IMG/VR virus record: IMGVR_UViG_2541047953_000002
DNA from: a virus
Taxonomy: Duplodnaviria > Heunggongvirae > Uroviricota > Caudoviricetes
Length of the DNA stretch: 28,241 nucleotides
Strand: one strand, 5' to 3'
Shown here: positions 1-28,241 of the stretch, piece by piece
How the letters are laid out: the number at the start of each line of letters is the position of its first letter
Position numbering within the stretch: position 1 is the stretch's first letter
Translations under genes and position numbers: made by a program
Notes under the pieces: generated by a model
Databases searched by the model: none
Told to the model about the DNA's origin: nothing
Seen by the model: the letters and a program-made list of their open reading frames with translations, nothing else

Positions 1-1284
1 TTACAGACTTCTGGAAGGTTGCGCAGCTCTTACAACACGCGGTTGATCTTCCGCGGCGTCTTCCAGCGCACTTAAATCACGGTCTTTCACTTCTGGCATT
101 TTCAGCGCAGAGATTAAACCAATCACTGAATATGCCATGATCATAATGGCGATCGGATACCAGGATTCCGTCATGGTGCAGAAAATACCCGCCAGGATAG
201 GACCAAAACCGGAAGCGATAAGACCACCAATTTCTTTAGAAATAGCCATCCGGGTAAAGCGGTTTTTACAGCCGAACATTTCTGCCATGGTAATATTTTC
301 CAGAGCAAATAATCCCAGCACCGCACAGTTATGAATCACAATCAGTGCAACCATAATGGTGCTCGGGGCATAGCTTTTATCTACGATGATAGAAAGCATT
401 GGCCATGCCAGCACAATCGCGGAGGTATTCATAATAATATACGGGATCCGGCGACCAATTTTATCGGATAACCAACCAAGGAACGGAATGGTCATAAAGC
501 CGAGAATCGAACTGATCATCAATGCATCTGTTGGAATTGCTTTGTTAAACAATAACGTCTGCACTAAATAGCCCGCAAGGAAAGTCTGAATTAAACCTGA
601 GTTACCCGCCTGACCAAAACGCAGCCCTGTTGCCAGCCAGAAGGATTTGCTCTGGAACATGCTACCAGCAGGTGCAGGTTTTGCTGTCGGTTGGTTGCTG
701 TCGTTAACCTTCTCAAAAACCGGGCTTTCTTTCAGATTCATACGCAACCAGATAGCAAAGACCATCACGACAACGCTCGCCAGGAACGGTATACGCCATC
801 CCCACGCCAGCAGTTCCTCTTTACTGAGAATGAAGAACATAAAGGCCCAGATTGCCGTTGCGCTTAAAGTTCCGCAGTTAGTTCCCATAGCCACAAATGA
901 GGAGATAATTCCGCGCTTACCTTTTGGCGCATATTCCGCCAGCATCGTACCGGCACCGGAAATTTCCGCACCTGCACCCAATCCCTGAATAATACGCAGC
1001 GTCACCAGCAAGATGGGGGCAAAAACACCAATCTGTGCATAGGTCGGTAACACACCAATTAAGGTGGTACAGATCCCCATCATGGTGATGGTAATAAAGA
1101 GCACTTTTTTACGCCCTATTCTGTCGCCCATTTTGCCGAAAATAAATGCTCCGACAATACGCGCCACATAACCTGCACCGTAGGTTCCCATTGCCAGAAT
1201 TAACGCCATTGCCGTTGATGATTCAGGAAAAAATATTTCATGAAACACTAACGCTGCGCCGAGCGAATATAACTGGAAATCCAT
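1..1284 (-). CDS. ydfJ: MFS metabolite:H+ symporter, 3' portion only (427 codons); N-terminal ~35 residues including first half of TM1 are missing at the prophage junction
   Basis: ORF track 1..1284 (-). Contains the MFS loop motif GDRIGRK and about 11 predicted TM segments. The start sits two codons after an in-frame TGA and the protein begins mid-TM1 by comparison with ShiA-type transporters recalled from memory. Confidence 0.8.
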   Translation of the reverse strand: MDFQLYSLGAALVFHEIFFPESSTAMALILAMGTYGAGYVARIVGAFIFGKMGDRIGRKKVLFITITMMGICTTLIGVLPTYAQIGVFAPILLVTLRIIQGLGAGAEISGAGTMLAEYAPKGKRGIISSFVAMGTNCGTLSATAIWAFMFFILSKEELLAWGWRIPFLASVVVMVFAIWLRMNLKESPVFEKVNDSNQPTAKPAPAGSMFQSKSFWLATGLRFGQAGNSGLIQTFLAGYLVQTLLFNKAIPTDALMISSILGFMTIPFLGWLSDKIGRRIPYIIMNTSAIVLAWPMLSIIVDKSYAPSTIMVALIVIHNCAVLGLFALENITMAEMFGCKNRFTRMAISKEIGGLIASGFGPILAGIFCTMTESWYPIAIMIMAYSVIGLISALKMPEVKDRDLSALEDAAEDQPRVVRAAQPSRSL

Positions 1285-1527
1285 AATTCACAGGTGTTTT
1301 TTCCCATCCTGTGGTTTCCTTGGCGTTTTCTAGGTTTTTTCAGATAGTTGCATTTTTTAAAAAGCATCCTAAGTTCGATCTCAGTGTCTATCTGGGGCCT
1401 ATTTCTGTCCCATATATGCCCCAAAAAAACTCCCCAACAGATAAGTAGTTTTTTCATGGATTTATGCGTAAAATCAAGAACGGCTGGAAATCATTCAATA
1501 CTCACACTATCGAAAAATTTACCAGCC

Positions 1528-1568
1528 AACCGCAGCACGTTCTTGCATAAGGCGTGTCTGCGGTTTTT
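1528..1568 (+). terminator. Imperfect ~12-bp hairpin followed by TTTTT; orphan intrinsic-terminator-like structure
   Basis: aaccgcagcacg ... cgtgtctgcggtt then ttttt, seen directly in sequence; no annotated plus-strand gene lies upstream. Confidence 0.3.
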
Positions 1569-1886
1569 CAACTATTCAGATACATCACTCCCATCACATT
1601 CATTCCTCCGCATCAAAGGCATATAGGCTATATCACCTTGATATTTTTCTTTTTCAGATAAAAACTGTTATCTATGTATACTTTTAAACCCAATCCGTGT
1701 AGAGTCTCTGCATAAGATAGTTTGCAGTTGCCGCTTCAGCTTGCGCCATAACCGCCTGATTTTTGCTGCCACCTGTTAGCATTCCTGTATACCTGAAACG
1801 ACAATGTTTATCTACGAACTTTAAGAACACCCAAGATAAAAATTGTCAACTATATCATATATAACACATTACTAATTCGAGGCTAT

Positions 1887-2000
1887 ATGAACAGCATACT
1901 GATAATCACTTCTCTCCTTATCATATTCAGCATTTTTAGTCATGCCCTAATAAAATTAGGGATTGGCATATCCAATAACCCAGACAAAACCGATGTATAA
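1887..2000 (+). CDS. Hypothetical 37-aa hydrophobic peptide ([37 protein letters not shown])
   Basis: ATG preceded by GAGG at 6-nt spacing; one predicted TM helix; below the ORF-track size cutoff, found by manual translation. Confidence 0.25.
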
Positions 2001-2068
2001 GTCAACATATCCTGAATCAGACATACAATATCGCAATGAAAATCAATAATATTTTAAGGAATATCTTC

Positions 2069-2302
2069 ATGAAATCAAAAGACACCCTAAAGTGGTTCCC
2101 TGCGCAGCTTCCTGAAGTAAGAATTATCCTAGGGGATGCTGTAGTGGAAGTAGCAAAACAGGGAAGACCTATCAATACCAGAACATTGCTTGATTACATT
2201 GAAGGAAACATAAAGAAAAAATCATGGCTGGATAACAAAGAATTATTACAAACAGCGATATCAGTTCTTAAAGACAACCAAAATTTAAATGGTAAAATGT
2301 AA
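2069..2302 (+). CDS. ydfK: YdfK/YnaE-family prophage protein (77 aa)
   Basis: ORF track 2036..2302; internal ATG at 2069 has an AAGGAA Shine-Dalgarno at ~8 nt and gives the K-12 length from memory. Confidence 0.75.
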   Translation: MKSKDTLKWFPAQLPEVRIILGDAVVEVAKQGRPINTRTLLDYIEGNIKKKSWLDNKELLQTAISVLKDNQNLNGKM

Positions 2303-2618
2303 TATAATAAACTTACTTTTTTATCATTTTTCCACTTTAACAACATTTTGCTCCACTTTTCCACGACCAAACAACTTAAAATCTGGTTAAAATAACACGA
2401 AACACTATTCTTCTTCCTTGAGTCCGCCCGGAACTCGAAAAACAAACCGAGTTAAAGCCATTTTTCACAAAATCGATTTTGGGTCTCACCAAAATTACGG
2501 GGTTGCATACGCATTCGTTTATTTTCGAACGTGTACATACAAATATGCACAAAAATAATCAAAATTATTTTCTGCGATGCATTATGATATGAACACCAAT
2601 TTCGTATAGAGTCTCACT

Positions 2619-3209
2619 ATGTCTCGAATTTTTGCTTACTGTCGGATATCAACGCTGGATCAGACCACCGAAAATCAACGCCGGGAAATCGAAAGTGCAG
2701 GTTTTAAAATCAAACCTCAGCAAATAATCGAAGAACACATTAGCGGCTCAGCAGCAACCAGTGAGCGTCCTAGTTTTAACCGGTTGCTTGCTCGCCTGAA
2801 ATGTGGTGATCAATTGATTGTGACAAAACTGGATCGCCTTGGTTGTAATGCAATGGATATCAGGAAAACAGTGGAACAACTGACCGAAACAGGTATCAGA
2901 GTGCATTGCTTAGCATTGGGGGGCATTGACTTGACCAGTCCAACAGGAAAAATGATGATGCAAGTAATTTCAGCAGTTGCTGAATTTGAACGAGACCTTT
3001 TACTTGAACGCACTCATTCCGGGATAGTAAGAGCCCGCGGCGCAGGGAAACGTTTTGGTCGACCACCTGTGTTAAATGAAGAACAGAAACAGGTGGTATT
3101 CGAACGAATTAAGTCAGGTGTAAGTATAAGTGCCATTGCCCGGGAATTCAAAACCTCGCGGCAAACCATTTTAAGAGCCAAAGCAAAACTTCAGACACCT
3201 GACATATAA
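2619..3209 (+). CDS. pinQ: Serine recombinase, DNA invertase of the Pin/Gin/Hin family (196 aa)
   Basis: N-terminal resolvase catalytic motif (YCRISTLDQ) and C-terminal HTH; ORF track. Confidence 0.9.
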
Positions 3210-3306
3210 AAAATAATCTCGGTGTGAGATGCTTTACGTCTTCCAAGCCCCCTTCCTTGCCGTAAATGGAAAGATACATCTAATTAAAGAATTTATATGT
3301 TTTACC

Positions 3307-3464
3307 CTACGGCAGTGCTGGCCATTCAATATCCTGTGCAGTTGACGTATCAACACGGTTCAGCAATACCCGATACTTTTTCCATGCTTCCAGCAACGAG
3401 ATTTCTTCCTCCGTTGCAATTTCCAGATCTGCAGCATCCTGAAGCGGCGCAATATGCTCACTGG
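3307..3464 (-). pseudogene. C-terminal remnant (~52 codons, no start) of a tail fibre assembly protein Tfa
   Basis: Manual translation gives ...[29 protein letters not shown], matching the Tfa C-terminus as recalled; the frame differs from the adjacent terminase gene and has no start codon. Confidence 0.6.
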
Positions 3465-4889
3465 CTACACAATGGTCGGGTCAATCCCGCCAGTATCCCA
3501 GCAGATACGGGATATCGACATTTCTGCACCATTCCGGCGGGTATAGGTTTTATTGATGGCCTCATCCACACGCAGCAGCGTCTGTTCATCGTCGTGGCGG
3601 CCCATAATAATCTGCCGATCAATCAGCCAGCTTTCCTCACCCGGCCCCCATCCCCATACGCGCATTTCGTAGCGGTCCAGTTGGGAGTCGATACCGGCGG
3701 TCAGGTAAGCCACACGGTCAGGAACGGGCGCTGAATAATGCTCTTTCCGCTCTGCCATCACTTCAGCATCCGGACGTTCACCGATTTTCGCTTCCCACGT
3801 CTCACCGAGCGTGGTGTTCACGAAGGTTTTACGTTTTCCCGTATCCCCTTTCGTCTTCATCCAGTCTTTGACAATCTGCACCCAGGTGGTGAACGGACTG
3901 TACGCCGTCCAGATGTGAAAGGTCACACTGTCAGGCGGTTCAATCTCTTCACCGGATGACGAAAACCAGAGAATGCCATCACGGGTCCAGATCCCGGTCT
4001 TTTCGCAGATATAACGGGCATCAGTAAAGTCCAGCTCCTGCTGACGGATGACGCAGGCGTTATGCTCACAGAGATAAAACACGCTGGAGGGGTCATCCGG
4101 CATCCATTTGAGGCCAAACGGCGTCTCTTTGTCGCCAAATTTAAGGTACTGCTCCTCCCCGCAGTGCGGGCAGGCAACATGAAAACGCATAAAATGCGGG
4201 GATTCACTGGCTGCACGCTCAATCTGGCAGGTGCCTCTCACTTTGGGCGTGGAGCCACGGATGGACTTTGGCCAGACCGAGCCTTCAATACGTTTGTCGC
4301 CAAGGAACGTCGGAGAGCCTTCCTGTTCAATATCCTCATCAAAGGCAGCAAGTTCATCATAACCCGCCACATCCACCGACTTTTCACGGTAGTTTTTTGC
4401 CGCTTTACCGCCCAGGCACCAGAAGCCACGACCATTGGTGAAACGCTTCATAGTGAGCGTGTTATCCCGGTGCTTTTTGCCATACCACGGAGCCAGCGCC
4501 AGCAGCGACGGAATATCGCGGATGGTCGGCTCAACGTGGGTTTTCATAAAGTTCTCGGCATCACCATCCGTCGGCAACCAGATAAGTGTGTTGCGCTGCT
4601 TATGCTCTATAAAGTAGGCATAAACACCCAGCAGCATTTTGGAATAACCGACACGGGCAGACTTCACCACATTCACCTCACGGATGTAGTCGCTGCCCAT
4701 CGCATTCATGATGGCCCGCTGAAAGGGCAGTGTTTCCCAGCGCCCTTCCTGGTATGCGGATTCTTTCGGGAGATAGTAATTAGCATCCGCCCATTCAACG
4801 GCGGTCTGTGGCTCCGGCCTGAACAGTGAGCGAAGCCCGGCGCGGACAAAATGCCGCAGCCTGTTAACCTGACTGTTCGATATATTCAC
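3465..4889 (-). CDS. Terminase large subunit, lambda gpA homologue, C-terminally truncated (474 of ~641 aa) at a deletion junction
   Basis: Protein matches lambda gpA from [14 protein letters not shown] through ...GGIDPTIV as recalled, then stops; lambda continues YERSKK. Confidence 0.9.
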
Positions 4890-5409
4890 TCAGCAACCCC
4901 GGTATCAGTTCATCCAGCGCGGCTGCTTTGTTCATGGCTTTGATGATATCCCGTTTCAGGAAATCAACATGTCGGTTTTCCAGTTCCGGAAAACGCCGCT
5001 GCACCGACAGGGGGATCCCGTCGAGAATACTGGCAATTTCACCTGCGATCCGCGACAGCACGAAAGTACAGAATGCGGTTTCCACCACTTCAGCTGAGTC
5101 TCTGGCATTCTTCAGTTCCTGTGCGTCGGCCTGCGCACGCGTAAGTCGATGGCGTTCGTACTCAATAGTCCCTGGCTGGAGATCTGTCTCGCTGGCCCGC
5201 CGCAGTTCTTCAACTTCCCGGCGCAGCTTTTCGTTCTCAATTTCAGCATCCCTTTCGGCATACCATCTTATAACGGCGGCAGAGTCATAAAGCACCTCAT
5301 TACCCTTGCCACCGCCTCGCAGAACGGGCATTCCCTGTTCCTGCCAGTTCTGAATGGTACGGATACTCGCACCGAAAATGTCAGCCAGCTGCTTTTTGTT
5401 GACTTCCAT
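4864..5409 (-). CDS. nohA: Terminase small subunit, lambda Nu1 homologue (181 aa)
   Basis: Near-identical to lambda Nu1 as recalled (MEVNKKQLADIFGASIRTIQNWQEQGMPVL...); overlaps the gpA start as in lambda. Confidence 0.9.
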   Translation of the reverse strand: MEVNKKQLADIFGASIRTIQNWQEQGMPVLRGGGKGNEVLYDSAAVIRWYAERDAEIENEKLRREVEELRRASETDLQPGTIEYERHRLTRAQADAQELKNARDSAEVVETAFCTFVLSRIAGEIASILDGIPLSVQRRFPELENRHVDFLKRDIIKAMNKAAALDELIPGLLSEYIEQSG

Positions 5410-5479
5410 TGTTCATTCCACGGCCAAAAACAGAGAAAGGAAACGACAGAGGCCCAAAAGTTCGTTTTCAGCACCTGTC

Positions 5480-5650
5480 GTTTCCTTTCTTTTTAGGGGG
5501 TATTTTAAATAAAAACATTAAGTTACGACGAAGAAGAACGGAAACGCCTTAAACCGGAAAATTTTCATAAATAGCGAAAACCCGCGAGGTCGCCGCCCCG
5601 TAACCTGTCGGATCACCGGAAAGGACCCGTAAAGTGATAATGATTATCAT
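5480..5650. other. cos site (cosQ-cosN-cosB) of lambda type
   Basis: Minus strand reads ...CGACAGGTTACG GGGCGGCGACCT CGCGGGTTTTCGCTATTTATG..., matching the lambda right end, cohesive end and left end as recalled. Confidence 0.8.
5587..5598 (-). other. cosN 12-nt cohesive-end sequence GGGCGGCGACCT
   Basis: Exact match to the lambda cosN 12-mer (established); seen directly. Confidence 0.85.
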
Positions 5651-5797
5651 CTACATATCACAACGTGCGTGGAGGCCATCAAACCACGTCAAATAATCAA
5701 TTATGACGCAGGTATCGTATTAATTGATCTGCATCAACTTAACGTAAAAACAACTTCAGACAATACAAATCAGCGACACTGAATACGGGGCAACCTC

Positions 5798-6031
5798 ATG
5801 TCAACGAAGAACAGAACCCGCAGAACAACAACCCGCAACATCCGCTTTCCTAACCAAATGATTGAACAAATTAACATCGCTCTTGAGCAAAAAGGGTCCG
5901 GGAATTTCTCAGCCTGGGTCATTGAAGCCTGCCGCCGGAGACTGTGCTCAGAAAAAAGAGTTTCTTCTGAAGCAAACAAAGAAAAGAGTGACATTACTGA
6001 ATTGCTCAGAAAACAGGTCAGACCAGATTGA
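5798..6031 (+). CDS. ynfO: Ribbon-helix-helix-like small prophage protein (77 aa)
   Basis: ORF track; RHH-like pattern (RNIRFPNQMIEQINIALEQ...FSAWVIEACRRRL); position and length match Qin ynfO from memory. Confidence 0.6.
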   Translation: MSTKNRTRRTTTRNIRFPNQMIEQINIALEQKGSGNFSAWVIEACRRRLCSEKRVSSEANKEKSDITELLRKQVRPD

Positions 6032-6088
6032 AGCAATTTAGATAATCGTGCAGACTACGCCCCCTCATATCACATGGAAGGTTTATCT

Positions 6089-6499
6089 ATGGATCAGGTA
6101 GTCATTTTTAAACAAATATTTGATAAAGTTCGAAACGATTTAAACTATCAATGGTTTTATTCTGAGCTAAAACGTCACAATGTCTCACATTACATTTACT
6201 ATTTAGCCACAGAGAATGTTCATATTGTATTAAAAAATGATAATACAGTGTTATTAAAGGGCCTAAAAAACATTGTGTCTGTCAAATTTTCAAAGGATAG
6301 GCATCTTATAGAAACGACCTCTAATAAGCTGAAATCCAGAGAGATCACATTTCAGGAATACAGAAGAAACCTTGCTAAAGCAGGAGTTTTTCGGTGGGTT
6401 ACAAATATCCACGAACAAAAAAGATATTACTATACCTTTGATAATTCATTACTATTTACTGAAAGCATCCAGAAAACTACACAGATCTTACCACGCTAA
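6089..6499 (+). CDS. ydfO: DUF1398-family prophage protein (136 aa)
   Basis: ORF track 6074..6499; ATG at 6089 has GGAAGG at ~8 nt and gives the K-12 length. Confidence 0.75.
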
Positions 6500-6599
6500 A
6501 CCATAACGTCCGGCTTCTCTCACTCCTGAGTCGGACTGCATTGGTTTAATAAAAACCATCAACAATTGTGATTTAGATATTCGGAACCATTCAAATATA

Positions 6600-6632
6600 A
6601 CAAAACCCCGTAAAAACGAGGTTTATGGATAA
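6600..6632 (-). terminator. Intrinsic terminator downstream of gnsB, possibly bidirectional
   Basis: Minus strand hairpin aacctcg/cggggtt (one mismatch) followed by a T-rich run. Confidence 0.4.
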
Positions 6633-6650
6633 ATTTTATTATTGAATACA

Positions 6651-6824
6651 TCAGATTAAATTAATCTTGACATCATAGCTTTCAAGACCCGTCATTTTTT
6701 CCCGTGCGGTAAACTGAATACTGGTAACTTCTTTCCCGGTCTTTTTCTTAAGTTCAATAATTTTTTTTGTTATATATTCAGAAATATCTGCTTCTGCTTT
6801 TGTTTTTAAGTTTTCAATATTCAT
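6651..6824 (-). CDS. gnsB: Gns-family small protein (57 aa; secG/fabA suppressor family)
   Basis: Manual translation MNIENLKTKAEADISEYITKKIIELKKKTGKEVTSIQFTAREKMTGLESYDVKINLI; Gns family by similarity recalled from memory; below ORF-track cutoff. Confidence 0.7.
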   Translation of the reverse strand: MNIENLKTKAEADISEYITKKIIELKKKTGKEVTSIQFTAREKMTGLESYDVKINLI

Positions 6825-6995
6825 CATTTCCTCTTTTAGTCTGTTATGACTTTCCAGTTACACAGTAAGTCGATTATATGGTGCAAACGTGTAAAAGATA
6901 AGATGAAACATCGCAATAATCAACATACGATAGTCTAAATTTTACACAAACAGACAAAGAGAATTTTCCTGAATTATCAATGCAATAGCATCAAA

Positions 6996-7151
6996 TCAAC
7001 TCAAGAGCCTTATTGCTGCTTCCAGAATTTCTTCTGAAGTAACATGTCGATCCGCGGCTACATAAATGACTTTATGATCTCCGGTCAGAGATGGAAACCC
7101 TGCGGCCATTACAGTAAGGTGTGTTTTTTCGCCATTTGGATATTCACGCAT
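6996..7151 (-). CDS. ynfN: Small prophage protein (51-aa form; a 76-aa form could start at 7226)
   Basis: ORF track 6996..7268 starts at TTG; the 51-aa start matches the K-12 length from memory; a terminator at 7271-7290 argues against the longest form. Confidence 0.5.
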   Translation of the reverse strand: MREYPNGEKTHLTVMAAGFPSLTGDHKVIYVAADRHVTSEEILEAAIRLLS

Positions 7152-7270
7152 GATGGTGTTAACTCCAGTCATCGCTGGCACTACCACTGCTGGTTCAGAG
7201 TTAAAAAAAACTATGATTTTTTTCATGATGTTACCGTAGTATGTGAGTATCCATCGAATAGACACCAAGC

Positions 7271-7290
7271 AAAAAAGCTCCCGAAGGAGC
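7271..7290 (-). terminator. Intrinsic terminator (hairpin gctcc/ggagc plus T6) in the cspI 3' region
   Basis: Seen directly; T-tract immediately follows the stem on the minus strand. Confidence 0.45.
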
Positions 7291-7497
7291 CTTCATTTTC
7301 ACTTTTTTAAATCCAACGACAGACGGCTGGCATTTAAGTATTGTGAAATATTATCAAATGTAATCATCATTGATTTACAAAAGATACATTTTGCCCCGAA
7401 AGGATTCATGTCAGAAACATCAAAAGATGATGTTCTATACTGGGAACCATGACAACACGGGCATCTAAAGTGAATATGGTTTGTAATATTGTCTACC

Positions 7498-7710
7498 TCA
7501 AAGCGCCACTACATGAACAGCGGCAGGACCTTTAGGTCCGTTCTCAATACCAAATTCAACTTCCTGATTCTCAGTTAATGTTTTGAAATCGTTGCTCTGA
7601 ATTGCTGAGAAATGGACAAACACATCTTTGCTGCCATCTTTCGGCGTGATGAAACCAAAACCTTTTTCAGGGTTAAACCATTTCACTAAACCAGTCATTT
7701 TGTTAGACAT
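7498..7710 (-). CDS. cspI: Cold-shock protein CspA family (70 aa)
   Basis: Protein [38 protein letters not shown]... with RNP1/RNP2 motifs. Confidence 0.95.
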
Positions 7711-8072
7711 AATTATTACCTTTTGAAGAAATTAGCCCTTGGGCAGAATGGTCCGAAAAAAAATATCAGAGAGAAAAACCAACAAGGAAATCTCAAGAGG
7801 TACAAATAATAAAATTATAACAATGACTGCTTCAGATAAATTTGTAACAAACCAGAACACCATTAACGCATGATTAACCACCCATAGCAAGGATTACTTT
7901 TGTAAAGAAAAACACAGCAATGAAAGAATAGCTTTATTTATTAATAAAACGTGTCATTCTGATTAAGACCTTTTATCTTACCCTTAAGATTTCAGGAATT
8001 TTGGCTCATGGAAGAGTCCTTTTTATTTAAATTTTACATTCCGCGATGTAAATGTTCCGATTTAATATTACC

Positions 8073-9096
<1,024 letters not shown>

Positions 9097-9100
<4 letters not shown>

Positions 9101-9408
9101 AGATATTTATGATGAGGACGCTCGTGCTTATTGGCAGGATTTTCAATCTTAAAGGAGTACTGATGCTGCAGATAAGACTCAACTTTTTCTGACAATTTTT
9201 CTGCTACTTCCAGGAAGACTTGCCGGACGCTCCTTCTGGCTGCTGCCTCATAAAACTCCAGCGCAGCTCCTTCAACACGGTCCATGGCGACATCCAGGTC
9301 AAAAATTTCACCGTCAAAGCGTTCTTTGTCCTGTAAGGCTACAGTTACCGTAACTTTATTCTCAAAATTACGGACTCCTTTCACAACCAGTTCATAGTCT
9401 TGAGTCAT
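9097..9408 (-). CDS. ydfR: DUF1327-family prophage protein (103 aa)
   Basis: ORF track; strong Shine-Dalgarno (AGGAG); ATGA overlap with the lysozyme start. Confidence 0.8.
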
Positions 9409-9412
9409 TGGA

Positions 9413-9628
9413 TTACTCTCCTCTCGCAGCCTTACGCCTGTCTTCTTTAATCTTGAAATAAAGATTTGTCAGATACGTCAGCAGGCCAAAAACCAGGCTA
9501 CCCAGCACACCGATTGCAGCCCACTGTGACGGAGTTACTTTATCGAGTAACTGCAATGCCCAGAAACCAGCATTACCCGCCGATGTGCCATAGGCAACAC
9601 CTGTTGTTAACTTATCCATTGATTTCAT
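9413..9628 (-). CDS. essQ: Class II-like holin with dual-start motif (71 aa; second start at 9619)
   Basis: N-terminus M-K-S-M resembles the holin/antiholin dual start; two TM segments; ORF track reports a longer frame 9413..9703. Confidence 0.85.
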
Positions 9629-9847
9629 ATCCTCACCCCGATGTACACGGATGGTGCAATATGTTTGAAAAGATCGGAGTCTACGGGGTAGTTTTGACAG
9701 CACACGTTGTTCTCAACGGCGCTAAAAAAACATACACATTAAAAATGTGGGTAATTATTTTGAAAGAAAGTCATATATAAAATAATAATACGAGAAATGT
9801 TTTCATATTTAGTGTACTGTATACGGCCATTTATACAGGAAAAGCCT

Positions 9848-10018
9848 ATGTCAGAACGTAAAAACTCAAAATCACGCCGTAATTATCTCGTTAAATGTTC
9901 CTGCCCAAACTGCACCCAAGAGTCAGAACACAGTTTTTCAAGAGTACAAAAAGGTGCCCTTTTGATCTGCCCTCATTGCAACAAAGTATTCCAGACAAAT
10001 CTTAAAACTGTAGCCTGA
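9848..10018 (+). CDS. Small zinc-ribbon protein (56 aa; CxCxxC...CxxC)
   Basis: ORF track 9797..10018; internal ATG with AGGA at ~7 nt; four conserved-looking cysteines. Confidence 0.5.
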   Translation: MSERKNSKSRRNYLVKCSCPNCTQESEHSFSRVQKGALLICPHCNKVFQTNLKTVA

Positions 10019-10080
10019 TTGATTTTATTAGTAACAAGTATTTTTTATATTTTAATAATATATTTAAAGCAGATAATAAA

Positions 10081-10100
10081 AAACCCGCCTGAGCGGGTTT
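10081..10100. terminator. Bidirectional intrinsic terminator between the convergent zinc-ribbon gene and cspB
   Basis: Stem aaacccgc/gcgggttt with loop ctga; T-run on the minus strand, weaker T-run on plus. Confidence 0.6.
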
Positions 10101-10381
10101 GAGATTGTGGTGCTTTTTGTGGGAGTCATCCACTTACGCACTTTGTTTTGCCATGCCAGCAGTTAGCTTCTGCTGTAAAACTATTCATGCAGCAAACCTG
10201 CACTTCACCACAATGGTTAGCATACTTTTCCTGATTAAGATTTTGCCAAATATGCTAGCCATTGTTTCATGTATTGGACCTCCTTACTTTTTATTAAAGA
10301 GATCCAATATTCACTACTCTGTCCGTATCTCTACTCAGGCATCAGCCTTCTTCGTTATCGTATACAGACGAGCGATGAATT

Positions 10382-10597
10382 TTAATCAGTAATGATGACA
10401 TTTGCTGCTGCAGGACCTTTAGCACCACTCTCTATAGAGAAGGTAACCTTTTGACCTTCAAATAAGGTTCGATAATTATCATTCTGAATCGCAGAAAAAT
10501 GCACAAACACATCTTTACTACCATCAACAGGAGAAATAAAGCCGAAACCTTTATCAGCGTTAAACCATTTTACTAAACCAGTCATTTTATTTGACAT
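10382..10597 (-). CDS. cspB: Cold-shock protein CspA family (71 aa)
   Basis: Protein [38 protein letters not shown]... Confidence 0.95.
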
Positions 10598-10897
10598 TCT
10601 ACATTCCTTAACTTGAGCCTTTCGGCATAAATGGTTTGCATAACAGAAACGACTTCGTACTTAATTGGAGAGACTCAAAGAAGGAATAAGTGAATAACAC
10701 CTGAAATGAGAACTGCTTTAGTAAACTACTTCGTATATCGTCTGTTCTTCAAACCGACGCAATCATTAACGCATAGTTGAACATATGAAGCAATGTTTAT
10801 TTTAGACATCCAGCCATCTTCAACCCCATCAAAAAACTATAGCTTTCTTCAGGAACGTGTGTATAGTGCGCCAAGTTATCAGTATTAAGGAATTTTT

Positions 10898-11110
10898 TTG
10901 TCCCGTAAAATGACAGGAATTGTCAAAACCTTTGACGGCAAAAGCGGCAAGGGTCTTATCACCCCATCCGATGGTCGTATCGATGTCCAGCTTCATGTTT
11001 CAGCGCTCAATCTCCGCGATGCAGAAGAAATTACCACCGGATTACGCGTGGAATTTTGCCGGATAAATGGTCTGCGTGGCCCTTCAGCTGCCAATGTTTA
11101 CCTTTCATGA
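10898..11110 (+). CDS. cspF: Cold-shock-like protein (70 aa; start codon here is TTG)
   Basis: Protein [41 protein letters not shown]...; divergent from cspB. Confidence 0.85.
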
Positions 11111-11402
11111 GCTATATTAAAGCTTTAATTTCAGGCCCCATCGGATCACACATGGAGAGTTTTTATGAATAACCCCGTCTGTCTTGATGACTGGTTGATT
11201 GGCTTTAAAAGCTTATGCTGTACTTTGGCCGTAATAGCTCTGCTAATAATATAATAAGCAGACTCATTGTGTTTAGGGACATTGTACTGGAAGAAAACAT
11301 TTTAAACATCAGGCAAATAACCAAGTCACCAGCTAAATAATAAGTTAACAGACATGAGTCCCGGGATGAGATTCAACATTACCATTGCCCCATTTAAAGC
11401 AC

Positions 11403-11426
11403 AAAACCCGCTCATCAGCGGGTTTT
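11403..11426. terminator. Intrinsic terminator; candidate tR' for the late promoter on the minus strand and terminator for cspF on plus
   Basis: Stem aaaacccgc/gcgggtttt with T-rich flanks on both strands. Confidence 0.6.
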
Positions 11427-11464
11427 CTACTTTTTCTTAACGTCGGGTATACAAAGCCCATCGT

Positions 11465-11500
11465 TGAAAAAATTTTATCCATATTTTTTGAAAAATGCAA
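11465..11500 (-). promoter_or_regulatory. Candidate late promoter PR' (-35 TTGCAT, 17-nt spacer, -10 TAAAAT) immediately downstream of Q
   Basis: Hexamers read directly on the minus strand; position matches lambdoid PR'/qut architecture. Confidence 0.5.
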
Positions 11501-11531
11501 ACATCATGTCGCCATCTTCAGCAAAAATCAT

Positions 11532-12284
11532 TTATCTCGTCACCTTCCTCAATTGCGCTTCCGCGTATGCTTCTTCCTGCCAGCACTTTGTTACCAGTTT
11601 ACCAATGACGTCCGCATACCCCTTATACCACTGATAATCGGTCAGGTCTGGTACCAGCTTCTGGACATGACGTCGTGCCAGCGTGGTCGGTAAACGACTA
11701 AACCGGTTTCCATTACAACGCCCACAAATCTTATATACCGGTACGCCATGAAACCGGGTTCTTTTTTCATCCAGAACAATCCCTTTACCCTTACACCCTC
11801 TGCACGCTGTGCTGGCTTCGCCCTTACCATGGCAATGCTGACATAGTTCCTTCACCCATTCTTCCTTGATTACAGATTCCCCGCGTCTGTAGTGTTTCAC
11901 CACTTCGCGCAATACATTATAAAATCCCGTACCTGAACAATGCTCACAGCGAGCCTTACTTGCCGCAGACCTGGAGTAATCAGCAAAGGCAAAACTCACG
12001 AGGTAAGGAATAATCTGTAACCGGATTTCTTCACTCAATTTGTTCAATGTCGGGTTATCCAGTGCCATCGCGTAATTTAGCAGGCCTTCAATCGCAAACT
12101 GAGGGTCCTGAACACCAACTTTTGCCAGAAATAAGGCCAACCCAAGTGGTGCTTTCGACTGCACCATCCCCTGCGCTGCCATTACATCCGTAATTGTTAA
12201 ACAACCGGTGCCTGTCGCTGGAGCGTCATCGCTCAATTTTGGAGATTTTGGGGAGTAATATTTTGGTAAGGCTTCAAGGTTCAT
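11532..12284 (-). CDS. quuQ: Late-gene antiterminator Q homologue (250 aa)
   Basis: ORF track 11532..12314; ATG at 12284 has GGAG at ~7 nt; Cys-rich zinc-binding region. Confidence 0.9.
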   Translation of the reverse strand: MNLEALPKYYSPKSPKLSDDAPATGTGCLTITDVMAAQGMVQSKAPLGLALFLAKVGVQDPQFAIEGLLNYAMALDNPTLNKLSEEIRLQIIPYLVSFAFADYSRSAASKARCEHCSGTGFYNVLREVVKHYRRGESVIKEEWVKELCQHCHGKGEASTACRGCKGKGIVLDEKRTRFHGVPVYKICGRCNGNRFSRLPTTLARRHVQKLVPDLTDYQWYKGYADVIGKLVTKCWQEEAYAEAQLRKVTR

Positions 12285-12297
12285 GCTCGTTCTCCAC

Positions 12298-13063
12298 TTA
12301 CGCCAGTACGCCAATTGCCAGCGCGCGATCGATAAAACGAAATATCAGCTCCAGTTGGGAGCCATACTTATCTTCAAATGCCACTGTATCCGTATGCAGC
12401 TCGTTGTGATGCTTTCTGCACAAAGGCAACACAAAGAGATCATGTGCTTTTGTTCCCATTCCGCCCTGCCCGTGACCAATCAGATGATGCGGATCGTCGG
12501 CTGGCATACCGCAGCAAGCACACGGCTGTGTCTTAACCCAACGTGTGTATTTCTCCTTAACCCAGCGGCGACGTTTAGGCAGCTTCATGAAAGATTCCGG
12601 AGACTCTGGATCAACGGTGATGCTTACCACCGTCTTTTCCTGTGGTGATTTTTGTTGCTGGTGGGCGTAAGGCAACGGTGCAAGATTTTTTGTGCGTTGT
12701 TTCAATATGCTGGTGGCGGTCTGCTCTCCCGGTACGATGTCGCTTTCGCGGTACACCGAGCAGATTTTTTCCGCTGGTAATCCCAGCAAACGACGCGATA
12801 CAGCCTCAGGTAGTGCATCCACCACCTGATTGCAGACCGCCCACCAGGATAATTCAGCCAAAGATAATTCCCGCTCCTGCGTACCGCTTATTGCGTGACG
12901 GATGACGTCAATCACCCATGCTGTCAGATTTTGTTGAGCAAGCAGCTCCAGTGATTCCGATGTCTGGTCACGCAGTTGGTTGTCGCAGTGCCAGCACAAC
13001 ACCATTGCGCCGGTACCATAACGGTGAATGACTGTTTCAGTGTGATGGTAATCGCCATTAGGC
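12298..13063 (-). pseudogene. ydfU: ydfU (DUF968, HNH-motif protein) C-terminal 255 codons, separated from its 5' part by an IS66-family insertion
   Basis: HNH-like motif CACCGMPADDPHHL...HH; frame and length reconstruct a 349-aa gene once the IS and one duplication copy are removed. Confidence 0.8.
13056..13063. repeat. 8-bp target-site duplication CATTAGGC (left copy) of the IS66-family element
   Basis: Identical 8-mer at 15596-15603 directly abutting the other IS end. Confidence 0.8.
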
Positions 13064-13148
13064 GTAAGCGTAAACTGACCGCCGTATGTAGCCATCAGAC
13101 GAGAATTGGTAACTTAGACGCCCATCTGATATAGACGGACATCTAAGT

Positions 13149-13574
13149 ATGGAATTACAGGACTGGCGAAAAGAACCTCGTAAAAACTATTCGAATGAAT
13201 TCAAACTTCGTATGGTGGAACTGGCATCACAACCTGGAGCTTGTGTTGCACAGATTGCACGTGAAAATGGCGTCAATGATAATGTTATTTTCAAATGGCT
13301 CAGGCTCTGGCAGAACGAAGGGCGTGTTTCGCGGCGTCTTCCGGTAACGACCTCTTCTGACACTGGCGTTGAATTATTACCTGTAGAAATAACGCCGGAT
13401 GAGCAGAAAGAACCTGTGGCGGCCATTGCGCCGTCTTTATCCACTTCCACTCAGACCAGAGTCAGTGCCAGTTCCTGCAAGGTGGAATTCCGTCACGGTA
13501 ACATGACGCTGGAAAATCCATCGCCAGAGCTGCTCACAGTGTTGATCCGTGAACTGACCGGGAGGGGAAGATGA
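13149..13574 (+). CDS. IS66-family accessory protein TnpA (HTH, 141 aa)
   Basis: ORF track; first gene of the IS66 triad; 4-nt overlap with tnpB. Confidence 0.85.
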   Translation: MELQDWRKEPRKNYSNEFKLRMVELASQPGACVAQIARENGVNDNVIFKWLRLWQNEGRVSRRLPVTTSSDTGVELLPVEITPDEQKEPVAAIAPSLSTSTQTRVSASSCKVEFRHGNMTLENPSPELLTVLIRELTGRGR

Positions 13575-13921
13575 TCTCACTCCCATCAGGTACCCGTATC
13601 TGGCTCGTTGCCGGCGTTACCGATATGCGTAAATCCTTCAACGGACTGGGAGAACAGGTACAACATGTGCTGAATGATAATCCCTTCTCCGGTCACCTGT
13701 TTATCTTCCGTGGCCGACGGGGTGACACCGTCAAAATTCTTTGGGCTGATGCTGATGGTCTGTGCCTGTTCACCAAACGCCTGGAGGAAGGCCAGTTTAT
13801 CTGGCCTGCGGTACGTGACGGCAAGGTATCCATTACCCGCTCGCAACTGGCAATGCTCCTCGATAAGCTGGACTGGCGCCAGCCAAAAACATCCAGCCGT
13901 AACTCACTGACAATGTTGTAA
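13571..13921 (+). CDS. IS66-family TnpB (116 aa)
   Basis: Characteristic N-terminus PSGTRIWLVAGVTDMRKSFNGL. Confidence 0.9.
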   Translation: MISLPSGTRIWLVAGVTDMRKSFNGLGEQVQHVLNDNPFSGHLFIFRGRRGDTVKILWADADGLCLFTKRLEEGQFIWPAVRDGKVSITRSQLAMLLDKLDWRQPKTSSRNSLTML

Positions 13922-13951
13922 AAAACTCCTGACCGCATTATAAAAACGGTC

Positions 13952-15565
13952 ATGAGTCAGAAATACCTCATTCGCATCGCAGAGCTGGAAAGGTTGCTCT
14001 CTGAGCAGGCTGAAGCCCTCCGTCAGAAAGACCAGCAACTGAGTCTGGTTGAAGAGACGGAAGCCTTCCTGCGCTCTGCACTGACACGTGCCGAAGAAAA
14101 GATCGAAGAAGATGAACGGGAAATAGAACATCTGCGGGCTCAGATAGAAAAACTGCGCCGGATGCTGTTCGGTACCCGTTCTGAAAAACTGCGTCGTGAA
14201 GTTGAACTGGCTGAGGCTCTGCTGAAACAACGTGAACAGGACAGCGATCGTTACAGTGGGCGGGAAGACGATCCTCAGGTTCCCCGCCAGTTGCGACAGT
14301 CGCGCCATCGTCGTCCGTTACCGGCACACCTTCCCCGTGAAATACACCGCCTGGAGCCAGAAGAAAGCTGTTGCCCGGAGTGTGGCGGTGAGCTGGATTA
14401 TCTGGGGGAAGTCAGCGCTGAACAGCTGGAACTGGTGAGCAGTGCCCTGAAAGTGATCCGCACAGAACGGGTAAAAAAAGCCTGTACAAAATGTGACTGT
14501 ATTGTTGAAGCACCGGCGCCGTCCCGCCCGATAGAGCGTGGTATCGCGGGCCCCGGATTACTTGCCCGCGTGTTAACGGGAAAATACTGCGAACATCTGC
14601 CACTGTATCGTCAGAGTGAAATCTTTGCCCGCCAGGGTGTCGAACTGAGCCGGGCCTTACTCTCCAACTGGGTTGACGCGTGCTGCCAGTTAATGACACC
14701 GGTGAATGATGCCCTGTACCGTTATGTAATGAACACCCGCAAGGTTCACACTGATGACACACCGGTAAAGGTACTGGCACCGGGTCAGAAAAAGGCGAAA
14801 ACAGGGCGTATCTGGACGTATGTCCGGGATGATCGCAATGTGGGTTCGTCATCTCCTCCAGCGGTCTGGTTCGCGTACTCGCCGAACCGGCAGGGGAAAC
14901 ACCCGGAGCAACACCTCCGCCCCTTCCGGGGTATCCTGCAGGCGGATGCGTTCACAGGTTACGACAGGTTGTTCAGTGCAGAACGTGAAGGTGGTGCACT
15001 GACAGAAGTTGCGTGCTGGGCCCATGCCCGGCGAAAAATCCACGATGTATACATCAGCAGCAAAAGTGCGACGGCAGAAGAAGCCCTGAAGCGAATCAGT
15101 GAACTGTACGCCATCGAGGATGAAATACGGGGATTACCGGAGTCAGAGCGTCTTGCCGTCAGGCAGCAGCGAAGCAAAGTGTTACTGACGTCGCTGCATG
15201 AATGGATGGTGGAGAAGAATGGTACGCTGTCGAAAAAATCCAGACTGGGCGAAGCGTTCAGCTATGTACTGAATCAGTGGGATGCCCTCTGTTATTACAG
15301 TGATGACGGTCTGGCGGAGGCGGATAATAATGCTGCGGAAAGAGCGCTTCGTGCAGTCTGTCTCGGAAAGAAAAACTTTATGTTCTTTGGCAGCGATCAC
15401 GGCGGCGAGCGTGGAGCACTGTTGTACGGGCTGATCGGCACCTGCCGTCTGAACGGTATCGATCCGGAAGCGTATCTGCGCCATATCCTGAGCGTACTGC
15501 CGGAATGGCCTTCCAACCGAGTTGACGAACTCCTGCCATGGAACGTAGTACTCACCAATAAATAA
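13952..15565 (+). CDS. IS66-family transposase TnpC (537 aa)
   Basis: N-terminal coiled coil, CxxC...CxxC zinc finger, and conserved CWAHARRK / NNAAERALR motifs. Confidence 0.9.
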   Translation: MSQKYLIRIAELERLLSEQAEALRQKDQQLSLVEETEAFLRSALTRAEEKIEEDEREIEHLRAQIEKLRRMLFGTRSEKLRREVELAEALLKQREQDSDRYSGREDDPQVPRQLRQSRHRRPLPAHLPREIHRLEPEESCCPECGGELDYLGEVSAEQLELVSSALKVIRTERVKKACTKCDCIVEAPAPSRPIERGIAGPGLLARVLTGKYCEHLPLYRQSEIFARQGVELSRALLSNWVDACCQLMTPVNDALYRYVMNTRKVHTDDTPVKVLAPGQKKAKTGRIWTYVRDDRNVGSSSPPAVWFAYSPNRQGKHPEQHLRPFRGILQADAFTGYDRLFSAEREGGALTEVACWAHARRKIHDVYISSKSATAEEALKRISELYAIEDEIRGLPESERLAVRQQRSKVLLTSLHEWMVEKNGTLSKKSRLGEAFSYVLNQWDALCYYSDDGLAEADNNAAERALRAVCLGKKNFMFFGSDHGGERGALLYGLIGTCRLNGIDPEAYLRHILSVLPEWPSNRVDELLPWNVVLTNK

Positions 15566-15595
15566 GCGTCAATACGGTGCTCCGTTGACGCTTAC

Positions 15596-15603
15596 CATTA
15601 GGC
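15596..15603. repeat. 8-bp target-site duplication CATTAGGC (right copy)
   Basis: Matches 13056-13063. Confidence 0.8.
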
Positions 15604-15887
15604 CACTGGCAGGATGTAACATGACGTAATAGCCAGTCGGACAATGCGCCAACGCCGCCAGCAGCACGAATCACCCGTTCGTTACTAAAAAACGGCAGCA
15701 ATGTTTTGTCTTCCGCCAGCGGCTGGCGAACGGCAGGAACGACTCCGGATGGCAGATTACGCATGCTTTTTGGTTCCGGTTCCACCAGCACTCGAGGATT
15801 ATGAAATATCTGTATGGATTCACGGCCCGGCTTAAGGACCACCAGCCCAAGCTCAGGCACCAGAACAGGTCTAAGTAATACCCGCAC
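15596..15887 (-). pseudogene. ydfU: ydfU N-terminal 97 codons (GTG start at 15887 with GGAGG Shine-Dalgarno)
   Basis: Same frame as the C-terminal fragment after removing IS plus one duplication (2540 bp); ORF track 15552..15926 reads into the IS. Confidence 0.75.
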
Positions 15888-15888
15888 G

Positions 15889-16167
15889 TTACCTCCAGAT
15901 CCGTTGCTGGAAAGTGCGGGACGCACGTGGTGGGCGTTCGGAATAAGGCAGCCTGACAGAGATTATCCAGTGCCGATAGTCGAGACTGAGAGCTTTCTTA
16001 ACCTCGAACCCGCGCCTGCGGTAAGAATGAATCAGCCATTCGGCCTGTTCTGCAGTGCATGGAGGGTGCTGGAACCATTCAGACTTGAATGCGTGAGAAT
16101 ACCGCCCGTGCGTGCAGGCAAGAACGGGCGAATTATCAGAATTGTAATATTTTGCGTTGCGTGCCAT
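15889..16167 (-). CDS. Hypothetical prophage protein (92 aa, Trp/Arg-rich), apparently translationally coupled to ydfU
   Basis: ORF track; ATG with GGAGA at ~6 nt; stop lies 1 nt before the ydfU GTG start. Confidence 0.5.
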   Translation of the reverse strand: MARNAKYYNSDNSPVLACTHGRYSHAFKSEWFQHPPCTAEQAEWLIHSYRRRGFEVKKALSLDYRHWIISVRLPYSERPPRASRTFQQRIWR

Positions 16168-16233
16168 CGGTTTTCTCCGGTGGCACGGTGTTACTCAGCG
16201 GGAGTTCAGCCCCGCGCAAGATTGTAGATGAGT

Positions 16234-16485
16234 TTATTCTCCTGAAAAAGCAGAAAAGCCAGCTTTTATTCCGATCTCTTTCAATGCCTGTAATGAAGTG
16301 ACAAACTCACCTTCGCGCAAGATAAATCCGTCCGTGACCCGAGCATCCACAAAATTAATTAACGCAGCCCCATTCTTTCGCAAACACATAATGCGGTAAT
16401 GACTAACAAGATTTCCATTTTCAACGCACACAGCATAGAGGCCATCTTCACAAAAAATTTTACGCAGTTCTTCGATGTTCATCAT
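16234..16485 (-). CDS. rem: Small prophage protein (83 aa)
   Basis: ORF track; length and position (between ydfU and hokD) match K-12 rem from memory. Confidence 0.55.
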   Translation of the reverse strand: MMNIEELRKIFCEDGLYAVCVENGNLVSHYRIMCLRKNGAALINFVDARVTDGFILREGEFVTSLQALKEIGIKAGFSAFSGE

Positions 16486-16596
16486 CAGAATCCTTCCGGA
16501 TAATTAGCTCTCCCCTTTAAGGGACCATCCCTCTTATCCCTGCGCGCTACTTAAGTATTTTTGATTCTATTCCGGCACCGTCCAGAACTTCAAACG

Positions 16597-16633
16597 CGTT
16601 GAAAATAAAAACAAAAACCCGCCGAAGCGGGTT
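16597..16633 (-). terminator. Intrinsic terminator ending the relB-relE-hokD operon
   Basis: Stem aacccgc/gcgggtt with loop cgaa, followed on the minus strand by TTTTTGTTTTTATTTT. Confidence 0.65.
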
Positions 16634-16701
16634 AAGTGCGGGTGCGTTGAGGATGCCTGCCACATCAGAGGTGGCGAGGGATTTCTCCCCCGCCGGGTCT
16701 C

Positions 16702-16857
16702 TTACTCCTCAGGTTCGTAAGCTGTGAAGACAGCGACCTCCGTCTGGCCGGTTCGGATTCGTACCTCGCAGAGGTCTTTCCTCGTTACCAGTGCCGTCAC
16801 TATGACGGTTAAACAGATGACGATCAGGGCGATTAACATCGCCTTTTGCTGCTTCAT
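16702..16857 (-). CDS. hokD: Hok-family membrane toxin (51 aa; HokD/RelF)
   Basis: Manual translation MKQQKAMLIALIVICLTVIVTALVTRKDLCEVRIRTGQTEVAVFTAYEPEE; below ORF-track cutoff. Confidence 0.85.
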   Translation of the reverse strand: MKQQKAMLIALIVICLTVIVTALVTRKDLCEVRIRTGQTEVAVFTAYEPEE

Positions 16858-16928
16858 AGCCTGCTTCTCCTGTCAACGCAAAGCAGAAGTGTCACCTTCG
16901 GTGCGAAACAGAGATGTCATGCTTTGGT

Positions 16929-17216
16929 TCAGAGAATGCGTTTGACCGCCTCGCTATATACTTCCGAGCGTTCTCTTTTCCCAACAGAAATCACGAAAAC
17001 GACAACTTTCTCGTCTATAACCTGGTATACAAGGCGATAGCCTGAAGACCGGAGCTTAATCTTGTAACAATCAGGCATACCACGGAGCTTGTTTGCTTCA
17101 ATCCGGGGTGACTCAAGTACTTCAACCAGCTTCTTTTTCAACTGTTCACGTACCGTCGAGCCCAGCTTTCGCCATTCCTTTAGTGCCCGCTCGTCAAAAT
17201 CCAGAAAATACGCCAT
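16929..17216 (-). CDS. relE: RelE mRNA-interferase toxin (95 aa)
   Basis: ORF track; classic RelE sequence; overlaps the relB stop. Confidence 0.95.
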   Translation of the reverse strand: MAYFLDFDERALKEWRKLGSTVREQLKKKLVEVLESPRIEANKLRGMPDCYKIKLRSSGYRLVYQVIDEKVVVFVISVGKRERSEVYSEAVKRIL

Positions 17217-17455
17217 CAGAGTTCATCCAGCGTCACACGTACTGGCTTAGGATTACGAAGCCGTTCTTTCACTATCTCCACAAGTTCAGCATCTTCATCA
17301 CTCAGGAGTGTCTGTTTGAACGGCAAGCGTTCATTGTCAGCGATATACTCGAGCATGAGACGAAGCGCTTCAGAAGGAGTTACACCCATTTTTTCAAGCG
17401 CGGCGTAAGAACGCGCTTTAAGTTCATCGTCAATACGCAGGTTAATGCTACCCAT
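17216..17455 (-). CDS. relB: RelB antitoxin (79 aa)
   Basis: ORF track; ribbon-helix-helix N-terminus. Confidence 0.95.
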   Translation of the reverse strand: MGSINLRIDDELKARSYAALEKMGVTPSEALRLMLEYIADNERLPFKQTLLSDEDAELVEIVKERLRNPKPVRVTLDEL

Positions 17456-17525
17456 GTCTTACACCTCTTGTAATTACAAATGTCATTACAAGTATCGCAC
17501 TACAACATGCTTAGGGCAAGTCACG
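17456..17525 (-). promoter_or_regulatory. relBE promoter and relO-type operator (12-bp perfect palindrome TTGTAATTACAA at 17468-17479 plus adjacent TGTCATTACAAG repeat)
   Basis: Palindromic hexad repeats seen directly upstream of the relB start; candidate -35 TTGCCC and -10 GATACT. Confidence 0.6.
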
Positions 17526-17785
17526 AAGGAAGTCAGAAAGTAGTCGTAAGAACGGTGATCACTGTCCGCTTTGTGCCAGGAGCAGCCATTGCTAAGTCCA
17601 TCCTGTATTGTGCAGGTCAGCTCGTTTTTAAAGAGTCCGGCCATCATCTTACTGGTACAGACACCATATACTTTGTGACGGTCAGGCTACATATGCACAA
17701 CTCAACTTATTCATCTATTTTTTGCTTTAGCATGTCAGTGTTGCTTTCTCGTCGGCGGGTGAGCGGTGACCTGACCTGTCGATAA
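17480..17785 (+). CDS. ydfV: Hypothetical protein (101 aa); start codon lies inside the relO operator
   Basis: ORF track; length and position match K-12 ydfV from memory; no clear Shine-Dalgarno; may not be expressed. Confidence 0.4.
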   Translation: MSLQVSHYNMLRASHEGSQKVVVRTVITVRFVPGAAIAKSILYCAGQLVFKESGHHLTGTDTIYFVTVRLHMHNSTYSSIFCFSMSVLLSRRRVSGDLTCR

Positions 17786-17937
17786 AGGAACGTAACACGT
17801 TTTATGCAACACCCGCATGCGGCAGAAAATTATTGCCGAACGTTTACCCCTGTCAACAAGCTTTACTTTCTGAGGCGCGCCAGCCCGCGAGGAAAACAAT
17901 CTGAACATCAAACAATTAATGACACAAGAAATACGAT

Positions 17938-17964
17938 TAAAGATTTTTTTGTGCATGCCGATAG
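17938..17964 (+). promoter_or_regulatory. Sigma-28 (FliA) promoter: TAAA-N15-GCCGATAG
   Basis: Near-consensus match to TAAA-N15-GCCGATAA about 25 nt upstream of the flxA start. Confidence 0.65.
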
Positions 17965-17987
17965 TGCTTTTTTAAAAGGAGAAATCT

Positions 17988-18320
17988 ATGTCTGTCACAA
18001 TTCAGGGAAATACCTCAACCGTTATTTCAAACAACTCCGCCCCGGAAGGAACATCAGAAATAGCCAAAATCACAAGACAAATTCAGGTGCTGACTGAAAA
18101 GCTTGGGAAAATCTCATCGGAAGAGGGGATGACGACACAGCAGAAAAAAGAAATGGCTGCATTGGTACAGAAGCAAATTGAAAGCCTCTGGGCTCAACTG
18201 GAGCAGTTGTTAAGGCAGCAGGCAGAGAAAAAGAATGAAGACGCGACAGTTCAGCCTGATAAAAAAGAAGAGAAAAAAGACGATACAAATACCGCTGGCA
18301 CCATTGATATTTACGTCTAA
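17988..18320 (+). CDS. flxA: FliA-regulated protein FlxA (110 aa)
   Basis: ORF track; AGGAG Shine-Dalgarno; sigma-28 promoter upstream. Confidence 0.9.
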   Translation: MSVTIQGNTSTVISNNSAPEGTSEIAKITRQIQVLTEKLGKISSEEGMTTQQKKEMAALVQKQIESLWAQLEQLLRQQAEKKNEDATVQPDKKEEKKDDTNTAGTIDIYV

Positions 18321-18335
18321 GTGACAGCCGTATTG

Positions 18336-18358
18336 TGGCCCTCATCGGGCCACTTTTC
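18336..18358 (+). terminator. Candidate flxA terminator (stem gtggccc/gggccac then TTTT)
   Basis: Seen directly 16 nt after the flxA stop. Confidence 0.45.
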
Positions 18359-18756
18359 GCCATCAGCCTTTTCTTTAAAGACATATTATCTTTGTATCAT
18401 TTCTGATAGTTAACATTACAAGATATAAGTAATGGACGCACTCCCAATTAGTCTATTTAAATCGCCACGAGTTTAACTGACAACCCATGATCAATTATGA
18501 ATTGCAACTATTTCTGTAGTCACTTTTGTGGGGACAGTCCACAAAACTGCCAACTTCCGCTTCTTGCTCTTAGCGGACATTAGCATAGGCTATTTACCAT
18601 AACGCCTCATTACGCGCACCGCCCAGACTGACTCAGCGCGTTTCTGGCATATCCCCGGTAAAACAAGTAACAAACCACCCGAAAATGAACACCAGAAACG
18701 CGACTTAAGAATCTACCCTATGAATGGATATGCACTCAACCGAATCGATCTTGGTT

Positions 18757-20070
18757 TCAATCTTTTTTATCGGGATCAGGCTTCTTTTTAGGTAACTTCG
18801 GGGGCTTAACTTGCTGATGACTTTGCGTTCGGCGCGTAAGCCAGGGATGGTCAGCTTTAGGTTTAACATAGTATTTTGAGCGTAAATCAATACGGGCATT
18901 ATCCACTCGTTCATGGACACTCTTTTCATCATCCAGTGGTATAGGCTCCGGGCCATCAACATACTTTTCCCAGCCCAGCGCTTTCCCGTCATACAGAACG
19001 TTAATTTCACCGTCAAAGTTCTCGCATACAGTAACAACCGAATGCCTAAGTCGATATCCCCGGCCCTCACTGCGTACCTGAAACGCACTGCTTTTGTACT
19101 GGAAAGTGAGATTTTTAGACAGAACGCGCTTCGCCTGTAGGCTGAAGATATAACCCAGTTCCTCTTCAGAATGGTGCACATCAAGATGAGCATTATCAGT
19201 AGTACGAGGCGACGTAGCGAACCGGTTGTTATAGGCTTCAATAAAGGTCGGCAACCATGCATTTGCTGTTTCAATATCACTGATATTCTGAAGCCGCATT
19301 TCTTTGACCAGCCTGTCCTGTAGTGTCTGATTGGCGCGCTCTACCCGCCCTTTTGCCTGCGGGCTGTTGGCATGGATTGGCTCGATGCCCAGTGTCTTTA
19401 TCGCACGAGTGAACTGGGTCAGCTCACCTTCCCGCTCTGGGTTATTTACCCTGAATATACTGTGTCTATCAGAGTAGAGAGCGAGCGGTACGCCATGATC
19501 ATTAAGGTAACCCCGGAGGGTTTCCATGTAAGCCCGGGTTGTTTCAGCAGGCACAAAACGCAACGCCATCAACGCACTGGTGGCATCATCAATGAAAACG
19601 ATCAGTGTACATCTGGGGCCTCGATTTTCAAACCAGTCATGAGGTGAGCCATCAATCTGGATCAGTTCACCGTAAGATGGTCGTCGCATGCGGCGTTGAT
19701 ATATACGGGCAATTTTACGACGGCGTTCACGCCATAACCCCTCTTCTATCATCCACTTTCTGAGAGTTTCAACGGATAAAGATAAACCGTGTATCTCGCG
19801 CAATTTTTCGCACGCAAACGTAGGTCCAAAATCAGCGTAACGGCCTTTGAGGAGTGAAATTACTGTTGCTCTGAATTCAGTAGAAAAGGAATTATTAGGA
19901 CGCTTTCCACGTCGGTGGGAAACCAGACCAGAAGGCCCTTCATTTCTATACCGTTGCACCAGACGTTTAACCTGCCGAATAGAAATGCCAATGCGTGCCG
20001 CAGCTTGTTCCTGAATAATCTGAAGTCGGTGGAGTTCCTTATGACTCATCGTAACAGTCTCTTTGATCAT
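18757..20070 (-). CDS. DDE-type transposase/integrase (rve-like catalytic core, 437 aa); family and element ends unresolved
   Basis: N-terminal HTH, candidate catalytic D-D-E (DGSPHDWF ... DRHSIF ... RVERAN) and a Lys/Pro-rich tail; a 7-bp hairpin overlaps the ribosome-binding site. Confidence 0.8.
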   Translation of the reverse strand: MIKETVTMSHKELHRLQIIQEQAAARIGISIRQVKRLVQRYRNEGPSGLVSHRRGKRPNNSFSTEFRATVISLLKGRYADFGPTFACEKLREIHGLSLSVETLRKWMIEEGLWRERRRKIARIYQRRMRRPSYGELIQIDGSPHDWFENRGPRCTLIVFIDDATSALMALRFVPAETTRAYMETLRGYLNDHGVPLALYSDRHSIFRVNNPEREGELTQFTRAIKTLGIEPIHANSPQAKGRVERANQTLQDRLVKEMRLQNISDIETANAWLPTFIEAYNNRFATSPRTTDNAHLDVHHSEEELGYIFSLQAKRVLSKNLTFQYKSSAFQVRSEGRGYRLRHSVVTVCENFDGEINVLYDGKALGWEKYVDGPEPIPLDDEKSVHERVDNARIDLRSKYYVKPKADHPWLTRRTQSHQQVKPPKLPKKKPDPDKKD

Positions 20071-20404
20071 GAAAAATCCCCCAGAGAATTGTCTGGGGAC
20101 ATTTTAGAATGGTTCAAAGGGGACATTACAGCTTGGTGTTAACAATAGCCTGCTTCTCCGTGCCTTTCGGCACGTAAGAGGCTAACCTACATGTGTCTAG
20201 CATGAAATTGGCCTCAGATTAATGTTAAGCGTCTTGCAGGACGCGTAATGTTAACTGGGGCTTTTCTCTATCTGCCGTTGGTGTCCATGCCCGAGGCAGA
20301 TAGCCTCAAGCACCCGCAGTCATTCTACTTAACTAAGATTTCCCCGCAAACCGTTTTTGTCCAGCACAGTAAATATCCAACTAAACCAATGGAGTTCGCT
20401 GTAT

Positions 20405-20584
20405 TTACCGCCAGTATTCAATGCACATGACCGCCATGAACACCCCTAAAAAAAGGGCATTTATATATCCAAATATTAATATCAAAACATCAACTTTTTC
20501 CATATACCTTGCTGTGAAGATGATGGGCATACATGATGCGAACAACCAGAACGCAACAAACAAAAACTGCAATGCGTTTTTCAT
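20405..20584 (-). CDS. Hypothetical small membrane protein (59 aa, two predicted TM helices)
   Basis: ATG preceded by AGGAGG at 4 nt; sequence MKNALQFLFVAFWLFASCMPIIFTARYMEKVDVLILIFGYINALFLGVFMAVMCIEYWR; ORF track gives a GTG-extended 72-aa form. Confidence 0.45.
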   Translation of the reverse strand: MKNALQFLFVAFWLFASCMPIIFTARYMEKVDVLILIFGYINALFLGVFMAVMCIEYWR

Positions 20585-20637
20585 TATTCCTCCTACAATC
20601 AATGTGCAATTACATTTAAACACACCTCAATTTGGCC

Positions 20638-20646
20638 GGACATATA
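20638..20646. repeat. 9-bp target-site duplication GGACATATA (left copy) of IS1
   Basis: Identical 9-mer at 21415-21423. Confidence 0.85.
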
Positions 20647-20701
20647 GGTAATGGTGCCAACTTACTGATTTAGTGTATGATGGTGTTTTTGAGGTGCTCC
20701 C

Positions 20702-20977
20702 GTGGCTTCCATCTCCATCAGTTGTCCCTCCTGCTCAGCTACTGAAGGCGTGGTGCGTAACGGTAAAAGTACTGCCGGACATCAGCGCTATCTCTGCTCT
20801 CACTGCCGTAAAACATGGCAGCTACAGTTCACTTACACCGCCTCTCAGCCCGGTACACACCAGAAAATTATTGATATGGCCATGAATGGCGTCGGATGTC
20901 GCGCCAGTGCACGCATTATGGGCGTTGGCCTCAACACGATTTTACGACACTTAAAAAACTCAGGCCGCAGTCGGTAA
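20702..20977 (+). CDS. insA: IS1 InsA (91 aa)
   Basis: ORF track; matches IS1 InsA as recalled. Confidence 0.95.
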
Positions 20978-21399
20978 ACTCACGCATACAACCGGGCAGT
21001 GACGTCATTGTTTGCGCGGAAATGGACGAACAGTGGGGTTACGTCGGCGCTAAATCACGCCAGCGCTGGTTGTTTTACGCGTATGACAGGATACGGAGGA
21101 CGGTTGTGGCGCATGTATTCGGTGAACGCACGTTGGCCACGCTGGAGCGTCTTCTGAGCCTGCTGTCGGCCTTTGAGGTCGTGGTATGGATGACGGATGG
21201 CTGGCCGCTGTATGAATCACGCCTGAAGGGAGAACTGCACGTTATCAGCAAGCGATATACGCAGCGCATTGAGCGGCATAACCTGAATCTGAGGCAGCAT
21301 CTGGCAAGGCTGGGCAGGAAGTCACTGTCGTTCTCAAAATCGGTGGAGCTGCATGACAAAGTCATCGGGCATTATCTGAACATAAAACACTATCAGTAA
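20896..21399 (+). CDS. insB: IS1 InsB reading frame (expressed as InsAB' fusion by -1 frameshift)
   Basis: ORF track; matches IS1 InsB as recalled. Confidence 0.9.
20953..20959 (+). promoter_or_regulatory. IS1 programmed -1 frameshift slippery motif AAAAAAC
   Basis: A6C run at the insA/insB overlap (established IS1 mechanism). Confidence 0.7.
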
Positions 21400-21414
21400 G
21401 TTGGAGTCATTACC

Positions 21415-21423
21415 GGACATATA
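21415..21423. repeat. 9-bp target-site duplication GGACATATA (right copy) of IS1
   Basis: Matches 20638-20646. Confidence 0.85.
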
Positions 21424-21615
21424 AATATCTAAACCAGAAAAAATCACTTACATAGCGTTACAAACTCTTTAGTCTAAAGGTTCATCGTAAAACATTCCCC
21501 ATACTTATCAGTCCGTTCCGCGCCAGGTAGCTCATTGCCTTATCTGGCAACCTGTAATCAGGTTTCCGCTTTTTCAGTTGGCTGGTCGTTTAACCGACAT
21601 AGTTAATCCATTAAT

Positions 21616-21903
21616 CTAGTTGCCGGATGTTGGTGGATTTTCGCGTTTTAGTTGTTCATAAAAGTGCACAGCTTTAACCAGTTCTTCTGATGTAACTGGG
21701 ACTGGTGAGGCAGTGAATAAGGCCTGAATTTGATAGTTCGGCCTGTCGTTACAATCCTCTTTTTTCGGTACATATTTCCAGTCACCAGACCACTACTTCC
21801 CCTGAAAGTCCGTAACGCCTTTTTTCACGTAGCGATATCGCCATGCCACTGGTTTTGCTTGCCCCGCCGTTTCATGCCCTTCCTGATAATTAATCTCGCT
21901 CAT
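21616..21903 (-). pseudogene. Candidate decayed gene: 95-codon frame interrupted by a single in-frame amber codon at 21793-21795
   Basis: Manual translation MSEINYQEGHETAGQAKPVAWRYRYVKKGVTDFQGK*WSGDWKYVPKKEDCNDRPNYQIQALFTASPVPVTSEELVKAVHFYEQLKRENPPTSGN. Confidence 0.25.
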
Positions 21904-22513
21904 TCATCGCCCCACTCATCACAATATGCTTCGACCGGAGTTTTTCCCGCTTCATAGTCATCACGCTAGGATTCGACATCAGCAGCACTTCCACCGCGTA
22001 ACTCACCATAGTCCATTAATAGTTCATCCCGCTCTTCAAAACTGATGTTATATTTAGCTGAACAAAAATCAGCCACTTTGTTCTTCCTCATCGTCTTTTA
22101 TTTCGTGGTATGAGTAATTGCAGTAGTTAAAGAAAATTTCTTATGCTCCGTCATGAATTTCCTCAGGTGTTGCGTCATCGTCCACTTCGAATACATCCTC
22201 AAAATCTCCACCAGCTATTCCCGTTTCAATAATAATTTTGAACTTTCGCATTTCACTACCGCCCTTTCGGGCGGCCTCCTGATGTTCTGAGGGTGCAGAA
22301 ATCCATCCGGTTAAGGATTAAATTTTATTTACAGAACTGAATTTAATTATTCAGATATACGTATCTGTAGCCTTACGAATCTACTCACTGGATGCCTCTT
22401 TCATAAAAATAATCCAGTGGGTTTTATCGTTTTTTCCCTGTTCGTTGACAGATAACAGGTTTTCTGTCTGTCAGTGCCAGAATCTGGCTTACCGGTATTT
22501 GCGTTTCATTCCA

Positions 22514-22870
22514 TTAAAAAATCAGAACGCCGTGCGGCCTCAACACCCGAAAGGCTTCTTTAAATCTCTGTCGCGAATCATCACGCCAGGCATCTTTATT
22601 CAGCCGTCCATATTTCTTTCCCATCCAGGCGTTATCACCAACACTCTCAAGATGCGGAGGGTCTAATACAACCATCGAAAAAGATGCGTCTGCAAATGAT
22701 AATGCACGAAAATCTGCGATAATGTCAGGGCTGATAATCAAGCGTCTCCCATTGCGTAATGTGTATCCTTCTTTTCTGATATCGCTGAATATCGCCCGTT
22801 CGTCAGACTTATCGAACCAGAACATGCGGCTGCCACAGCACATATCAAGAATGGTTGCCGGTGCACTCAC
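22514..22870 (-). CDS. SAM-dependent methyltransferase-like protein (118 aa; motif I-like LDMCCGS and motif IV DPPH), probably C-terminally truncated
   Basis: ORF track; GTG start overlapping the upstream stop (GTGA); too short for a complete DNA methyltransferase. Confidence 0.45.
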   Translation of the reverse strand: MSAPATILDMCCGSRMFWFDKSDERAIFSDIRKEGYTLRNGRRLIISPDIIADFRALSFADASFSMVVLDPPHLESVGDNAWMGKKYGRLNKDAWRDDSRQRFKEAFRVLRPHGVLIF

Positions 22871-23289
22871 TGCGCCACGTCCTGAAAATTACCCTGATAG
22901 AAAGCCAGTATGCGCTGCATAACTTCGCTCTTCCGGCACTCGCGACAGATTATGTTTAGGCGACTGTCGTAGCGACGTATTTCTCCGTCAGGTGATGACC
23001 AGATAAGGTCCGGATCAACCACAGCAGGTTTCTTCACCTTTGCCCTCGAGAGTTTTTTGCGGGCGTTTTGCCAGTCCTTACGCGCCTGTTCAGAGGGGAA
23101 TAACCCGTAGCCGGAGTTGTATACATCGCCACTGGCTACCAGCTCTTTGGCAAGAACGCTCATCAGATATCTAGTCGCACCTGTTTTAGCTTCCAGTTGC
23201 CGTAACGTCTCACGGCCGCTCTGGCGCACGAGTTCCACCACCTGCCATTTAATTTTTTCCCGCTCTTCTTGTGTAAAAACTTTTGCCAC
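22867..23289 (-). CDS. Hypothetical prophage protein (140 aa; winged-helix-like N-terminus and CxxC motif)
   Basis: ORF track; translationally coupled to the methyltransferase-like gene. Confidence 0.5.
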   Translation of the reverse strand: MAKVFTQEEREKIKWQVVELVRQSGRETLRQLEAKTGATRYLMSVLAKELVASGDVYNSGYGLFPSEQARKDWQNARKKLSRAKVKKPAVVDPDLIWSSPDGEIRRYDSRLNIICRECRKSEVMQRILAFYQGNFQDVAQ

Positions 23290-23329
23290 AAGTCCCCCTT
23301 AAAATTACCTCATGACCTGAAATCAACAC

Positions 23330-23554
23330 TTATCCTCTGAAACCAGGCGGAATTTCTGTATCCGGTTCAGAAATATGATTAACACAACGCTGTACAGGTG
23401 AACGTCCCAGGCGGATGACCAGTTCGTCCCATTTTTCGCGGAGCTTTGACGGGCTCATGATGTTTTTTACCCAGAATGGATCTCGCTGAACCCGACCAAA
23501 CATTTCGCAAATTTGTCTGTGGCTTCTGCCATCCAGCATCCGCATTGTGCGCAC
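23330..23554 (-). CDS. Hypothetical protein (74 aa); weak ribosome-binding site
   Basis: ORF track only; frame is closed 6 codons upstream of the ATG. Confidence 0.3.
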   Translation of the reverse strand: MRTMRMLDGRSHRQICEMFGRVQRDPFWVKNIMSPSKLREKWDELVIRLGRSPVQRCVNHISEPDTEIPPGFRG

Positions 23555-23661
23555 GTCATTGGCCCAGGCAGTCCAGTTATCCGGCGTTAATTGTTAACTG
23601 GTTAACGTCACCTGGAGGCACCAGGCACTGCATCACAAAATTCATTGTTGAGGACGCGATA

Positions 23662-23850
23662 ATGAAAACGTTATTACCAAACGTTAATACGTCTGAAGGT
23701 TGTTTTGAAATTGGTGTCACTATCAGTAACCCAGTATTTACTGAAGATGCCATTAACAAGAGAAAACAAGAACGGGAGCTATTAAATAAAATATGCATTG
23801 TTTCAATGCTGGCTCGTTTACGTCTGATGCCAAAAGGATGTGCACAATGA
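23662..23850 (+). CDS. dicB: Cell-division inhibitor DicB (62 aa)
   Basis: ATG with GAGGA at ~8 nt; sequence and length match DicB as recalled. Confidence 0.8.
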   Translation: MKTLLPNVNTSEGCFEIGVTISNPVFTEDAINKRKQERELLNKICIVSMLARLRLMPKGCAQ

Positions 23851-24038
23851 ATTCAGCATTTGTGCTTGTTCTGACAGTTTTTCTTGTTTCCGGAGAGCCA
23901 GTTGATATTGCAGTCAGTGTTCACAGGACAATGCAGGAGTGTATGACTGCAGCAACCGAACAGAAAATTCCCGGTAACTGTTACCCGGTCGATAAAGTTA
24001 TTCACCAGGATAATATCGAAATCCCGGCAGGTCTTTAA
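23847..24038 (+). CDS. ydfD: Small signal-peptide/membrane protein YdfD (63 aa)
   Basis: ATGA overlap with the dicB stop; AAGGA Shine-Dalgarno; hydrophobic N-terminus. Confidence 0.8.
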   Translation: MNSAFVLVLTVFLVSGEPVDIAVSVHRTMQECMTAATEQKIPGNCYPVDKVIHQDNIEIPAGL

Positions 24039-24130
24039 AACAGTTCCGTAATAAATATCCGGTTTCATTCTTATATGCCAGCAATGGCAGGGATTTGTTC
24101 ATCCTTAAATCTGTCATGAGGTTAAAACAA

Positions 24131-26602
24131 ATGAGTAAAGTCTTTATTTGCGCCGCTATTCCTGACGAACTGGCAACAAGGGAAGAAGGCGCTGTGGCTG
24201 TAGCCACAGCCATTGAAGCTGGCGACGAAGGCCGTGCTCGAGCAAAATTTCACTGGCAATTCCTGGAACATTATCCGGCTGCTCAGGACTGCGCTTATAA
24301 ATTTATTGTCTGCGAGGATAAACCTGGCATACCCCGCCCTGCCCTCGATTCATGGGATGCTGAATATATGCAGGAAAACCGCTGGGATGAGGAGTCTGCT
24401 TCTTTTGTCCCGGTTGAGACTGAATCCGATCCGATGAACGTCACTTTTGACAAGCTGGCCCCTGAAGTACAGAACGCTGTCATGGTTAAGTTCGACACAT
24501 GTGAAAACATCACCGTTGATATGGTTATTAGCGCACAGGAATTGTTGCAGGAAGACATGGCAACATTCGACGGACATATCGTTGAAGCGTTGATGAAAAT
24601 GCCAGAAGTTAACGCCATGTATCCGGAGCTTAAGTTGCACGCCATTGGGTGGGTTAAGCATAAATGTATTCCTGGTGCTAAATGGCCCGAAATTCAGGCA
24701 GAGATGCGCATCTGGAAAAAACGTCGCGAAGGTGAACGCAAGGAAACCGGAAAATACACGTCTGTTGTTGATCTCGCCCGCGCCAGAGCCAATCAACAGT
24801 ACACTGAAAATTCAACAGGAAAAATCAGCCCGGTCATTGCTGCCATTCATCGCGAATACAAGCAGACATGGAAAACACTGGATGACGAACTGGCCTACGC
24901 TCTCTGGCCTAGTGATGTGGATGCCGGAAACATTGACGGCAGCATCCATCGCTGGGCAAAAAAAGAAGTTATCGACAACGACCGCGAAGACTGGAAGCGT
25001 ATCTCGGCATCAATGCGCAAACAGCCTGATGCCCTTCGCTACGACCGCCAAACTATTTTTGGCCTTGTCCGTGAGCGTCCGATCGACATTCACAAAGATC
25101 CCGTAGCACTGAACAAATATATCTGCGAATACCTGACGACAAAGGGCGTGTTTGAGAATGAAGAAACAGACCTGGGCACTGTTGATGTTCTCCAGTCATC
25201 AGAAACACAAACTGATGCAGTGGAAACTGAGGTATCTGATATCCCAAAAAATGAAACCGCGCCGGAAGCTGAACCATCTGTAGAGCGTGAGGGGCCGTTC
25301 TATTTCCTCTTCGCAGATAAGGACGGAGAAAAATACGGTCGCGCAAACAAACTCTCTGGTCTGGATAAGGCACTGGCTGCTGGCGCCACTGAAATCACAA
25401 AAGAAGAATATTTTGCCCGAAAAAATGGCACATACACGGGCTTACCGCAAAATGTAGATACCGCTGAAGATTCAGAACAACCAGAGCCGATAAAAGTTAC
25501 CGCTGACGAAGTAAACAAAATTATGCAGGCAGCCAATATCAGCCAGCCTGACGCCGATAAGTTGCTTGCTGCATCACGTGGTGAATTTGTTGAAGGGATT
25601 AGTGACCCGAATGATCCGAAATGGGTTAAGGGGCTCCAGACCCGCGATTCTGTGAACCAGAACCAGCATGAATCGGAACGGAACTACCAAAAAGCGGAAC
25701 AAAACAGTCCAAATGCGTTACAAAACGAGCCAGAAACGAAACAGCCTGAACCAGTAGCGCAACAGGAAGTGGAAAAAGTCTGCACCGCCTGCGGTCAGAC
25801 CGGCGGCGGCAACTGCCCTGATTGTGGCGCGGTGATGGGCGACGCAACATACCAAGAAACATTCGATGAAGAGTATCAGGTTGAAGTTCAGGAAGATGAT
25901 CCGGAGGAAATGGAAGGCGCTGAACATCCACACAAGGAGAACACTGGCGGCAATCAGCATCACAATAGCGATAATGAAACTGGCGAGACGGCAGATCACC
26001 CAATTAAGGTGAACGGTCATCACGAAATCACATCCACCAGCAGGACGTGTGACCATCTAATGATCGACCTTGAAACCATGGGAAAAAATCCTGATGCCCC
26101 GATCATCTCAATAGGTGCAATATTTTTCGATCCGCAAACCGGAGATATGGGACCGGAATTTAGTAAGACTATCGATCTGGAAACTGCTGGCGGAGTCATT
26201 GATCGGGACACCATTAAATGGTGGCTTAAGCAATCACGCGAAGCGCAATCTGCCATTATGACCGATGAAATCCCGTTAGATGATGCACTGTTACAATTGC
26301 GAGAATTTATCGACGAAAACTCCGGTGAATTTTTTGTTCAGGTTTGGGGAAATGGAGCCAACTTCGACAACACGATTTTGCGCCGTTCATACGAACGGCA
26401 GGGGATCCCCTGCCCGTGGCGTTACTACAACGATCGCGATGTACGCACAATCGTTGAGCTGGGGAAAGCCATAGACTTCGATGCCAGAACGGCTATTCCA
26501 TTCGAAGGTGAGCGCCATAATGCACTTGATGACGCCCGTTACCAGGCAAAATACGTTTCAGTTATCTGGCAAAAACTGATCCCGAGTCAGGCTGATTCTT
26601 AA
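24131..26602 (+). CDS. Large multidomain protein (823 aa): N-terminal domain of unknown function, acidic low-complexity linker, C4 zinc ribbon, C-terminal DEDDh (DnaQ-like) 3'-5' exonuclease domain
   Basis: Exo motifs IDLETMG (I), GNGANFDNTIL (II), HNALDDARY (III); CTACGQTGGGNCPDCG zinc ribbon; GAGG Shine-Dalgarno; possibly the intact counterpart of K-12 ydfE (unverified). Confidence 0.85.
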   Translation: MSKVFICAAIPDELATREEGAVAVATAIEAGDEGRARAKFHWQFLEHYPAAQDCAYKFIVCEDKPGIPRPALDSWDAEYMQENRWDEESASFVPVETESDPMNVTFDKLAPEVQNAVMVKFDTCENITVDMVISAQELLQEDMATFDGHIVEALMKMPEVNAMYPELKLHAIGWVKHKCIPGAKWPEIQAEMRIWKKRREGERKETGKYTSVVDLARARANQQYTENSTGKISPVIAAIHREYKQTWKTLDDELAYALWPSDVDAGNIDGSIHRWAKKEVIDNDREDWKRISASMRKQPDALRYDRQTIFGLVRERPIDIHKDPVALNKYICEYLTTKGVFENEETDLGTVDVLQSSETQTDAVETEVSDIPKNETAPEAEPSVEREGPFYFLFADKDGEKYGRANKLSGLDKALAAGATEITKEEYFARKNGTYTGLPQNVDTAEDSEQPEPIKVTADEVNKIMQAANISQPDADKLLAASRGEFVEGISDPNDPKWVKGLQTRDSVNQNQHESERNYQKAEQNSPNALQNEPETKQPEPVAQQEVEKVCTACGQTGGGNCPDCGAVMGDATYQETFDEEYQVEVQEDDPEEMEGAEHPHKENTGGNQHHNSDNETGETADHPIKVNGHHEITSTSRTCDHLMIDLETMGKNPDAPIISIGAIFFDPQTGDMGPEFSKTIDLETAGGVIDRDTIKWWLKQSREAQSAIMTDEIPLDDALLQLREFIDENSGEFFVQVWGNGANFDNTILRRSYERQGIPCPWRYYNDRDVRTIVELGKAIDFDARTAIPFEGERHNALDDARYQAKYVSVIWQKLIPSQADS

Positions 26603-26674
26603 TGTTCAACTGTCGCCGGTTGTGACTGGTATTCTGCAACCGGCGCTCGTCTGATGTAAGAGATAAAGAAATCG

Positions 26675-26926
26675 ATGAGCGAAGTAATCATGATTGTCTC
26701 TCCCGGCAAATGGGTATCCGAAGAGCAGTTAATTGCGCTGAAAGGAATAAAAAAAGGTACGTTAAAAAAGGCCCGGGAAAAATCGTTTATGGAAGGAAGG
26801 GAATATAAGCATGTCGCTCATGACGGTATGCCATGGGATAACAGTCCATGCTTTTACAACCTGGAAGAAATTGATCGCTGGATTGAGCGCCAGGCATCAG
26901 CGAGACCAAGACGTCATCTTACTTGA
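26675..26926 (+). CDS. Excisionase-like protein (83 aa)
   Basis: ORF track; GREY motif resembling lambda Xis; sits immediately upstream of the integrase. Confidence 0.65.
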   Translation: MSEVIMIVSPGKWVSEEQLIALKGIKKGTLKKAREKSFMEGREYKHVAHDGMPWDNSPCFYNLEEIDRWIERQASARPRRHLT

Positions 26927-26960
26927 CTAAAAGCCACACTAACTAATGAGAGAAGTTGAA

Positions 26961-28241
26961 ATGAAATATCCGACAGGCGTGGAAAACCATGGAGGGAAAT
27001 TACGTATCTGGTTTGTTTATAAAGGCGTAAGAGTCAGGGAAAATCTGGGGGTTCCTGACACAGCAAAAAACAGGCGCGTTGCAGGTGAACTACGCTCCTC
27101 TGTTTGTTACGCAATAAAAACTGGTGTTTTCGACTATGCAAAACAGTTTCCCTCCTCACGCAATCTGGAAAAATTTGGTGAGGCCCGACAAGATTTAACC
27201 ATAAAAGAACTGGCTGAAAAATTTCTGGCACTGAAAGAAACTGAAGTCGCCAAAACATCACTCAACACATACCGTGCCGTCATCAAAAATATCCTGAGCA
27301 TAATCGGTGAAAAAAATCTTGCCTCATCGATTAATAAAGAAAAATTACTGGAGGTTCGTAAAGAGTTACTGACTGGATACCAGATCCCCAAAAGTAACTA
27401 TATTGTTACACAACCAGGGAGATCGGCTGTAACTGTAAATAATTACATGACAAATCTTAACGCCGTGTTCCAGTTTGGTGTTGATAACGGTTACCTGGCA
27501 GATAATCCGTTTAAGGGGATCTCGCCATTAAAGGAATCAAGAACCATTCCGGATCCTCTTTCGCGGGAAGAATTTATCCGTCTTATCGATGCGTGCAGAA
27601 ATCAGCAAGCAAAAAATTTATGGTGTGTTTCTGTTTATACTGGCGTTCGCCCTGGTGAGCTGTGTGCACTTGGATGGGAGGACATAGATCTGAAAAATGG
27701 AACAATGATGATCAGGAGAAATTTAGCAAAAGACCGTTTCACGGTACCAAAAACACAGGCGGGAACCAATCGGGTCATTCATCTTATTAAGCCAGCAATC
27801 GACGCTCTCCGGAGTCAGATGACATTAACGAGACTGAGCAAAGAGCATATCATTGATGTTCACCTCAGAGAGTATGGCAGAACAGAAAAACAAAAATGCA
27901 CCTTTGTTTTTCAACCTGAAGTGTCAGCGAGAGTAAAAAATTATGGTGACCATTTTACCGTTGACTCAATAAGGCAGATGTGGGACGCAGCGATAAAACG
28001 TGCCGGACTCCGCCATCGAAAATCATATCAGTCGAGACATACTTATGCCTGCTGGTCGCTGACAGCTGGTGCTAACCCGGCATTTATAGCAAACCAGATG
28101 GGCCATGCAGATGCGCAAATGGTATTTCAGGTATACGGAAAATGGATGTCTGAAAACAATAATGCACAGGTAGCTTTGTTAAATACACAGTTAAGCGAGT
28201 TTGCCCCAATCATGCCCCATAACGAAGCAATGAAAAATTAA
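26961..28241 (+). CDS. intQ: Tyrosine recombinase / phage integrase (426 aa; alternative start at 26946)
   Basis: ORF track; C-terminal catalytic region with R...HxxR...Y pattern; stop codon is the last three bases of the window. Confidence 0.85.
   Translation: MKYPTGVENHGGKLRIWFVYKGVRVRENLGVPDTAKNRRVAGELRSSVCYAIKTGVFDYAKQFPSSRNLEKFGEARQDLTIKELAEKFLALKETEVAKTSLNTYRAVIKNILSIIGEKNLASSINKEKLLEVRKELLTGYQIPKSNYIVTQPGRSAVTVNNYMTNLNAVFQFGVDNGYLADNPFKGISPLKESRTIPDPLSREEFIRLIDACRNQQAKNLWCVSVYTGVRPGELCALGWEDIDLKNGTMMIRRNLAKDRFTVPKTQAGTNRVIHLIKPAIDALRSQMTLTRLSKEHIIDVHLREYGRTEKQKCTFVFQPEVSARVKNYGDHFTVDSIRQMWDAAIKRAGLRHRKSYQSRHTYACWSLTAGANPAFIANQMGHADAQMVFQVYGKWMSENNNAQVALLNTQLSEFAPIMPHNEAMKN

Follow-up and report, generated by a model that had tools for sequence, protein, structure and literature searches.

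The DNA analyzed here, a stretch of 28,241 bp referred to as the window, is filled by an entire Qin cryptic prophage, running from the truncated ydfJ gene through the integrase. Assignment to Qin was judged by insertion between ydfJ and the rspB side and by the Qin gene set (ydfK, pinQ, nohA, ydfO, gnsB, cspI, cspB, cspF, relBE, hokD, dicB and intQ). The window is colinear from ydfJ to intQ with K-12 Qin at 99-100% identity, and it is also colinear with the Qin prophage of VG888-46E9. Segments 99-100% identical to K-12 Qin DNA are 1-3468, 4881-13063, 15595-18941, 23578-24897 and 27082-28241. The locus of interest is a deletion scar, around which the gene order is pinQ (plus strand), a remnant of a tail-fibre assembly (tfa) gene, a truncated terminase gene A and nohA (all three on the minus strand). 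The features are as follows.

2619..3209, plus strand: pinQ, an intact serine recombinase gene of the invertase family, forming the left flank (196-aa ORF; Pfam Resolvase and HTH_7)
3307..3468, minus strand: 3' remnant of tfaQ (nt 415-576, residues 139-191, with the stop codon at 3307-3309), a pseudogene fragment
3341..3535, minus strand: match to Rfam RF02111 'IS009', spanning the junction (132.6 bits vs a gathering score of 117)
3465..4889, minus strand: truncated terminase large-subunit gene A (codons 1-474 of 641, plus a stop codon made by the junction)
3466..3468, no strand: junction microhomology TAC (GTA on the coding strand), present in both parents and assignable to either gene
4864..5409, minus strand: nohA, an intact Nu1-type terminase small-subunit gene, forming the right flank (181-aa ORF; Pfam Phage_Nu1 1-164 of 164, E 7e-101)

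The pinQ gene, convergent with the tfa remnant, has an annotated counterpart in the same place in K-12 and in other strains. Likewise, nohA is annotated as such in relatives.

Several other features of this prophage were noted. A second deletion at 23578-23579, amounting to 3,106 bp relative to VG888-46E9 and showing a 2-bp overlap, removes a ydaT-like gene, dicC, dicA, ydfA, ydfB, ydfC and the dicF sRNA while keeping dicB and ydfD; Rfam gives no DicF match in the window. The division inhibitor gene dicB is left without its repressor and, presumably, without its promoter. An IS66-family element (tnpA, tnpB and a 537-aa tnpC) occupies 13064-15594 within ydfU, is flanked by a target duplication of about 8-9 bp and is absent from both K-12 and VG888-46E9. 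At 18757-21414, an ISNCY-family transposase ORF of 437 aa (18757-20070) and an IS1 copy (20647-21414) lie in a segment that is absent from K-12, with a match to the Rfam sok RNA at 20144-20315. The IS1 copy shows 91.5% identity to IS1B and a 9-bp target duplication, and VG888-46E9 does not have it. Finally, 24095-28241 carries uninterrupted ORFs for an 835-aa RecE-like exonuclease and a 431-aa integrase. In K-12, IS2 interrupts the exonuclease gene and intQ is a pseudogene, and in VG888-46E9 the exonuclease gene is cut by an IS3-family element.

The terminase fragment is a minus-strand ORF with a GTG start at 4889, codon 474 at 3470-3468 and a TAG stop at 3467-3465. Its product aligns without gaps to residues 1-474 of the 641-residue lambda gpA, with 472 of the 474 positions identical, and its DNA is 99.8% identical to the intact A gene of VG888-46E9. 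The DNA match to lambda-like phages begins at window position 3466, with none before it, so that the end of the terminase frame coincides exactly with the end of gpA identity, as a sequence-only reading of the window had stated. The ATPase domain is complete (Pfam GpA_ATPase, PF05876; residues 47-285, profile positions 3-237 of 247, E 4e-51). Of the nuclease domain (GpA_nuclease, PF20454), only profile positions 2-152 of 294 are present, and the ORF ends after residue 474, short of the complete nuclease domain, the C-terminal end and the 641 aa of full-length gpA. The C-terminal end of lambda gpA binds the prohead, and gpA 1-474 is without that end. Judged from its sequence, the truncated A gene is a predicted pseudogene, a non-functional member of the lambda-type terminase large subunits.

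In another minus-strand frame, 3468-3310 encodes 53 residues, followed by a stop codon at 3309-3307. All 53 are identical to residues 139-191 of K-12 TfaQ and 49 are identical to the same residues of lambda Tfa; the piece matches Pfam Caudo_TAP (PF02413) over profile positions 79-130 of 131 (E 7e-25), and its DNA equals intact tfaQ up to 3468. Residues 1-138 are absent: an in-frame stop lies shortly upstream, the frame has no start codon, and the ORF list holds no ORF of at least 30 aa starting with ATG, GTG or TTG in this frame. The matches of both fragments, terminase and tfa, are far beyond chance. The sequence-only reading had recognized the frame at 3307-3464 as the last ~52 residues of a Tfa protein lacking a start codon; it does align to Tfa proteins, and the extent given is right within the 3-bp ambiguity of the junction.

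The Rfam match at the scar was considered as a separate IS009 RNA gene and rejected as such. The RF02111 family corresponds to the sense strand of tfa genes at nt ~344-542, and the model lies inside K-12 tfaD; it thus represents the conserved 3' coding region of tfa and flags tfa remnants. The window has only the 3' two-thirds of this region: model positions 66-199 fall on the tfa remnant, and positions 1-65 align poorly to terminase-derived DNA. Accordingly, the window scar scores 132.6 bits, as against 220.9 bits for intact tfaQ and 227.8 bits for K-12 tfaD.

The junction was read base by base against the undeleted tfaQ and A genes of strains 789 and ETEC1732. On the plus strand, the tfaQ parent reads ...CACTGGCTAC up to the breakpoint and CTGCATC... 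beyond it, the A parent reads ...CGTTCATAC and then ACAATGG..., and the window reads ...CACTGGCTACACAATGG... across the junction. The trinucleotide TAC at 3466-3468 is common to both parents and constitutes a 3-bp microhomology. A nt 1424 is joined to tfaQ nt 415, such that the window keeps 1,424 nt of A and 162 nt of tfaQ. The terminase stop codon is itself created by the junction, TAG being formed from TA and the first tfa-only base, G. Since the stop codon lies at the junction, the product is predicted to be gpA 1-474 without any additional residue. The junction contains no inserted or filler DNA, no IS element or IS end and no target-site duplication, and scans for promoters, terminators and repeats around the scar gave nothing above chance.

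Intact relatives define what was lost. The late gene order of phage lambda, nu1-A-W-B-C-D-E-FI-FII-Z-U-V-G-T-H-M-L-K-I-J-lom-stf-tfa, is common to intact Qin prophages, and the intact Qin-type prophages of ETEC1732, HCP6S3_I2 and VG888-46E9 retain 21.3 kb that is absent from the window. VG888-46E9, in which the region from A to tfaQ is intact, matches window positions 1-3468 at 100% identity and the part from 3466 onwards at 99.7%; the window segments 1-3468 and 3466-5479 fall 22,113 bp apart on its sequence and overlap by TAC. Elsewhere, leaving aside IS insertions and a further deletion, its Qin prophage is 99.9% identical to the window. The late region is likewise intact in HCP6S3_I2 and ETEC1732, which have the same flank haplotype as the window. 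Overall, the scar flanks are 99.5-100% identical to these three prophages, with differences at 0 of 1043 positions on the left and 5-7 of 1621 on the right. The missing interval measures 21,336 bp against HCP6S3_I2, 21,337 bp against ETEC1732 and 22,113 bp against VG888-46E9, the last figure including a 777-bp IS1 insertion in stf. The lost genes are A from nt 1425 to 1926, W, B, C, D, E, FI, FII, Z, U, V, G, T, H, M, L, K, I, J, lom, stf and tfaQ nt 1-414.

Junctions of other strains were mapped against the ETEC1732 parent; the resulting sample of alleles is biased towards junctions near that of the window.

EC812A1: A nt 1558 to tfa nt 416
26561: A nt 1894 to tfa nt 440
TOK-001: A nt 1558 to stf nt 2842
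WP2-S18-ESBL-08: A nt 1558 to a variant stf
strain 41: A nt 1351 to stf
EC7: A nt 1050 to stf
DLI.5a: A nt 1184 to stf
LD27-1: A nt 1146 to a C-gene fragment to stf
S1: portal nt 633 to tfa nt 132
EC09: portal nt 634 to tfa nt 318
789: W to H

Junctions that could be read against both parents carry microhomologies of 2-9 bp, namely TAC, TA, AA, TATC, ATA, ATACCG, TT and CCGTCTTTC. Two candidates were discarded during mapping. A tfa endpoint at nt 440 seemingly shared by strain H2 proved to be where the sequence switches to another tfa type, a mosaic boundary and not a deletion endpoint. K-12 tfaX is not a truncated tfaQ-type gene: it belongs to another tfa type and has in common with tfaQ only the conserved C-terminal module, which, in the comparison of the two, starts at SE(H/Y)IAPLQDA.

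The explanation that best accounts for the scar, and one that we regard as highly probable, is a single microhomology-mediated event of illegitimate recombination. Such an event, of the RecA-independent type and located at 3465-3468, would have removed ~21.3 kb of late genes in a single step from an intact, VG888-like Qin prophage, possibly by replication slippage or end joining at the TAC microhomology. In support of this, other Qin deletion alleles carry the same kind of 2-9 bp microhomology. A prophage so reduced would be unable to package DNA or to build particles, and the scar itself is expected to have no further function. The sequence-only reading had proposed that one deletion took the rest of A, all head and tail genes and most of tfa. 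As to content, the proposal is borne out by the interval present in the intact relatives; as to number, a single event is the most parsimonious account, because the nearest haplotype is intact and no intermediate scar is known, and it is unprovable from the end state.

The main alternative concerns the number of steps. The Qin prophage of EC812A1 (NZ_CP116046.1) has the same two genes fused, with pinQ and nohA intact, and PGAP annotates an incomplete terminase and an incomplete tail fibre assembly protein there. Its junction lies at tfa nt 416 instead of 415, has TA instead of TAC as microhomology and keeps about 132-134 nt more of A (to nt 1558). With the tfa endpoints within 1 nt of each other, the window allele could have arisen from an older junction of A nt 1558 to tfa nt 416 by a 132-bp deletion that trimmed A to nt 1424. 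This second deletion would have to start within 1-2 nt of the older junction. A precedent for such nesting exists in S1 and EC09, where portal nt 633/634 is joined to tfa nt 132 and tfa nt 318, respectively, and there is good evidence for a nested deletion no more than 2 nt from the older junction. Because these two strains are near-clonal, their flanks differing at 0 of 1043 and 1 of 1621 positions, the pair looks like an old scar from which, at most 2 nt away, a second deletion started. The flanks of the window and EC812A1, however, differ on both sides (7/1043 on the left, 22/1621 on the right), the nearest discriminating SNPs lying 181 bp to the left and 49 bp to the right of the junction, whereas the window matches intact Qin on both flanks (0/1043 and 5-7/1621). 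Moreover, the direct route makes use of 3 bp of microhomology and the two-step route of 2 bp. We therefore consider the two-step route improbable, and an independent, single-step origin from a VG888-like intact Qin prophage is, with reasonable confidence, favoured over it.

The near-coincidence of tfa endpoints is part of a wider pattern. A nt 1558 has been used with three partners in four strains (EC812A1, WP2-S18-ESBL-08, the Qin prophage of TOK-001 and the DLP12 prophage of FT130), tfa nt 415/416 in two alleles on different haplotypes (window and EC812A1) and portal nt 633/634 in S1 and EC09. Alleles sharing one endpoint, within 0-2 nt, differ at the other. The site at tfa nt 415 lies 1-2 codons upstream of the start of the conserved C-terminal Tfa module, which is the mosaic boundary in K-12 tfaX. 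Recurrence of endpoints exceeds the expectation for random breakpoints and is best treated as a lead, the sample being biased to nearby junctions. It suggests that the simple picture of random slippage is incomplete, as breakpoints appear not to be randomly placed. Either sequence-specific hot spots or scars promoting further one-sided deletions could make breakpoints in the Qin/DLP12 late region non-random, an idea that we put forward tentatively and regard as rather doubtful. A scan with a tfa 29-mer plus NNV for any junction at the tfa breakpoint returned none in metagenome contigs and none in GTDB species representatives, and all 120 fetched metagenome copies of a tfa 24-mer continue as intact tfa; the scans thus lend no support to a frequently used hot spot at the tfa site. 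An identical junction of A nt 1558 to stf nt 2842, with TATC, occurs in DLP12 of FT130, KFu019 and EC50 and in Qin of TOK-001 (positions 3558-3561 of the extracted FT130 locus, in DLP12 adjoining appY, and 2137-2140 of the TOK-001 Qin locus). The presence of the same junction in two prophages shows that homologous recombination copied the scar from one lambdoid prophage to another.

Endpoints that recur with different partners are also what a site-specific enzyme would be expected to produce, and we considered whether PinQ acting on pseudo-sites, or an IS-mediated adjacent deletion, made the scar. An intact pinQ lies 255 bp from the junction, six of the eight mapped microhomologies contain TA, and the IS1 of VG888-46E9 sits inside the deleted interval. 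Enzymes of the Hin/Gin/Pin group cross over at a 26-bp site with a core resembling AAACC-NN-GGTTT. The parental breakpoint sites, read directly, are unlike this core, and the core motif, allowing up to 2 mismatches, was found 14 times in the window against 16.5 expected, with no occurrence near 3466. IS-mediated adjacent deletions, for their part, retain the IS, and neither an IS nor a target-site duplication is present at the junction. An enzymatic origin is thus weakly refuted, and we judge it very unlikely.

Selection for the retained pieces seems equally unlikely. Under this explanation, gpA 1-474 would have been domesticated, or the 3' end of tfa (IS009) would act as an RNA or a cis element with a function. 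In its favour, many isolates share an identical, open gpA ORF, the IS009 match exceeds its gathering score and no mapped allele retains less than about 137 bp from the 3' end of tfa, albeit in a sample of alleles biased to nearby junctions. The lengths of A that are retained, on the other hand, vary widely (9, 308, 1050, 1146, 1184, 1351, 1424, 1558 and 1894 nt), arguing that no particular fragment is favoured. Moreover, the 99% identity to lambda gpA is more in keeping with a recent loss than with prolonged maintenance, and IS009 is tfa coding sequence that scores far below intact tfa here.

Comparison of the junction across E. coli genomes, proposed together with the initial reading, shows that the allele is rare. 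It was found in one piece in none of 5,426 complete RefSeq E. coli genomes, among which only EC812A1 and 26561 have nearby but different junctions. On the other hand, at least eight contigs from drafts or read assemblies carry it: all eight that were fetched (five NCBI drafts and three Logan read assemblies, one of the Logan contigs being seen in 18 samples) agree in every base of the 40-nt junction sequence, and their flanks show 99.8-100% identity to the window. At least 12 contigs, one of them of 4.37 Mb, encode exactly the 474-aa protein of the window. A 90%-identity cluster of truncated terminases was unusable for mapping junctions, as it consists mostly of fragments cut at contig ends. 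Because the identical junction occurs in eight independent contigs with near-identical flanks, it is a genuine, rare natural allele, and an assembly or chimera artefact, for which only the absence from complete RefSeq genomes speaks, can practically be dismissed. One of the contigs (BGFO01000115.1, from GCA_005395425.1) has the identical junction and matches window 2364-5785. Past nohA, a DLP12-type late region (nmpC-like porin, essD, rrrD, rzpD, borD, ybcV, ybcW, ylcI) replaces the Qin genes, which indicates a Qin x DLP12 recombinant or a rearrangement.

Our literature searches retrieved no paper describing Qin junction alleles. The scar is one instance of frequent and well-understood prophage decay, represented here by a previously undescribed allele, and adds one more route by which a known cryptic prophage lost its particle genes. 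Its main use is as a clean, base-resolved lineage marker, given its occurrence in none of the complete genomes and in a handful of drafts. Mild novelty attaches only to the reuse of breakpoints by different alleles; if these are real hot spots, this locus would offer a handy natural model of how prophages erode.

Taken with roughly a dozen further alleles of Qin and DLP12, the window allele shows that independent deletions have repeatedly removed the late region and left nohA, pinQ and the early and lysis cargo in place. In K-12 MG1655, Qin occupies the same locus with the same gene order (nohA-stfQ-tfaQ-pinQ) and has also lost the morphogenesis genes between the terminase and tail-fibre regions. 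There, nohA and 9 nt of A are joined to a 963-bp stfQ remnant and tfaQ is whole, in agreement with the initial reading that K-12 differs in retaining stfQ and tfaQ. Since the K-12 and window alleles each retain DNA that is absent from the other, the two deletions are independent and neither allele derives from the other. A scar of this kind is also present in DLP12 of K-12, a sister lambdoid cryptic prophage, as the aaaD-tfaD pseudogene pair: on the downstream side of nohD, a Nu1 homologue, the N-terminal part of A runs into tfa sequence. Its endpoints differ from those of the window, with A nt 308 joined to tfaD nt 147 at a locus adjoining appY.

Follow-up and report, generated by a model that had tools for sequence, protein, structure and literature searches.

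A lambda-like cos, nu1 homologue and truncated terminase gene at the edge of a large deletion in a tail-less Qin prophage of Escherichia coli

The stretch of 28,241 nucleotides analysed here (the window) covers the Qin prophage locus at ydfJ of an E. coli strain, in a defective form from which the head and tail genes are gone. Its gene order agrees with the ‘cryptic prophage Qin’ feature of K-12, with the insertion at ydfJ, and the collinear Qin order is found: ynfT-ydfK-pinQ ... nohA-ynfO-ydfO-gnsB-cspI-rzpQ-rrrQ-ydfR-essQ-cspB-cspF-ydfT-ydfU-rem-hokD-relBE. The annotated Qin loci of strains 789, TOK-001 and KL53 show 99.3-99.7% identity over 85-87% of the first 25 kb of the window, and strain VG888-46E9 (NZ_CP128581.1) is 99.875% identical across 9.6 kb. 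An integrase ORF with Arm-binding and catalytic domains starts at 26946 and runs off the window end. Three IS insertions were observed in the element, namely an IS66 family member in ydfU, an ISNCY-like element and an IS1. Within this tail-less Qin lies that end of a lambda-type morphogenetic module which carries cosQ, cosN, cosB, Nu1 and A'. A truncated terminase next to cos and Nu1 in a tail-less Qin was also the structure described in the earlier note, and this reading holds. The features are as follows:

2619..3209, plus strand: pinQ, serine invertase (Pfam Resolvase and HTH_7; annotated as pinQ in collinear genomes)
3307..3465, minus strand: 3' remnant of tfaQ (tail-fibre assembly), last 53 codons and stop
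3466..3468, minus strand: deletion junction with a 3-bp GTA microhomology, seen in a three-way alignment that includes the intact prophage of VG888-46E9 and in endpoint mapping
3465..4889, minus strand: A', truncated terminase large subunit, gpA codons 1-474 plus TAG, GTG start
4864..5409, minus strand: nohA, full-length Nu1 homologue of 181 aa (terminase small subunit)
5434..5449, minus strand: R1 TerS site (lambda 151-166, NC_001416 numbering), CTGTCGTTTCCTTTCT, lambda-identical
5475..5490, minus strand: R2, inverted TerS site (lambda 109-124), AGAAAGGAAACGACAG, lambda-identical
5509..5534, minus strand: I1, IHF-binding/bend segment (lambda bp 65-90), a single change
5534..5549, minus strand: R3, the critical TerS (Nu1) site (lambda bp 50-65), AGGCGTTTCCGTTCTT, lambda-identical
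5549..5581, minus strand: I2 spacer (lambda bp 18-50), lambda-identical
5585..5600, minus strand: cosN, 0 mismatches to lambda
5622..5628, minus strand: cosQ heptamer GGGTCCT (lambda 48473-48479), lambda-identical and invariant in 10/10 aligned cos regions
5629..5960, minus strand: lambda right-end homology 5' of cosQ (lambda 48141-48472), where the ungapped BLAST alignment begins at 5960

The minus strand from 5960 to 3466 corresponds to lambda 48141..48502 plus 1..2134 (NC_001416 numbering) as a single ungapped match in a BLAST comparison with resequenced lambda (PV340536; E = 0). According to the earlier note, this match was almost base for base. That description suits a core of 408 identical bp (window 5527-5934, lambda 48167..72) spanning cosQ, cosN, I2 and R3, but is too strong for the whole block, which has 53 mismatches in 2495 bp (97.9% identity). 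The homology also does not start at 5650, as had been supposed, but about 310 bp farther upstream at 5960, so that it overlaps the 5' part of ynfO, a plus-strand gene. Six mismatches are clustered at 5935-5956, and 5960 marks the mosaic boundary between lambda-like and non-lambda Qin sequence. Beyond it, the upstream Qin neighbours show 82% identity to lambda over 386 bp and then no match, in line with the suggestion that the neighbouring Qin genes are more diverged. At the other end, lambda identity stops at 3466, exactly as placed previously, after ...ATTGTGTA. The region is that end of a lambda-family late operon at which packaging starts, and consists of cosQ, cosN, I2, cosB (R3-I1-R2-R1), nu1 (nohA) and codons 1-474 of A. 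Order, spacing and orientation from cosQ to A are all shared with the lambda cos-nu1-A region (NC_001416 48141-48502 + 1-2134); lambda, however, is an intact phage, whereas the element in the window is chromosomal with A cut at codon 474.

Next, the cos subsites were compared in an alignment of 10 sequences, including five isolated phages and four Qin alleles. For cosN, 17 of 17 positions at 5585-5601 agree with ACGGGGCGGCGACCTCG and with lambda; the 12-nt cohesive-end sequence GGGCGGCGACCT lies at 5598-5587, with 2 flanking bp on either side. Using the published 16-bp definition of cosN and its nick position (PMC9026076), nicks are predicted at 5599/5598 on the minus strand and at 5587/5586 on the plus strand. 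cosQ is the packaging-termination signal, termination requiring both cosQ and cosN (PMC4669245), while I2 is essential and needed to initiate packaging, with I1 defined as bp 65-90 (PMC4856287). R3 covers bp 50-65 with contact bases 55-63 (PMC9026076). Its bp 54 is altered in K-12 Qin (G54A) and in phage PhiR42_1, and the window keeps the lambda base.

In the cosB region seven changes were found, every one outside the R sites. One lies in I1 (lambda 73 A>G, window 5526), where G is the majority allele (8/10 aligned sequences, including the five isolated phages). The changes at lambda 102 and 105 are those closest to R2, 4-7 bp outside it, and R1 is surrounded by spacer changes at lambda 134, 138 and 145 and a further change at 176. 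Five of the seven also occur in PhiR42_1; VG888-46E9 has the other two (105 G>A and 138 G>A), which none of the five isolated phages aligned carries. The order and orientation R3-I1-R2-R1 (R2 inverted) and the distance from cosN to R3 are as in lambda, with 0 indels relative to resequenced lambda. The lambda record NC_001416 itself contains one additional G at 138/139, which is absent from resequenced lambda, from the window and from 8/8 other aligned relatives. All cos subsites required according to the literature are lambda-identical, or carry substitutions only outside the defined sites. The check for divergence in cosB and cosN therefore leaves the apparently intact cos of the earlier note unrefuted, with 0 substitutions in cosN and none in R3, R2 and R1.

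Nevertheless, the changes at lambda 105, at 138 and at position 73 in I1, or the chromosomal context, might block terminase binding, leaving the block inert during superinfection. Two of these changes are not shared with any of the five isolated phages, one falls within I1, and small alterations of cos spacing or sequence can be lethal to initiation (PMC4856287, PMC9026076). Such a dead cos is nonetheless quite unlikely. All changes fall outside R3, R2, R1, I2, cosN and cosQ, the critical R3 is identical, and the spacing is the same as in resequenced lambda and in natural phages. The near-intact prophage of VG888-46E9 moreover bears the identical cos sequence. Phage N15, which shares the lambda specificity, packages with a single R site (PMC4669245, PMC9026076), suggesting tolerance outside R3.

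The nohA product matches Pfam Phage_Nu1 (PF07471) over its full length (335 bits, profile positions 1-164 of 164). Compared to lambda Nu1, 8 nt and 4 of the 181 aa differ (K48R, Q71R, A75T, L132I), while residues 1-47, including the winged HTH, and 133-181, including the TerL-binding end, are identical. A' overlaps nohA by 26 nt, like in lambda. It differs from lambda gpA(1-474) at 32 nt, 31 of which are third codon positions, and at only two amino acids, D185E and T263M. This 31:1 third-position bias points to past selection in working phages, as the intact prophage of VG888-46E9 is 99.8% identical across the block (6/2495 positions differ, none in cos). The Pfam GpA_ATPase domain (PF05876) is as complete as in lambda gpA (residues 47-285, profile positions 3-237 of 247). 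In contrast, GpA_nuclease (PF20454) is covered only for profile positions 2-152 of 294, versus 2-286 in lambda gpA. A' ends at residue 474 of 641, without a complete nuclease, the distal coiled-coil helix or the C-terminal portal tether. In the TerL domain order, the part of lambda gpA past 474 includes this coiled-coil helix and portal tether (PMC9026076). A' hence retains the TerS-binding N-terminus and the entire ATPase domain, but half of its nuclease domain is gone, as is everything past 474. Because the nuclease is incomplete and the protein stops at 474/641, A' is not a functional terminase, and the Qin element is unable to package its own DNA or to cut it.

The abrupt end at 3465/3466 reported in the earlier note is a true boundary, but not the end of lambda-related DNA, since a tfa match resumes beyond it: window 3468-3317 is 93.4% identical to lambda tfa (22387-22538). 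This return to lambda-like DNA identifies the abrupt end as a deletion junction. The trinucleotide GTA is common to A (..TTGTGTA/TGAACGC) and tfaQ (..GCAGGTA/GCCAGTG), and the TAG stop of A' (3467-3465) was created by the junction. The tfaQ remnant, in a frame different from that of A', covers profile positions 79-130 of 131 of Pfam Caudo_TAP and is 100% identical to the 3' end of tfaQ in VG888-46E9. The latter strain carries, at the shared locus and with a right flank 100% identical to the window, a full-length Qin-like prophage that keeps A (641 aa), W, portal, protease, D, E, FI, FII, Z, U, V, G, T and H, as well as M, L, K, I, J, lom, stf (interrupted by IS1) and tfaQ. It is an unproven prophage, with its side tail fibre gene broken by IS1. 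Relative to VG888-46E9, 22,113 bp are missing from the window, a figure that includes one IS1 of VG888-46E9; in lambda terms, the interval from ~2135 to ~22386 is absent. A single illegitimate deletion of ~22 kb fused A codon 474 to tfaQ codon ~139 and took the rest of A plus all head and tail genes. On the right-hand side of the deletion, which it flags, pinQ is convergent with the tfaQ remnant.

Other origins of the junction were discarded. An assembly artefact or chimera at 3465/3466 is ruled out because the junction and the exact 474-aa product recur in independent assemblies and sequencing runs, on 12 contigs or more. A site-specific deletion by the Pin invertase or another system, suggested by endpoints that recur among alleles of the locus, was rejected, as the breakpoints show only microhomologies of 2-6 nt; they are also unlike the crossover sites of invertases (hix, gix). 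An Rfam match (IS009, 3341-3535) raised the option of an sRNA across the junction. However, its score came from the conserved 3' coding region of tfa, with the 70 nt on the A side poorly aligned.

During growth of a phage with lambda specificity, the Nu1/gpA holoenzyme together with IHF would bind R3-I1-R2 and nick cosN at the two positions given above. Judging from its sequence, the cos in the window should be cleavable in trans by such a terminase. This fits the published case of passive prophages that have a cos on either side and are packaged by a helper (PMC4669245). The terminase would then remain on the Nu1-side end and translocate toward A', pinQ and ydfJ, i.e. toward window position 1. 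The window contains no other cosN, even with 3 mismatches allowed, and a downstream cos partner was likewise absent from the next 12 kb of the source scaffold and from 50 kb downstream in VG888-46E9, the closest complete genome. Cos-to-cos packaging via a second site was accordingly dismissed. Since a downstream cosQ-cosN is absent, packaging would be unable to terminate, and the expected outcome would be a chromosomal double-strand break with abortive, one-ended packaging. Recombination between phage and Qin and marker rescue beside cos would be stimulated. Transduction of flanking markers is unlikely, as termination requires a downstream cosQ-cosN and none was found; efficient transduction from this cos would therefore not be expected. 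Terminase is reportedly lethal in rec- cells (Murialdo, in 1988), and lambda generalised transduction is said to have been described by Sternberg in 1986. In the open-access literature, no direct demonstration was found of terminase cutting a cryptic-prophage cos in the chromosome. De Paepe et al. go no further than proposing such cutting, for DLP12. Overall, the locus is best read as the packaging-end remnant of Qin, left by a ~22-kb deletion at GTA, with a lambda-like cos that should be cleavable in trans and would start non-terminating packaging. A probability of roughly 85% is given to this joint reading.

The block as such is widespread, with 3302 of 5426 complete E. coli genomes holding at least 80% of it, and a lambda-like cos block in this arrangement is not special. 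The A474-tfaQ junction is absent from the 5426 complete RefSeq E. coli genomes and from the GTDB species representatives and the metagenome contig collection. The A474-tfaQ allele is real and inherited. Exactly this 474-aa product is encoded by 12 or more contigs, which stem from no fewer than 6 NCBI draft assemblies as well as one ENA metagenome and Logan runs, and scaffold KE702490.1 of GCA_000461535.1 is 100% identical to window 1-14889. Deletions at the Qin locus vary widely among other E. coli strains, and at least 8 different alleles were catalogued. Some of their endpoints are shared exactly, with the tfaQ-side endpoint CAGGTA/GCC common to two alleles and the A-side endpoint CGGATA/CC common to two alleles. 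One contig of GCA_005395425.1 has DLP12 sequence on its left and Qin sequence on its right and may be a recombinant of the two prophages. A general breakpoint hotspot at the tfaQ nucleotide was rejected, as a collection-wide scan for any junction there gave 0; the retrieved normal copies of the tfaQ site were all (120/120) in an ordinary tfa context. This exact sharing of endpoints among alleles is unaccounted for by one random deletion per lineage and speaks against the joint reading.

Another possibility might be that the block is an anti-phage decoy under selection. NohA and A' would form dead mixed protomers with the invading terminase: the TerL fragment would join the multimer without cutting or portal docking and so poison a terminase of lambda specificity, while the chromosomal cos would soak up and titrate holoenzyme at the price of a suicidal break, giving a smaller burst. 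A' keeps exactly the TerS-binding and multimer-joining parts (domain map in PMC9026076), NohA is lambda-identical from 133 to 181, including the TerL-binding end, and satellites do interfere with helper packaging via TerS-binding proteins (PMC9026076). In addition, cos and nohA are kept in 8/8 Qin alleles examined. However, these eight alleles were retrieved with a query containing the block, so their retention of it is an artefact of ascertainment. A' ends anywhere from before codon 10 up to full length and K-12 Qin has no A at all, so that A' is not conserved in any particular form. The stop codon is an accidental product of the junction and the third-position bias reflects past selection in working phages. 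Expression would require the Qin late promoter and Q, and a sigma-70-like promoter was not found in 3200-6100. An adapted decoy is therefore very unlikely, and we infer that the cos-nohA-A' block is a decaying remnant and not an adapted device.

A cos on defective or non-phage DNA that is cut in trans by terminase is also known from passive prophages, cosmids and cos-type PICIs (PMC4669245, PMC4856287, PMC6092414). In those substrates, tandem prophages or concatemers, a second cos of the same orientation allows packaging to terminate, whereas the window has a single chromosomal cos. PICIs furthermore use a cosB of their own together with Rpp (PMC9026076), while the cosB in the window is that of lambda and the cos-adjacent gene is nu1 instead of rpp. 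In the manner of cos-type PICIs, Qin might still be a helper-dependent mobile satellite that is excised via its integrase, replicated and packaged through cos by a lambda-like helper. The integrase ORF with both domains and the apparently intact cos would suit this scenario, and lambda and phi80 transfer cos-bearing islands (PMC6092414), but K-12 Qin stays unexcised on lambda infection (PMC3945230). The three IS insertions and a monomer of ~27 kb argue against it as well. Such a monomer is well under the headful limit of lambda. Mobility of this kind is extremely unlikely, and the preferred reading is still that of a packaging-end remnant.

A lambda-type cos with a Nu1 homologue in defective lambdoid E. 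coli prophages has long been established, as nohA in Qin and as nohD with aaaD in DLP12, and such blocks have been published as recombination substrates for infecting lambda (PMC3945230). The locus is an ordinary prophage remnant of a familiar kind, with little importance beyond bookkeeping. What is added is a clean case, dated by comparison, of a complete Qin-like prophage becoming tail-less by a single microhomology deletion, together with a catalogue of at least 8 alleles of one locus that differ in their deletions. Packaging from this cos is further predicted to be one-ended, to proceed toward ydfJ, the mar genes and the lsr operon and not to terminate, a prediction relevant only to testing cos-initiated chromosome mobilisation by lambdoid phages.

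K-12 carries two comparable blocks. Its Qin (nohA-stfQ-tfaQ-pinQ, NC_000913.3 1632277-1652745) shares the ydfJ site, collinear flanking genes and, apart from a few positions, the cos region. Its deletion, however, runs from the final nohA codons to stfQ, so that A is wholly lost and nohA has become a 189-aa fusion. DLP12 (cos-nohD-aaaD-tfaD) likewise combines a lambda-type cos with a Nu1 homologue of full length (546 bp), followed by an A pseudogene fragment and a tfa fragment, but it is a separate prophage at another chromosomal site with other breakpoints, and its A fragment measures ~309 bp versus 1422 bp in the window. Across cos, DLP12 shares 98% identity with lambda over 3353 bp, and its nu1 is functional in lambda (PMC3945230). 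Recombination of lambda with DLP12 is ~100-fold more frequent, half of the junctions adjoining cos (PMC3945230). Cleavage in trans would also fit this recombination hotspot beside the DLP12 cos during lambda growth (PMC3945230).

The cos block of the Qin prophage at ydfJ can be aligned without gaps to phage lambda over 2495 bp (window 3466-5960, minus strand, against resequenced lambda PV340536), with 53 mismatches and 97.9% identity. In NC_001416 numbering, the lambda counterpart is 48141-48502 followed by 1-2134. The longest perfect run (408 bp, window 5527-5934) spans cosQ, cosN, I2 and R3. The earlier note had described the match as almost base for base, which holds for this run but overstates the block as a whole. 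Identity stops after ...ATTGTGTA at 3466, where a TAG stop is created at 3467-3465. The lower boundary proposed at 3465/3466 is thus exact by alignment, but homology extends past the proposed upper boundary of 5650 to 5960, about 310 bp further out. The structural interpretation as a cos-Nu1-A' remnant was correct. NC_001416 has an extra G at 138/139 (GG) in the R2-R1 spacer, where a single base stands in resequenced lambda, in the window and in each of the eight other aligned relatives. The extra base, probably specific to the reference record, shifts every downstream coordinate by one.

The limits of the cos subsites in the window were taken from published definitions (PMC9026076, PMC4856287, PMC4669245).

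Features of the cos-nohA-A' block (window coordinates, strand, description)
5622-5628, minus: cosQ, identical to lambda
5585-5600, minus: cosN, identical to lambda
5549-5581, minus: I2, identical to lambda
5534-5549, minus: R3, identical to lambda
5509-5534, minus: I1, position by published bp 65-90
5475-5490, minus: R2, identical to lambda
5434-5449, minus: R1, identical to lambda
4864-5409, minus: nohA, full-length Nu1 homologue (Pfam Phage_Nu1, 335 bits, whole profile)
3465-4889, minus: A', gpA codons 1-474, GTG start, lambda-type 26-nt overlap with nu1

In lambda, cosN consists of the 12-nt cohesive end and the 2 bp that flank it on either side. R3 occupies bp 50-65 and is contacted by protein at 55-63, one 16-mer is common to R2 and R1, and Nu1 starts at 191 (PMC9026076). 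I2, at bp 18-50, is an essential element in initiation, and I1 covers bp 65-90 (PMC4856287). Termination of packaging requires both cosQ and cosN (PMC4669245). The spacing of the subsites is the same as in lambda. Seven substitutions lie between lambda 73 and 176, none of them inside the R sites. In an alignment with four Qin alleles and five isolated lambdoid phages, phage PhiR42_1 shares five of these changes (73G, 102C, 134A, 145G and 176G), 73G being the majority allele, and two (105 G>A and 138 G>A) are private within this alignment. As these two are not seen in isolated phages, a dead cos is possible, but both fall outside all defined sites. They are also present in VG888-46E9 (NZ_CP128581.1), a near-intact Qin-like prophage whose cos region equals that of the window. 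Since the subsites are identical and the private changes are also in VG888-46E9, the alignment reveals neither the cosB/cosN divergence nor the cosN point mutations that would speak against the apparently intact cos of the earlier note. On alignment, every sequence determinant for recognition by a terminase of lambda specificity is shown to be present. Elsewhere, G54A lies inside R3, just outside the 55-63 contacts, in K-12 Qin, EC812A1 and phage PhiR42_1; at this position the window agrees with lambda. In strain 789, R3 has lost 1 bp, so that its cos may be impaired.

NohA differs from lambda Nu1 by four conservative amino acid changes, with residues 1-47, including the winged helix-turn-helix, being identical. 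A' differs from lambda at 32 nucleotides, 31 of them at third codon positions, and the only amino acid changes are D185E and T263M; this divergence built up while the gene worked in phages. The Pfam GpA_ATPase domain is complete, but GpA_nuclease is covered only at profile positions 2-152 of 294, as A' ends at residue 474 of 641. According to the published domain order (PMC9026076), lambda gpA has its distal coiled-coil helix and portal tether within the part that is missing here. Judged by its domain content, the terminase of the element is shown to be defective, and the element is unable to cut or package DNA by itself.

Past 3466, the sequence continues with the 53 final codons of tfaQ, a tail-fibre assembly gene (Pfam Caudo_TAP match; 100% identical to tfaQ of VG888-46E9, 93.4% to lambda tfa 22387-22538), and then with the convergent invertase gene pinQ. 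In a three-way alignment the two sides meet cleanly at window 3466-3468, where they share a 3-bp microhomology, GTA. VG888-46E9 is 99.8% identical to the window across the block, both window flanks carry its SNP haplotype, and it has A, W, portal, protease, D, E, FI, FII, Z, U, V, G, T, H, M, L, K, I, J, lom, stf and tfaQ. The window lacks 22,113 bp relative to this prophage, counting one IS1 that VG888-46E9 carries. An Rfam IS009 (RF02111) sRNA scored above the gathering threshold at 3341-3535 (minus); what aligns is 3' coding sequence conserved among tail-fibre assembly genes, and the family looks like a coding-sequence artefact, not an sRNA.

Eight Qin alleles mapped on VG888-46E9 show eight different deletions, with microhomologies of 2-6 nt, and even alleles sharing one SNP haplotype differ in deletion. 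Therefore, decay of the morphogenetic region in Qin is fast and recurrent. K-12 Qin has a different deletion, from the nohA end into stfQ. DLP12 of K-12 has the layout of the window (cos, nohD, the terminase-A fragment aaaD and tfaD); a remnant of this kind is already known. The domain content of A' would suit a selected packaging-interference decoy, but A' endpoints among strains range from nothing to full length, its stop codon is accidental, and the seemingly universal retention of cos and nohA reflects the way the alleles were found. Some deletion endpoints coincide exactly in alleles whose SNP haplotypes differ. EC812A1 has the same tfaQ resume point as the window (...CAGGTA/GCCAGTG) with A-side ends 134 bp apart, and EC812A1 and TOK-001 have the same A break (...CGGATA/CCGCG) with resume points 922 bp apart. 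Hotspots, nested deletions with flank conversion or chance could explain this. In TOK-001 (L028, 1483-3594), the deletion has joined the first 519 codons of A, in frame, with ~184 C-terminal codons of the side tail fibre gene, and the product is annotated as a 703-aa chimeric 'terminase' ORF.

The genes flanking the block are collinear with the K-12 'cryptic prophage Qin' and with Qin loci annotated in many strains. Of 5426 complete RefSeq E. coli genomes, 3302 contain 80% or more of the 2.5-kb block. The exact A'-tfaQ junction was found neither in these 5426 genomes nor among GTDB species representatives; the exact 474-aa product occurs on at least 12 contigs from draft assemblies, one metagenome and Logan runs. 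Scaffold KE702490.1 (GCA_000461535.1) is 100% identical to window 1-14889 and probably the scaffold from which the window comes. Contig BGFO01000115.1 (GCA_005395425.1) joins a DLP12-type left flank (fimbrial genes, a fimZ-like gene, porin, bor, ybcV and ylcI) to the window-type cos-Nu1-A'474-pinQ, with the switch point at window ~5785 and a single mismatch over 3422 bp. This draft contig represents either a DLP12 x Qin recombinant via the shared cos block or an assembly chimera.

Cleavage of this cos in trans, as proposed in the earlier note, is plausible from the sequence. If a phage with lambda packaging specificity infects or is induced, its terminase, together with IHF, would be expected to occupy R3-I1-R2 and to nick cosN. 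The enzyme would afterwards keep to the nu1-side end and move along the DNA in the direction of A', pinQ and ydfJ. Passive prophages between two cos sites are packaged by a helper (PMC4669245), and lambda mediates transfer of cos plasmids and cos islands (PMC6092414). Lambda-DLP12 recombination is ~100-fold more frequent than with the Qin or Rac regions without cos, half of the junctions adjoin cos, and lambda can use the nu1 of DLP12 (PMC3945230). These cases lend support to the proposed terminase action on the window cos. Termination of packaging needs a downstream cosQ-cosN (PMC4669245), and none was found in the window, over 12 kb of the source scaffold or across 50 kb of core chromosome in the closest complete genome, a stretch taking in ydfJ, mar, lsr and hipBA. 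Because of this, the expected outcome would be a double-strand break, recombination with marker rescue and abortive one-ended packaging. Flanking markers are not expected to be transduced efficiently, and transduction, suggested earlier as a read-out, is unlikely to work. With its integrase, Qin here might also be a helper-dependent satellite, but the element is riddled with IS elements, its cosB is lambda's own with no Rpp system, and lambda infection does not lead to excision of Qin in K-12 (PMC3945230).

An IS66-family element (13064-15594; three ORFs of 141, 116 and 537 aa; apparent 8-9 bp target duplication) is inserted in ydfU. The deletion is older than this insertion, because sister assemblies with the same A'-tfaQ junction lack it. 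The window also holds an ISNCY-like transposase gene (18757-20070; HTH and rve_3 domains, 436 aa) and an IS1 gene (DDE_Tnp_IS1, ~20700-21400). Among the window ORFs at ~21.4-24.1 kb, the dicA/dicC/dicB immunity region present in K-12 and in strain 789 was not identified. A tyrosine integrase ORF of >431 aa (26946-28241, plus; Arm-DNA-binding and Phage_integrase domains) continues past the window end. Qin in this strain may thus keep an intact int, unlike K-12 Qin, whose intQ is a pseudogene. An Rfam sok antitoxin match (20144-20315, minus, 104 bits) adjoins the ISNCY-like transposase, ~3.3 kb from hokD (16702-16857), which points to either a second hok/sok-type locus or a sok that has been displaced. 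Full-length matches to the cspA-type thermoregulator 5' UTR lie over cspI (7471-7856, minus) and cspB (10366-10758, minus).

Follow-up and report, generated by a model that had tools for sequence, protein, structure and literature searches.

The DNA between the antiterminator gene quuQ and the lysis genes of the window (the whole stretch analysed here, 28,241 nt) very probably holds the late-gene control module of prophage Qin, in the PR'-qut-tR' layout known from phage lambda. From 9700 to 12400, the window is a 100% match to Qin of E. coli K-12, and this segment of 2.7 kb is at least 80% present in about 1600 of 5426 complete E. coli genomes. An active σ70 promoter on the minus strand has its start site at about 11465, with a pause about 16-17 nt downstream; the support for the promoter, the pause and the 3' end of the resulting RNA comes from published K-12 datasets. 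Readthrough from this promoter into the lysis genes would depend on QuuQ, as judged from the order of the genes and from the complete phage genomes that share the segment. The features are collected in Table 1.

Table 1. Features of the putative Qin late-control module and its surroundings, in window coordinates.
Feature	Position	Strand	Basis and remarks
quuQ (ydfT in K-12)	11532-12284	-	lambda-family antiterminator Q by sequence, 250 aa
quuQ stop codon	11532-11534	-	read from sequence
PR' -35 hexamer	11495-11500	-	TTGCAT; read from sequence; nearly invariant (45 distinct variants)
PR' spacer, 17 nt	11478-11494	-	TTTTCAAAAAATATGGA; expected Q-binding element (QBE), putative role
PR' -10 hexamer	11472-11477	-	TAAAAT; read from sequence and promoter scan; 6-nt gap to +1, the same in lambda PR'
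Start site (+1 = 11465) and σ70-dependent pause element	11457-11465	-	AACGAT at +1 to +6, GGG at +7 to +9
Promoter-proximal σ70-associated pause sites	11448-11452	-	13, 16 and 17 nt from TSS 1640446 (RNET-seq)
Short PR' transcript, about 67 nt, 6S-like	11399-11465	-	TSS and Term-seq end; 5'-terminal stem 11465-11439 plus terminator hairpin
tR' intrinsic terminator	11399-11426	-	stem AAAACCCGCU/AGCGGGUUUU, loop GAUG, tail UUUUGUGC
Variable cargo slot, tR' to holin, 1.76 kb	9641-11402		ynfS, cspF, cspB and ynfU here
ynfS, 29-aa small protein	11165-11254	+	Pfam PF23697, K-12 annotation; antisense to late transcription
cspF, cold-shock-domain protein	10898-11110	+	Pfam CSD, 77.8 bits; convergent with PR'
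cspB with own promoter and cspA-type 5' UTR	10366-10759	-	CDS 10382-10597, TSS about 10759; co-directional
Second intrinsic terminator in the late-transcript path	10081-10100	-	scan; bidirectional, plus-strand reading ends ynfU
ynfU, putative zinc-binding protein	9848-10018	+	Pfam PF23499, annotation; antisense to late transcription
Lysis cassette	8073-9628	-	essQ 9413-9628, ydfR 9097-9408, rrrQ 8567-9100, rzpQ 8073-8570

A first-pass annotation of this DNA had placed a promoter of the form TTGCAT-17-TAAAAT directly past quuQ, and this promoter is indeed present there on the minus strand, with 31 nt between the quuQ stop codon and the -35 hexamer. Its description as near-consensus holds for the -10 hexamer, which agrees with the consensus at five of six positions, but not for the weak -35 hexamer, which agrees with TTGACA at only three of six (four of six in the TTTGCA-18 register found by the scan). 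Lambda has TTGACT at this position; the phi80 record labels TTGCAT as its pR' -35. The spacer is highly conserved among relatives and, in a hand alignment, shares 11 of its 17 positions with that of lambda PR' (TATTGAATAAAATTGGG); Q binding is annotated within the corresponding spacer of phi80. Downstream of the -10 hexamer, positions +1 to +9 read AACGATGGG, in exact agreement with the pause element plus GGG discriminator in PR' of both lambda and P22 (for the pause element positions in lambda PR', see Bird 2016).

Consensus scans gave 10 promoter-like sites, where shuffled sequence gave 7.2 ± 2.4, and 6 terminator-like sites, where it gave 2.8 ± 1.9; taken alone, such matches do not exceed chance and were excluded as evidence. 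What lifts this site above chance is the identity of the pause element, conservation in all 79 related contigs, the z-score of the RNA fold and the published K-12 data. In the latter, dRNA-seq class I start sites at 1640444-1640447 (NC_000913.2) correspond to 11463-11466 of the window, and 1640446, in the same coordinates, is the start used in published RNET-seq tables; those Cappable-seq supplementary tables that were searched contain no entry at the 11465 site. Pauses are reported at 1640433, 1640430 and 1640429 on the minus strand of NC_000913.2 (Sun 2021, Supplementary Data 1 and 2), coordinates that may shift by 1 nt with counting convention, and the top pause score of 6881 ranks fourth in the σ70 delta-greAB G1d sheet (Sun 2021), which places it fourth in strength among pauses of this class across the genome. 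At the other end of the transcript, a Term-seq 3' end at 1642356 on the minus strand, equivalent to 11399 of the window, occurs in all three growth conditions. Together with the start at about 11465, it defines an RNA of about 67 nt, which bears out the short 6S-like RNA from 11465 to about 11395 that had been predicted. Another minus-strand 3' end, at 11231, occurs in one condition only and points to a further start site or to a degree of readthrough without Q.

The 67-nt RNA folds with a minimum free energy of -26.2 kcal/mol (z = -5.55 vs. shuffles), and the hairpin with a U-tract expected past the promoter was found at its 3' end. The hairpin core, CCCGC-TGATGA-GCGGG at 11422-11407, is extended by A/U pairs to 11426-11403 and is followed by TTTTGTGCTTT; the scan rule missed this minus-strand terminator because the U-tract is interrupted. 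Read on the plus strand, the same hairpin (11403-11426, T-tract 11427-11436) is also terminator-like according to the scan and faces cspF-ynfS. It could be proposed that the hairpin chiefly serves to end the convergent cspF-ynfS transcript, the minus-strand promoter and RNA being incidental. In its plus-strand orientation, the hairpin is scored as a terminator by the scan (a stem of 10 pairs, then CTACTTTTTC), and the csp-carrying copies have an A-rich run, GAAAAAGTAGAAAA, before the stem, which becomes a U-tract on the plus strand and is missing from the SfV-type copies that lack csp genes. However, Term-seq shows a strong 3' end on the minus strand and none on the plus strand at 1642370-1642399 (at 37 °C only, where cspF may be silent), which argues against an exclusive cspF-ynfS terminator, and we consider this reading highly improbable. 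That tR' has a dual use, as a bidirectional terminator common to PR' and cspF-ynfS, is a tentative proposal to which we give somewhat less than an even chance.

The PR' module is kept in register in all 79 related viral contigs, with a -10-like element 66 nt past the Q stop codon in every one of them. The pause element is exact in 73 of the 79, and the other six retain A2 and T6. By per-sequence folding, a hairpin and U-tract starting at +38 to +44 were found in 36 of 38 distinct relatives, in the form of 25 different hairpin sequences, and the stretch between pause and hairpin differs between lineages. Per-sequence folding was used in place of RNAalifold, which, on 30 sequences, gave only a weak 5' stem (-2.3 kcal/mol) and, owing to misalignment by indels, no terminator; the RNAalifold row for Stx2a_EH1910 was at wrong coordinates and was disregarded.

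In the phages SfV and mEp460 and in Stx2c and Stx2k phages, the promoter-pause-terminator segment is about 84-86% identical to that of Qin, the stretch from pause element to hairpin differs, and homology stops at 11403, directly past the terminator. The SfV record annotates the homologous terminator. Phage PhiR42_1 carries a 2.3-kb Q-PR'-csp-holin segment at 99.96% identity, and close copies of this segment are present in 2H10, HannyBb and Tritos; all four are deposited as complete phage genomes. A "hypothetical protein" annotated in PhiR42_1 across the promoter and terminator is probably spurious.

QuuQ itself matches Pfam PF03589 with 181.3 bits (cutoff 26.7, E = 3.6e-54) and aligns end to end with the lambda Q structure PDB 7UBM (phmmer, E = 4.6e-36), and its identity to lambda and P22 Q is 33% over the full length. 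The Q of PhiR42_1 is 100% identical to QuuQ, and those of SfV, mEp460, Stx2c and Stx2k phages are 93-94% identical. DnaJ_CXXCXGXG also scored on QuuQ (35 bits); in the same Pfam scan (E <= 0.01), no match to PF06323 (Q82) or PF06530 (Q21) was found. By its sequence, and using the published family definitions (Yin 2022), QuuQ is a lambda-family Q, unrelated to the Q families of phages 82 and 21. The comparison of the qut site with phages 82 and 21, as put forward in the first-pass annotation, is thus misplaced, and the proper comparators are lambda, P22 or phi80. Phages 82 and 21 follow the same general scheme as proposed for Qin, with a promoter, an early terminator, a σ70-dependent pause and loading of Q (Bird 2016; Yin 2022), but phage 82 pauses at +25/+26 and has a different -10-like element (Bird 2016), whereas the pauses in Qin are at 13-17 nt; a qut site of the 82/21 type was ruled out given the PF03589 membership of QuuQ and its lambda-type pause element. 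In comparison with lambda Q, QuuQ has an extra (duplicated) CxxC...CxxC pair in its zinc-ribbon arm and an insertion of roughly 40 aa in the DNA-contacting zinc arm. With this insertion and a spacer matched at only 11 of 17 positions, the DNA site of QuuQ may differ from that of lambda Q.

Overall, the Qin module resembles lambda PR'-qut-tR' in the Pfam family of its Q, in a promoter directly after the Q gene with lysis genes downstream, in the gap between the -10 hexamer and +1, in the identical AACGATGGG with a σ70-dependent pause at about 16-17 nt, and in a constitutive short terminated RNA. It differs from lambda in the position of tR', about +40 to +67 in Qin vs. +194 in lambda, and in the 1.76 kb of cargo ahead of the holin gene. 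P22 and phi80 also have early terminators, and the phi80 record annotates the -35, Q site, -10 and terminator in the same layout as in Qin.

The published K-12 data show that σ70 is retained on the pausing polymerase, and the -10-like AACGAT backed by GGG is, by its identity with lambda PR', the element that region 2 of σ70 rebinds to bring about this pause. Working by homology to lambda Q, QuuQ, once made, would bind the DNA of the spacer between the -35 and -10 hexamers and load onto the paused complex, which would then ignore hairpin terminators. Such a complex would read past tR', antisense over ynfS and cspF, and in sense through cspB and its 3' stem-loop, and would then pass the second terminator and run antisense over ynfU into the essQ-ydfR-rrrQ-rzpQ lysis cassette, the presumed target of Q-dependent readthrough. 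The cassette has Pfam matches to Phage_holin_2_1 and DUF1327, with essQ as the holin gene. The ORF scan found no large late-orientation ORF between tR' and cspB.

The position of the cold-shock genes between the promoter and the holin gene, with cspF convergent and cspB co-directional, had also been described correctly. It is not unusual, as had been supposed, since complete phage genomes carry the identical arrangement, and the genes occupy a standard variable slot. Homology to phages without csp genes is lost at 11403 and picks up again at 9640, and the GC content is 0.34-0.40 across 9650-10850 vs. 0.45-0.52 in quuQ/ydfU and the lysis genes. The csp cargo is carried by about 23 of 80 related viral contigs and by five deposited phages, four of which have the complete cspF/cspB island; phage Tritos has a truncated cspF, and contig L083 lacks the gene. 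In relatives, the slot holds stx2, a DNA methylase gene and other genes: orf47 and a DNA methylase gene follow tR' in SfV and mEp460, both of these and then stx2 in the Stx2c phage, and orf47, an HTH gene, tRNAs and then stx2 in the Stx2k phage, where Qin has ynfS-cspF-cspB-ynfU.

Within this cargo, cspB has its own dRNA-seq class I start site at 1639740 (NC_000913.2; 10759 in the window), an Rfam RF01766 match at 10366-10758 on the minus strand (158.8 bits vs. a gathering score of 78), a CSD match of 109 bits in its protein, and 3' ends at 10267 and 10269. A second copy of RF01766 belongs to cspI (7471-7856, minus strand). For cspF, a promoter of its own was not located and the terminator is predicted by the scan only. 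The YnfS small protein has been detected by epitope tagging (VanOrsdel 2018), and a plus-strand Term-seq 3' end at 1641060 corresponds to 10103 in the window, by the second terminator. The csp genes are morons, i.e., self-contained cargo in an exchangeable slot: they are present or absent between otherwise adjacent genes and have a distinct GC content, and cspB has its own promoter and terminator.

The short PR' RNA might itself be a functional product in the lysogen, acting in trans in the manner of StxS (Stx phages) or IsrK (Gifsy-1), which are likewise constitutive short RNAs that end at the first terminator past an antitermination-controlled promoter. PR'-tR' transcripts can become Hfq-bound sRNAs, which has been proposed to be common (Sy 2020), and "cspF.ydfT.IGR" is among the RNAs captured in Hfq RIL-seq. 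The Qin RNA is also constitutive, with an abundant 3' end in all three Term-seq conditions, and has a stable two-hairpin fold. By contrast, a classifier based on RIL-seq puts the probability that "cspF.ydfT.IGR" is an sRNA at only 0.0024 (70 chimeric fragments, 2 partners), and the variation of the pause-to-hairpin region by lineage leaves no conserved seed evident. No Rfam family reaches its gathering score on the 67-nt RNA, and no sequence relationship to StxS or IsrK was detected in these searches; nor is the Qin RNA known to associate strongly with Hfq or to regulate a target. The isrK model reaches 16.6 bits, its gathering score being 50, and is thereby at the level of several unrelated hits driven by the terminator; the hits to isrK, isrJ, Trp leader and rnk leader (14-18 bits) are driven by the terminator hairpin and were treated as chance. 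We therefore regard a trans-acting role in the lysogen as very unlikely.

The broader proposal, suggested by the geometry of the locus, that cargo and switch are functionally coupled or, alternatively, that the 67-nt RNA acts in trans like StxS, is one that we doubt. If coupling were true, tR' would double as the cspF-ynfS terminator, in line with an A-tract seen only in csp-carrying copies; upon induction, ynfS, cspF and ynfU would meet the Q-modified polymerase head-on, and some cargo genes would be silenced by collision or antisense RNA; and co-transcription of cspB would raise the level of the RNA chaperone CspB while the late genes are expressed.

Returning to the lambda-type late module, its present use in this host is a separate matter, as a module of this type may be a relic in which promoter, pause and terminator fire while QuuQ is never made, lysis is not controlled and the csp genes are the sole selected functions. 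Qin is annotated as a cryptic prophage in K-12, and in the window ydfU, just upstream of quuQ, is interrupted by an IS66-family element, with a second transposase-like gene further upstream. Given this insertion and the degraded prophage, QuuQ may rarely or never be expressed in this host, and cspB has its own promoter in any case. However, quuQ is intact, with a product that matches the Q of a deposited phage at 100% identity, and the module is unmutated. We consider the relic reading rather unlikely. It concerns present use in this host and is compatible with a lambda-type late module.

The Qin late switch is genuine but textbook, with little new biology. Our literature search on the Qin late promoter, quuQ, ydfT and the SfV late promoter returned no explicit description of a Qin PR' or of its 6S-like RNA. 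The module explains an "orphan" Term-seq 3' end and one of the strongest σ70-dependent pauses in published E. coli K-12 datasets, neither of which is linked to the Qin late promoter in its source paper, as far as we searched. In addition, toxin-converting phages have the same Q-PR'-tR' module directly upstream of their stx2c and stx2k genes, whose expression it presumably drives, and the harmless K-12 copy could serve as a model for the module of these phages.

The late-promoter module downstream of quuQ, on the minus strand, is a lambda-type late-gene switch, unannotated but already visible in public K-12 datasets. The segment at 9700-12400 has 100% identity to its counterparts in E. coli K-12 MG1655 and numerous other strains, and at least 80% of it occurs in roughly 1600 of the 5426 complete E. 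coli genomes; in the K-12 annotation, it is located in the cryptic prophage Qin. In minus-strand order, it carries ydfU, ydfT (quuQ, encoding the antiterminator QuuQ), cspB, essQ, ydfR, rrrQ, and rzpQ, with ynfS and cspF (between ydfT and cspB) and ynfU (between cspB and essQ) on the plus strand. Published coordinates were converted as NC_000913.3 = window + 1,630,957 and NC_000913.2 = NC_000913.3 - 1976, the latter confirmed by the dicA end, which a.2-based table puts at 1646365 and.3 at 1648341. A literature search found no paper naming a Qin late-promoter module.

The coordinates assigned in the first-pass annotation are correct, and all elements of the late promoter (PR') and its early terminator (tR') were found on the minus strand. 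The promoter had been called near-consensus, which fits the -10 hexamer (5/6 matches) but is generous for the -35 hexamer (3/6), and a consensus scan of this AT-rich region returned 10 promoter-like sites vs. 7.2 ± 2.4 in shuffled sequences. Consensus match is not the source of the site's credibility; PR' is credible through homology and published K-12 experiments. In the phage PhiR42_1, a 51-aa "hypothetical protein" (2561-2716) is annotated over the PR' -35, start site, and terminator; the corresponding ORF (window 11345-11500, minus strand) is probably a spurious call, because its TTG start codon is part of the -35 hexamer and precedes the mapped transcription start site (TSS).

Elements of the Qin late-promoter module in window coordinates
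Feature	Position	Strand	Basis
quuQ stop codon	11532-11534	-	sequence
PR' -35 TTGCAT	11500-11495	-	sequence
PR' spacer, 17 nt	between -35 and -10	-	sequence
PR' -10 TAAAAT, then six bases to start	11477-11472	-	sequence
Start/pause element AACGATGGG	from 11465	-	sequence
tR' hairpin AAAACCCGCU-GAUG-AGCGGGUUUU	11426-11403	-	sequence
tR' tail UUUUGUGC	ends at 11399	-	sequence

A class I reverse-strand TSS cluster was mapped by dRNA-seq to 1640444-1640447 of NC_000913.2, i.e., window 11463-11466 (Romero et al., 2014). RNET-seq on elongation complexes carrying sigma70, with NC_000913.2 as the reference, placed pauses at 1640433, 1640430, and 1640429 on the minus strand (Sun et al., 2021), which are 13, 16, and 17 nt from the TSS at 1640446 (window 11465), with a possible 1-nt difference in counting convention. 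With a score of 6881, the Qin pause ranks fourth in the sigma70 delta-greAB "G1d" list, a class equated with the lambda PR' mechanism (Sun et al., 2021). Under each of the three growth conditions, Term-seq recorded an "orphan" 3' end at 1642356 on the minus strand (window 11399) (Adams et al., 2021), and the flanking sequence reported for it is exactly the tR' hairpin. The mapped TSS and 3' end therefore give a PR' RNA of about 67 nt (11465 to 11399), so that the short RNA for which RACE or RNA-seq had been proposed is found in published TSS, pause, and 3'-end data on an identical sequence. Another Term-seq 3' end on the late strand, at 1642188 (window 11231), 168 nt past tR' and only in the second of three condition blocks, implies some Q-independent tR' readthrough or an unmapped start site.

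The 67-nt RNA has a computed fold of -26.2 kcal/mol (z = -5.55) that comprises a stem at the 5' end and the terminator hairpin. Its first four bases, AACG, can pair with CGUU 15-25 nt downstream (window 11439-11465, minus strand), a pairing common to Qin, SfV-type, lambda, P22, phi80, and Stx2a_EH1910 with differing intervening sequence; in one relative, a viral contig (L083), the G4-C24 pair is a compensated A-U. The pairing could represent a 5'-terminal stabilising stem or a DNA-level constraint. That the PR' RNA acts in trans as an sRNA like StxS or IsrK (a concept of Sy, 2020) is a weak alternative: its entry in the RIL-seq feature table, cspF.ydfT.IGR, carries an sRNA probability of just 0.0024, and Rfam searches with the RNA returned chance-level matches only. 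Elsewhere in the window, matches above the Rfam gathering score include IS009 (132.6 bits, 3341-3535, minus strand) and the sok antitoxin RNA of hokD (104.1 bits, 20144-20315, minus strand).

The comparison with lambda begins with QuuQ itself, which matches Pfam PF03589 (181 bits), shares 33% identity over its whole length with lambda Q and with P22 Q, and gives an end-to-end alignment to the lambda Q chain in PDB 7UBM (E = 4.6e-36); by sequence, it is assigned to the lambda family. Q proteins fall into three unrelated families, Q-lambda (PF03589), Q21 (PF06530), and Q82 (PF06323) (Yin et al., 2022), and since QuuQ belongs to the first, phages 82 and 21, suggested as references in the first-pass annotation, are the wrong comparators. 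The post-Q sequences of Qin, lambda, P22, and phi80 align with one another, with Qin reading TTGCAT-17-TAAAAT-TTTTTC-AACGATGGG and lambda TTGACT-17-TAAATT-TGACTC-AACGATGGG, the pause elements being identical. In lambda, sigma70 rebinds a -10-like element, AACGAT (+1 to +6), whose discriminator is GGG (+7 to +9), and polymerase pauses at +16/+17 (Bird et al., 2016). The phi80 GenBank record marks these parts in matching order, with TTGCAT as the -35, a Q site placed within the spacer, then the -10 and, some 55 nt further on, a terminator; the homologous terminator is annotated in the SfV record. The Qin spacer matches that of lambda at only 11/17 positions, and the DNA site of QuuQ may therefore differ in detail. 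Relative to lambda and P22 Q, the zinc-ribbon arm of QuuQ contains an insertion of roughly 40 aa (residues about 121-159) with a second CxxC...CxxC pair, in common with phi80 gp17 and the Q of Stx2a_EH1910, and this insertion gives a DnaJ_CXXCXGXG Pfam match. The arm of lambda Q contacts DNA at QBE positions 11-13 (Yin et al., 2022).

A scan of viral contigs yielded 80 loci with a Q 93-100% identical to QuuQ. A -10-like element is located exactly 66 nt after the Q stop in all 79 loci having post-Q sequence; it is exactly AACGATGGG in 73, and the six variants (AATGAT, GACGAT, AACAAT) retain A2 and T6, the positions critical for sigma70. A GC hairpin followed by a U-tract starts at +38 to +44 in 36 of 38 distinct RNA variants, among which there are 25 different hairpin sequences (e.g., CCCGC/GCGGG, CCUCGC/GCGAGG, ACUCGC/GCGAGU). 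Such conservation of position and structure amid sequence drift points to tR' as a functional terminator, of which it is a signature. It is plausible that the hairpin has a dual use as a bidirectional terminator also serving cspF-ynfS, as a terminator scan also reads it on the plus strand, facing these genes, and the A-rich run supplying the plus-strand U-tract is present only in csp-carrying copies. However, the hairpin is kept where the convergent gene is absent, and plus-strand termination is therefore not its primary role; we retain tR' as the early terminator of PR'. Just after ynfS, a perfect TATAAT (window 11250-11255, plus strand) lies 6 nt before a class II forward TSS at 1640243 of NC_000913.2 (window 11262) (Romero et al., 2014), from which an RNA of about 170 nt would extend into the plus-strand side of the tR' hairpin and be antisense to the stretch immediately beyond tR'.

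Homology of Qin to the SfV, mEp460, Stx2c, Stx2k, and sal3 phages covers the Q end, promoter, and hairpin and stops at 11403; homology to mEp460 restarts at 9640, just before the holin gene. The intervening 1.76 kb is therefore a slot with exchangeable content. Its occupants among the 80 relatives are the csp island (ynfS, cspF, cspB, ynfU) in about 23, orf47 and a DNA methylase (SfV-like, several also with mEp460 ORF 051) in about 20, a short ORF followed directly by a holin (sal3-like) in 14, and other combinations. In Stx2c- and Stx2k-converting phages, it is stx2A that lies in this slot, roughly 2.2-2.6 kb beyond the same module. The island has the hallmarks of a moron: a GC content of 34-40% vs. 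45-52% in the flanks, a cspB with its own TSS (10759), cspA-type 5' UTR (Rfam RF01766, 158.8 bits), and abundant 3' ends (10267 and 10269), and natural partial versions: the stretch 11358-11101, which takes in ynfS and the final part of cspF, is absent from phage Tritos, and contig L083 has neither gene at all. The 10267/10269 ends, the region's most abundant in Term-seq, fall on the start codon of an 11-codon ORF (MKQWLAYLAKS, 10235-10270, minus strand) that lies 112 nt downstream of cspB and has a strong Shine-Dalgarno, AAGGAGGT; they come just after a 7-bp stem (GGAUCUC...GAGGUCC) containing this Shine-Dalgarno, and are probably a processed, stem-protected cspB mRNA 3' end rather than a terminator.

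The csp genes do lie between the late promoter and the holin gene, cspF on the plus and cspB on the minus strand, as had been noted, but the view that this is unusual is unsupported, because genomes deposited as phages carry the same arrangement, identically in PhiR42_1 (99.96% over 2301 nt) and in close copies in 2H10, HannyBb, PhiR63_1, and Tritos. Slot cargo, including opposite-strand genes, is normal for lambdoid phages. HannyBb has two late-promoter modules in tandem (767-919, 2472-4761): another Q allele together with a PR'-like segment of its own (80% identical) and, about 1.5 kb further, a quuQ 3'-end remnant, a second PR'-tR', and the csp island. In the window, a second cspA-type thermoregulator (cspI, 7471-7856, minus strand), followed by ynfQ, ynfR, ynfN, and gnsB (the whole group at about 6650-7860), lies directly after the lysis cassette in late orientation; cold-shock genes thus flank the lysis genes on both sides.

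In the published data on the identical sequence, transcription starts at about 11465, makes a sigma70-associated pause some 16-17 nt further on, and has its 3' end at 11399; sequence comparison shows that the Q is of the lambda family, that the pause element is identical to that of lambda, and that the terminator and the boundary of the module are conserved. QuuQ would bind the spacer DNA and load onto the paused complex, and the modified polymerase would ignore tR', the cspB 3' stem-loop, and the terminator at 10100-10081. Readthrough would run antisense across ynfS, cspF, and ynfU and in sense through cspB, and late transcription would thereby reach essQ-ydfR-rrrQ-rzpQ. The window differs from MG1655, in which ydfU is intact (1050 bp), because an IS66-family element (about 13149-15565, plus strand; three ORFs matching HTH_Tnp_1, TnpB_IS66, and DDE_Tnp_IS66) splits ydfU directly upstream of quuQ, leaving a truncated remnant at 12298-13095 (minus strand). 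As the prophage is degraded in this host, QuuQ may seldom be made. Overall, the late-promoter finding is real, correctly located, largely correctly interpreted, and ordinary, with the cold-shock morons occupying a standard cargo slot.

Follow-up and report, generated by a model that had tools for sequence, protein, structure and literature searches.

The window, a stretch of 28,241 nucleotides, is a Qin-type defective lambdoid prophage. Its gene order is ydfJ, pinQ, a truncated terminase gene, nohA, cold-shock genes, lysis genes, ydfT/quuQ and ydfU, followed by a 92-amino-acid ORF, rem, hokD, relEB, ydfV, flxA, further insertion sequences, an exonuclease gene, and the excisionase and integrase genes. 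The ydfU gene is located in the nin-like region of Qin, 13 nt upstream of the Q antiterminator gene ydfT/quuQ and on the same strand. The synteny is that found in K-12 C600, where the 92-amino-acid ORF and rem lie upstream of ydfU and ydfT/quuQ lies downstream. In the window, ydfU is split by an insertion sequence, and the region contains the following features.

12298 to 13063, minus strand: 3′ fragment of ydfU (gene nt 285–1050, with the stop codon), which holds the whole DUF968/His-Me-finger region.
13056 to 13063, no strand: left copy of the 8-bp target-site duplication, CATTAGGC, an octamer of which intact ydfU has a single copy.
13064 to 15595, plus strand: 2532-bp element, very probably a complete ISEc23 (IS66 family), 100% identical to annotated copies and sharing its ends with other copies.
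13064 to 13087, plus strand: left terminal inverted repeat (IRL), GTAAGCGTAAACTGACCGCCGTAT, which agrees with the right end, taken as its reverse complement, at 18 of 24 positions.
13149 to 13574, plus strand: tnpA, 141 amino acids, helix-turn-helix accessory protein (PF01527 HTH_Tnp_1, E = 5e-12).
13571 to 13921, plus strand: tnpB, 116 amino acids, IS66 Orf2-like accessory protein (PF05717 TnpB_IS66, E = 1e-36).
13952 to 15565, plus strand: tnpC, 537 amino acids, DDE transposase (PF13007, PF13005, PF03050 and PF13817).
15572 to 15595, minus strand: right terminal inverted repeat (IRR), reading GTAAGCGTCAACGGAGCACCGTAT on the minus strand, from the scripted comparison of the ends.
15596 to 15603, no strand: right copy of the 8-bp target-site duplication, CATTAGGC, identical to the left copy.
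15596 to 15887, minus strand: 5′ fragment of ydfU (gene nt 1–292) with the GTG start at 15887–15885, from the reconstruction.

A scripted check of the window placed the element at 13064–15595 and recovered all that the initial annotation had described of its anatomy, namely a length of 2532 bp, inverted repeats with GTAAGCGT at their start, and perfect flanking repeats of 8 bp. Members of the IS66 family have imperfect terminal inverted repeats of about 20–30 bp that begin with 5′-GTAA. Those of the window element are likewise imperfect, with the first eight bases perfectly matched and 18/24 matching overall. When both strands of the 28,241-nt window were scanned, the octamer CATTAGGC was found in two copies only. 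The bases immediately outside the two octamers differ from each other and the direct repeat is therefore exactly 8 bp long. With the element ends fixed, the probability of an accidental 8/8 match between flanking octamers is 4^-8, or ~1.5e-5. A search of the same 28,241 nt found no further copies or fragments of ISEc23.

The three ORFs carried by the element are all on the plus strand, in the order tnpA-tnpB-tnpC, and the start of tnpB overlaps the stop of tnpA at ATGA. The gene content had been claimed before and was borne out by Pfam and NCBIfam matches for all three proteins. TnpA scored 83 bits against NF047595 (IS66-like TnpA; cut-off, 74), TnpB 120.9 bits against NF033819 (cut-off, 50), and TnpC 452 bits against NF033517, transpos_IS66 (cut-off, 180). 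The Pfam domains of TnpC comprise a leucine-zipper, a zinc-finger, a catalytic and a C-terminal domain; the match to PF03050 (DDE_Tnp_IS66) had an E value of 9e-98 and covered profile positions 1–283 of 284. The TnpC translation includes the motif CWAHARRK, which is said to be typical of the IS66 family.

The 2532-bp sequence was used as the query in a megablast search of 5426 complete RefSeq E. coli genomes. Many full-length copies with 100% identity were found on chromosomes and plasmids, and RefSeq labels them "IS66-like element ISEc23 family transposase", together with tnpA and tnpB. Copies that span 80% or more of the query are present in 2489 of the 5426 genomes, and ISEc23 often occurs in several copies, the median being three places per genome. 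The identical copies occupy different sites, and every copy has a duplication of its own. In viral contigs, the ISEc23 left end was located at 54 loci. Among the copies located in unrelated flanks (those viral loci plus two RefSeq loci), 14 are complete, at 2532–2533 bp, and about 17 other ISEc23-type copies, including two to three with internal deletions, carry their own 8-bp direct repeats. Since the end bases of these copies in unrelated flanks are the same as those in the window, the ends of the element are fixed independently of the ydfU locus. ISfinder treats elements with at least 95% nucleotide identity to a reference element as isoforms. The element is very probably a standard ISEc23, a name taken from the RefSeq/PGAP labels of the identical copies. 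The assignment to the IS66 family made in the initial annotation agrees with both the protein matches and this full-length identity to RefSeq-annotated ISEc23. ISEc23 is already catalogued, is mentioned in 25 publications and is common in E. coli, and the element itself is nothing new.

The identity of the interrupted gene was examined by in silico excision. Deletion of 13064–15603 (the element and one repeat) produced a continuous minus-strand ORF. Its GTG start at 15887 is preceded by GGAGG at a distance of 5 nt, and from this start the ORF spans 1050 nt, or 349 codons plus the stop, which reproduces the in-frame reconstruction, GTG start and Shine-Dalgarno sequence previously claimed. The longest possible ORF has 362 codons and starts at an upstream in-frame GTG at 15926. 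The RefSeq annotation of ydfU is 1050 nt long and lies directly upstream of ydfT, in agreement with the start at 15887. The empty site rebuilt in this way, 1200 nt in length, shares 99.9% identity with loci that bear the annotation "ydfU: DUF968 domain-containing protein" in the K-12 derivatives C600, J53 and ER1709 and in many other strains. A single base, giving S187L, differs between the reconstructed gene and ydfU of K-12 C600, and the proposal that the split gene is ydfU was thus upheld. The initial annotation had also named the finding that would speak against a true duplication, an intact ydfU without CATTAGGC at this position. The intact gene of K-12 C600 reads GGTAATCGCCATTAGGCCACTGGCAGG and has a single CATTAGGC at the insertion position, and the duplication thus stood up to this check. 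The duplication occupies ydfU gene nt 285–292, within codons 95–98. In the reconstructed protein, PF06147 (DUF968) matches residues 160–346 with an E value of 2e-76, and an HNH-like match is marginal. DUF968/YdfU has been placed in group 7 of the His-Me finger (HNH-like) nuclease superfamily, members of which typically adjoin RusA and Q genes in prophages (PMC5714182).

Taken together, these results indicated that a full-length, canonical ISEc23 almost certainly transposed into ydfU at codons 95–98, in the orientation opposite to that of ydfU. From what is known of the family, the DDE transposase TnpC, aided by TnpA and TnpB, would have cut the target CATTAGGC with an 8-bp stagger, and repair of the gaps would then have duplicated the octamer CATTAGGC.

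The distribution of the insertion was assessed through its junctions. A left junction identical to that of the window was absent from the 5426 complete E. coli genomes, and exact scans for the 34-nt junction GGTAATCGCCATTAGGCGTAAGCGTAAACTGACC returned no match in GTDB representative genomes or in JGI metagenome contigs. For draft assemblies of close relatives, coverage was solely through an exact-protein index, where the 265-amino-acid IS-ydfU chimeric protein is on record for one contig only (GCA_000461535.1, KE702490.1). That contig includes the sequence of the window region without any difference and is therefore the source. A near-identical ydfU region (at least 99%) is carried by at least 1230 of the 5426 complete genomes. 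Neither a frameshift nor a stop codon was found in the ydfU fragments, which are undecayed. Because the collections searched yielded the junction from the source alone, the repeats are perfect and the gene halves have not decayed, the insertion appears to be private to the source strain and the transposition was probably recent. The recent insertion that had been suggested earlier fits these observations and the identity of the element to other copies, which allow no dating.

Three other ISEc23 insertions were found nearby in homologous prophage modules, in the same orientation as in the window. In AVS0528, the element is inserted in a paralogous DUF968 gene, 9 bp from the window site, with the duplication GATAATCG. 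In the GN04xxx clone it lies about 360 bp away, in a small upstream ORF, with the duplication AGAGTAAG, and in the viral contig L029 it lies in rem. Orientation was examined with two synthetic queries, the ydfU 3′ flank joined to one IS end each, that were compared with the 5426 genomes. The same orientation was found in seven genomes (about four independent events) and the opposite one in two genomes. Inclusion of the window and L029 brings the ratio to about 6:2 (binomial p = 0.29). Per kb, about 9 of some 9100 DUF968 loci are occupied, which is comparable in order of magnitude to the genome-wide density of about three copies per 5 Mb. Both a local hotspot and an orientation bias were rejected on these figures. 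At the level of the target sequence, 51 distinct left flanks showed 74% A/T at duplication positions -7 to -3 versus 50% at -20 to -9 (Fisher p = 7e-11), and 64% G/C at the two outer duplication positions (p = 0.007). ISEc23 appears to have a weak target preference, S-WWWWW-N-S, that is, G/C, five A/T-rich bases, N and G/C within its 8-bp duplication, and CATTAGGC fits it.

Three other explanations of the locus were considered. The insertion could be an old one, inherited in a lineage with little representation in the collections searched, so that it looks recent without being so. A single assembly carries the junction and draft genomes were sampled indirectly, by the exact-protein look-up. 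The identity of the IS copies does not help to decide, because gene conversion or repeated re-acquisition can keep them identical and 100% identity is not a clock. Nonetheless, the junction is missing from all 5426 complete genomes despite the near-identical ydfU regions present in at least 1230 of them. Furthermore, over its 1050 nt the interrupted gene departs from K-12 at one base, with no frameshift or stop, and the direct repeats are perfect. An old insertion is therefore regarded as fairly unlikely.

It is also conceivable that no insertion exists at this position, and that a repeated IS was wrongly placed into ydfU during assembly. The source is a draft scaffold, ISEc23 is commonly multi-copy, and repeats are a classic cause of misjoins. 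However, a misjoin would not yield an exact 8-bp duplication of the target that, once removed, leaves the reading frame restored to the exact base, and both junctions are at the canonical element ends known from other copies, which makes an artefact very improbable. The remaining explanation is that the IS did not transpose here and was brought in by homologous recombination or gene conversion from a prophage allele of a DUF968 gene that already contained it. Lambdoid prophages recombine often and ISEc23 insertions are known in paralogous DUF968 genes, the one in AVS0528 being only 9 bp away. Yet the AVS0528 duplication is a different one, its flanks are 85% identical to those of the window, and the window has K-12-type ydfU (99.9%) on both sides of the element. 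No donor with the CATTAGGC junction was found in complete E. coli genomes, GTDB representatives or JGI metagenomes, and recombination has a negligible probability of accounting for the locus. Transposition of ISEc23 directly into ydfU is thus the preferred reading, and no result spoke against this structure of the locus.

The insertion inactivates ydfU. The reading frame of the interrupted 5′ fragment continues into the IS, where it stops after 111 codons, leaving an N-terminal product, and the C-terminal 254 codons of ydfU are cut off from their start. Less transcription probably, or at least plausibly, reaches quuQ/ydfT as a result of polarity. In a consensus scan of the element, no site resembling a terminator turned up on the strand of ydfU (minus), a result that favors polarity neither way. 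The insertion also creates a chimeric ORF of 265 codons at 12298–13095 on the minus strand. Its ATG is inside the left end of the IS and it keeps the entire DUF968/His-Me-finger domain. No outward promoter into ydfU was found at the IS left end, and the four promoter-like sites of the element do not exceed the 2.3 +/- 1.5 expected from shuffled sequences. Two readings are put forward as tentative and rather doubtful, namely that ISEc23 has a weak target preference and that a nuclease truncated at its N terminus could be made from the chimeric ORF if transcription leaves or crosses the IS. The character of the locus would be the same under either.

The gene that was knocked out is a putative His-Me finger nuclease gene, and expression of the Qin antiterminator may drop. 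Since Qin was already defective, the insertion is most likely selectively neutral. The locus is a clean case of a cryptic prophage gene decaying through an IS, and its significance is slight. It also illustrates that an IS, its target duplication and the restored gene can be recognized correctly in the bare sequence, with no database searches. The insertion provides the lineage of GCA_000461535.1 with a strain-specific marker.

The founding and best-studied members of the IS66 family are IS66, of about 2.55 kb, and IS679, of about 2.7 kb. IS679 reportedly needs all three of its ORFs for transposition. IS66, from an Agrobacterium Ti plasmid, and IS679, from a plasmid of E. coli B171, are other members of the family than ISEc23, and they were likened to the window element by family features. 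The features in common are the three ORFs, a DDE TnpC with leucine-zipper and zinc-finger domains, terminal repeats beginning with GTAA, and the 8-bp duplication, which has been reported for IS66 (PMC6778807). The ydfU of the K-12 Qin prophage has the same length, start and neighbors as the reconstructed gene; the window copy differs in being interrupted, and no full-length YdfU can be made from it. ISEc23 itself has the same tnpA-tnpB-tnpC layout, ends and 8-bp duplication as the window element, with no difference within the element. The insertion, too, followed the standard mode of the IS66 family, and its target is a known y-gene of K-12. Compared with the ISEc23 copies known from the collections searched, only the insertion site, at codons 95–98 of ydfU, is new.

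Insertion of ISEc23 in the minus-strand ydfU generated an open reading frame that spans the junction between the element and the 3′ fragment of the gene:
12298-13095, minus strand, chimeric ORF of 265 codons.
The left end of ISEc23 supplies the ATG and the first 11 codons of this ORF, which then continues in frame with YdfU residues 96-349, a stretch that contains the entire DUF968 domain. Inside ISEc23, the sequence upstream of the chimeric ORF showed no promoter-like site.

Independent ISEc23 insertions were identified in the homologous DUF968-to-rem segment of other lambdoid prophages, at three of the other loci bearing the element:
L001, 4131-6662, ISEc23 insertion;
L002, 4493-7024, ISEc23 insertion;
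L029, around 4627, ISEc23 insertion.
One of the three lies only 9 bp from the position of the ydfU insertion in the window. Hotspot and orientation bias of ISEc23 in the DUF968-to-rem segment were tested with synthetic flank-plus-IS-end queries against 5426 complete E. coli genomes, and nothing significant was found. Comparison of 51 distinct ISEc23 left flanks, taken from L001, L002 and L007-L060, showed a weak target-site preference inside the 8-bp duplication: the outer positions were 64% G/C, and positions 2-6 were 74% A/T versus a 50% background (p = 7e-11). Some loci carry ISEc23 derivatives with internal deletions that kept both ends, namely L017 (256 bp), L055 (1539 bp) and L020 (1383 bp). 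Perfect 8-bp duplications are present on both sides of the derivatives in L017 (ACCATCAC) and L055 (CATGCCAG). The three derivatives could be MITE-like non-autonomous elements or the products of deletions that occurred after insertion.

Two segments found in related prophages are absent from the window. At 3466-3468, between the invertase gene pinQ and a truncated terminase gene, the window lacks about 1.46 kb that strain WP2-S18-ESBL-08 has; this stretch carries tfaQ, a gene for tail-fibre assembly, and another gene for a tail protein. A second gap, of about 3.1 kb, lies at 23578-23579 when the window is compared with strain SW071611; in that strain the segment carries a hypothetical gene, a ydaT-like gene, dicC, dicA, ydfA, ydfB, ydfC and the dicF region. 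The genes dicB (about 23662-23850), ydfD and an exonuclease gene were kept. Since this segment is absent, the dicB operon lacks its repressor and promoter region with the division inhibitor gene still present.

The window also includes other transposable element sequences:
18757-20070, minus strand, intact 437-aa ISNCY-family transposase ORF (NF033594, 456 bits);
20647-21414, IS1, 768 bp, with InsA and InsB ORFs and 23-bp inverted repeats;
20638-20646 and 21415-21423, perfect 9-bp IS1 target duplication GGACATATA.
The ISNCY-family transposase ORF and the K-12 'gene' ydfW (49 aa) have a common stop codon, and therefore ydfW is simply the C-terminal end of that ORF. RefSeq labels 100% identical DNA as a 'partial' transposase plus ydfW. 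As for IS1, the copy in strain SW071611 lies in the same prophage but at another position.

Follow-up and report, generated by a model that had tools for sequence, protein, structure and literature searches.

A relBE-carrying ISEsa1-like transposon as the probable origin of the relB-relE-hokD operon

The relBEF operon of the Qin prophage in Escherichia coli K-12 has long been known (1985-86, 1998). Its operator relO and the conditional cooperativity of its control were described in 2008-2012, the truncation of hokD through relBE integration in 2016 and 2019, and the overlap of relBE with ydfV, termed an 'excludon', in 2025. The integration shortened hokD from 70 codons to 51 codons (PMC6379469). 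Among the type I systems, hokW-sokW of the O157 prophage Sp5 has a 51-aa Hok and works experimentally (PMC8621323). Mobile units are also known among mazEF-mazG-like type II operons, in which the unit has a promoter, an operator and the toxin-antitoxin (TA) genes without a terminator, and the downstream gene is co-transcribed (PMC5120126). The operon described here differs in that the downstream gene is the toxin of another TA type, and in that the juxtaposition recurs through the insertion site of a transposon.

Insertion sequences of the IS1202 (ISNCY) family have a single DDE transposase of 400-500 aa, are typically 1.3-2.0 kb long with the transposase as sole gene, and end in imperfect 24-29-bp repeats beginning 5'-TGT. 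Their subgroups make target duplications of 3-6, 15-17 or 24-29 bp, some members carry passenger genes, and one subgroup shows a strong target preference. Type II TA pairs travel as passengers in Tn3-family transposons as well, near one end, presumably stabilising the element or the replicon. Those transposons have another transposase family and mechanism, and we know of none in which the pair became fused with another toxin gene where the element inserted. In the R1 paradigm of type I systems, mok is required for hok translation.

The operon, its operator and the opposite strand

The window is a 28,241-nt stretch of DNA from a virus of the Caudoviricetes (IMG/VR record IMGVR_UViG_2541047953_000002), and all positions below refer to it. 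Positions 16400-17900 are 100% identical to E. coli K-12 MG1655, in which relB, relE, hokD and ydfV bear the same names. The identity to K-12 relBEF covers 15595-18941, including the three genes, promoter, relO, terminator and ydfV; around the operon the window matches MG1655 over this stretch alone, and as a whole it is not K-12. The features of the operon are as follows.

17216 to 17455, minus strand: relB, antitoxin and repressor, 79 aa; Shine-Dalgarno sequence (SD) GAGGT, 7 nt 5' of the start
16929 to 17216, minus strand: relE, toxin, 95 aa; overlaps relB in TGATG and has no SD of its own
16702 to 16857, minus strand: hokD (relF), Hok-family membrane toxin, 51 aa; SD AGGAG 9 nt upstream
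16606 to 16701, minus strand: native hok 3' UTR, two hairpins and an intrinsic terminator (stem 16633-16616, T-run 16615-16606)
17491 to 17519, minus strand: relBE promoter as read from the sequence, -35 TTGCCC at 17519-17514, 17-nt spacer, -10 GATACT at 17496-17491
17468 to 17491, minus strand: relO operator, TTGTAATGACAT + TTGTAATTACAA, four RelB hexads; definition from PMC2812701
17480 to 17785, plus strand: 'ydfV' ORF, 101 codons; codons 1 to about 33 in the relBE module, the remainder in the flxA module

A sequence-only reading of this DNA had proposed a three-gene relB-relE-hokD operon under one promoter, with an intrinsic terminator at its end and the ydfV start codon inside relO, and all of this is borne out. 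RelB matches Pfam PF04221 over its full length (1e-32) and the NCBIfam equivalog NF008412 (133 bits, cut-off 96), and RelE matches Pfam ParE_toxin (2e-13) and TIGR02385 RelE_StbE (54.7 bits, cut-off 27.9). As is typical of RelBE type II systems, a RelB/DinJ ribbon-helix-helix antitoxin is encoded first and an autoregulatory operator overlaps the promoter. Both sequences are the same as those of the characterised proteins of K-12 (WP_000323025.1 and WP_000534858.1), and by this identity the RelE of the window is a putative ribosome-dependent mRNA-cleaving toxin neutralised by RelB. Translation of relE is coupled to that of relB: the TGATG overlap and the missing SD are seen here, and the coupling of a relE without its own ribosome-binding site (RBS) was demonstrated by experiment in K-12 (PMC3598666). 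HokD, an ORF of the roughly 50 aa expected of a Hok/Gef toxin, matches Pfam HOK_GEF (1e-23) and PHROG 251. Co-transcription of hokD is documented in K-12, where northern probes for relB, relE and relF detected one full-length transcript that was lost on deletion of PrelBEF (PMC3598666).

Only one intrinsic terminator is predicted, and the hokD 3' UTR, about 99% conserved in relBE-free hokD loci, folds better than its shuffles (z = -2.8). The relE-hokD spacer, tested for a structure hiding the hokD SD, folds no better than shuffles (z = 0.65). Rfam matches to isrK (25 bits, gathering score 50), rsmX and P9 in the 3' UTR are all below threshold; the isrK match is also found in relBE-free loci, indicating that these weak matches reflect a generic hairpin-plus-terminator.

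The string TTGTAATTACAA-ATG-TCATTACAAG lies at 17468-17492, and hexads fitting [A/T]TGT[A/C]A start at 17468, 17474, 17480 and 17486. In K-12, these hexads were defined by experiment as two abutting 12-bp half-sites, and relO spans -10 to +17 (PMC2812701), with which a relBE transcription start near 17484 would be consistent. A search for the 24-bp operator gave a single occurrence in the window and none in 100 shuffles. The promoter falls under the threshold of our consensus promoter scan and is hence missing from its list. RelB dimers, aided by RelE, would bind the four hexads over the -10 box and the transcription start and thereby repress the one promoter, as published for RelB2-RelE at the four hexads of K-12 relBEF (PMC2812701). 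On the plus strand, one of the hexads reads ATGTCA, and its opening triplet is the ydfV ATG (17480-17482). The proposal that RelB/RelE binding would occlude this start codon does not hold: a repressor bound to DNA cannot hide a codon in mRNA, and could only block or roadblock transcription.

The plus strand is not silent, since RNA-seq detects a transcript that varies inversely with relBE (PMC8910356, PMC12288877). As published, transcription across ydfV may be antisense to relBE or interfere with it. An RNA-level role is therefore a possible, if tentative, alternative, in which the ydfV region would act as a divergent 'excludon' over relO and relB and the two transcripts would lower each other through interference or RNase III cleavage. 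It draws on ydfV and relBE expression, which in E. coli moved in opposite directions under four antibiotics (PMC12288877), and on an overlap that can be read from the sequence: any plus-strand ydfV transcript must share its first 40 nt with the relBE promoter. On the other hand, no plus-strand promoter-like site lies upstream of relO, and the text consulted gives no start position for the plus-strand RNA. An mRNA with the ydfV ATG must begin inside relB, where no promoter-like site is found. The inverse RNA levels could stem simply from RelB-dependent repression, and an 11/12 sigma-70 match on the minus strand (17856-17829) could produce a long relBE-sense RNA antisense to ydfV. Moreover, ydfV and relBE overlap only where the flxA module adjoins relBE, an arrangement that is not conserved among relBE loci. 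The RNA-level reading is compatible with the main account, in which the operon has a transposon origin and ydfV is a chance frame.

A transposon between hokD and its leader

What the sequence-only reading missed is how a type I toxin came to stand behind a type II pair here: a transposon split hokD from its own leader. The relevant features, listed from the leader towards hokD, are as follows.

20145 to 20315, minus strand: displaced hok leader (sok/mok), Rfam RF01794; mok start ATG at 20203
20159 to 20145, minus strand: left copy of the 15-bp target duplication GGAGAAGCAGGCTAT, within the displaced leader
20119 to 20144, minus strand: left terminal inverted repeat (IRL), TGTTAACACCAAGCTGTAATGTCCCC; 19/26 against the reverse complement of the relE-proximal end
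18757 to 20070, minus strand: transposase, 437 aa, intact; ISNCY / IS1202-like ISEsa1 family
18555 to 18578, minus strand: palindromic site 1, GTCCGCT-N10-AGCGGAA; left edge of the exchangeable middle cargo
17988 to 18320, plus strand: flxA, middle cargo gene of the transposon; ORF and RefSeq annotation
17564 to 17587, minus strand: palindromic site 2, hybrid GGCTGCT-CCTGGCACAA-AGCGGAC; flxA/relBE module junction, inside ydfV
16871 to 16896, minus strand: right terminal inverted repeat (IRR), GGTGACACTTCTGCTTTGCGTTGACA; this end of the relBE module is the same in all contexts examined
16856 to 16870, minus strand: right copy of the target duplication GGAGAAGCAGGCTAT, from the hokD SD through the 'AT' of the start codon

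The ISEsa1-like (IS1202/ISNCY family) transposon spans 20144-16871 (3,274 bp) and carries flxA and relBE as cargo, with relBE at the right end. Its single DDE transposase has the length usual in the family, matches NCBIfam NF033594 (456 bits, cut-off 250) and Pfam HTH and rve_3, and is named 'IS1202-like element ISEsa1 family transposase' in RefSeq. The ends, TGTTAACACC... and TGTCAACGCA..., are imperfect 5'-TGT repeats in the 24-29-bp range of the family. The 19/26 match of IRL and IRR (16/22 over the first 22) was equalled by 9 of 200,000 random 26-mers (p about 5e-5). The left boundary is also marked by other copies: the outer end in an IncHI2A plasmid locus (L178) is identical to IRL, and plasmid IS copies begin matching exactly at base 20144. 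The target duplication is 15 bp long, as in the 15-17-bp subgroup of the family; in the window as in L178, its two copies are identical and match the corresponding empty sites. Several prophage contigs contain further elements, 2.3-4.7 kb long, that are likewise flanked by identical 15-bp direct repeats.

The cargo appears modular. The plasmid IS copies cease to match at palindromic site 1 and have different cargo beyond it, and the flxA module adjoins unrelated genes in relBE-free prophages. Related elements elsewhere always contain relBE and usually further cargo. Thus, while the transposase, the TGT ends, the imperfect repeats of about 25 bp and the duplication length are family traits, the size is not: the element has 3,274 bp here and 2.3-6.1 kb elsewhere, and in its 3.3-6.1-kb forms it combines a constant right-end relBE with an exchangeable middle cargo. 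Judged by its sequence, it is a cargo-carrying transposon derived from the IS1202 family and not a plain IS, and the 3.3-kb unit probably transposes as a whole. ISEsa1 itself is listed in ISfinder with 1,609 bp and no detectable duplication, which differs from the 3.3-kb unit defined here. An end at the ISfinder length (about 18552) is a poorer partner for IRL, with a best match of 11/22 compared to 16/22 at the relE-proximal end. Three loci considered as the cargo-free basic form (L152, L028 and L044) are in fact transposase-deletion derivatives. The dif-targeting ISAjo2/ISAba32 group uses dif/pdif targets, whereas this element seems to prefer the hok ribosome-binding region.

Several other explanations of the boundaries were abandoned once IRL, the transposase and the 15-bp duplications appeared. 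At the right boundary, an integron attC core was rejected since its GTTRRRY is unlike GTTGACA, an XerCD/dif-like site shows no similarity, and subterminal hairpins of the IS200/IS605 type were dropped. Homologous exchange within the conserved SD conflicts with junction-proximal sequences that vary between lineages, and a sigma-54 promoter at the left palindrome has the wrong spacing.

The displaced leader matches RF01794 with 104 bits (gathering score 59) over model positions 1-157 (cmscan match 20144-20315); scores are 67-120 bits in intact relatives and 104-120 bits in relBE-free hokD loci. Beside hokD, a search of 16000-18500 with RF01794 gave no match, although E values as high as 10 were allowed. 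The displaced mok runs into the transposon and stops at 20126, the ORF at 20126..20203 encoding MLDTCRLASYVPKGTEKQAIVNTKL, as against the intact 70-aa mok of an empty prophage locus (L005). In relBE-free hokD loci, a 70-aa mok is in frame and equals a 19-codon extension of hok. At hokD, a TGA lies five codons 5' of the ATG, which rules out the mok-like leader frame that the sequence-only reading had suggested looking for; a 55-aa TTG ORF at 16709..16876 overlaps hokD in the wrong frame and is closed and startless in the intact loci. No Sok antisense gene or target lies next to hokD. While hokD retains its SD, it has neither mok nor sok target nor 5' leader. The fold-back lock known from hok of R1 presumably cannot form, as its 5' pairing partner is missing from the relBEF mRNA.

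The hok copy of an O157:H7 prophage (L006) encodes a toxin 98% identical to HokD and occupies the same nin-region slot of lambdoid prophages. Such O157-type loci share the 3' UTR and terminator with hokD; their leader of about 170 nt (sok, 70-codon mok) lies directly 5' of the toxin gene, whereas here the 3.3-kb transposon lies between. Compared to K-12, the window keeps the complete transposon and the displaced leader (18942-20315), in place of which K-12 has ydfX-dicC sequence. In MG1655, where homology ends at 18941, the element is a remnant: the hok leader and the left end have been lost, and so has all of the transposase gene except its last 49 codons, which are annotated as ydfW.

These sequence comparisons indicate the following course of events. 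The transposon entered a prophage hok/sok locus of O157 type (e.g. hokW-sokW of Sp5) and duplicated 15 bp, from the hok SD to the 'AT' of the start codon. One copy stayed with the sok/mok leader, now 3.3 kb upstream, and the other restored an intact RBS and ATG for hokD, 14 nt past the transposon end. As the stretch from relE to the end of the transposon has no terminator, relBE transcription would read into hokD; the relB-relE transcript runs on through this gene to hok's own terminator. Being behind relBE, hokD should thus be free of control by Sok, mok and fold-back, with its transcription under RelB/RelE only.

Recurrence at other hok loci

Other hok lineages, at least seven in number, have the same transposon end at this position; they come from plasmids, prophages and chromosomes of several genera. 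Empty and filled sites can be compared twice: in the prophage (L005 and the window) and, independently, in IncHI2A plasmids (L079 and L178, duplication GGAGAAGAAGGCCAT). In every direct-orientation insertion, the duplication restores an intact hok SD and ATG. L016 carries the element inverted at these 15 bp, with no hok left behind the transposon end. The right end also adjoins many non-hok sequences; one such insertion (L044) has a duplication matching at 13/15. Of about 23 distinct contexts, 9 are located no more than 15 nt from a hok start. From these comparisons we consider it likely that an ISEsa1-like transposon of the IS1202 family, with relBE as its constant right-end cargo, prefers the hok RBS and has recurrently converted type I hok/sok loci into relB-relE-hok, relBEF being one instance.

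The recurrence could also reflect selection for a hybrid module with a two-toxin response, in which loss of RelB through phage shut-off or stress would both free RelE and permit hok transcription. Such a role would fit the restored hok start and the intact ORFs of the at least seven Hok lineages in the relBE-hok arrangement. The relF portion is the most abundant mRNA piece after toxin-induced cleavage (PMC3598666), and HokD is toxic on expression (bioRxiv 2025.08.07.668861). We nevertheless regard a selected module as unlikely. The same end stands beside many non-hok sequences and once in the opposite orientation, the linked hok is degenerate or deleted in L017, L018 and L124/L167, and translation of HokD from relBEF mRNA is not documented in the literature searched. 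A target preference of the transposase accounts for the recurrence without selection.

The ydfV reading frame

The sequence-only reading had left it open whether ydfV is an annotation artefact, and as a protein gene it almost certainly is one, being a chance ORF. It has no match to a Pfam, NCBIfam or PHROG family, no SD, and no plus-strand promoter-like site (at least 7/12) within 100 nt upstream. An AlphaFold2 model of YdfV has a mean pLDDT of 52 with 0 residues at 70 or above, which is weak evidence as it comes from a single-sequence run. Homologues are confined to E. coli/Shigella and a few relatives and range from 55 to 154 aa. The frame straddles the junction of the relBE and flxA modules, and its N- and C-terminal halves are found apart, each with other partners. 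In relBE-free prophages, the frame is called from other starts (70 or 108 aa), and on plasmids a stub is annotated by PGAP as a truncated pseudogene. In a set of 50 distinct sequences upstream of relB, most operator triplets are ATG or TTG and a few are ACG or different again; the ORFs that they open vary from 1 to 101 codons. The ATG stems from the operator hexad consensus, [A/T]TGT[A/C]A, and the length of 101 codons arises because the flxA module happens to adjoin the relBE module.

Few indications speak for a genuine ydfV gene, divergent from relBE and held off by RelB/RelE at relO, and we consider this highly improbable. About 1,158 E. coli genomes have the ORF intact, RefSeq continues to annotate it as 'protein YdfV', RNA from its strand is detected at levels that shift with conditions, and a leaderless mRNA beginning at its ATG would be compatible with the sequence. 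However, the carrier genomes share 99% identity or more over the region, which makes the conservation uninformative on coding, and no family or confident fold, SD or promoter-like site supports translation. YdfV was undetected in the one proteome table that lists it (PMC8910356). The phenotype of ydfV::Tn10 was put down to lowered relB expression (PMC5436854), and PMC12288877 summarises that relB, and not ydfV, complements it.

The weakest alternative, that the relBE module joined hok through illegitimate or short-homology recombination, had some appeal as long as the data went no further than a sharp boundary on the right and 1-3 nt of microhomology there, and K-12 shows neither transposase nor left repeat, but the matching terminal repeats, the intact and family-typical transposase, the inverted insertion at the same 15 bp and the exact 15-bp duplications at two hok loci with empty sites leave it next to no probability, and for the window and L178 the duplications flanking both ends already refute it.

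Taken together, we estimate a probability of roughly 0.85 that the region is the classical relBEF operon, formed as a by-product of transposition, with ydfV a chance ORF. The transposon origin and the hok targeting may not have been described before; the literature searched, which left out Ramisetty & Santhosh 2016, contains no description of them. If true, a transposon carrying a type II TA pair and homing on the starts of type I toxin genes would explain why the operon exists, why hokD has no antitoxin RNA, and why ydfW and ydfX are gene fragments. It would also explain the recurring relBE-hok pairs on resistance plasmids of IncHI2 type. ISEsa1 would gain a target duplication earlier reported as undetectable, and a poorly studied IS family would gain a testable case of target-site choice. 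Work on E. coli should avoid handling ydfV as protein-coding and should read 'ydfV' mutations as mutations of the relBE promoter/operator or its upstream flank.

The relB-relE-hokD operon and its operator

The sequence-only reading placed a relB-relE-hokD operon with the relO operator at 16597-17525. This was confirmed in full, with genes, hexads, promoter and terminator all located, and the RelB, RelE and HokD family assignments are unambiguous.

17519-17514 and 17496-17491, minus: relBE promoter (TTGCCC, 17-nt spacer, GATACT), assigned by eye
17455-17216, minus: relB, 79 aa (PF04221, 1e-32; NCBIfam equivalog, 133 bits)
17216-16929, minus: relE, 95 aa, its ATG overlapping the relB stop in TGATG (TIGR02385)
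71 nt, minus: relE-hokD spacer
16857-16702, minus: hokD, 51 aa (HOK_GEF, 1e-23)
16633-16616, minus: terminator stem (GC-rich, 7 bp, TTCG loop, T-run after it), closing a structured 3' UTR

The operator string quoted in that reading was found at 17468-17492 and reads TTGTAATGACAT followed by TTGTAATTACAA on the relB strand. It comprises four hexads matching [A/T]TGT[A/C]A, arranged as two adjoining 12-bp half-sites. It is the relO that experiments place from -10 to +17 at the relBE promoter (PMC2812701); from the position of the promoter assigned by eye, transcription would start near 17484, consistent with that study. Over 16400-17900 the sequence matches E. coli K-12 MG1655 at 100% identity, and the genes there carry the names rem, hokD, relE, relB, ydfV and flxA. 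Co-transcription of hokD with relBE from one promoter, also claimed from the sequence, has been demonstrated by experiment: one common full-length RNA is detected with relB, relE and relF probes, its 5' end lies at PrelBEF, and induction is lost when PrelBEF is deleted (PMC3598666). In the same study, relF was the part of the RNA that built up most once the toxin had cleaved it, and relE had no ribosome-binding site of its own. The relBE-hokD operon, relO and the ydfV overlap are thus already known.

ydfV as a probable by-product of the operator

The ATG of ydfV (17480..17785, plus strand, 101 codons) lies inside relO, and the sequence-only reading offered two alternatives, occlusion of this start by the bound repressor or an annotation artefact. 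Occlusion confuses levels, since a repressor bound to DNA cannot mask a codon in a transcript; any mRNA containing this ATG would have to begin inside relB. Five independent lines of evidence (signals, families, distribution, breakpoints and comparison of relB loci) favour the second alternative: ydfV is almost certainly not a protein gene. First, no anti-SD match of at least 4 nt was found upstream of its ATG, and relB, hokD, flxA and rem each have one; nor was any sigma-70-like pair (at least 7/12) found on its strand in the 100 nt upstream. Its length is unremarkable, with 47 ORFs of at least 101 codons across the six frames of the window. Second, ydfV matched no family in Pfam, NCBIfam or PHROGs. 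An AlphaFold2 model of YdfV has a mean pLDDT of 52 and 0 residues at or above 70, which is weak evidence given the single-sequence input. Third, a search of 5.8 billion proteins returned only 31 matches (55-154 aa), all from E. coli/Shigella or a few relatives. Their alignment is a mosaic, in which residues 1 to ~36 accompany relBE into other genera and plasmids and are then followed by unrelated sequence, and residues ~40-101 occur in other E. coli after different N-termini. Fourth, the relBE module on plasmids stops at about 17583, a DNA breakpoint within ydfV, and PGAP labels the plasmid stub a truncated pseudogene. The flxA-side module extends to 17572 in relBE-free prophages, where the frame is called from a GTG (70 aa) or from a start farther upstream (108 aa). 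Fifth, in 50 distinct relB upstream regions, the operator triplet is mostly ATG or TTG, as the hexad consensus requires (ACG or another triplet in a few), and the ORF that it opens varies between 1 and 101 codons, no length being favoured. On these five grounds, what looks like the start of ydfV is a base triplet of the operator, and its 101-codon length is due to chance in the neighbouring sequence.

Transcription across the ydfV/relBE region might nevertheless have a role, which is compatible with ydfV not being a gene. Such a role is published, the overlap of ydfV and the relBE promoter having been described in 2025 as a divergent 'excludon' (PMC12288877); we consider it possible but lean against it. 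Suppression of RNase E loss by ydfV::Tn10 has been credited to lowered relB expression (PMC12288877, PMC5436854), and ydfV remains among the genes catalogued as uncharacterised. Separately, a near-consensus sigma-70 promoter (TTGACA-16 nt-AATAAT, 11/12; 17829-17856, minus) lies between flxA and the end of ydfV, directed through ydfV toward relBE; its predicted RNA is not unusually structured (z = 0.64).

A probable transposon carrying relBE into hok loci

We surveyed right ends at 68 relB loci, one genome per species. The near-identical relBE module always stops at one base, immediately after TTTGCGTTGACA (window 16871), in more than 20 right-hand contexts. In at least seven of these, a different Hok-family gene comes next, its ATG 1-13 nt from the module end. 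The lineages are HokD-like (70% identity), three plasmid types, HokE-like and PndA-like (the last an ORF in the viral contig L145, assigned by eye from sequence), and 6/6 lineages checked against Pfam HOK_GEF pass.

20119-20144: left terminal inverted repeat
16871-16896: right terminal inverted repeat
20144-16871: transposon, 3,274 bp

The left break sequence matches the reverse complement of the relE-proximal end at 19/26 positions, equalled by 9 of 200,000 random 26-mers. After the left repeat comes an ORF of 437 aa that encodes an ISNCY-family transposase (456 bits, cut-off 250), named 'IS1202-like element ISEsa1 family' in RefSeq. An identical 15 bp, GGAGAAGCAGGCTAT, stands at both transposon ends, and the relBE-free prophage hok locus L005 and the window compare as a clean empty and filled site. 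IncHI2A plasmids show this independently. The empty one (L079) reads ...tgcaa GGAGAAGAAGGCCAT gaaaatg; the filled one (L178) has the 15-mer GGAGAAGAAGGCCAT, left repeat, transposase, (ISEsa2), cytochrome b, CDF transporter, relB, relE, right repeat and a second copy of the 15-mer. Several prophage contigs contain elements of 2.3-4.7 kb with identical duplications, and in L044, where the insertion is not in a hok gene, the duplication matches at 13/15. Two viral contigs, L145 and L160, have the hokD target on one flank and the PndA-like hok target on the other, in reciprocal combinations, which suggests reciprocal recombination between copies in two different hok loci.

The IS1202 family has TGT ends, duplications of 3-6, 15-17 or 24-29 bp and occasional passenger genes, and one subgroup shows strict target choice (dif sites). 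ISfinder lists ISEsa1 at 1,609 bp, with 15/22 terminal repeats and no duplication detected. A repeat partner at that length is absent from the window (best 11/22), whereas 16/22 is reached at the relE-proximal end, near the listed value. In about 760 of 5,426 E. coli genomes, 80% or more of the complete structure is present. The match in K-12-type genomes stops at 18941; K-12 ydfW is therefore the last 49 codons of an ISEsa1-like transposase (window 18757-18941, minus). The adjacent K-12 pseudogene ydfX sits at a deletion or replacement junction, since K-12 and the window cease to match at 18941.

Of 5,426 complete E. coli genomes, 4,718 carry hokD-like DNA, mostly without relBE, and in relBE-free copies the similarity to the window starts at precisely 16871, which lies 14 nt ahead of the ATG. 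Three relBE-free lambdoid prophages have hokD in the same nin-region slot as the window, directly preceded by an Rfam hok-leader/sok element (104-120 bits, gathering score 59), with a 70-codon mok as an in-frame extension of hok. The toxin of the O157 prophage copy shares 98% identity with HokD, and experiments have validated hokW-sokW, from O157 prophage Sp5, as a hok/sok pair. No such element adjoins hokD in the window, and the mok-like frame considered upstream of it fails at a TGA that closes the hok frame five codons upstream. The leader gave 0 matches in 9 relBE-linked hok loci; relBE-free counterparts of these lineages carry it (67-111 bits). Scanning the whole window with Rfam located a full-length hok leader (sok; 104 bits), which occupies 20315-20144 and is oriented like hokD. 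This displaced leader holds the mok start and hok SD, and ends after GGAGAAGCAGGCTAT, running into TGTTAACACCAAGCTGTAATGTCCCC. In each lineage the retained hok part starts at the first base of the ribosome-binding region. In locus L016, the module end adjoins a complete but inverted leader at the hok start codon and so meets the 15-bp target in reverse complement. Two viral contigs (L124 and L167) have a 99-bp deletion starting exactly at the right end (equivalent to window 16772-16870), which removes 28 codons from the start of hokD together with its ribosome-binding site; this reflects either adjacent deletion by the element or selection against hokD.

Acquisition of relBE from plasmids, shortening an ancestral 70-codon hokD to 51 codons, has been stated (PMC6379469). 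No description of the transposon's identity, the 15-bp duplication or the hok-start preference was found in the searchable literature, with one relevant work outside that scope. The transposon reading, rather than the operon itself, may thus be the novel part.

Cargo, neighbouring elements and control of hokD

Two palindromic sites, GTCCGCT-N10-AGCGGA(C/A), at 18555-18578 (site 1) and 17564-17587 (site 2), minus, flank an exchangeable middle cargo: flxA in the window, and cytochrome b with a CDF transporter or other genes elsewhere, such as a nickel-resistance operon after site 1 in locus L177. Site 2 in the window combines two variants of the site in hybrid form, as though cargo had been exchanged by site-specific recombination through a putative recombinase. 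The IS110-family ISEsa2 lies directly after site 1 in IncHI2A plasmids (L178, 6352-7590), and in plasmid H100 its annotation lies ~20 nt inside the left edge of the relBE module, near site 2; ISEsa2 may target these palindromes.

Elsewhere in the window, ISEc23 (IS66 family: tnpA, tnpB, transposase; 2.5 kb, 13064-15594), absent from K-12, separates the antiterminator region from the DUF968 gene. Three RNA elements score above their Rfam gathering thresholds and are ordinary for this prophage: cspA-type thermoregulator 5' UTRs at 7471-7856 and 10366-10758 (minus; the latter overlaps cspB, judged by K-12 coordinates) and IS009 RNA at 3341-3535 (minus). Codon 47 of hokD (Tyr TAC; 16711-16721, minus) lies within GCTTACGAA, which is nearly invariant among aligned Hok lineages and resembles the TadA-edited tRNA-Arg anticodon-loop motif; a recent preprint reports that hokD mRNA is recoded, as hokB is.

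The mok of the displaced leader now continues into the left repeat as 'MLDTCRLASYVPKGTEKQAIVNTKL' and then a stop, the transposon separating leader from hokD. Its hok promoter faces the transposase gene (ATG 20070), and hok/Sok might therefore influence transposase expression. No unusual structure was found in the relE-hokD spacer, and no upstream frame can couple into hokD.

In the most likely mechanism, RelB/RelE repress the single promoter at relO, relE translation is coupled to that of relB, and the RNA extends through hokD to the hok terminator; these steps have been shown. Comparison with relBE-free loci shows that hokD, 14 nt past the transposon end, retains an SD (AGGAG, 9 nt spacing) rebuilt by the duplication, while mok, the Sok target and the partner that the fold-back element needs on the 5' side are gone. 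The Sok of the displaced leader would be without a pairing partner on the relBE-hokD mRNA, and RelB/RelE would now be the sole control of hokD transcription.

Follow-up and report, generated by a model that had tools for sequence, protein, structure and literature searches.

We find that the 437-aa open reading frame (ORF) tnp, in the 28,241-nucleotide stretch of viral DNA analysed here (the window), is with a probability of roughly 90% the transposase at the left end of a 3,274-bp, relBE-carrying transposon of the IS1202 family (ISEsa1-type) that inserted in hokD. The transposon occupies positions 16871-20144 of the window in minus-strand orientation and reads, in the direction of the transposase, left inverted repeat IRL (TGT...), tnp, flxA, ydfV, relB, relE and right inverted repeat IRR (...ACA). 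All support for transposition is comparative, drawn from alignments of the window with other copies, with empty sites and with more distant relatives. These comparisons show that the element entered the hok/sok locus of a Qin-like lambdoid prophage through DDE transposition, the cuts being offset by 15 bp. As read from the alignments, the insertion duplicated GGAGAAGCAGGCTAT, that is, the hokD ribosome-binding site and start codon, and cut the hokD ORF off from its leader, which comprises the hok promoter, mok, the Sok target and the Sok gene; hokD retains a copy of its own ribosome-binding site, and the relB-relE-hokD(relF) arrangement results.

The transposase

The ORF was confirmed at 18757-20070 on the minus strand. 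The initial annotation described it as an unclassified single-ORF DDE transposase with an N-terminal helix-turn-helix (HTH). The domain description stands: Pfam HTH_32, HTH_29 and HTH_28 score above their cut-offs at the N-terminus, and the core is of the rve type (Pfam rve_3), in which the catalytic D140, D201 and E244 are intact, as are Q251 and the conserved pair D161/D162. In a protein alignment these residues are invariant in nine relatives, down to 43% identity, and Q251 is positioned seven residues past the catalytic E, being Q and not K/R, as the IS1202-family signature demands. The word "unclassified" gives way to a family name, as the NCBIfam IS1202-type profile NF033594 matches the ORF at 456 bits (cut-off 250; profile positions 7-365 of 368) and copies of 98-100% identity carry the NCBI PGAP product name "IS1202-like element ISEsa1 family transposase".

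The window tnp carries a 27-bp in-frame deletion, flanked by TCAGGA repeats and with its junction within 20009-20019, by which nine residues (QESINRHIT) of the first HTH are gone; all relatives retain them. Owing to this lesion the window copy is probably non-autonomous, and since both ends are intact it could still be mobilised in trans by an intact copy. The 446-aa transposase that retains these residues comes to 439 aa when numbered from Met8, the start used by PGAP in E. coli, matching the published length of the ISEsa1 Tnp. Because relatives with as little as 60-62% identity still conserve residues 1-7, we favour Met1 as the start.

Ends of the element and the target duplication

Neither terminal inverted repeats nor a target duplication had been reported for this element, and we attribute this to the right end, which sits 1.7 kb beyond the region that was inspected. 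IRL (TGTTAACACCAAGCTGTAATGTCCCCTT, 20117-20144, minus strand), located within that region, is marked by a sharp drop in identity at TGT in comparison with seven other copies. Its counterpart IRR, which ends in AAGGTGACACTTCTGCTTTGCGTTGACA in the transposase direction (16871-16898, minus strand), matches it at 21 of 28 positions (TGTTAAC... against ...GTTGACA). IRR is the best IRL-like site in the whole window, and a match of 21/28 was reached by none of 200 shuffles (shuffle maximum, 20). The motif AATGTCCCC is found at position 18 of the left end, within IRL (20119-20127), and again at position 42 (20095-20103); AGTGTCACC is found at position 18 of the right end. Abutting IRL at 20145-20159 (minus strand) is the 15-mer GGAGAAGCAGGCTAT, which runs from the hokD Shine-Dalgarno sequence to the AT of the ATG. 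The perfect second copy at 16856-16870 (minus strand), 1.7 kb past the ORF, supplies hokD with its Shine-Dalgarno sequence and the first two bases of its ATG. The 15-mer occurs in the window at these two places only.

According to the initial annotation, a family match with defined inverted repeats and a target duplication would make this an ordinary IS copy. Family match, repeats and duplication were all found, and yet the element is a larger one: the mobile unit is neither an ordinary copy nor a new IS of 1.6 kb, as was also suggested, but a passenger-carrying transposon of 3.27 kb.

It is very unlikely that the window holds an ordinary 1.6-kb ISEsa1 copy, reaching from IRL to ~18552 with weak repeats and no duplication, beside an unrelated flxA-ydfV-relBE block. 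Such a copy would agree with ISEsa1 as listed, at 1609 bp, with terminal inverted repeats (TIR) of 15/22, no target duplication and a Tnp of 439 aa (Harmer et al. 2023, PMC10132070, quoting ISfinder), and the sequence common to copies in other contexts does end at 18552-18562, where homology to four of them stops. However, the best IRL-like match near 18552 is just 14/28, which is chance level, as against 21/28 at 16871, and no duplication flanks the 1.6-kb tnp segment. The empty site that the 1.6-kb module alone would require was detected in 0 of 5,426 E. coli genomes, as against 2,914 for the 3.27-kb unit. In addition, the whole 3.3-kb unit has moved into pndA with a 15-bp duplication of its own, and in every family member a duplication appears only if the IRR beyond relBE is taken as the end. 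We therefore read 18552-18562 as the inner boundary of a conserved transposase module, beyond which the cargo differs among family members, and not as an IS end.

Empty sites, further insertions and the preferred target

Comparison with empty sites, which the initial annotation had called for, defines the ends of the 3.27-kb element. In the 2,914 genomes that carry the uninterrupted site, the leader, one copy of the 15-mer and hokD are contiguous at 99% identity, and an empty site with a single 15-mer was found in the same prophage context (DUF977...hokD-rem-ydfU-Q). A second, independent insertion is found in the IncI1 plasmid NZ_CP039299.1, where a 99.8%-identical unit of 3301 bp, which still has the 27 bp, interrupts pndA and is flanked by a different 15-bp duplication, TGGAGGGGCTATGAT. 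The pndA empty site is 100% identical in IncI1 plasmids and is at least 80% covered in 1,799 plasmid records.

Relatives with other cargo range from 2.6 to 12.8 kb, have duplications of 14-16 bp and in most cases interrupt diverged hok genes at this same point. One family member of 5938 bp is flanked by a 16-bp duplication; another, of 12.8 kb, has a 15-bp duplication, and a second copy has inserted in its regenerated target. Cargo and duplications were likewise found in eleven further members. The Hahella relatives, at 62% identity, are plain IS of 1449 bp with 15-17-bp duplications and the same end sequences, the tip TGTCAAC being common to their IRR and that of the window element.

Among 33 distinct left-flank clusters, drawn from genomic, plasmid, metagenomic and viral-contig sequences, about 20 are initiation regions of hok type; all of these are interrupted at the same position, and GGCAA precedes the duplication. 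Comparison of these flanks shows that the family strongly prefers one position in hok, immediately 3' of the GGCAA that closes the hairpin before the hok ribosome-binding site. As the flanks of the other clusters (13/33) are not hok-type, targeting is a strong preference and is not absolute. The independent hok insertions number fewer than 20, since some clusters may share one insertion followed by divergence or recombination, and at least 12 distinct duplicated sequences were counted.

Passenger genes and the hok/sok locus

Besides tnp, the only genes between the ends are flxA (17988-18320, plus strand), ydfV (17480-17785, plus strand), the relB antitoxin (17216-17455, minus strand) and the relE toxin (16929-17216, minus strand). 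flxA is a passenger of the Qin-type version of the transposon and lies inside the IRL-IRR unit that also moved to the IncI1 plasmid; ydfV is a passenger too, and its first 20-39 codons together with the relBE promoter region form part of a conserved right-end module that includes relB and relE. relBE adjoins IRR in nearly all family members. The alignments show an Enterobacteriaceae family in which the left module (tnp) and the right module (relBE and IRR) are conserved and the cargo between them is exchangeable, being flxA-ydfV here and nickel, chromate, cation-efflux and other genes elsewhere.

Next to the left copy of the duplication, at 20160-20315 (minus strand), resides an orphaned hok/sok leader comprising the mok/sokT region and the Sok antisense gene. 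The Rfam model RF01794 "sok" matches 20144-20315 on the minus strand over its full length (1-157) at 104.1 bits (gathering threshold 59, E 1e-23), and the last AUG of the model coincides with the insertion junction. The target gene hokD (relF), a Hok-family ORF of 51 aa (16702-16857, minus strand), is located directly downstream of relE, 71 bp behind it; in the empty sites the leader with the mok/sokT structure and the Hok-family ORF are contiguous.

Two further candidates in this region were rejected. A match to isrK at 16612-16693 reached 25 bits in Rfam, below the gathering threshold of 50, and is read instead as the terminator at the 3' end of the hok mRNA. The conserved sequence CTTCTGCTTT in IRR was considered as an anti-Shine-Dalgarno element silencing the downstream hok; the relE-hok junctions of four elements did not exceed shuffles in the stability of their folds (z = +0.2 to +0.7), and no consistent pairing of CTTCTGCTTT with the Shine-Dalgarno sequence was seen in the predicted folds of these four.

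That relBE integrated into hokD, having been acquired from plasmids, has been stated before (PMC6379469, PMC5120126), and could mean that relBE entered the hok locus alone, either as a self-propagating minimal operon or by homologous or illegitimate recombination, tnp being an unrelated neighbour; the view that relBE arrived by itself is attributed to Ramisetty and Santhosh 2016. We hold this to be more doubtful still than a 1.6-kb IS copy. The stop codon of relE is 57 bp from the tip of a TGT...ACA-type repeat that matches the repeat before tnp, and the block is bounded exactly by a 15-bp target duplication whose sequence differs from site to site, a pattern that fits transposition and not site-specific or homologous recombination.

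Remains of the transposon in E. coli K-12

E. coli K-12 is 100% identical to window 15595-18941, a segment that includes relB, relE and hokD, and then diverges into ydfX-dicC. The 49-aa YdfW annotated in K-12 by RefSeq (the "intK" remnant) corresponds to the last 49 codons of tnp (18757-18906, minus strand), with which it shares both frame and stop, bearing out the suggestion that the ORF is an intact version of K-12 intK. Alignment of the two arrangements shows that K-12 descends from a window-type arrangement through loss of everything to the left of window position 18941, leaving ydfW/intK.

In K-12, hokD is described as lacking upstream control elements and as co-transcribed with relBE (Gotfredsen and Gerdes 1998, as cited in PMC5120126). 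The relBEF locus (relB-relE-hokD) of K-12 has the same three genes as the window at 100% identity; unlike the window, it is without IRL, most of tnp and the hok leader, and because of these losses the transposon origin is invisible in K-12 alone. IS150 and IS186 reportedly lie beside hokA, hokC and hokE of K-12, and the IS elements at these loci belong to other families than the window transposon.

The least probable reading, that of a domesticated transposase or a Qin phage integrase gene ("intK") with a host or phage function, could draw on the 99-100% identity of the ORF across ~790 E. coli genomes that carry it at this same prophage position and on the gene name intK, which presumably suggests an integrase, but Pfam and NCBIfam profile searches detected no tyrosine- or serine-recombinase domain in tnp (its "integrase core" being the rve/DDE fold of transposases), the transposon ends and the duplication are intact, the transposon recently moved between prophage and IncI1 plasmid, copies are present in many unrelated plasmid contexts, and the HTH lesion of the prevalent E. 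coli allele and the loss of most of the gene from K-12 point to decay.

Hairpins and the region 5' of tnp

The hairpin that had been noted over the ribosome-binding site of tnp is real. At 20078-20099 (minus strand), just 5' of the start codon, the inner AATGTCCCC motif pairs with the GGGGGA Shine-Dalgarno sequence of tnp in an 8-bp G+C stem that can be extended to ~13 bp, followed by a U-run and the ATG; the stem and the ensuing AUUUUUCAUG fit a terminator-like pattern. For the tnp 5' region as a whole the folding energy is -26.2 kcal/mol (z = -3.6), a value that 0 of 200 shuffles equalled. Relatives at 92%, 79%, 62% and 50% identity are predicted to form the same CCCC/GGGG pairing around different loops. 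Based on these folds we propose that the hairpin is a probable read-through terminator and ribosome-binding-site trap, in which case hairpin and U-run would block transcription and translation coming from the hok promoter before they reach tnp. With Met8 as the start, the hairpin is 30 nt upstream and would not trap that ribosome-binding site. A promoter scan for tnp gave no promoter-like site for the IRL region, with site numbers equal to the shuffle expectation.

A second hairpin, the perfect 8-bp TTTTGTGG/CCACAAAA with which the cargo segment opens, is likewise present, although one base away from where the initial annotation placed it (18524-18546, not 18523-18545). It possibly has no function. 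We rejected it as a functional signal: a U-run is missing from both strands, relatives with different cargo do not conserve the hairpin, and it belongs to a class that is only ~2.6-fold enriched in the window (10 perfect 8-bp hairpins, compared to 3.8 +/- 2.4 in shuffles).

Discussion

Taken more broadly, our data would picture the ISEsa1-type elements as relBE-armed cargo transposons that seek the initiation regions of hok genes on plasmids and prophages, cut off Sok control and make relB-relE-hok operons, the relBEF locus and ydfW/intK of K-12 being the eroded remains of one such insertion, within an IS1202 family that tends towards short structured landing sites. For this broader picture, taken as a whole, we see the odds as even. 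The sequence evidence for a hok-seeking relBE transposon is strong, and the uncertain part is whether it has been described elsewhere. In the literature searched for hok-targeting or relBE-carrying IS1202/ISNCY elements, which did not cover Ramisetty and Santhosh 2016, we found no published account of the full element or of the hok preference, and on relBE only the statement that it integrated into hokD.

The relBE locus of K-12 is among the most studied toxin-antitoxin systems, and hokD (relF) has long stood apart among hok genes as lacking a regulatory region of its own. The intact structure, lost from K-12, is preserved in the window and shows that one transposon insertion accounts for both the relB-relE-hokD order and the missing regulatory region of hokD. 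If the broader picture is true, dif-like sites for one IS1202 branch and the hok hairpin with GGCAA for the ISEsa1-type would serve as safe landing pads on mobile vehicles. The nickel, chromate and cation-efflux cargo of the family is found on clinically relevant IncF, IncHI1B, IncHI2 and IncI1 plasmids; since nearly all such plasmids have a hok locus, this cargo could plausibly spread by way of a hok-seeking transposon.

Comparison with known systems

Members of the IS1202 family have a single transposase of ~400-500 aa with an N-terminal HTH and a DDE core, and imperfect repeats of ~22-29 bp that begin 5'-TGT and end ACA-3', with a conserved inner block around position 20 that recurs once more as a subterminal copy; the duplications are of 5-6, 15-17 or 27-28 bp, depending on the subgroup (Harmer et al. 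2023; Siguier et al. 2022). Judged by these two sources, the window element agrees with the family in its transposase and profile match, catalytic signature, ends and 15-bp duplication.

The closest catalogued element is ISEsa1 (ISfinder; IS1202 family, formerly ISNCY / IS1202 group), whose transposase is essentially the same and whose left end is also TGT. The element described here departs from the values given for ISEsa1 in PMC10132070 in length, repeats and duplication, measuring 3274 bp (3301 bp without the deletion), with ends matching at 21/28 and duplications of 14-16 bp in the family, and it has relBE, further cargo and a preferred target. From the published values, the right end assigned to ISEsa1 is probably the boundary between the conserved tnp module and the variable cargo, and our results correct the catalogued description in size, ends, "no duplication" and "no target".

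The ISTde1 subgroup of the same family likewise shows 15-17-bp duplications, TGT termini and a conserved motif ~20 bp in from each end, and its members encode one HTH+DDE transposase of 400-500 aa (bioRxiv 10.1101/2022.12.17.520857); unlike the window element, they have been presented as plain IS, and no target preference is described for them. The "transporter IS" ISKpn21, ISKpn65 and ISRel10 also combine an IS1202-family transposase with extra genes between the repeats. They carry one hypothetical gene, whereas the family described here has a fixed toxin-antitoxin right module and up to ~10 kb of exchangeable cargo, including metal-resistance operons.

Tn7 and Tn7-like elements share with the window element a TnsB-related DDE transposase (Harmer et al. 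2023), TGT...ACA termini, repeated end motifs for transposase binding, cargo and site-selective insertion, but they employ TnsA, TnsC and a target selector (TnsD, TnsE or CRISPR) and make a 5-bp duplication. We rejected membership in this group, as no homologues of TnsA, TnsC or TnsD/E lie between the ends of the window element, a single-protein system, and its duplication is 15 bp long. A phage tyrosine integrase, as implied by the name intK, was likewise rejected, given the absence of such a Pfam or NCBIfam domain and flanking repeats that differ by site and derive from the target.

Harmer et al. 2023 (PMC10132070) group the ISEsa1 transposase with ISCARN112 as a small branch apart from the ISTde1 subgroup. 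A parallel comes from the ISAjo2 / ISAba32 subgroup of the same family, which inserts beside dif-like sites, 5-6 bp away from their XerC arm. As in the transposon described here, insertion is oriented and position-precise and falls next to a short structured site, often on a plasmid, with no accessory targeting proteins. The two differ in their target (dif/pdif as opposed to the hok initiation region), in the 5-6-bp duplications of ISAjo2 / ISAba32 and in their transposases, which are ~41% identical (PMC10132070). Our results give the third IS1202 branch a target preference, parallel to that of the dif-targeting branch.

Results

The 437-aa open reading frame at 18757-20070 (minus strand) carries HTH_32, HTH_29 and HTH_28 matches at its N-terminus followed by an rve-type core (Pfam), and scores 456 bits against the NCBIfam model NF033594, 'ISNCY family transposase' (IS1202 type), the cut-off of which is 250 bits. 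As identical or 98%-identical RefSeq copies are named 'ISNCY family transposase' or 'IS1202-like element ISEsa1 family transposase', the protein, regarded as unclassified in the initial annotation, had in fact been classified. All residues of the catalytic signature that Harmer et al. (2023, PMC10132070) describe for the IS1202 family, D, DD, D, E plus Q, are present (D140, the D161/D162 pair, D201, E244, and Q251 seven residues past the E), and they are invariant among relatives, down to 43% identity.

In alignment with a Klebsiella plasmid copy, identity upstream of this gene (tnp) begins abruptly at TGTTAACACC (position 20144) and the downstream similarity fades at about 18552. The left flanks of eight copies on different replicons appear to be diverged forms of one sequence, each terminating in a small hairpin, GGAG and ATG. 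The window segment 20144-20315 (minus strand) is a full-length match to the Rfam sok/hok leader model (104 bits), whose terminal AUG coincides exactly with the element junction, and the hokD frame, on the same strand, is separated from its leader by 3.3 kb that hold flxA, ydfV, relB and relE. Homology of the window with an IncI1 plasmid carrying the element in pndA (NZ_CP039299.1) is restricted to 16867-20146. The junctions read ...GGCAC GGAGAAGCAGGCTAT / TGTTAAC...(3274 bp)...GTTGACA / GGAGAAGCAGGCTAT GAAGCAG (hokD) in the window and ...GGCAA TGGAGGGGCTATGAT / TGTTAAC...(3301 bp)...GTTGACA / TGGAGGGGCTATGAT GCCACAG (pndA) in the plasmid. The left (IRL, 20117-20144) and right (IRR, 16871-16898) terminal repeats are identical at 21 of 28 positions, begin with TGT and end with ACA, and share an inner TGTC(C/A)CC block; nowhere else in the window is there a site as IRL-like as the right end at 16871, the score of which is reached by none of 200 shuffles. 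Thus terminal inverted repeats and a target duplication, not found previously, are both present.

A mobile unit of 1.6 kb, comprising the tnp segment alone, was rejected: no inverted repeat was found at 18552 (best match, 14/28), and its control empty site occurred in none of the 5,426 complete E. coli genomes. For the longer segment, an empty site was assembled in silico from the leader, a single 15-mer and hokD; 2,914 of these genomes contain it unbroken at 99% identity, and one of them has the same prophage surroundings and lacks the element. The reconstructed pndA empty site matches IncI1 plasmids at 100% identity. Judged from these comparisons, the mobile unit is the entire IRL-to-IRR segment, because its empty sites occur and that of the 1.6-kb segment does not, and the direct repeats are its target duplications.

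Searching one genome per species, plasmids, metagenomes and viral contigs revealed many more copies. When IRR is taken beyond relBE, complete elements of 2.6-12.8 kb emerge, surrounded by perfect 14-16-bp duplications. In almost all enterobacterial members relB-relE, with near 100% protein identity to K-12, lies just inside IRR, two Scandinavium copies being without it. The cargo in mid-element varies (flxA-ydfV; cytochrome b and a cation-diffusion transporter; ncr nickel and chr chromate resistance genes). Relatives in Hahella sp. SMD15-11 (62%-identical transposase) are plain 1449-bp insertion sequences in at least 10 identical copies (L031-L037, L041, L042, L056); the ten have 15-17-bp duplications and ends, TGTTAGCCC.../TGTCAACCC..., similar to those of the window element. 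This looks like an active, cargo-free relative. Further multi-copy relatives were seen in a Rhabdochlamydiaceae MAG and in Massilia luteola.

Grouping of the distinct left flanks gave 33 clusters. In about 20, the flank is the initiation region of a hok-type gene (hokD, pndA, hokE-like and other hok homologues), carried on IncF, IncHI1B, IncHI2 and IncI1 plasmids or in prophages, with at least 12 different duplicated sequences. At these sites the duplication invariably begins directly after the GGCAA closing the hairpin that precedes the hok Shine-Dalgarno and ends with the start codon, and tnp is oriented as hok in all cases but one. In that exception (L026, Citrobacter portucalensis, position 9927; element >11 kb), IRL adjoins the reverse complement of GGAGAAGAAGGCCATG and the hok frame, so that the same 15-bp target is occupied in the opposite orientation. 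In tandem insertions (L009, CP056442.1, 12206-12222; L162; L027, 11527) a second IRL directly follows the first IRR and duplication, and therefore the regenerated hok site was hit again; the second element of L027 is of a different lineage (78% transposase identity). The other 13 clusters are not hok-type; several of them, and the Hahella copies, have (GG)CAA immediately 5' of the duplication, with CAA as the preference in Hahella. Selection alone cannot account for the repeated use, exact to the base, of a single position in loci whose sequences differ by 15-40%. Two left flanks (L003, L122) show the usual GGAG-to-duplication region, but where the GCC...GGCAA hairpin would stand before it they have another, TGTGTGAACTTACACA; they represent either another type of hok leader or a recombinant flank.

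Discussion

The hairpin noticed over the tnp ribosome-binding site (20078-20099) is real and stable. Its stem is formed by the GGGGGA Shine-Dalgarno and the inner AATGTCCCC motif, and since a U-run follows the stem it also scores as a terminator. Relatives are predicted to form a corresponding CCCC/GGGG stem, with differing loops. As tnp usually lands directly downstream of a hok promoter, it is sensible that the hairpin would block both read-through transcription and translation. This presupposes the Met1 start rather than the Met8 that PGAP annotates in E. coli; the conservation of residues 1-7 supports Met1. For the hairpin at 18524-18546, within cargo DNA, no role was evident.

Compared with intact copies, the window tnp lacks 27 bp between two TCAGGA repeats, removing from the first HTH the residues QESINRHIT, a segment kept in every relative examined; the same allele is found in most Qin copies of E. 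coli. Both ends are intact. We suggest that the window copy is probably non-autonomous and could be mobilised in trans.

The initial annotation was right to place K-12 intK here, since window 15595-18941 is 100% identical to K-12, which beyond this point diverges into ydfX-dicC, and ydfW (RefSeq; 49 aa, 18757-18906) is read in the same frame as the 437-aa gene and ends at the same stop codon; ydfW/intK is its 3' stump. In RefSeq genomes PGAP divides the uninterrupted frame (window 18757-20049; e.g. 4458-5750 in L001) between a 'transposase pseudogene, missing C-terminus' and a 'protein YdfW' of its own, apparently because the remnant in K-12 has a protein name. The split is an annotation artefact that hides an intact gene in hundreds of genomes.

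Other features lie nearby. Compared with K-12 and strain W5-6, the window has an inserted 2.5-kb IS66-family element (13064-15594; frames 13149-13574, 13571-13921 and 13952-15565), a 9-bp overlap of the flanking alignments suggesting an 8-9-bp duplication. An IS1 copy (about 20647-21412; insA-like 20702-20977, insB-like 20896-21399) has inserted some 330 bp upstream from the orphaned hok leader; genomes that are identical in other respects, among them L001 and L002, do not have it. Just downstream of hokD, Rfam gives a weak match to isrK (16612-16693, minus strand; 25 bits, below the gathering score), which is most likely the 3' stem-loop and terminator of hok mRNA.

Duplications of 5-6, 15-17 and 27-28 bp distinguish the IS1202 subgroups (PMC10132070; bioRxiv 10.1101/2022.12.17.520857), one of which targets dif (PMC10132070). 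The name ISEsa1 is established, and that element was published without a duplication (PMC10132070), which would be best explained by its right end having been placed at the module boundary, since duplications appear when the IRR beyond relBE is used. Integration of relBE into hokD has been stated before (PMC6379469; PMC5120126), and that the two are co-transcribed is also known (Gotfredsen and Gerdes 1998, cited in PMC5120126). In a literature search of incomplete coverage we found no description of the IRL-to-IRR unit, the 15-bp duplication of the relBE element, relBE as a fixed transposon module or the hok preference of the element, and these four appear to be new. What emerges is a well-defined IS1202-family transposon, the architecture of which accounts for the classical K-12 locus.

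Follow-up and report, generated by a model that had tools for sequence, protein, structure and literature searches.

Does a short reading frame, lying between an insertion element and a toxin locus in a decayed prophage, constitute a gene, and if it does, what would its product do and could it still be made at this site? This question is raised by a stretch of viral DNA of 28,241 nucleotides (IMG/VR record IMGVR_UViG_2541047953_000002, hereafter the window), which is a decayed Qin-type lambdoid prophage in which the early-right direction of the phage corresponds to the minus strand. With a probability of roughly 0.7, we read the locus as a gene that selection has maintained and that encodes a membrane protein of 59 aa. 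It is situated on a 347-nt cassette, which in Qin-type prophages separates a gene of the early-right operon from the promoter of a hok/sok locus of hokD type.

The reading frame and its two clades

The ORF comprises 59 codons and a stop (20405-20584, minus strand), running from an ATG at 20584-20582 to a TAA at 20407-20405, and its product, MKNALQFLFVAFWLFASCMPIIFTARYMEKVDVLILIFGYINALFLGVFMAVMCIEYWR, is small and hydrophobic. It is preceded by the Shine-Dalgarno sequence AGGAGG (20589-20594, minus strand), which is followed by AATA and then the ATG, leaving a spacing of 4 nt. The coordinates on the minus strand thus bear out the preliminary description of this DNA, which had claimed a 59-aa ORF with a perfect AGGAGG 4 nt upstream of its start. 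That description also considered such a Shine-Dalgarno unusual for a chance ORF, and of this only part can be kept. AGGAGG occurs at five sites in the window, counting both strands, and the one before the 59-codon ORF is the sole site that opens an ORF of at least 50 aa. The window however contains 89 ORFs that begin with M and reach 59 aa or more, of which about 0.17 would be expected to carry such a Shine-Dalgarno by chance, and therefore the motif, when taken alone, is suggestive but not decisive. That the ORF is nevertheless not a chance one follows from its conservation.

The ORF in the window belongs to clade 1 of a family of two clades. The protein of clade 2, MRKIL(M/V)YLCISIWIVISCVPIILTSEYLTEASIMALMFGHANALCIGVFISIIYIECWR, was recovered at E=1e-8 by an exhaustive phmmer search of 1.84 billion representatives and is likewise exactly 59 aa long, whereas the relatives returned by word-indexed protein searches were all 74% identical or more and came exclusively from E. 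coli or Shigella. BLASTP aligns the two proteins from residue 1 to 59 of both, with 41% identity, 69% positives and no gaps. On the level of DNA, the ORFs of the two clades share the same start and stop and differ at 73 of 180 nt without a single indel (59% nucleotide identity). These differences are distributed over the three codon positions as 25/17/31, and the Nei-Gojobori estimates between clades are 0.34 for pN versus 0.71 for pS, corresponding to a dN/dS of around 0.2 with synonymous sites saturated. None of the five remaining frames is free of stops in both clades, and this includes the antisense ORF that is annotated in some phage records. Upstream of the ORF, the cassette DNA of the two clades gives no BLAST alignment, and downstream the similarity in DNA ends approximately 22 nt past the stop codon. 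A Shine-Dalgarno is found in both clades, as AGGAGG (126 copies) or AGGGGG (59 copies) in clade 1, and as AGGGA at 6 nt before the ATG in clade 2.

In a neutral simulation of 200,000 runs, with divergence drawn from the observed number and spectrum of substitutions, the frame was open in 3.5% of runs (P=0.035), and it was both open and at least as identical as observed in 0.08% (P=8e-4). None of the 200,000 runs combined an open frame with a BLOSUM62 score equal to or above that observed (P<5e-6). While this comparison between clades concerns one deep pair of lineages, it points clearly to purifying selection in the deep history of the family, as its two old clades diverged, and it is very probable, judging from these sequence comparisons, that the ORF evolved as a protein-coding gene. 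The preliminary description had held that a lack of conservation in related prophages would speak against the gene; instead, the ORF is conserved there and has been under purifying selection.

Within clade 1, the picture is a different one. Ten DNA haplotypes carry nine nonsynonymous and no synonymous changes, which is not what is expected under strong ongoing purifying selection in present-day copies, and which is in keeping with neutral drift, of recent date, in prophages that are decaying. Within its module, the ORF varies least, with 5 variable sites in 180, compared to 8 in 62 directly upstream and 30 in 174 in the hok leader, yet this trough in diversity may stem from a single cassette lineage having spread recently instead of from constraint. 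Variants in the databases comprise frameshifts at a run of seven T (codons 44-46; 20448-20454, minus strand), which give 55-aa forms, as well as recombinant tails and IS1 ends fused inside the ORF.

Could the ORF then still be a product of chance, an open stretch in an AT- and T-rich intergenic spacer, with its hydrophobicity resulting from T-rich codons and its Shine-Dalgarno being coincidental? The wholly nonsynonymous polymorphism within clade 1 would be in line with this, as would the chance expectation for the Shine-Dalgarno given above, the fact that PGAP (RefSeq) annotates nothing at the ORF in any of the carrier genomes listed, and the lack of a family match in Pfam, PHROGs and NCBIfam. 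However, a chance ORF would not be expected to have a homologue that, at 59% nucleotide identity, keeps the identical 59-codon frame with its start and stop, nor would it show a pN this far below pS, with all other frames closed and an outcome that neutral simulation did not reproduce. We therefore regard chance as a very improbable origin.

Where public sources do name the product, it is called just 'hypothetical' or 'uncharacterized membrane protein'. Three phage GenBank records instead annotate the opposite strand of the ORF, as 'hornerin' or as a hypothetical protein; we rejected this antisense ORF as the true gene, as it has stops in clade 2. Its 76-aa product gives a sub-threshold match to DUF5445 (E=0.31). 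A 72-aa form with a GTG start, present in some GenBank records, was rejected as well: a stop in the frame of clade 2, 18 nt ahead of its ATG, leaves only the start of the 59-aa form.

An AT-rich cassette next to hok/sok, and its carriers

In relatives of this prophage, the gene order reads dicA / dicC(cro) - cII-like - O-like - DUF977 - methyltransferase - small ORFs - 59-aa ORF - hok/sok - ... - ydfU - rusA - Q. The cassette that carries the ORF measures 347 nt in clade 1 loci, with a leader of 120 nt before the 180-nt ORF and a tail of 47 nt after it, and has a GC content of 35.4%, compared to 44.6% in the left flank, 50.5% in the hok locus and 54.7% in the right flank. Its boundaries were drawn from comparison with hok loci that lack it. 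In 12 such ORF-less loci, an upstream 140-aa gene ending in ...GTTTTACGATGA is followed by just 81 nt up to the hok promoter, a spacer that is occupied by an overlapping, hydrophobic ORF of 27 aa; we rejected this small ORF as a relative of the 59-aa protein, since BLASTP gives no alignment between them. In clade 1, the cassette sits between the same ...GTTTTACGATGA end of the upstream gene and the hok promoter.

In the window, the upstream (pseudo)gene ends with its TGA at 21482 and the cassette begins right after it, but IS1 has split the cassette at 58 nt from its left edge. The promoter-proximal part, which has been displaced by IS1, spans 67 nt including one copy of the target duplication (21415-21481, minus strand). 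The promoter-distal part (20358-20646, minus strand), likewise delimited by comparison with cassette-less loci, contains 62 nt of the leader, the ORF, and the 47-nt tail that reaches to the hok promoter region. Homology with hokW of phage 933W begins at 20361, at the cassette's right edge. By this comparison, the ORF sits in a discrete, AT-rich accessory cassette. Neither a consensus sigma-70 promoter nor an intrinsic terminator was found in the cassette, where both scans stayed at shuffle background, and the cassette mRNA has no significant structure (fold z=-0.7), nor any sequestration of the Shine-Dalgarno. A structured RNA, or another nucleotide-level element, was consequently rejected as the cause of the conservation on account of this z-score and of sok being the sole Rfam match at the locus.

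The cassette resembles the morons of lambdoid phages, of which HK97 gp15, lambda bor and lambda lom are examples, in being a short, deviant AT-rich segment between elements that are adjacent in related phages, and in that its small product is non-structural and predicted to reside in a membrane. It differs from them in having no detected promoter or terminator of its own, and falls short of the full moron definition in this respect; furthermore, no described moron product was found to resemble the 59-aa protein in sequence.

The next element downstream, immediately after the ORF, is hok/sok, a neighbour that the preliminary description did not mention. The hok promoter (TTGCGG..TAGAAT, approximately 20349-20322) starts 55 nt past the ORF stop, and no terminator was found between the two; it should be noted that its hexamers were read by eye and lie below the threshold of the promoter scan. 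Together with the hok/sok leader and its sok region, it occupies 20144-20349 (minus strand), ending in ...GGAGAAGCAGGCTAT. The leader gives a full-length match of 104 bits to Rfam sok RF01794 at 20144-20315, and the hok/sok stretch in the window shares 92% identity with hokW/sokW of phage 933W. The locus is thus a member of the hok/sok group by its leader, though in the window hokD is separate from that leader: a block of 3274 nt (16871-20144, minus strand), consisting of an ISNCY-type transposase gene (18757-20070), flxA, ydfV, relB and relE, splits hok at its ATG. This block is flanked by an exact 15-nt direct repeat at 16856-16870 and 20145-20159, and the hokD coding sequence that it parts from the leader is found at 16702-16857 (minus strand; translation MKQQKAMLIALIVICLTVIVTALVTRKDLCEVRIRTGQTEVAVFTAYEPEE). 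HokD is an ORF separate from the 59-aa ORF. In phage vB_EcoS-640R1 the locus is intact, with the leader running straight into a HokD-type coding sequence. Most clade 1 carrier genomes have hok split by the relBE block as in the window, and integration of relBE into hokD has been reported earlier (Ramisetty and Santhosh 2016, as cited in PMC6379469).

How widespread is the gene? Clade 1 occurs in 1567 of 5426 complete E. coli genomes (29%), with at least 97.9% identity over the ORF and leader among the full-length copies listed. Clade 2 is present in 1044 of the 5426 (19%), and all of its copies are at least 99% identical. Its locus is a prophage remnant in the Rac attachment region, with the order ttcA - integrase fragment - ORF - hokD-like 3' fragment - sitD fragments - uspF - ompN. 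In one IMG/VR contig, clade 2 adjoins cdtABC. In order to avoid selection on the protein itself, 119 IMG/VR loci were gathered by an exact anchor in the hok promoter. The ORF is present in 103 of these, intact at 59 codons in every one and without any frameshifted copy, while the 12 ORF-less loci described above have the hok promoter but not the ORF. Outside these sets, the gene is found in three of 50,697 phage records, all of clade 1, and a scan of GTDB species representatives returned two Shigella flexneri genomes and one spurious match, and nothing else. One Klebsiella oxytoca record from a plasmid collection carries clade 1 at 97% identity. This is an undescribed protein family, seen in Escherichia/Shigella prophages only.

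In being missed by annotation pipelines, borne on a prophage and of membrane type, the 59-aa protein resembles the unannotated small proteins of E. coli that have come from ribosome profiling, among which the small ynf genes of the K-12 Qin prophage are examples. Unlike those, it is absent from BL21(DE3) and not expected in K-12 MG1655, whose Qin, going by its known gene order, presumably lacks this region. Screens for small proteins in K-12 or BL21 could therefore not have detected the gene. A literature search by peptide strings found no paper on the protein, and among papers on hokD, Qin and small proteins nothing was found on the 59-codon ORF. If it is expressed, this would be a widespread small membrane protein that has been missed by RefSeq and is absent from family libraries and from the papers searched. 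We consider it to be, as far as its sequence allows to say, a real and previously undescribed gene of a structurally ordinary kind, namely that of a small prophage membrane protein, and as such a clean candidate for the study of prophage-encoded small-protein biology.

Predicted structure and candidate roles

With a GRAVY of 1.27 and two hydrophobic blocks, which AlphaFold2 (on a shallow alignment) models as helices at residues 2-24 and 30-58 with a mean pLDDT of 72, the protein agrees with the earlier claim of strong hydrophobicity and two TM segments. Its charges amount to +1/+2 at the N-terminus (K/R) and to 0/-2 in the loop. Since the N-terminal end carries K/R and the 8-residue loop is neutral or acidic, the protein is predicted to form a helical hairpin in the cytoplasmic membrane with both termini inside (N-in/C-in). 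Invariant between the clades are, in the N-terminal part, M1, L5, L8, W13, S17, C18, P20, I21, I22 and T24, and in the C-terminal part L36, F38, G39, N42, A43, L44, G47, V48, F49, I55, E56, W58 and R59. Of these, S17-C18-x-P20 in helix 1 and G39-xxx-A43-xxx-G47 with N42 in helix 2 form small or polar faces, which suggest specific, tight packing of both helices. From these invariant faces we infer that the protein would act by self-association or by binding to a membrane protein of the host or phage. Among PDB sequences, a profile search returned no match at E<=10. When the AlphaFold model was compared with BFVD by Foldseek, the best E was 0.35 and generic hairpins alone were returned; this search was discarded as uninformative, as the fold of a helical hairpin is too simple.

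Neither the 59-aa nor the 72-aa product, nor the antisense one of 76 aa, matched Pfam, PHROGs, NCBIfam or PADLOC above threshold. Our guess would be a non-essential accessory inner-membrane protein of the prophage, which alters the membrane of the cell either in the lysogen or while the phage develops, and an exclusion-type or membrane-modulating role is a tentative proposal, at a likelihood well short of even. T4 Imm, HK97 gp15 and P22 SieA are small exclusion proteins that phages place in the inner membrane. The 59-aa protein is like them in being small, hydrophobic, phage-encoded and non-essential, and also in being fast-evolving, given the 41% identity between its clades. It differs in that there is no homology, with zero families matched in PHROGs and PADLOC.

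A membrane-damaging toxin of type I-like or GhoT-like kind, whose translation would normally be restrained and which, once produced, would depolarise the inner membrane or render it permeable, is the next candidate, though an unlikely one. At 59 aa and the GRAVY given above, the protein has the hydrophobicity of type I toxins and falls within their size range (below about 60 aa). The perfect Shine-Dalgarno and the small-xxx-small face of helix 2 would also suit such a role, and so would the position next to another membrane toxin, hok, within an AT-rich segment, as AT-rich segments are often silenced. The likeness to Hok/Gef (type I) and to GhoT (type V; two helices, 57 aa) is however one of size, hydrophobicity and, for hok, adjacency. 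Hok has one TM helix in about 50 aa and a Cys-containing periplasmic tail, where the 59-aa protein has two predicted helices, and there is no Pfam match to Hok/Gef PF01848 at E<=1, nor any match to Hok, Ldr, TisB, GhoT or any other Pfam, NCBIfam or PADLOC model. Furthermore, consensus scans identified no antisense RNA or antitoxin partner. While a weak antisense promoter could escape such scans, which stayed at background for promoters and terminators alike, the only Rfam matches at the locus are to the sok of the neighbouring hok, and the mRNA does not fold so as to sequester the Shine-Dalgarno (z=-0.7). Moreover, the gene is intact in thousands of genomes that have no recognisable antidote to it.

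Somewhat less probable still is that the first hydrophobic segment serves as a signal peptide, with SPase II cutting before Cys18 to leave a lipid-anchored protein of 42 aa with one TM helix. This is a structural alternative that can be combined with any role, and in this form the protein could possibly take part in superinfection exclusion, by analogy to Cor of phi80/N15 and Llp of T5, which are small phage lipoproteins that block receptors. It shares with these an N-terminal K/R, a hydrophobic stretch and an invariant [FV][AVI]S-C motif at residue 18, and differs by its additional, strongly hydrophobic C-terminal helix and the lack of sequence similarity. We applied a lipobox rule of the PROSITE PS51257 type (K/R within residues 1-7, a hydrophobic stretch free of charges, [LIVMFWSTAG]2-[LIVMFYSTAGCQ]-[AGS]-C, and the Cys at 15-35), for which Lpp served as a positive and HokD as a negative control. 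Proteins of either clade satisfy this rule with Cys18, and so do the two alleles that are common at position 16, V16 being one of them. S17 and C18 are invariant at an overall identity of 41%, positions -2 and -3 vary just among allowed residues (A/V/I and F/V), and conservation is lower before the presumed cut than after it, at 5 of 17 for residues 1-17 against 19 of 42 for residues 18-59. However, 6-7% of composition-preserving shuffles of residues 4-24 also meet the rule, which makes the motif merely suggestive. A Phe at -3 is unusual, residues 19-24 past the Cys are hydrophobic as well, and AlphaFold models a continuous helix over residues 2-24. A lipobox background of 30%, taken from ORFs in the fetched loci, was discarded, being contaminated by alleles of the family itself, by real lipoproteins and by duplicates.

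The constant position directly 5' of hokD-type loci raises the question of whether Hok systems have protein partners. The 59-aa protein could be tied to the adjacent HokD-type toxin as an immunity factor or as a modulator in the membrane; alternatively, hok/sok could respond to transcription that passes through the ORF. Of the 1554-1567 clade 1 genomes with the ORF, 1546 have both ORF and hok leader, the ORF of the anciently diverged clade 2 also has a hokD-like fragment about 60 nt downstream, and read-through from the ORF would meet no recognised terminator on its way to the hok promoter. Inheritance of a single ancestral arrangement could nevertheless account for this adjacency. Approximately 10% of hok loci of the same type (12/115) lack the cassette, as do hokW of 933W and hokD of BL21, and since such loci exist, Hok does not need the 59-aa protein. 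In clade 2, the ORF is intact beside a hok that misses its promoter, its leader and about 21 codons, and in most clade 1 genomes hok is itself interrupted by the relBE block. That the protein and the HokD-type toxin constitute a conserved two-component membrane module, or that the protein is instead an independent exclusion lipoprotein, is improbable on the present sequence evidence; if the module reading were true, a toxin family that is thought to be controlled by RNA only would gain a protein component.

Finally, a holin, pinholin or antiholin is hardly credible: while two hydrophobic helices with a predicted N-in/C-in orientation in a phage protein of about 60 aa correspond to class II holin topology, and the preliminary description had named holin-like proteins, next to small toxins and superinfection-exclusion proteins, as those for which such a peptide is typical, the holin label fails on gene context, as the ORF lies in the early region upstream of Q (11532-12314) and outside the lysis cassette, the endolysin gene (8567-9100) being 11 kb away and beyond Q, and on the absent charged C-terminal tail (EYWR alone), next to which there is no dual-start motif and no match to a holin family in Pfam or PHROGs.

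IS1 and the state of the gene in the window

The preferred reading, that of a maintained accessory membrane-protein gene, leaves the question of what the insertion has done to it here. The element (20647-21414, plus strand) is 768 bp long, contains insA (20702-20977) and the insB frame (20896-21399), and reads away from the ORF. It ends in GGTAATGGTGCC.../...GGAGTCATTACC and is bordered by a 9-bp target duplication, GGACATATA, at 20638-20646 with a second copy at 21415-21423, so that length, genes and duplication all identify it as IS1. It is 91% identical to another IS1 copy. None of 5426 E. coli genomes, and neither of two Shigella loci, showed the junction that it forms in the window.

The edge of IS1 lies 62 nt upstream of the ATG, confirming its earlier placement at about 60 bp. 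The accompanying suggestion, that IS1 could have removed or replaced the promoter of the ORF, fares less well. As the insertion is a simple one whose target duplication is intact, and as the flanks are contiguous in relatives that are free of IS1, the element deleted nothing. The promoter scan detected no outward promoter at the IS1 end facing the ORF, and no consensus promoter in the cassette on either side of the element.

In intact phages, the gene would be made without a recognisable promoter of its own, by read-through from the early-right operon upon induction or infection. This is the most economical inference, because no promoter was found in the cassette and because the ORF is co-oriented with the early-right operon (cro-cII-O). 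For the window, a larger loss than the IS1 insertion is to be found further upstream, where a 3.1-kb deletion joins the remnant of an O-like gene to the dicB region. This deletion removes ydfA, ydfB, ydfC, dicA, dicC and a ydaT-like gene, and with the dicA/dicC region the equivalent of the pR promoter. By its sequence, the gene in the window is thus intact, yet stripped of every identifiable source of sense transcription. With the dicA/dicC region deleted, IS1 opposed to it at 62 nt upstream and no outward promoter detected, it is probably a transcriptional orphan, and the practical point for this prophage is that an intact gene is likely to be silent. Insertions of IS1 or IS5 can, on the other hand, activate AT-rich silenced loci such as bgl, and by analogy a similar activation of the gene by the IS1 in the window is conceivable.

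Disruption of the 59-aa gene in related sequences

The 55-aa frameshift variants P0022, P0024 and P0025 from the protein databases all arise at a T7 run in codons 44-46 (window 20448-20454, minus strand), and their sources are mostly read-assembled data. The same frameshift occurs in none of the 103 ORF-carrying phage loci gathered through the exact hok-promoter anchor. Therefore, these variants may be the product of sequencing or assembly errors, or of rare slippage. Two further database proteins, P0038 and P0048, end in GDAANLLI, a tail that we read as the translated terminus of IS1. The clade 1 protein is interrupted at codon 22 in one of them, and the clade 2 protein at codon 58 in the other. 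On this reading, with the IS1 of the window included, IS1 has inserted at least three times independently into the AT-rich cassette that carries the gene.

The strand opposite to the 59-aa ORF carries an 83-aa ORF (positions 3969-4220 in both L001 and L002, two phage records), which is the annotated gene in GenBank phage records PV340562, ON470612 and ON470619, under the name 'hornerin' or as a hypothetical protein. Its frame has stops in clade 2, which speaks against a real gene, and the annotation is very likely a mis-annotation.

In most genomes, the clade 2 remnant lies with ttcA on one side and uspF/ompN on the other, accompanied by sitD fragments. On one IMG/VR contig (L204, 1326-3563), the clade 2 gene is found about 1.4 kb from an integrase fragment and an operon assigned, by reading its translated ORFs, as cdtA-cdtB-cdtC-like.

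The split hok locus and its simpler counterparts

Within the window, a 3274-nt block (within 16856-20159) stands between the hok/sok leader (20144-20315) and the hokD coding sequence (16702-16857). It contains an ISNCY-type transposase, flxA, ydfV, relB and relE. An exact 15-nt direct repeat, ATAGCCTGCTTCTCC, is present on both sides. The block looks like the result of one insertion event at the hok ATG, and it accounts for the absence of mok/sok from K-12 hokD/relF. Integration of relBE into hokD is already described in a passage of PMC6379469 that cites Ramisetty and Santhosh 2016; in the literature that we searched, no discussion was found of this insertion as that of an IS with a long duplication. 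The transposase ORF is intact, at 437 aa (18757-20070), and its last 49 codons correspond to the ydfW that PGAP annotates in a near-identical genome (L003 7741-7890, matching window 18757-18906, minus strand). It therefore seems that ydfW is what remains of a transposase rather than a gene in its own right.

In BL21(DE3) (L216 8367-9143), a DUF977 gene is followed by hokD 261 nt downstream, without cassette, relBE block or ISNCY element; this may be a simpler, possibly intact version of the locus. Other hok loci that lack the cassette (L087, L095, L129, L154 and others) contain a 27-aa hydrophobic ORF, MTWPEAFTTKGIAMAAALVVYSICSWG, whose start codon shares an ATGA sequence with the stop codon of the 140-aa gene upstream. 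It occupies the stretch from 83 nt to 1 nt ahead of the hok-promoter anchor and ends at the hok promoter; no similarity between its product and the 59-aa protein was detected.

Other rearrangements and RNA elements

Compared to the same near-identical genome, the window has a 3.1-kb deletion at 23578-23579, where L003 position 3845 is fused to position 738. It takes out ydfC, ydfB, ydfA, dicA, dicC and a ydaT-like gene, and truncates an O-like gene, of which the 5' part is lost. dicB and ydfD are kept, but their repressor genes are gone. An IS66-family element at 13149-15565, which L003 does not have, is interposed between the rem region and ydfU; it has three ORFs (141, 116 and 537 aa) and a match to Pfam DDE_Tnp_IS66. 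Finally, Rfam places two cspA-type thermoregulator 5' UTRs (10366-10758 and 7471-7856) and one IS009 RNA (3341-3535) on the minus strand, the former likely belonging to the Qin cold-shock genes.

Follow-up and report, generated by a model that had tools for sequence, protein, structure and literature searches.

A 3106-bp deletion took the immunity region and the operon promoter from an Escherichia coli Qin prophage that keeps intact dicB and ydfD

The toxic gene pair dicB-ydfD stands in the prophage described here without its control region, which was removed by a single clean deletion of 3106 bp. On the evidence as a whole, we regard it as highly probable that the deletion left the two genes promoterless and silent, and that a near-palindrome in front of them is part of a hairpin of the native dicB leader. 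The window (our term for the whole stretch of DNA analyzed, 28,241 nucleotides of IMG/VR record IMGVR_UViG_2541047953_000002) is a cryptic lambdoid prophage of the E. coli Qin family, with ydfJ at its left end and intQ at its right. It carries ydfJ at 1-1284, an integrase gene at the opposite end and the Qin gene set between them (pinQ, csp genes, ydfT, rem, hokD, relBE, flxA and int), and K-12 Qin matches most of it at 99-100% identity. K-12 Qin also occupies the same chromosomal site (ydfJ to the left, intQ to the right) and has the flanking genes relBE, hokD, rem, ydfT, cspB, cspF, cspI and pinQ in common with the window.

Read from the left, the window holds ydfJ, pinQ, a terminase fragment and cspI/cspB/cspF with cspA-type leaders; then lysis genes, ydfT (a Q-type antiterminator gene) and ydfU interrupted by an IS66-family element; then rem, relBE, hokD with its sok RNA, flxA, an ISNCY-family transposase gene and IS1; and finally the minus-strand block (methyltransferase, DUF977, O-like fragment) followed by dicB, ydfD, a full-length exonuclease gene, xis and int. 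As reference for the deletion we used the undeleted Qin of E. coli ATCC 8739 (NZ_CP022959.1, locus L001), compared with the window by blastn. The features on which the argument draws are the following.

16234..16485, minus strand: rem, the antirepressor-of-DicA gene, intact (placed from K-12 rem)
20647..21412, plus strand: IS1 with a 9-bp target duplication (InsA and InsB open reading frames; alignment gap against L001, with 7001-7011 on both sides)
22514..22870, minus strand: class I SAM-dependent methyltransferase gene (annotated as WP_001310834.1 in matching genomes; weak Pfam Methyltransf_11 match)
22867..23289, minus strand: DUF977 gene (Pfam PF06163, E=1e-28), positioned as in ATCC 8739
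23333..23578, minus strand: O-like phage replication gene, C-terminal fragment, residues 240-321 (tblastn with the 321-aa ATCC 8739 protein, 100% identity)
23578..23579, no strand: deletion junction, a TA common to both flanks, where L001 9168-12273 (3106 bp) is missing
23580..23661, plus strand: residual dicB leader, 84 bp with the junction TA, identical to K-12 and ATCC 8739
23583-23592 paired with 23600-23609: leader hairpin 1, a 10-bp stem of GGCGUUAAUU with GGUUAACGUC
23611-23615 paired with 23621-23625: leader hairpin 2, stem CCUGG/CCAGG
23641-23650 paired with 23657-23666: leader hairpin 3, covering the dicB start codon
23662..23850, plus strand: dicB, intact, 62 aa (Pfam DicB, PF05358, 136.8 bits, E=1.9e-40, full length)
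23847..24038, plus strand: ydfD, intact, 63 aa (Pfam DUF1482, 91 bits), identical to K-12 YdfD
24131..26602, plus strand: ydfE-type exonuclease gene, full-length, 823 aa (Pfam Rv2179c-like, E=2.4e-67)
26675..26926, plus strand: excisionase gene, xis (Pfam DUF1233, E=1.6e-31)
26946..28241, plus strand, reaching the window end: intQ-type integrase gene, the right-end marker of the prophage (open reading frame list; integrase annotation in homologous loci)

The rem gene was located by a stretch of the window (15595-18941) that equals K-12 Qin (locus L007, 12013-15359) at 100% identity. Rem is an antirepressor of DicA (PMC10448788), and it is retained here without its target, dicA and dicBp both being absent from the prophage. 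The left part of the window also differs from K-12 in its mobile elements and remnants. The ydfU gene (DUF968) is split at 13064-15594 by the IS66-family element (tnpA, tnpB, tnpC), with about 9 bp duplicated at its ends, where K-12 is uninterrupted. The transposase open reading frame of the ISNCY/IS1202 group (437 aa) is open at 18757-20070 on the minus strand; its homologue is annotated as incomplete by RefSeq in ATCC 8739, and only its end is left in K-12, as ydfW. The IS1 copy sits in a degenerate stretch between this transposase gene and a DUF7167 pseudogene. The K-12 genes tfaQ, stfQ and nohA are replaced at 3469-4880 by a terminase large-subunit gene of which the N-terminal 474 codons are left, so the morphogenetic genes were lost by another deletion than that of K-12.

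The initial annotation, made from the sequence alone, had described dicB-ydfD as present without dicA, dicC or dicF, and this was borne out: both genes are intact, and no control element was found in the window. The DicF small RNA (Rfam RF00039), which scores 76.7 bits at 12132-12183 in L001, was not detected anywhere in the window at the gathering threshold, nor in 21400-24200 with the cutoff relaxed to E<=10, and tblastn with DicA, DicC, YdaT, YdfA, YdfB and YdfC of an intact Qin gave no match to the window. Searched with blastn at word size 7, the missing 3106 bases produced only chance matches in the window (14-31 bases, E 0.07 and above). A hidden or diverged DicF, dicA or dicC in 22900-23660 is ruled out by these Rfam, tblastn and word-7 blastn searches. 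The lambdoid immunity region, a divergent pair of DicA (CI/C2-like) and DicC (Cro-like), is thus absent by tblastn from the window; the analogy of DicA with CI and of DicC with Cro was drawn in PMC10448788. Also absent are ydfA, ydfB, ydfC and dicBp at the operon head, an interval that falls within deleted L001 9168-12273. Nor does dicB-ydfD have a cognate toxin-antitoxin arrangement, with no adjacent antitoxin gene or promoter; in K-12 the toxic genes are controlled by transcriptional repression by DicA, with no antitoxin (PMC10448788).

The arrangement is not that of K-12, where the order is dicC / dicA, ydfA, ydfB, ydfC, dicF, dicB. The K-12 layout given in the initial annotation was slightly off in one detail: dicC is divergent, the gene on the side of dicB is dicA, and transcription of the operon begins at ydfA. 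Relative to the K-12 dicBF operon and dicA/dicC immunity locus (Bejar and Bouche; Faubladier; Ragunathan et al. 2023), the window has the leader, dicB and ydfD at 100% nucleotide identity and lacks dicC, dicA, dicBp, ydfA, ydfB, ydfC and dicF. Conversely, it keeps the O-like fragment, DUF977, the methyltransferase gene, a full-length ydfE, xis and an uninterrupted int, all lost in K-12. K-12 has deletions of its own that differ from that of the window, joining ydfW to ydfX and ydfE to IS2E; its ydfE ends prematurely where a TA-type deletion has joined it to a partial IS2 copy.

That a deletion took out the immunity region, one of the explanations offered at the outset, is shown by mapping against the undeleted ATCC 8739 Qin, which is collinear with window 17001-27465 at 99.3-99.95% identity (IS1 and the deletion excepted) and has the 3106 bp that the window lacks. 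On the left flank, window 21413-23579 corresponds to L001 7001-9167 (99.95% identity), and on the right, window 23578-27465 corresponds to L001 12274-16167 (99.74% identity). The dinucleotide TA is all that these flanks have in common. The gene order in L001 is methyltransferase, DUF977, the 321-aa O-like gene, ydaT and dicC, followed by dicA, ydfA, ydfB, ydfC, DicF, dicB, ydfD, exonuclease, xis and int. Lost from the window are O-like residues 1-239, ydaT, the cro analogue dicC, the cI analogue dicA, the dicA-ydfA intergenic region with dicBp, then ydfA, ydfB, ydfC, dicF and the leader as far as 84 bp short of the dicB ATG. What remains of the O-like gene on the minus strand, its last 82 codons, now abuts that point. 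We regard as negligible the probability that misassembly, or the chimeric joining of two prophages, produced this junction. Apart from the general possibility of such errors, its one point in favor is that none of 5426 complete RefSeq E. coli genomes contains the junction as one continuous match. Against it, seven contigs were retrieved by the DUF977 allele of the window, and a 40-mer spanning the junction is present in six of them (L021-L026, comprising five NCBI or Logan sequences and a sixth from NCBI), which rules out misassembly. One of these, L024 (GCA_000461535.1 KE702490.1), is 100% identical to window 17867-28241 (10375 bp), with the same IS1 insertion included. Both flanks, moreover, are more than 99.7% identical to, and collinear with, one reference prophage.

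On the minus-strand side of the junction, DUF977 and the methyltransferase gene belong to the former rightward (PR-type) operon, and the O-like fragment (82 codons) has neither a start codon nor a promoter of its own; in related strains its equivalent is annotated as "phage replication protein O" or as an incomplete pseudogene. The distance of 107 bp from the dicB ATG to a divergent minus-strand block, given in the initial annotation, is true by open reading frame call (23330-23554, 22867-23289 and 22514-22870), and the actual boundary upstream of dicB is the junction at 23578/23579, 84 bp before the ATG. The 74-aa open reading frame at 23330-23554 on the minus strand is an artefact, merely the tail of the truncated O-like gene. 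On the plus-strand side, the product of dicB is a cell-division inhibitor, identical in protein sequence to that of K-12 and found identically in 58419 blocks of a public sequence collection. The ydfD start overlaps the dicB stop codon (ATGA), and its product has been termed a lysis protein (PMC10448788). From 23578, at the junction, to the last base of ydfD, all 461 bp agree with K-12 MG1655 and ATCC 8739 (100% identity); over the same 461 bp strain 042 shows five differences. The undecayed state of dicB and ydfD is compatible with a recent deletion and equally with continued use of the genes.

Whether the loss of control silences or deregulates dicB had been left undecided by the initial annotation. 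The major promoter of the operon, dicBp, lies between dicA and ydfA and is repressed by DicA (Ragunathan et al. 2023, PMC10448788). Deletion of dicA raised dicBp activity 22-fold, and the dicBF operon was removed before dicA was deleted, to avoid growth inhibition (PMC10448788). The RNase III cut that makes the 5' end of the 190-nt DicF species is at transcript positions 813/814 (PMC10448788); taken with the K-12 coordinates of dicF, it gives a roughly inferred transcription start near L001 11181, well within the deletion. Because dicBp lies inside the deleted segment, dicB-ydfD is likely silent rather than deregulated. A scan against a crude consensus found no sigma-70-like promoter on the plus strand in the approximately 900 bp upstream of dicB; the nearest plus-strand consensus match (22675-22723) agrees at 9 of 12 positions, no better than chance, and terminator-like hairpins lie on the plus strand at 21549-21564 and 23410-23456. 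With dicBp deleted and no such promoter nearby, the sequence argues much better for silencing than for deregulation, and most likely dicB-ydfD is promoterless and silent or nearly so. Weak read-through into dicB is possible from IS1, which has the same orientation and is the closest plus-strand transcription unit (2.2 kb upstream), or from chance promoters antisense to the O-like fragment.

The deletion has fused two operon remnants head to head, each without its promoter, one on the minus strand (O-like fragment, DUF977, methyltransferase) and one on the plus strand (dicB, ydfD, the exonuclease gene, xis and int). The minus-strand remnant is promoterless because the promoter-bearing region was deleted along with dicC. 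On the plus strand, removal of dicBp together with dicA would leave dicB-ydfD essentially untranscribed, and this silence would let a DicA-less strain tolerate the toxic genes. The apparent paradox of toxic genes without a repressor would vanish, since the promoter was lost too.

Two other accounts of dicB control have to be set against promoter loss. It is unlikely, though the less unlikely of the two, that dicB-ydfD is still expressed, whether constitutively or through a new promoter that arose at or close to the junction, with low DicB being tolerated or even exploited; the possible benefit would be the phage resistance that DicB gives via MinC and ManXYZ. There is no damage at all to the leader, the Shine-Dalgarno sequence or the coding sequences, low DicB has been reported to protect against lambda infection (PMC6832061), and an older study, as cited in PMC10448788, suggested a promoter upstream of dicB (Cam et al. 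1988). Yet perfect sequence identity is explained equally by a recent deletion, primer extension in K-12 did not suggest an additional promoter within the operon (PMC10448788), and the upstream 900 bp hold no consensus promoter. The flanks of the junction are not promoter-like either, and the start codon is covered by leader hairpin 3.

The second account, that another prophage repressor binds the near-palindrome in the spacer and controls dicB, is very improbable. The element, GTTAACTGGTTAAC, was located at 23593-23606 as the initial annotation had reported, and what speaks for an operator is its near-palindromic form with two GTTAAC sites. It lies to the right of the junction and is unchanged in ATCC 8739 (L001 12289-12302) and in K-12, at the same distance from dicB there and in all variants examined, and always downstream of dicF, in transcribed leader. 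There is no promoter beside it and no adjacent repressor gene. The retained leader RNA is predicted to fold into three hairpins (-25.4 kcal/mol, with a modest z-score of -1.87), and the palindrome makes up the loop and 3' arm of hairpin 1, whose 10-bp stem lines up with a paired stretch in the Rfam STnc100 model. Where the locus is intact, a segment of 210 nt running from the DicF end into dicB (L001 12181-12390) matches STnc100 at 34 bits, below the gathering score of 47; this sub-threshold match pairs the same leader hairpins, and the deletion cuts the STnc100-like element. As native leader sequence, the palindrome can be ruled out both as a product of the junction and as an operator, and the suggestion that a different repressor acts on it is unsupported; it appears instead to be part of a native leader hairpin.

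Promoter loss, the reading preferred here, also agrees with what is seen in other Qin alleles. An intact immunity region stands beside this exact DicB in all 10 of the diverse contigs retrieved. Deletions are nevertheless common and have arisen independently; besides the window, those that remove dicA are found in KL53, GF31, Res13, 042, G4/9, MB06232, PCP06173, EC590 and 23CRST047. Each of the ten alleles examined that lack dicA lacks dicBp as well, and in some dicB was lost too; such joint loss fits the expectation if loss of DicA alone is not tolerated and derepression of dicB is lethal. The alleles of KL53, 042, G4/9, GF31 and Res13 resemble that of the window in having dicB without upstream dicA, dicC and dicBp, and the dicB of Res13 is also disrupted by an IS3 insertion. 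KL53, 042 and G4/9 have the same right breakpoint as the window, 84 bp before dicB, whereas their left breakpoints differ from it, being 105 bp further into the O-like gene in KL53, in ydaT in 042 and in the methyltransferase gene in G4/9. Unlike the window, GF31 and Res13 retain ydfABC and/or dicF. The lambda PL operon, with kil under cI, follows the same logic of a killing or division-blocking gene placed in a leftward early operon under the prophage repressor; however, kil and dicB have no sequence relationship, and the repressor, operators and promoter of the window's operon are all gone. Among Qin-like prophages with identical DicB (L008-L017), at least three immunity types occur, with DicA-type HTH_3 repressors of 135 or 152 aa or an S24-peptidase LexA-like repressor and with alternative ydfB/ydfC modules, and their mosaic boundaries lie near L001 8470, 10497, 11186-11219, 11511 and 11911.

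The breakpoints of these deletions recur. When 20 distinct deletion junctions from 15 E. coli strains were mapped onto L001, the crossover was at a TA in 17, and in 11 of those 17 TA was the sole shared sequence; the other six share TAG, GTA, TATC, CATA, a 9-bp run, or TA plus an imperfect match. Of the three junctions of other types, one overlaps by TC, one is blunt and one lies at an 11-bp direct repeat. The TA sites are at L001 5305, 8431, 9166, 9271, 10106, 11226, 11779, 12274, 13316, 13598 and 15417, with further ones in rspA, in the ynfP-rspB spacer and inside IS2, while the 11-kb interval contains 541 TA dinucleotides. L001 9166, the left end of the deletion in the window, takes part in six different junctions and L001 12274, its right end, in five; two more sites were each used three times, and four sites twice, with different partners. 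Both K-12 junctions (ydfW with ydfX, and ydfE with a TA inside IS2) are of the TA type, and in strain Br_178 just a 107-bp piece is left between two hot spots. The flanks of the TA sites are G+C-rich (0.56 versus 0.46, P = 4e-4), and the second base after the TA is C at 12 of 17 sites, several of which read TATCCGG. Identity over 14 nt of flank was no higher than for random TA pairs, which gives no sign of flank homology or slippage; local hairpins were not enriched at TA sites (P = 0.11), and the motif TATCCGGCGTTAAT was not over-represented in the locus.

Random breakage, or recombination among variants, cannot yield this grid of combinations. We put forward tentatively, as a proposal that may well prove wrong, that the decay of Qin is non-random and that a site-selective break-and-rejoin at 2-bp TA, repeatedly using a few TA sites, makes most E. 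coli Qin deletions. Such a process could conceivably prefer G+C-rich flanks, often TA-N-CC or TATCCGG, and it would include both K-12 junctions and that of the window. Candidates for it may be pseudo-site recombination by a tyrosine or serine recombinase, or an unrecognized nuclease-and-ligation route. No known recombinase, transposase or topoisomerase site among those tested accounts for the pattern, and our literature search on recurrent TA breakpoints returned nothing relevant. Sites for the Pin invertase (Hin/Gin/Pin type, 26 bp, with an AAACC-NN-GGTTT center) are absent from every TA hot spot, the Qin att core GAAATCCATAA bears no convincing resemblance to the TA sites, and the mosaic-module boundaries among Qin variants lie at other coordinates. 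Rpn nucleases have no reported sequence specificity, and IS30 makes a 2-bp target duplication, but the element remains at its site; the insertion sequences considered in connection with the hot spots, IS5 in B379 and IS3 in Res13, are located elsewhere. As an observation in its own right, K-12 Qin has a fossil Gin/Pin-type site at approximately L007 5565-5590 on the minus strand, near gnsB and ydfO (TATCCATAAACC TC GTTTTTACGGGG), which is the only Pin-type site in Qin and has TC as its center.

The arrangement around dicB in the window is ordinary prophage decay, a deletion allele of a well-studied cryptic prophage, and its biology is already known. Taken together, the dicA-lacking alleles illustrate a constraint on Qin, in that loss of dicBp accompanies loss of dicA. 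Only the recurrent TA breakpoints might be worth pursuing further. If a specific enzyme does lie behind them, it would be a defined mechanism shaping prophage domestication.

Follow-up and report, generated by a model that had tools for sequence, protein, structure and literature searches.

An intact gene from the early-left region of a Qin-type lambdoid prophage codes for a protein that is best described as a RecE paralog with a swapped catalytic domain, rather than as an architecture without relation to RecE. A RecE-type scaffold, in which folded parts are strung on disordered acidic linkers, accounts for about 640 of the 823 residues. The remaining residues (641-823) form a DEDDh exonuclease domain of the DexA/Rv2179c type with a complete two-metal active site. 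The gene was analyzed in a window of 28,241 nucleotides (IMGVR_UViG_2541047953_000002), which is the whole stretch of viral DNA under study. It is the intact form of the Escherichia coli K-12 pseudogene ydfE. Our best reading, for which we see about an even chance, is that of a predicted 3'-5' DNA-end exonuclease which is expressed upon induction and works without an annealing protein.

The original prediction considered the gene product not to be a textbook phage recombinase. This holds insofar as literature and database searches revealed no characterized protein of the scaffold-plus-DEDDh architecture. It has to be qualified with respect to the RecE-type scaffold, which makes up most of the protein. 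Neither for this protein nor for any full-length relative did the literature provide biochemical or genetic data.

Domain architecture of the ydfE-type protein

The features of the protein and of its genomic surroundings are listed in Table 1. The N-terminal region of about 330 residues had been described as having no recognizable motif. In fact, it comprises two confidently folded domains that are related to RecE. Domain A has an alpha/beta subdomain (residues 1-95) and a helical subdomain (about 105-205), with AF2 pLDDT values above 95. Upon hhalign comparison to a non-overlapping RecE-N family, it aligns to RecE 11-214 (83% probability, E=9e-6, 178 columns). Newer Pfam families (YdfE_N, YdfE_C) are recorded on proteins of the YdfE-type family, and we infer that both fall into the domain A region. 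Structural searches against solved and viral structures returned no informative match for domain A, and structure searches gave no informative relative for the scaffold as a whole. Domain B (pLDDT about 97) is matched to RecE by hhalign with 100% probability.

Table 1. Features of the ydfE-type gene and its surroundings, numbered from the first letter of the window.
Feature	Position	Strand	Basis or remark
Junction of 3,106-bp deletion relative to strain cq9	23578..23579	.	blastn, window versus L001
dicB, cell-division inhibitor, upstream in the predicted same operon	23662..23850	+	Pfam DicB, E=1.9e-40
ydfD, DUF1482 lysis protein, immediately upstream	23847..24038	+	Pfam DUF1482, E=3.9e-26
Shine-Dalgarno sequence GAGG	24118..24121	+	9 nt 5' of ATG; direct sequence reading
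Whole CDS, intact ydfE-type "exonuclease"	24131..26602	+	823 aa plus stop
Domain A, aa 1-205	24131..24745	+	Remote homolog of RecE N-domain (Pfam Exonuc_VIII)
Domain B, aa 245-340, all-helical	24863..25150	+	Common to RecE (about 262-345)
Disordered acidic/Thr-rich linker, aa 341-395	25151..25315	+	pLDDT below 50
Conserved motif, aa 474-506: DADKLLAASRGEFVEGISDPNDPKWVKGLQTRD	25550..25648	+	Signature of the RecE/YdfE scaffold family
Zinc ribbon C551-x2-C554-x7-C562-x2-C565 plus tail VMGDATYQETF	25781..25864	+	Common to RecE
Acidic disordered linker, aa 579-640	25865..26050	+	pLDDT about 30
DEDDh 3'-5' exonuclease domain, aa 641-823	26051..26599	+	Pfam PF16473, DexA match, Foldseek
Catalytic codon D646	26066-26068	+	
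Catalytic codon E648	26072-26074	+	
Catalytic codon D746	26366-26368	+	
Catalytic codon H796	26516-26518	+	
Catalytic codon D801	26531-26533	+	
Excisionase xis, directly downstream	26675..26926	+	Pfam DUF1233 putative excisionase, E=1.6e-31; cq9 annotation
Integrase ORF int	26946..28241	+	RefSeq start corresponds to 26961

RecE had originally been invoked as a contrast. This contrast could not be maintained: besides the hhalign link via domain A, BLASTP aligns residues 262-627 with RecE 278-592 (39% identity, E=3e-62), a region that includes the zinc ribbon which both proteins have in common. Identity climbs to 80-90% around the ribbon and a conserved motif. The NCBIfam RecE model NF007259 matches only residues 246-623 (model positions 271-600), and its equivalog score of 281.6 bits is below the curated cutoff of 1269. 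The homology stops at residue 627 (RecE 592), inside the second acidic linker. RecE 600-866, which is the PD-(D/E)XK 5'-3' nuclease, has no match in the protein, and the DEDDh domain is found in its place.

The conserved motif (consensus LAAxRGEFVEGISDPxDPKW) occurs with all C-terminal types of the scaffold family. Its core (G489-I-S-D-P-x-D-x-K-W498) is invariant in 12 of 12 divergent family members. The motif pattern retrieved 20 loci, which are from named Enterobacteriaceae genomes and from four metagenome bins labelled otherwise. As to the zinc ribbon, the four cysteines reported earlier are present, but they are separated by a spacer of seven residues and not of ten. The long acidic/Gln-rich linker is real; residues 570-640 have a net charge of -16, and the pLDDT is below 50 across most of residues 341-640.

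The C-terminal domain matches Pfam PF16473 (Rv2179c-like) over residues 642-813, covering model positions 2-177 of 177 (E=2.4e-67, 226.5 bits versus a cutoff of 27). All three DnaQ motifs which had been predicted are present, and the five catalytic residues do not vary when the protein is aligned to T4 DexA, epsilon34 gp34 and divergent relatives. Exo I is the D-x-E motif D646-L-E648. The acidic residue of Exo II is D746 in NGANFD, so that the spacing is N-x3-FD, not the NxxFD initially given. Exo III (H-x4-D, the "h" subtype) extends from H796 to D801, which align to DexA H186 and D191. An RNase H-like alpha/beta fold is recovered in the AF2 model of the domain (pLDDT 70-89), in line with the DEDDh fold anticipated at the outset. 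Foldseek relates this model to RNase T, Orn, REXO2 and Cap18, each at a probability of 1.0 and with a target-normalized TM of about 0.6. The sole PDB sequence match of the protein is T4 DexA (8KEL; E=1.5e-6, 26% identity). Of the two DexA tetramer contacts whose loss would mark an enzyme of the EcD/HREX type (PMC12153337), D90 is retained as D718, while S87 corresponds to P715.

From its family membership, the domain is predicted to act as an exonuclease on 3'-OH ends, from which it would release nucleotides in a Mg2+-dependent manner. The 3'-5' polarity, as opposed to the 5'-3' polarity of the PD-(D/E)XK type, had been postulated before and agrees with the DEDDh family match, polarity being a property of the family. 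The substrate is most likely DNA, because the closest solved or characterized relative is DexA and because the scaffold otherwise bears a DNA exonuclease. Pfam names Rv2179c, on which this family was founded, as an exoribonuclease, which leaves room for an RNA substrate.

Gene neighborhood, conservation and expression

The ORF starts with ATG at 24131 and stops at 26600-26602. Its ends were confirmed by a RefSeq entry (WP_000048342.1, "exonuclease") that represents the identical gene, and PHROG 2082 matches the protein end to end. The gene is flanked by dicB-ydfD and by xis-int, and it thus indeed occupies the recombination-module slot to which the intact ORF had been attributed. At most of the loci examined, the scaffold gene is preceded either by the dicB-ydfD pair or by kilR. 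In the near-identical strain cq9, the corresponding upstream gene is annotated as dicB. The distance from the ydfE-type CDS to xis is 72 nt, with no gene for an annealing protein in between.

Relative to strain cq9, the window lacks 3,106 bp, and this deletion took out the dicC, dicA, ydfABC and dicF region. An Rfam search of the window gave no match to DicF. The same deletion layout is annotated in strain CFSAN051542. In the lysogen, DicA represses the Qin dicB operon, and this repression has to persist since dicB is toxic. From its position, the exonuclease gene is inferred to belong to the early-left operon dicB-ydfD-exo-xis-int, and the interval that separates this gene from ydfD is free of promoter-like sites on the + strand. 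The protein is therefore expected upon induction or infection and not in the resting lysogen. With the deleted region, the native promoter of the operon and its repressor are also gone, so that the copy in the window may be silent.

Purifying selection acts on every folded part, with dN/dS of about 0.1-0.2 in most comparisons. In four comparisons, dN/dS was 0.07-0.10 for domain A, 0.07-0.19 for the zinc ribbon region and 0.11-0.23 for the exonuclease domain. For domain B, it was about 0.11-0.14 in three of the four, and 0.41 in L011, where dS is low. The linkers gave 0.5-0.6 (residues 341-395, three of four comparisons) and 0.56-0.83 (residues 579-640). The divergent copies, among which dS reaches 0.39 overall and 0.68 for the exonuclease domain, show no indels. 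Of 5426 complete E. coli genomes, 3537 have full-length copies, and a single 90% cluster comprises 23,183 sequences, with a representative of 823 aa. K-12 ydfE had been suspected to be an IS-interrupted copy, and it is: an IS2 remnant truncates the gene at nt 767.

RecT linkage and the possible function of the protein

The components of these proteins are modular. Two types of scaffold N-domain occur with DEDDh or PD-(D/E)XK nucleases, and every combination exists, as do scaffold forms in which no nuclease was recognized. When 37 loci were compared, RecT was encoded immediately downstream of all 14 PD-(D/E)XK versions but of none of the 18 DEDDh versions; these represent roughly 10 and 7 divergent lineages, respectively. 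Linkage was scored by RecT-family queries only; for other annealase families, the exclusion is confined to loci with available annotation or Pfam tables. Across the loci examined, RecT presence and nuclease type go together without exception. In the natural hybrid P0128, residues 1-360 are 100% RecE while the exonuclease domain is 98-100% identical to that of the ydfE-type protein, and the genomic context of this hybrid is of the Rac type and lacks recT. Escherichia ruysiae has both a RecE-type and a DEDDh-type locus (L025, L026). The annotation of the complete Qin prophage of strain cq9 does not list any gene for an annealing protein, nor do the gene-carrying phage records PhiR42_1 and 813R8, and none is found in the early-left region of the window. 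The gene copy in PhiR42_1, which is from ECOR13, is 99.9% identical. The reported lack of a RecT/Bet-like partner thus applies to the prophage as well as to all 18 related DEDDh loci. As the DEDDh version occurs without an adjacent RecT, and the PD-(D/E)XK version always with it, the former does not seem to be one half of an exonuclease/annealase recombinase. Judged by its fold, it would act from 3' ends, while a two-component recombinase involves 5'-3' resection.

It is tempting to speculate how a DNA-end exonuclease without an annealing protein might work. The scaffold may bring the nuclease to DNA ends or to a partner in host DNA metabolism. There, the nuclease would trim the 3' ends of linear or branched DNA and might thereby shape replication or recombination intermediates for host pathways. 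The setting would be a Chi-rich type of phage that does not encode its own recombinase. These are the least certain steps of our proposal. Such a lambdoid class ("no Rec module, Chi-rich") has been described (PMC12315714), and the window, with 7 Chi sites versus 0.77 expected, matches it. That the scaffold targets DNA ends is a guess, for which we draw only on RecE, the full-length form being reported to improve linear-linear recombination (PMC11611040). A role in favor of recombination is not obvious, since DnaQ-type 3'-5' exonucleases usually antagonize it (PMC12315714).

A variant of this proposal, which we regard as possible but doubtful, is that the RecE-type N-terminal region is an autonomous targeting module, independent of the nuclease, and that the DEDDh version has a separate, annealase-independent activity in DNA-end processing. 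One possibility for this activity is 3'-5' resection which blocks RecBCD loading or enables 5'-overhang annealing; another is counter-defense. The GISDPxDPKW motif and the zinc ribbon would then be handles for a host partner.

We do not favor the idea of an anti-host or anti-phage effector, which the original prediction had raised. An anti-phage nuclease of the prophage, similar to "HREX" and degrading the DNA of superinfecting phages, perhaps modified DNA, is in our view unlikely. A precedent exists in EcD, a stand-alone DexA homolog of E. coli that digests 5hmC DNA and, when expressed from a plasmid, protects against T4 (PMC12153337); the exonuclease domain belongs to the same DexA-related superfamily. 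The gene is also intact in many degraded prophages, including that of the window, and PADLOC gives a match, if only to a generic CRISPR-associated DEDDh protein (E=1.8e-5). EcD is, however, a different, stand-alone protein, as the primers show a MIDTET start and a TIPETY end. The DexA residues that read 5hmC, W152 and D169, align with Y766, where the aromatic character is kept, and with A780, which lies in a poorly aligned loop. The gene is at the distal end of an obligatorily repressed operon, without a promoter-like site directly upstream, it has been lost in K-12, and its scaffold is common to a recombination nuclease. Quite unlikely, too, is an anti-host or scavenging nuclease, which would degrade host DNA fragments from their 3' ends for nucleotide pools or damage the host otherwise. 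Temperate lambdoid phages are not known to degrade host DNA. An elaborate and conserved RecE-like scaffold of 640 residues would be needless for bulk degradation, and other phages have stand-alone versions of 180 aa. What speaks for such a role is the co-transcription with the host-killing dicB and ydfD, or with kilR, and the annotation of T4 DexA, the closest characterized relative, in host DNA degradation (PMC12153337).

That the protein is a 3'-5' exoribonuclease like Rv2179c, acting, for example, on early-left transcripts, host sRNAs or RNA primers, is improbable. The Pfam family name suggests it, as do the best Foldseek matches (RNase T, Orn, REXO2) and the many database records that read "3'-5' exoribonuclease". 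Those record names are, however, transferred from the family name. RNase T acts on DNA too, and the top structural matches are DNA complexes. The only solved sequence relative, DexA, is a DNA exonuclease, and so is the partner of the scaffold in the paralogs. The stand-alone homolog from epsilon34 is encoded between the SSB and Abc2 genes, beside a putative recombination gene. We consider it very unlikely that the protein is the nuclease half of a classical module whose annealase gene resides at another site of the prophage or in a different prophage. RecT-type annealases of RecET and Red use 3' tails, and 3'-5' polarity is wrong for making them. The adjacency counts (0 of 18 versus 14 of 14) argue against such a module, and the natural recE::ydfE hybrid has lost recT. 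In its favor, Rac RecT is often encoded in the same genome, RecE-type and DEDDh-type loci occur together in E. ruysiae, the position of the gene is equivalent to that of recE, and a 56%-identical stand-alone homolog resides inside the epsilon34 Rec module (PMC12315714). The authors of that study, however, excluded int-proximal DnaQ-type genes from Rec modules. Finally, the cryptic, IS-ridden state of the prophage and the pseudogene in K-12 might point to a decaying remnant without current function, but we consider this hardly credible given the low dN/dS of the folded parts, the lack of indels among divergent copies, the 3537 genomes with full-length copies and the size of the 90% cluster.

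RecET is a workhorse of recombineering. For the N-terminal region of RecE (600 residues), we know of no function beyond improving linear-linear recombination. The same scaffold is mobile and is naturally combined with a nuclease of opposite polarity. The natural hybrids, the conserved motif and the zinc ribbon offer an experimental handle on scaffold function. The combination also raises the question of what use a 3'-5' exonuclease without an annealase is to a lambdoid phage. The protein is among the most widespread uncharacterized E. coli prophage proteins, and EHEC strains are included. A large number of genome annotations, whose current wording is "exonuclease", "exodeoxyribonuclease VIII" or "3'-5' exoribonuclease", would gain from a defined activity.

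Comparison with known systems

The gene for RecE (exodeoxyribonuclease VIII of Rac) resides in the same early-left slot, after a gene for a cell-division inhibitor and before xis-int. The N-terminal architectures of the two proteins are homologous, remotely in domain A, and have domain B, the acidic linkers, the zinc ribbon and the GISDPxDPKW motif in common. RecE has, however, a PD-(D/E)XK nuclease (5'-3') with RecT encoded downstream, whereas the ydfE-type protein has a DEDDh nuclease (3'-5') and no RecT. "RecE-2" proteins of lambdoid phages (PMC12315714) and nuclease-less scaffold proteins such as P0126 have the same scaffold (YdfE_N/YdfE_C) and the same position after kilR and before xis-int, also without RecT. 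They lack a recognizable nuclease domain, while DEDDh is complete in the ydfE-type protein.

T4 DexA (exonuclease A; PDB 8KEL/8KEN) aligns with the ydfE-type domain at all five catalytic residues. It is a stand-alone protein of 227 aa from a virulent phage, has extra loops and is devoid of a RecE-type scaffold. E. coli genomes also encode EcD/"HREX" (PMC12153337), a DexA-related DEDDh exonuclease. It differs from the ydfE-type protein in being stand-alone, in its termini and in its expression context. Rv2179c from Mycobacterium tuberculosis, for which PF16473 is named, is a small bacterial exoribonuclease with neither scaffold nor phage context, and a direct PDB sequence search at E<=1 did not pick it up. 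Epsilon34 gp34, an example of the stand-alone DnaQ-type nucleases in Rec modules of P22-like phages, is of the same exonuclease domain family, shows 56% identity to residues 640-816 and is also encoded in a lambdoid early-left operon. It has only 182 aa and no scaffold, and its neighbors are SSB, Abc2 and putative recombination genes, which the ydfE-type gene lacks. Unlike the gene for gp34, the ydfE-type gene adjoins int and belongs to a class that is not counted as a Rec module (PMC12315714).

Gene, genomic position and distribution

The window, a lambdoid E. coli prophage of the Qin type, carries an intact ydfE-type exonuclease gene, preceded by GAGG 9 nt ahead of its ATG (sequence inspection). 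No promoter-like site was found between ydfD and this gene. Strain cq9, which has a near-identical complete Qin prophage and served as reference, codes for a 100% identical copy with the RefSeq name 'exonuclease'. Full-length copies (coverage of at least 80%) are present in 3537 of 5426 complete E. coli genomes, and a single 90%-identity protein cluster has 23,183 member sequences. K-12-type genomes keep just the first 767 nt, after which come an IS2 remnant and a truncated integrase; pseudogene ydfE is thus an IS-interrupted copy of this gene, as had been suspected.

Features of the window and parts of the exonuclease protein
Feature	Position	Strand	Remarks
IS66-family element	13064-15594		2.5 kb, in the ydfU (DUF968) gene; ORFs of 141, 116 and 537 aa; not in cq9
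sok antitoxin RNA match	20144-20315	-	strong (Rfam, 104 bits, E=2e-23)
IS1	20647-21412		inserted relative to cq9; InsB-like ORF 20896-21399
Deletion junction	23578-23579		3,106 bp absent relative to the cq9 prophage
dicB	23662-23850		first in the order dicB, ydfD, exonuclease gene, xis, int
ydfD	23847-24038		between dicB and exonuclease gene
Exonuclease gene (ydfE-type)	24131-26602	+	single unbroken ORF, 823 codons
xis	26675-26926		directly after exonuclease gene
int	26946-28241		after xis
Chi sites	8675, 12657, 12709, 15782, 15839, 22208, 26034		one inside exonuclease gene, minus strand
Domain A	aa 1-205		alpha/beta 1-95, helical ~105-205; pLDDT >95 (AF2); dN/dS 0.07-0.10
Domain B	aa 245-340		all helical, pLDDT ~97 (AF2); dN/dS 0.11-0.14 (0.41 in locus L011, where dS is low)
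Short helices (few)	aa ~405-482		island (AF2)
Conserved motif	aa 474-506		island (AF2)
Region 396-545	aa 396-545		dN/dS ~0.2
Zinc ribbon	aa 551-565		island (AF2); dN/dS 0.07-0.19
Exonuclease domain	aa 641-823		Pfam match at 642-813; dN/dS 0.11-0.23
Two long linkers			dN/dS 0.5-0.8 in most comparisons

Apart from the junction, the window and the cq9 prophage are 99.9% identical. The deletion took the 5' part of the replication gene, a ydaT-like gene, dicC, dicA, ydfA/B/C and the dicF region, leaving dicB 84 nt away from the junction and devoid of repressor, native promoter and DicF sRNA (DicF had no Rfam match in the window). The annotation of strain CFSAN051542 shows this arrangement too. Because the operon promoter and repressor region were lost, the window copy of the exonuclease, though intact, may be silent. 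Coordinate mapping places the sok match between an ISNCY transposase fragment and a pseudogene, at ~3.3 kb from the hokD annotation; the match may represent a second, unannotated hok/sok-type locus.

Domain architecture and relationship to RecE

The DEDDh exonuclease predicted at the C-terminus is well founded. Pfam domain PF16473 (Rv2179c-like 3'-5' exoribonuclease domain) matches with its entire model (E=2.4e-67). The only solved structure reached by sequence search is T4 exonuclease DexA (8KEL/8KEN; E=1.5e-6). In an alignment with DexA, epsilon34 gp34, the phage 1720a-02 homologue and five divergent fused relatives, D646, E648, D746, H796 and D801 are invariant (DexA: D7, E9, H186 and D191). 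The AF2 model of aa 396-823 gives this domain a pLDDT of 70-89, a moderate confidence with a shallow alignment underneath, and Foldseek relates its DnaQ-type fold to RNase T, oligoribonuclease, REXO2, Cap18 and the DinG exonuclease domain (probability 1.0). Two spacings in the original prediction need correction: motif II reads N-x3-FD, not NxxFD, and the zinc ribbon is CxxC-N7-CxxC (C551, C554, C562, C565) instead of CxxC-N10-CxxC.

The N-terminal ~330 residues, which had been considered to lack a recognizable motif, form two domains (A and B), both related to RecE. They are confidently folded in the AF2 model of aa 1-400, with low-confidence linkers between them, while aa 341-640 are predicted to be mostly disordered, with a few islands of low to moderate confidence. 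The NCBIfam RecE model covers only aa 246-623, far under its cut-off. BLASTP against RecE from the Rac prophage aligns aa 262-627 with RecE 278-592 (39% identity, E=3e-62), and identity climbs to 80-90% near two elements that RecE also has, the conserved motif and the zinc ribbon. In pairwise comparison, domain A shows no significant similarity to RecE. Its profile, however, matches that of the RecE N-domain over 178 columns (the whole length; 83% probability, E=9e-6) when the two family sets are kept strictly non-overlapping, and iterated searches also connect the two families via intermediate sequences. Domain A thus appears to be a remote homologue of the RecE N-domain. As homology to RecE extends across the scaffold (the first ~640 residues) and the nuclease is another one, the protein is, as judged from sequence, a RecE paralogue that differs only in its catalytic domain.

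Relative to the window copy, four divergent copies from E. coli (overall dS 0.13-0.39) show no indels, and all folded parts are under purifying selection. This excludes a decaying remnant.

Modular family and association with RecT

The scaffold was searched against 1.8 billion cluster representatives, and domains were then mapped locally. It occurs with a YdfE-type or a RecE-type N-domain and with three kinds of C-termini (DEDDh, PD-(D/E)XK or none recognizable); either N-domain is found with either nuclease, giving four combinations. The motif LAAxRGEFVEGISDPxDPKW is kept across all scaffold types. Used as a search pattern, it yielded 20 loci; the named genomes are from Escherichia, Shigella, Citrobacter, Enterobacter and Kluyvera, and four loci are from metagenome bins with other labels. 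A natural recE::ydfE hybrid (P0128, locus L014, 6001-8418) is 100% identical to Rac RecE over aa 1-360 and 98-100% identical to the window DEDDh domain over aa 641-805, with the crossover in the shared middle region. Its surroundings are a Rac-type early region (sieB, kilR, ydaE) followed directly by xis and int; recT, ralR and rcbA are missing.

Co-occurrence of nuclease type and RecT was scored in 37 loci with RecT-family queries, as raw counts uncorrected for phylogeny. These loci comprise the window, the 20 motif loci, contigs that encode the representatives, and annotated records of E. coli and phages. RecT is encoded downstream in 14/14 loci with a PD-(D/E)XK C-terminus, 0-17 nt after the nuclease gene or overlapping it. 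It is found in none of the 18 DEDDh loci, where xis and int come next, and in none of the four with a scaffold lacking a nuclease. A short contig (L015; PD-(D/E)XK, then RecT) and a frameshifted PD-(D/E)XK case (L043) also fit. The rule has no exception when near-duplicates are collapsed to divergent lineages (~7 DEDDh versus ~10 PD-(D/E)XK). Annotations of the complete cq9 Qin prophage, of phage records PhiR42_1 and 813R8, and of four divergent prophages that occupy other attachment sites list no annealing protein of any family. The proposed lack of a RecT/Bet-like partner therefore holds. Most loci have a cell-division inhibitor gene (dicB with ydfD, or kilR) as the next gene upstream.

In L043 (Kluyvera genomosp. 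3, 4774-8300), a frameshift separates the RecE-type scaffold gene from its PD-(D/E)XK domain and the downstream RecT gene is in two pieces; this RecET-like module appears to be decaying as a whole. A 702-residue protein (P0126; L020-L022) has the YdfE_N and YdfE_C scaffold in the same slot between kilR and xis-int, and its C-terminal ~250 residues matched no Pfam family and no nuclease. These proteins probably correspond to the 'RecE-2' class (PMC12315714).

Proposed role and comparison with known systems

We infer a metal-dependent exonuclease that would work from 3'-OH ends. Its substrate is more likely DNA than RNA, because the nearest characterized relative, DexA, is a DNA exonuclease (PMC12153337) and the scaffold otherwise bears a DNA exonuclease. 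A true exoribonuclease is possible, with a lower probability.

The Qin dicB operon is repressed by DicA, and dicB is toxic. Given this regulation and the operon position, the exonuclease would be expressed on induction or infection, not in the lysogen. In our working model, to which we give about an even chance, its task in the lytic cycle would be to trim 3' ends, either at DNA termini or at branched intermediates. The phage type in question is Chi-rich, carries no recombinase and presumably depends on RecBCD and RecA of the host. Seven Chi sites (GCTGGTGG) occur in the window, versus 0.77 expected from shuffles, which fits a published class of lambdoid phages that are rich in Chi and lack a recombinase (PMC12315714). 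The sole functional hint on the scaffold comes from full-length RecE, which boosts linear-linear recombination while the nuclease domain alone does not (PMC11611040).

An anti-phage role has a published precedent in EcD (HREX), a stand-alone DexA homologue of E. coli (PMC12153337). EcD is, however, another protein, and the operon context speaks against expression in the lysogen. The DexA determinants for 5hmC (W152, D169) align to Y766, which keeps the aromatic, and to A780, in a poorly aligned loop. Scavenging of host DNA and partnership with a distant annealase are both conceivable, but we consider them less probable than 3' end trimming in lytic development.

The homologue in Salmonella phage epsilon34 is a stand-alone protein (182 aa, 56% identity) encoded between the SSB and Abc2 genes, beside a putative recombination gene, unlike the int-adjacent gene of the window. 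It was accepted as a Rec-module DnaQ-type nuclease, while 'sporadic' DnaQ-type genes near int of lambdoid phages were mentioned in passing and set aside from Rec modules (PMC12315714). Open-access papers and preprints yielded no experimental work on the window protein, no account of it as a RecE paralogue whose nuclease was exchanged, and no earlier mention that RecT strictly tracks the nuclease type. The sequence family is already catalogued (PHROG 2082 'exonuclease', Pfam YdfE_N/YdfE_C and Rv2179c-like, RefSeq names), and the protein does not represent a novel type of system. It nevertheless ranks among the commonest uncharacterized E. coli prophage proteins and gives a direct handle on the long-unexplained N-terminal region of RecE.
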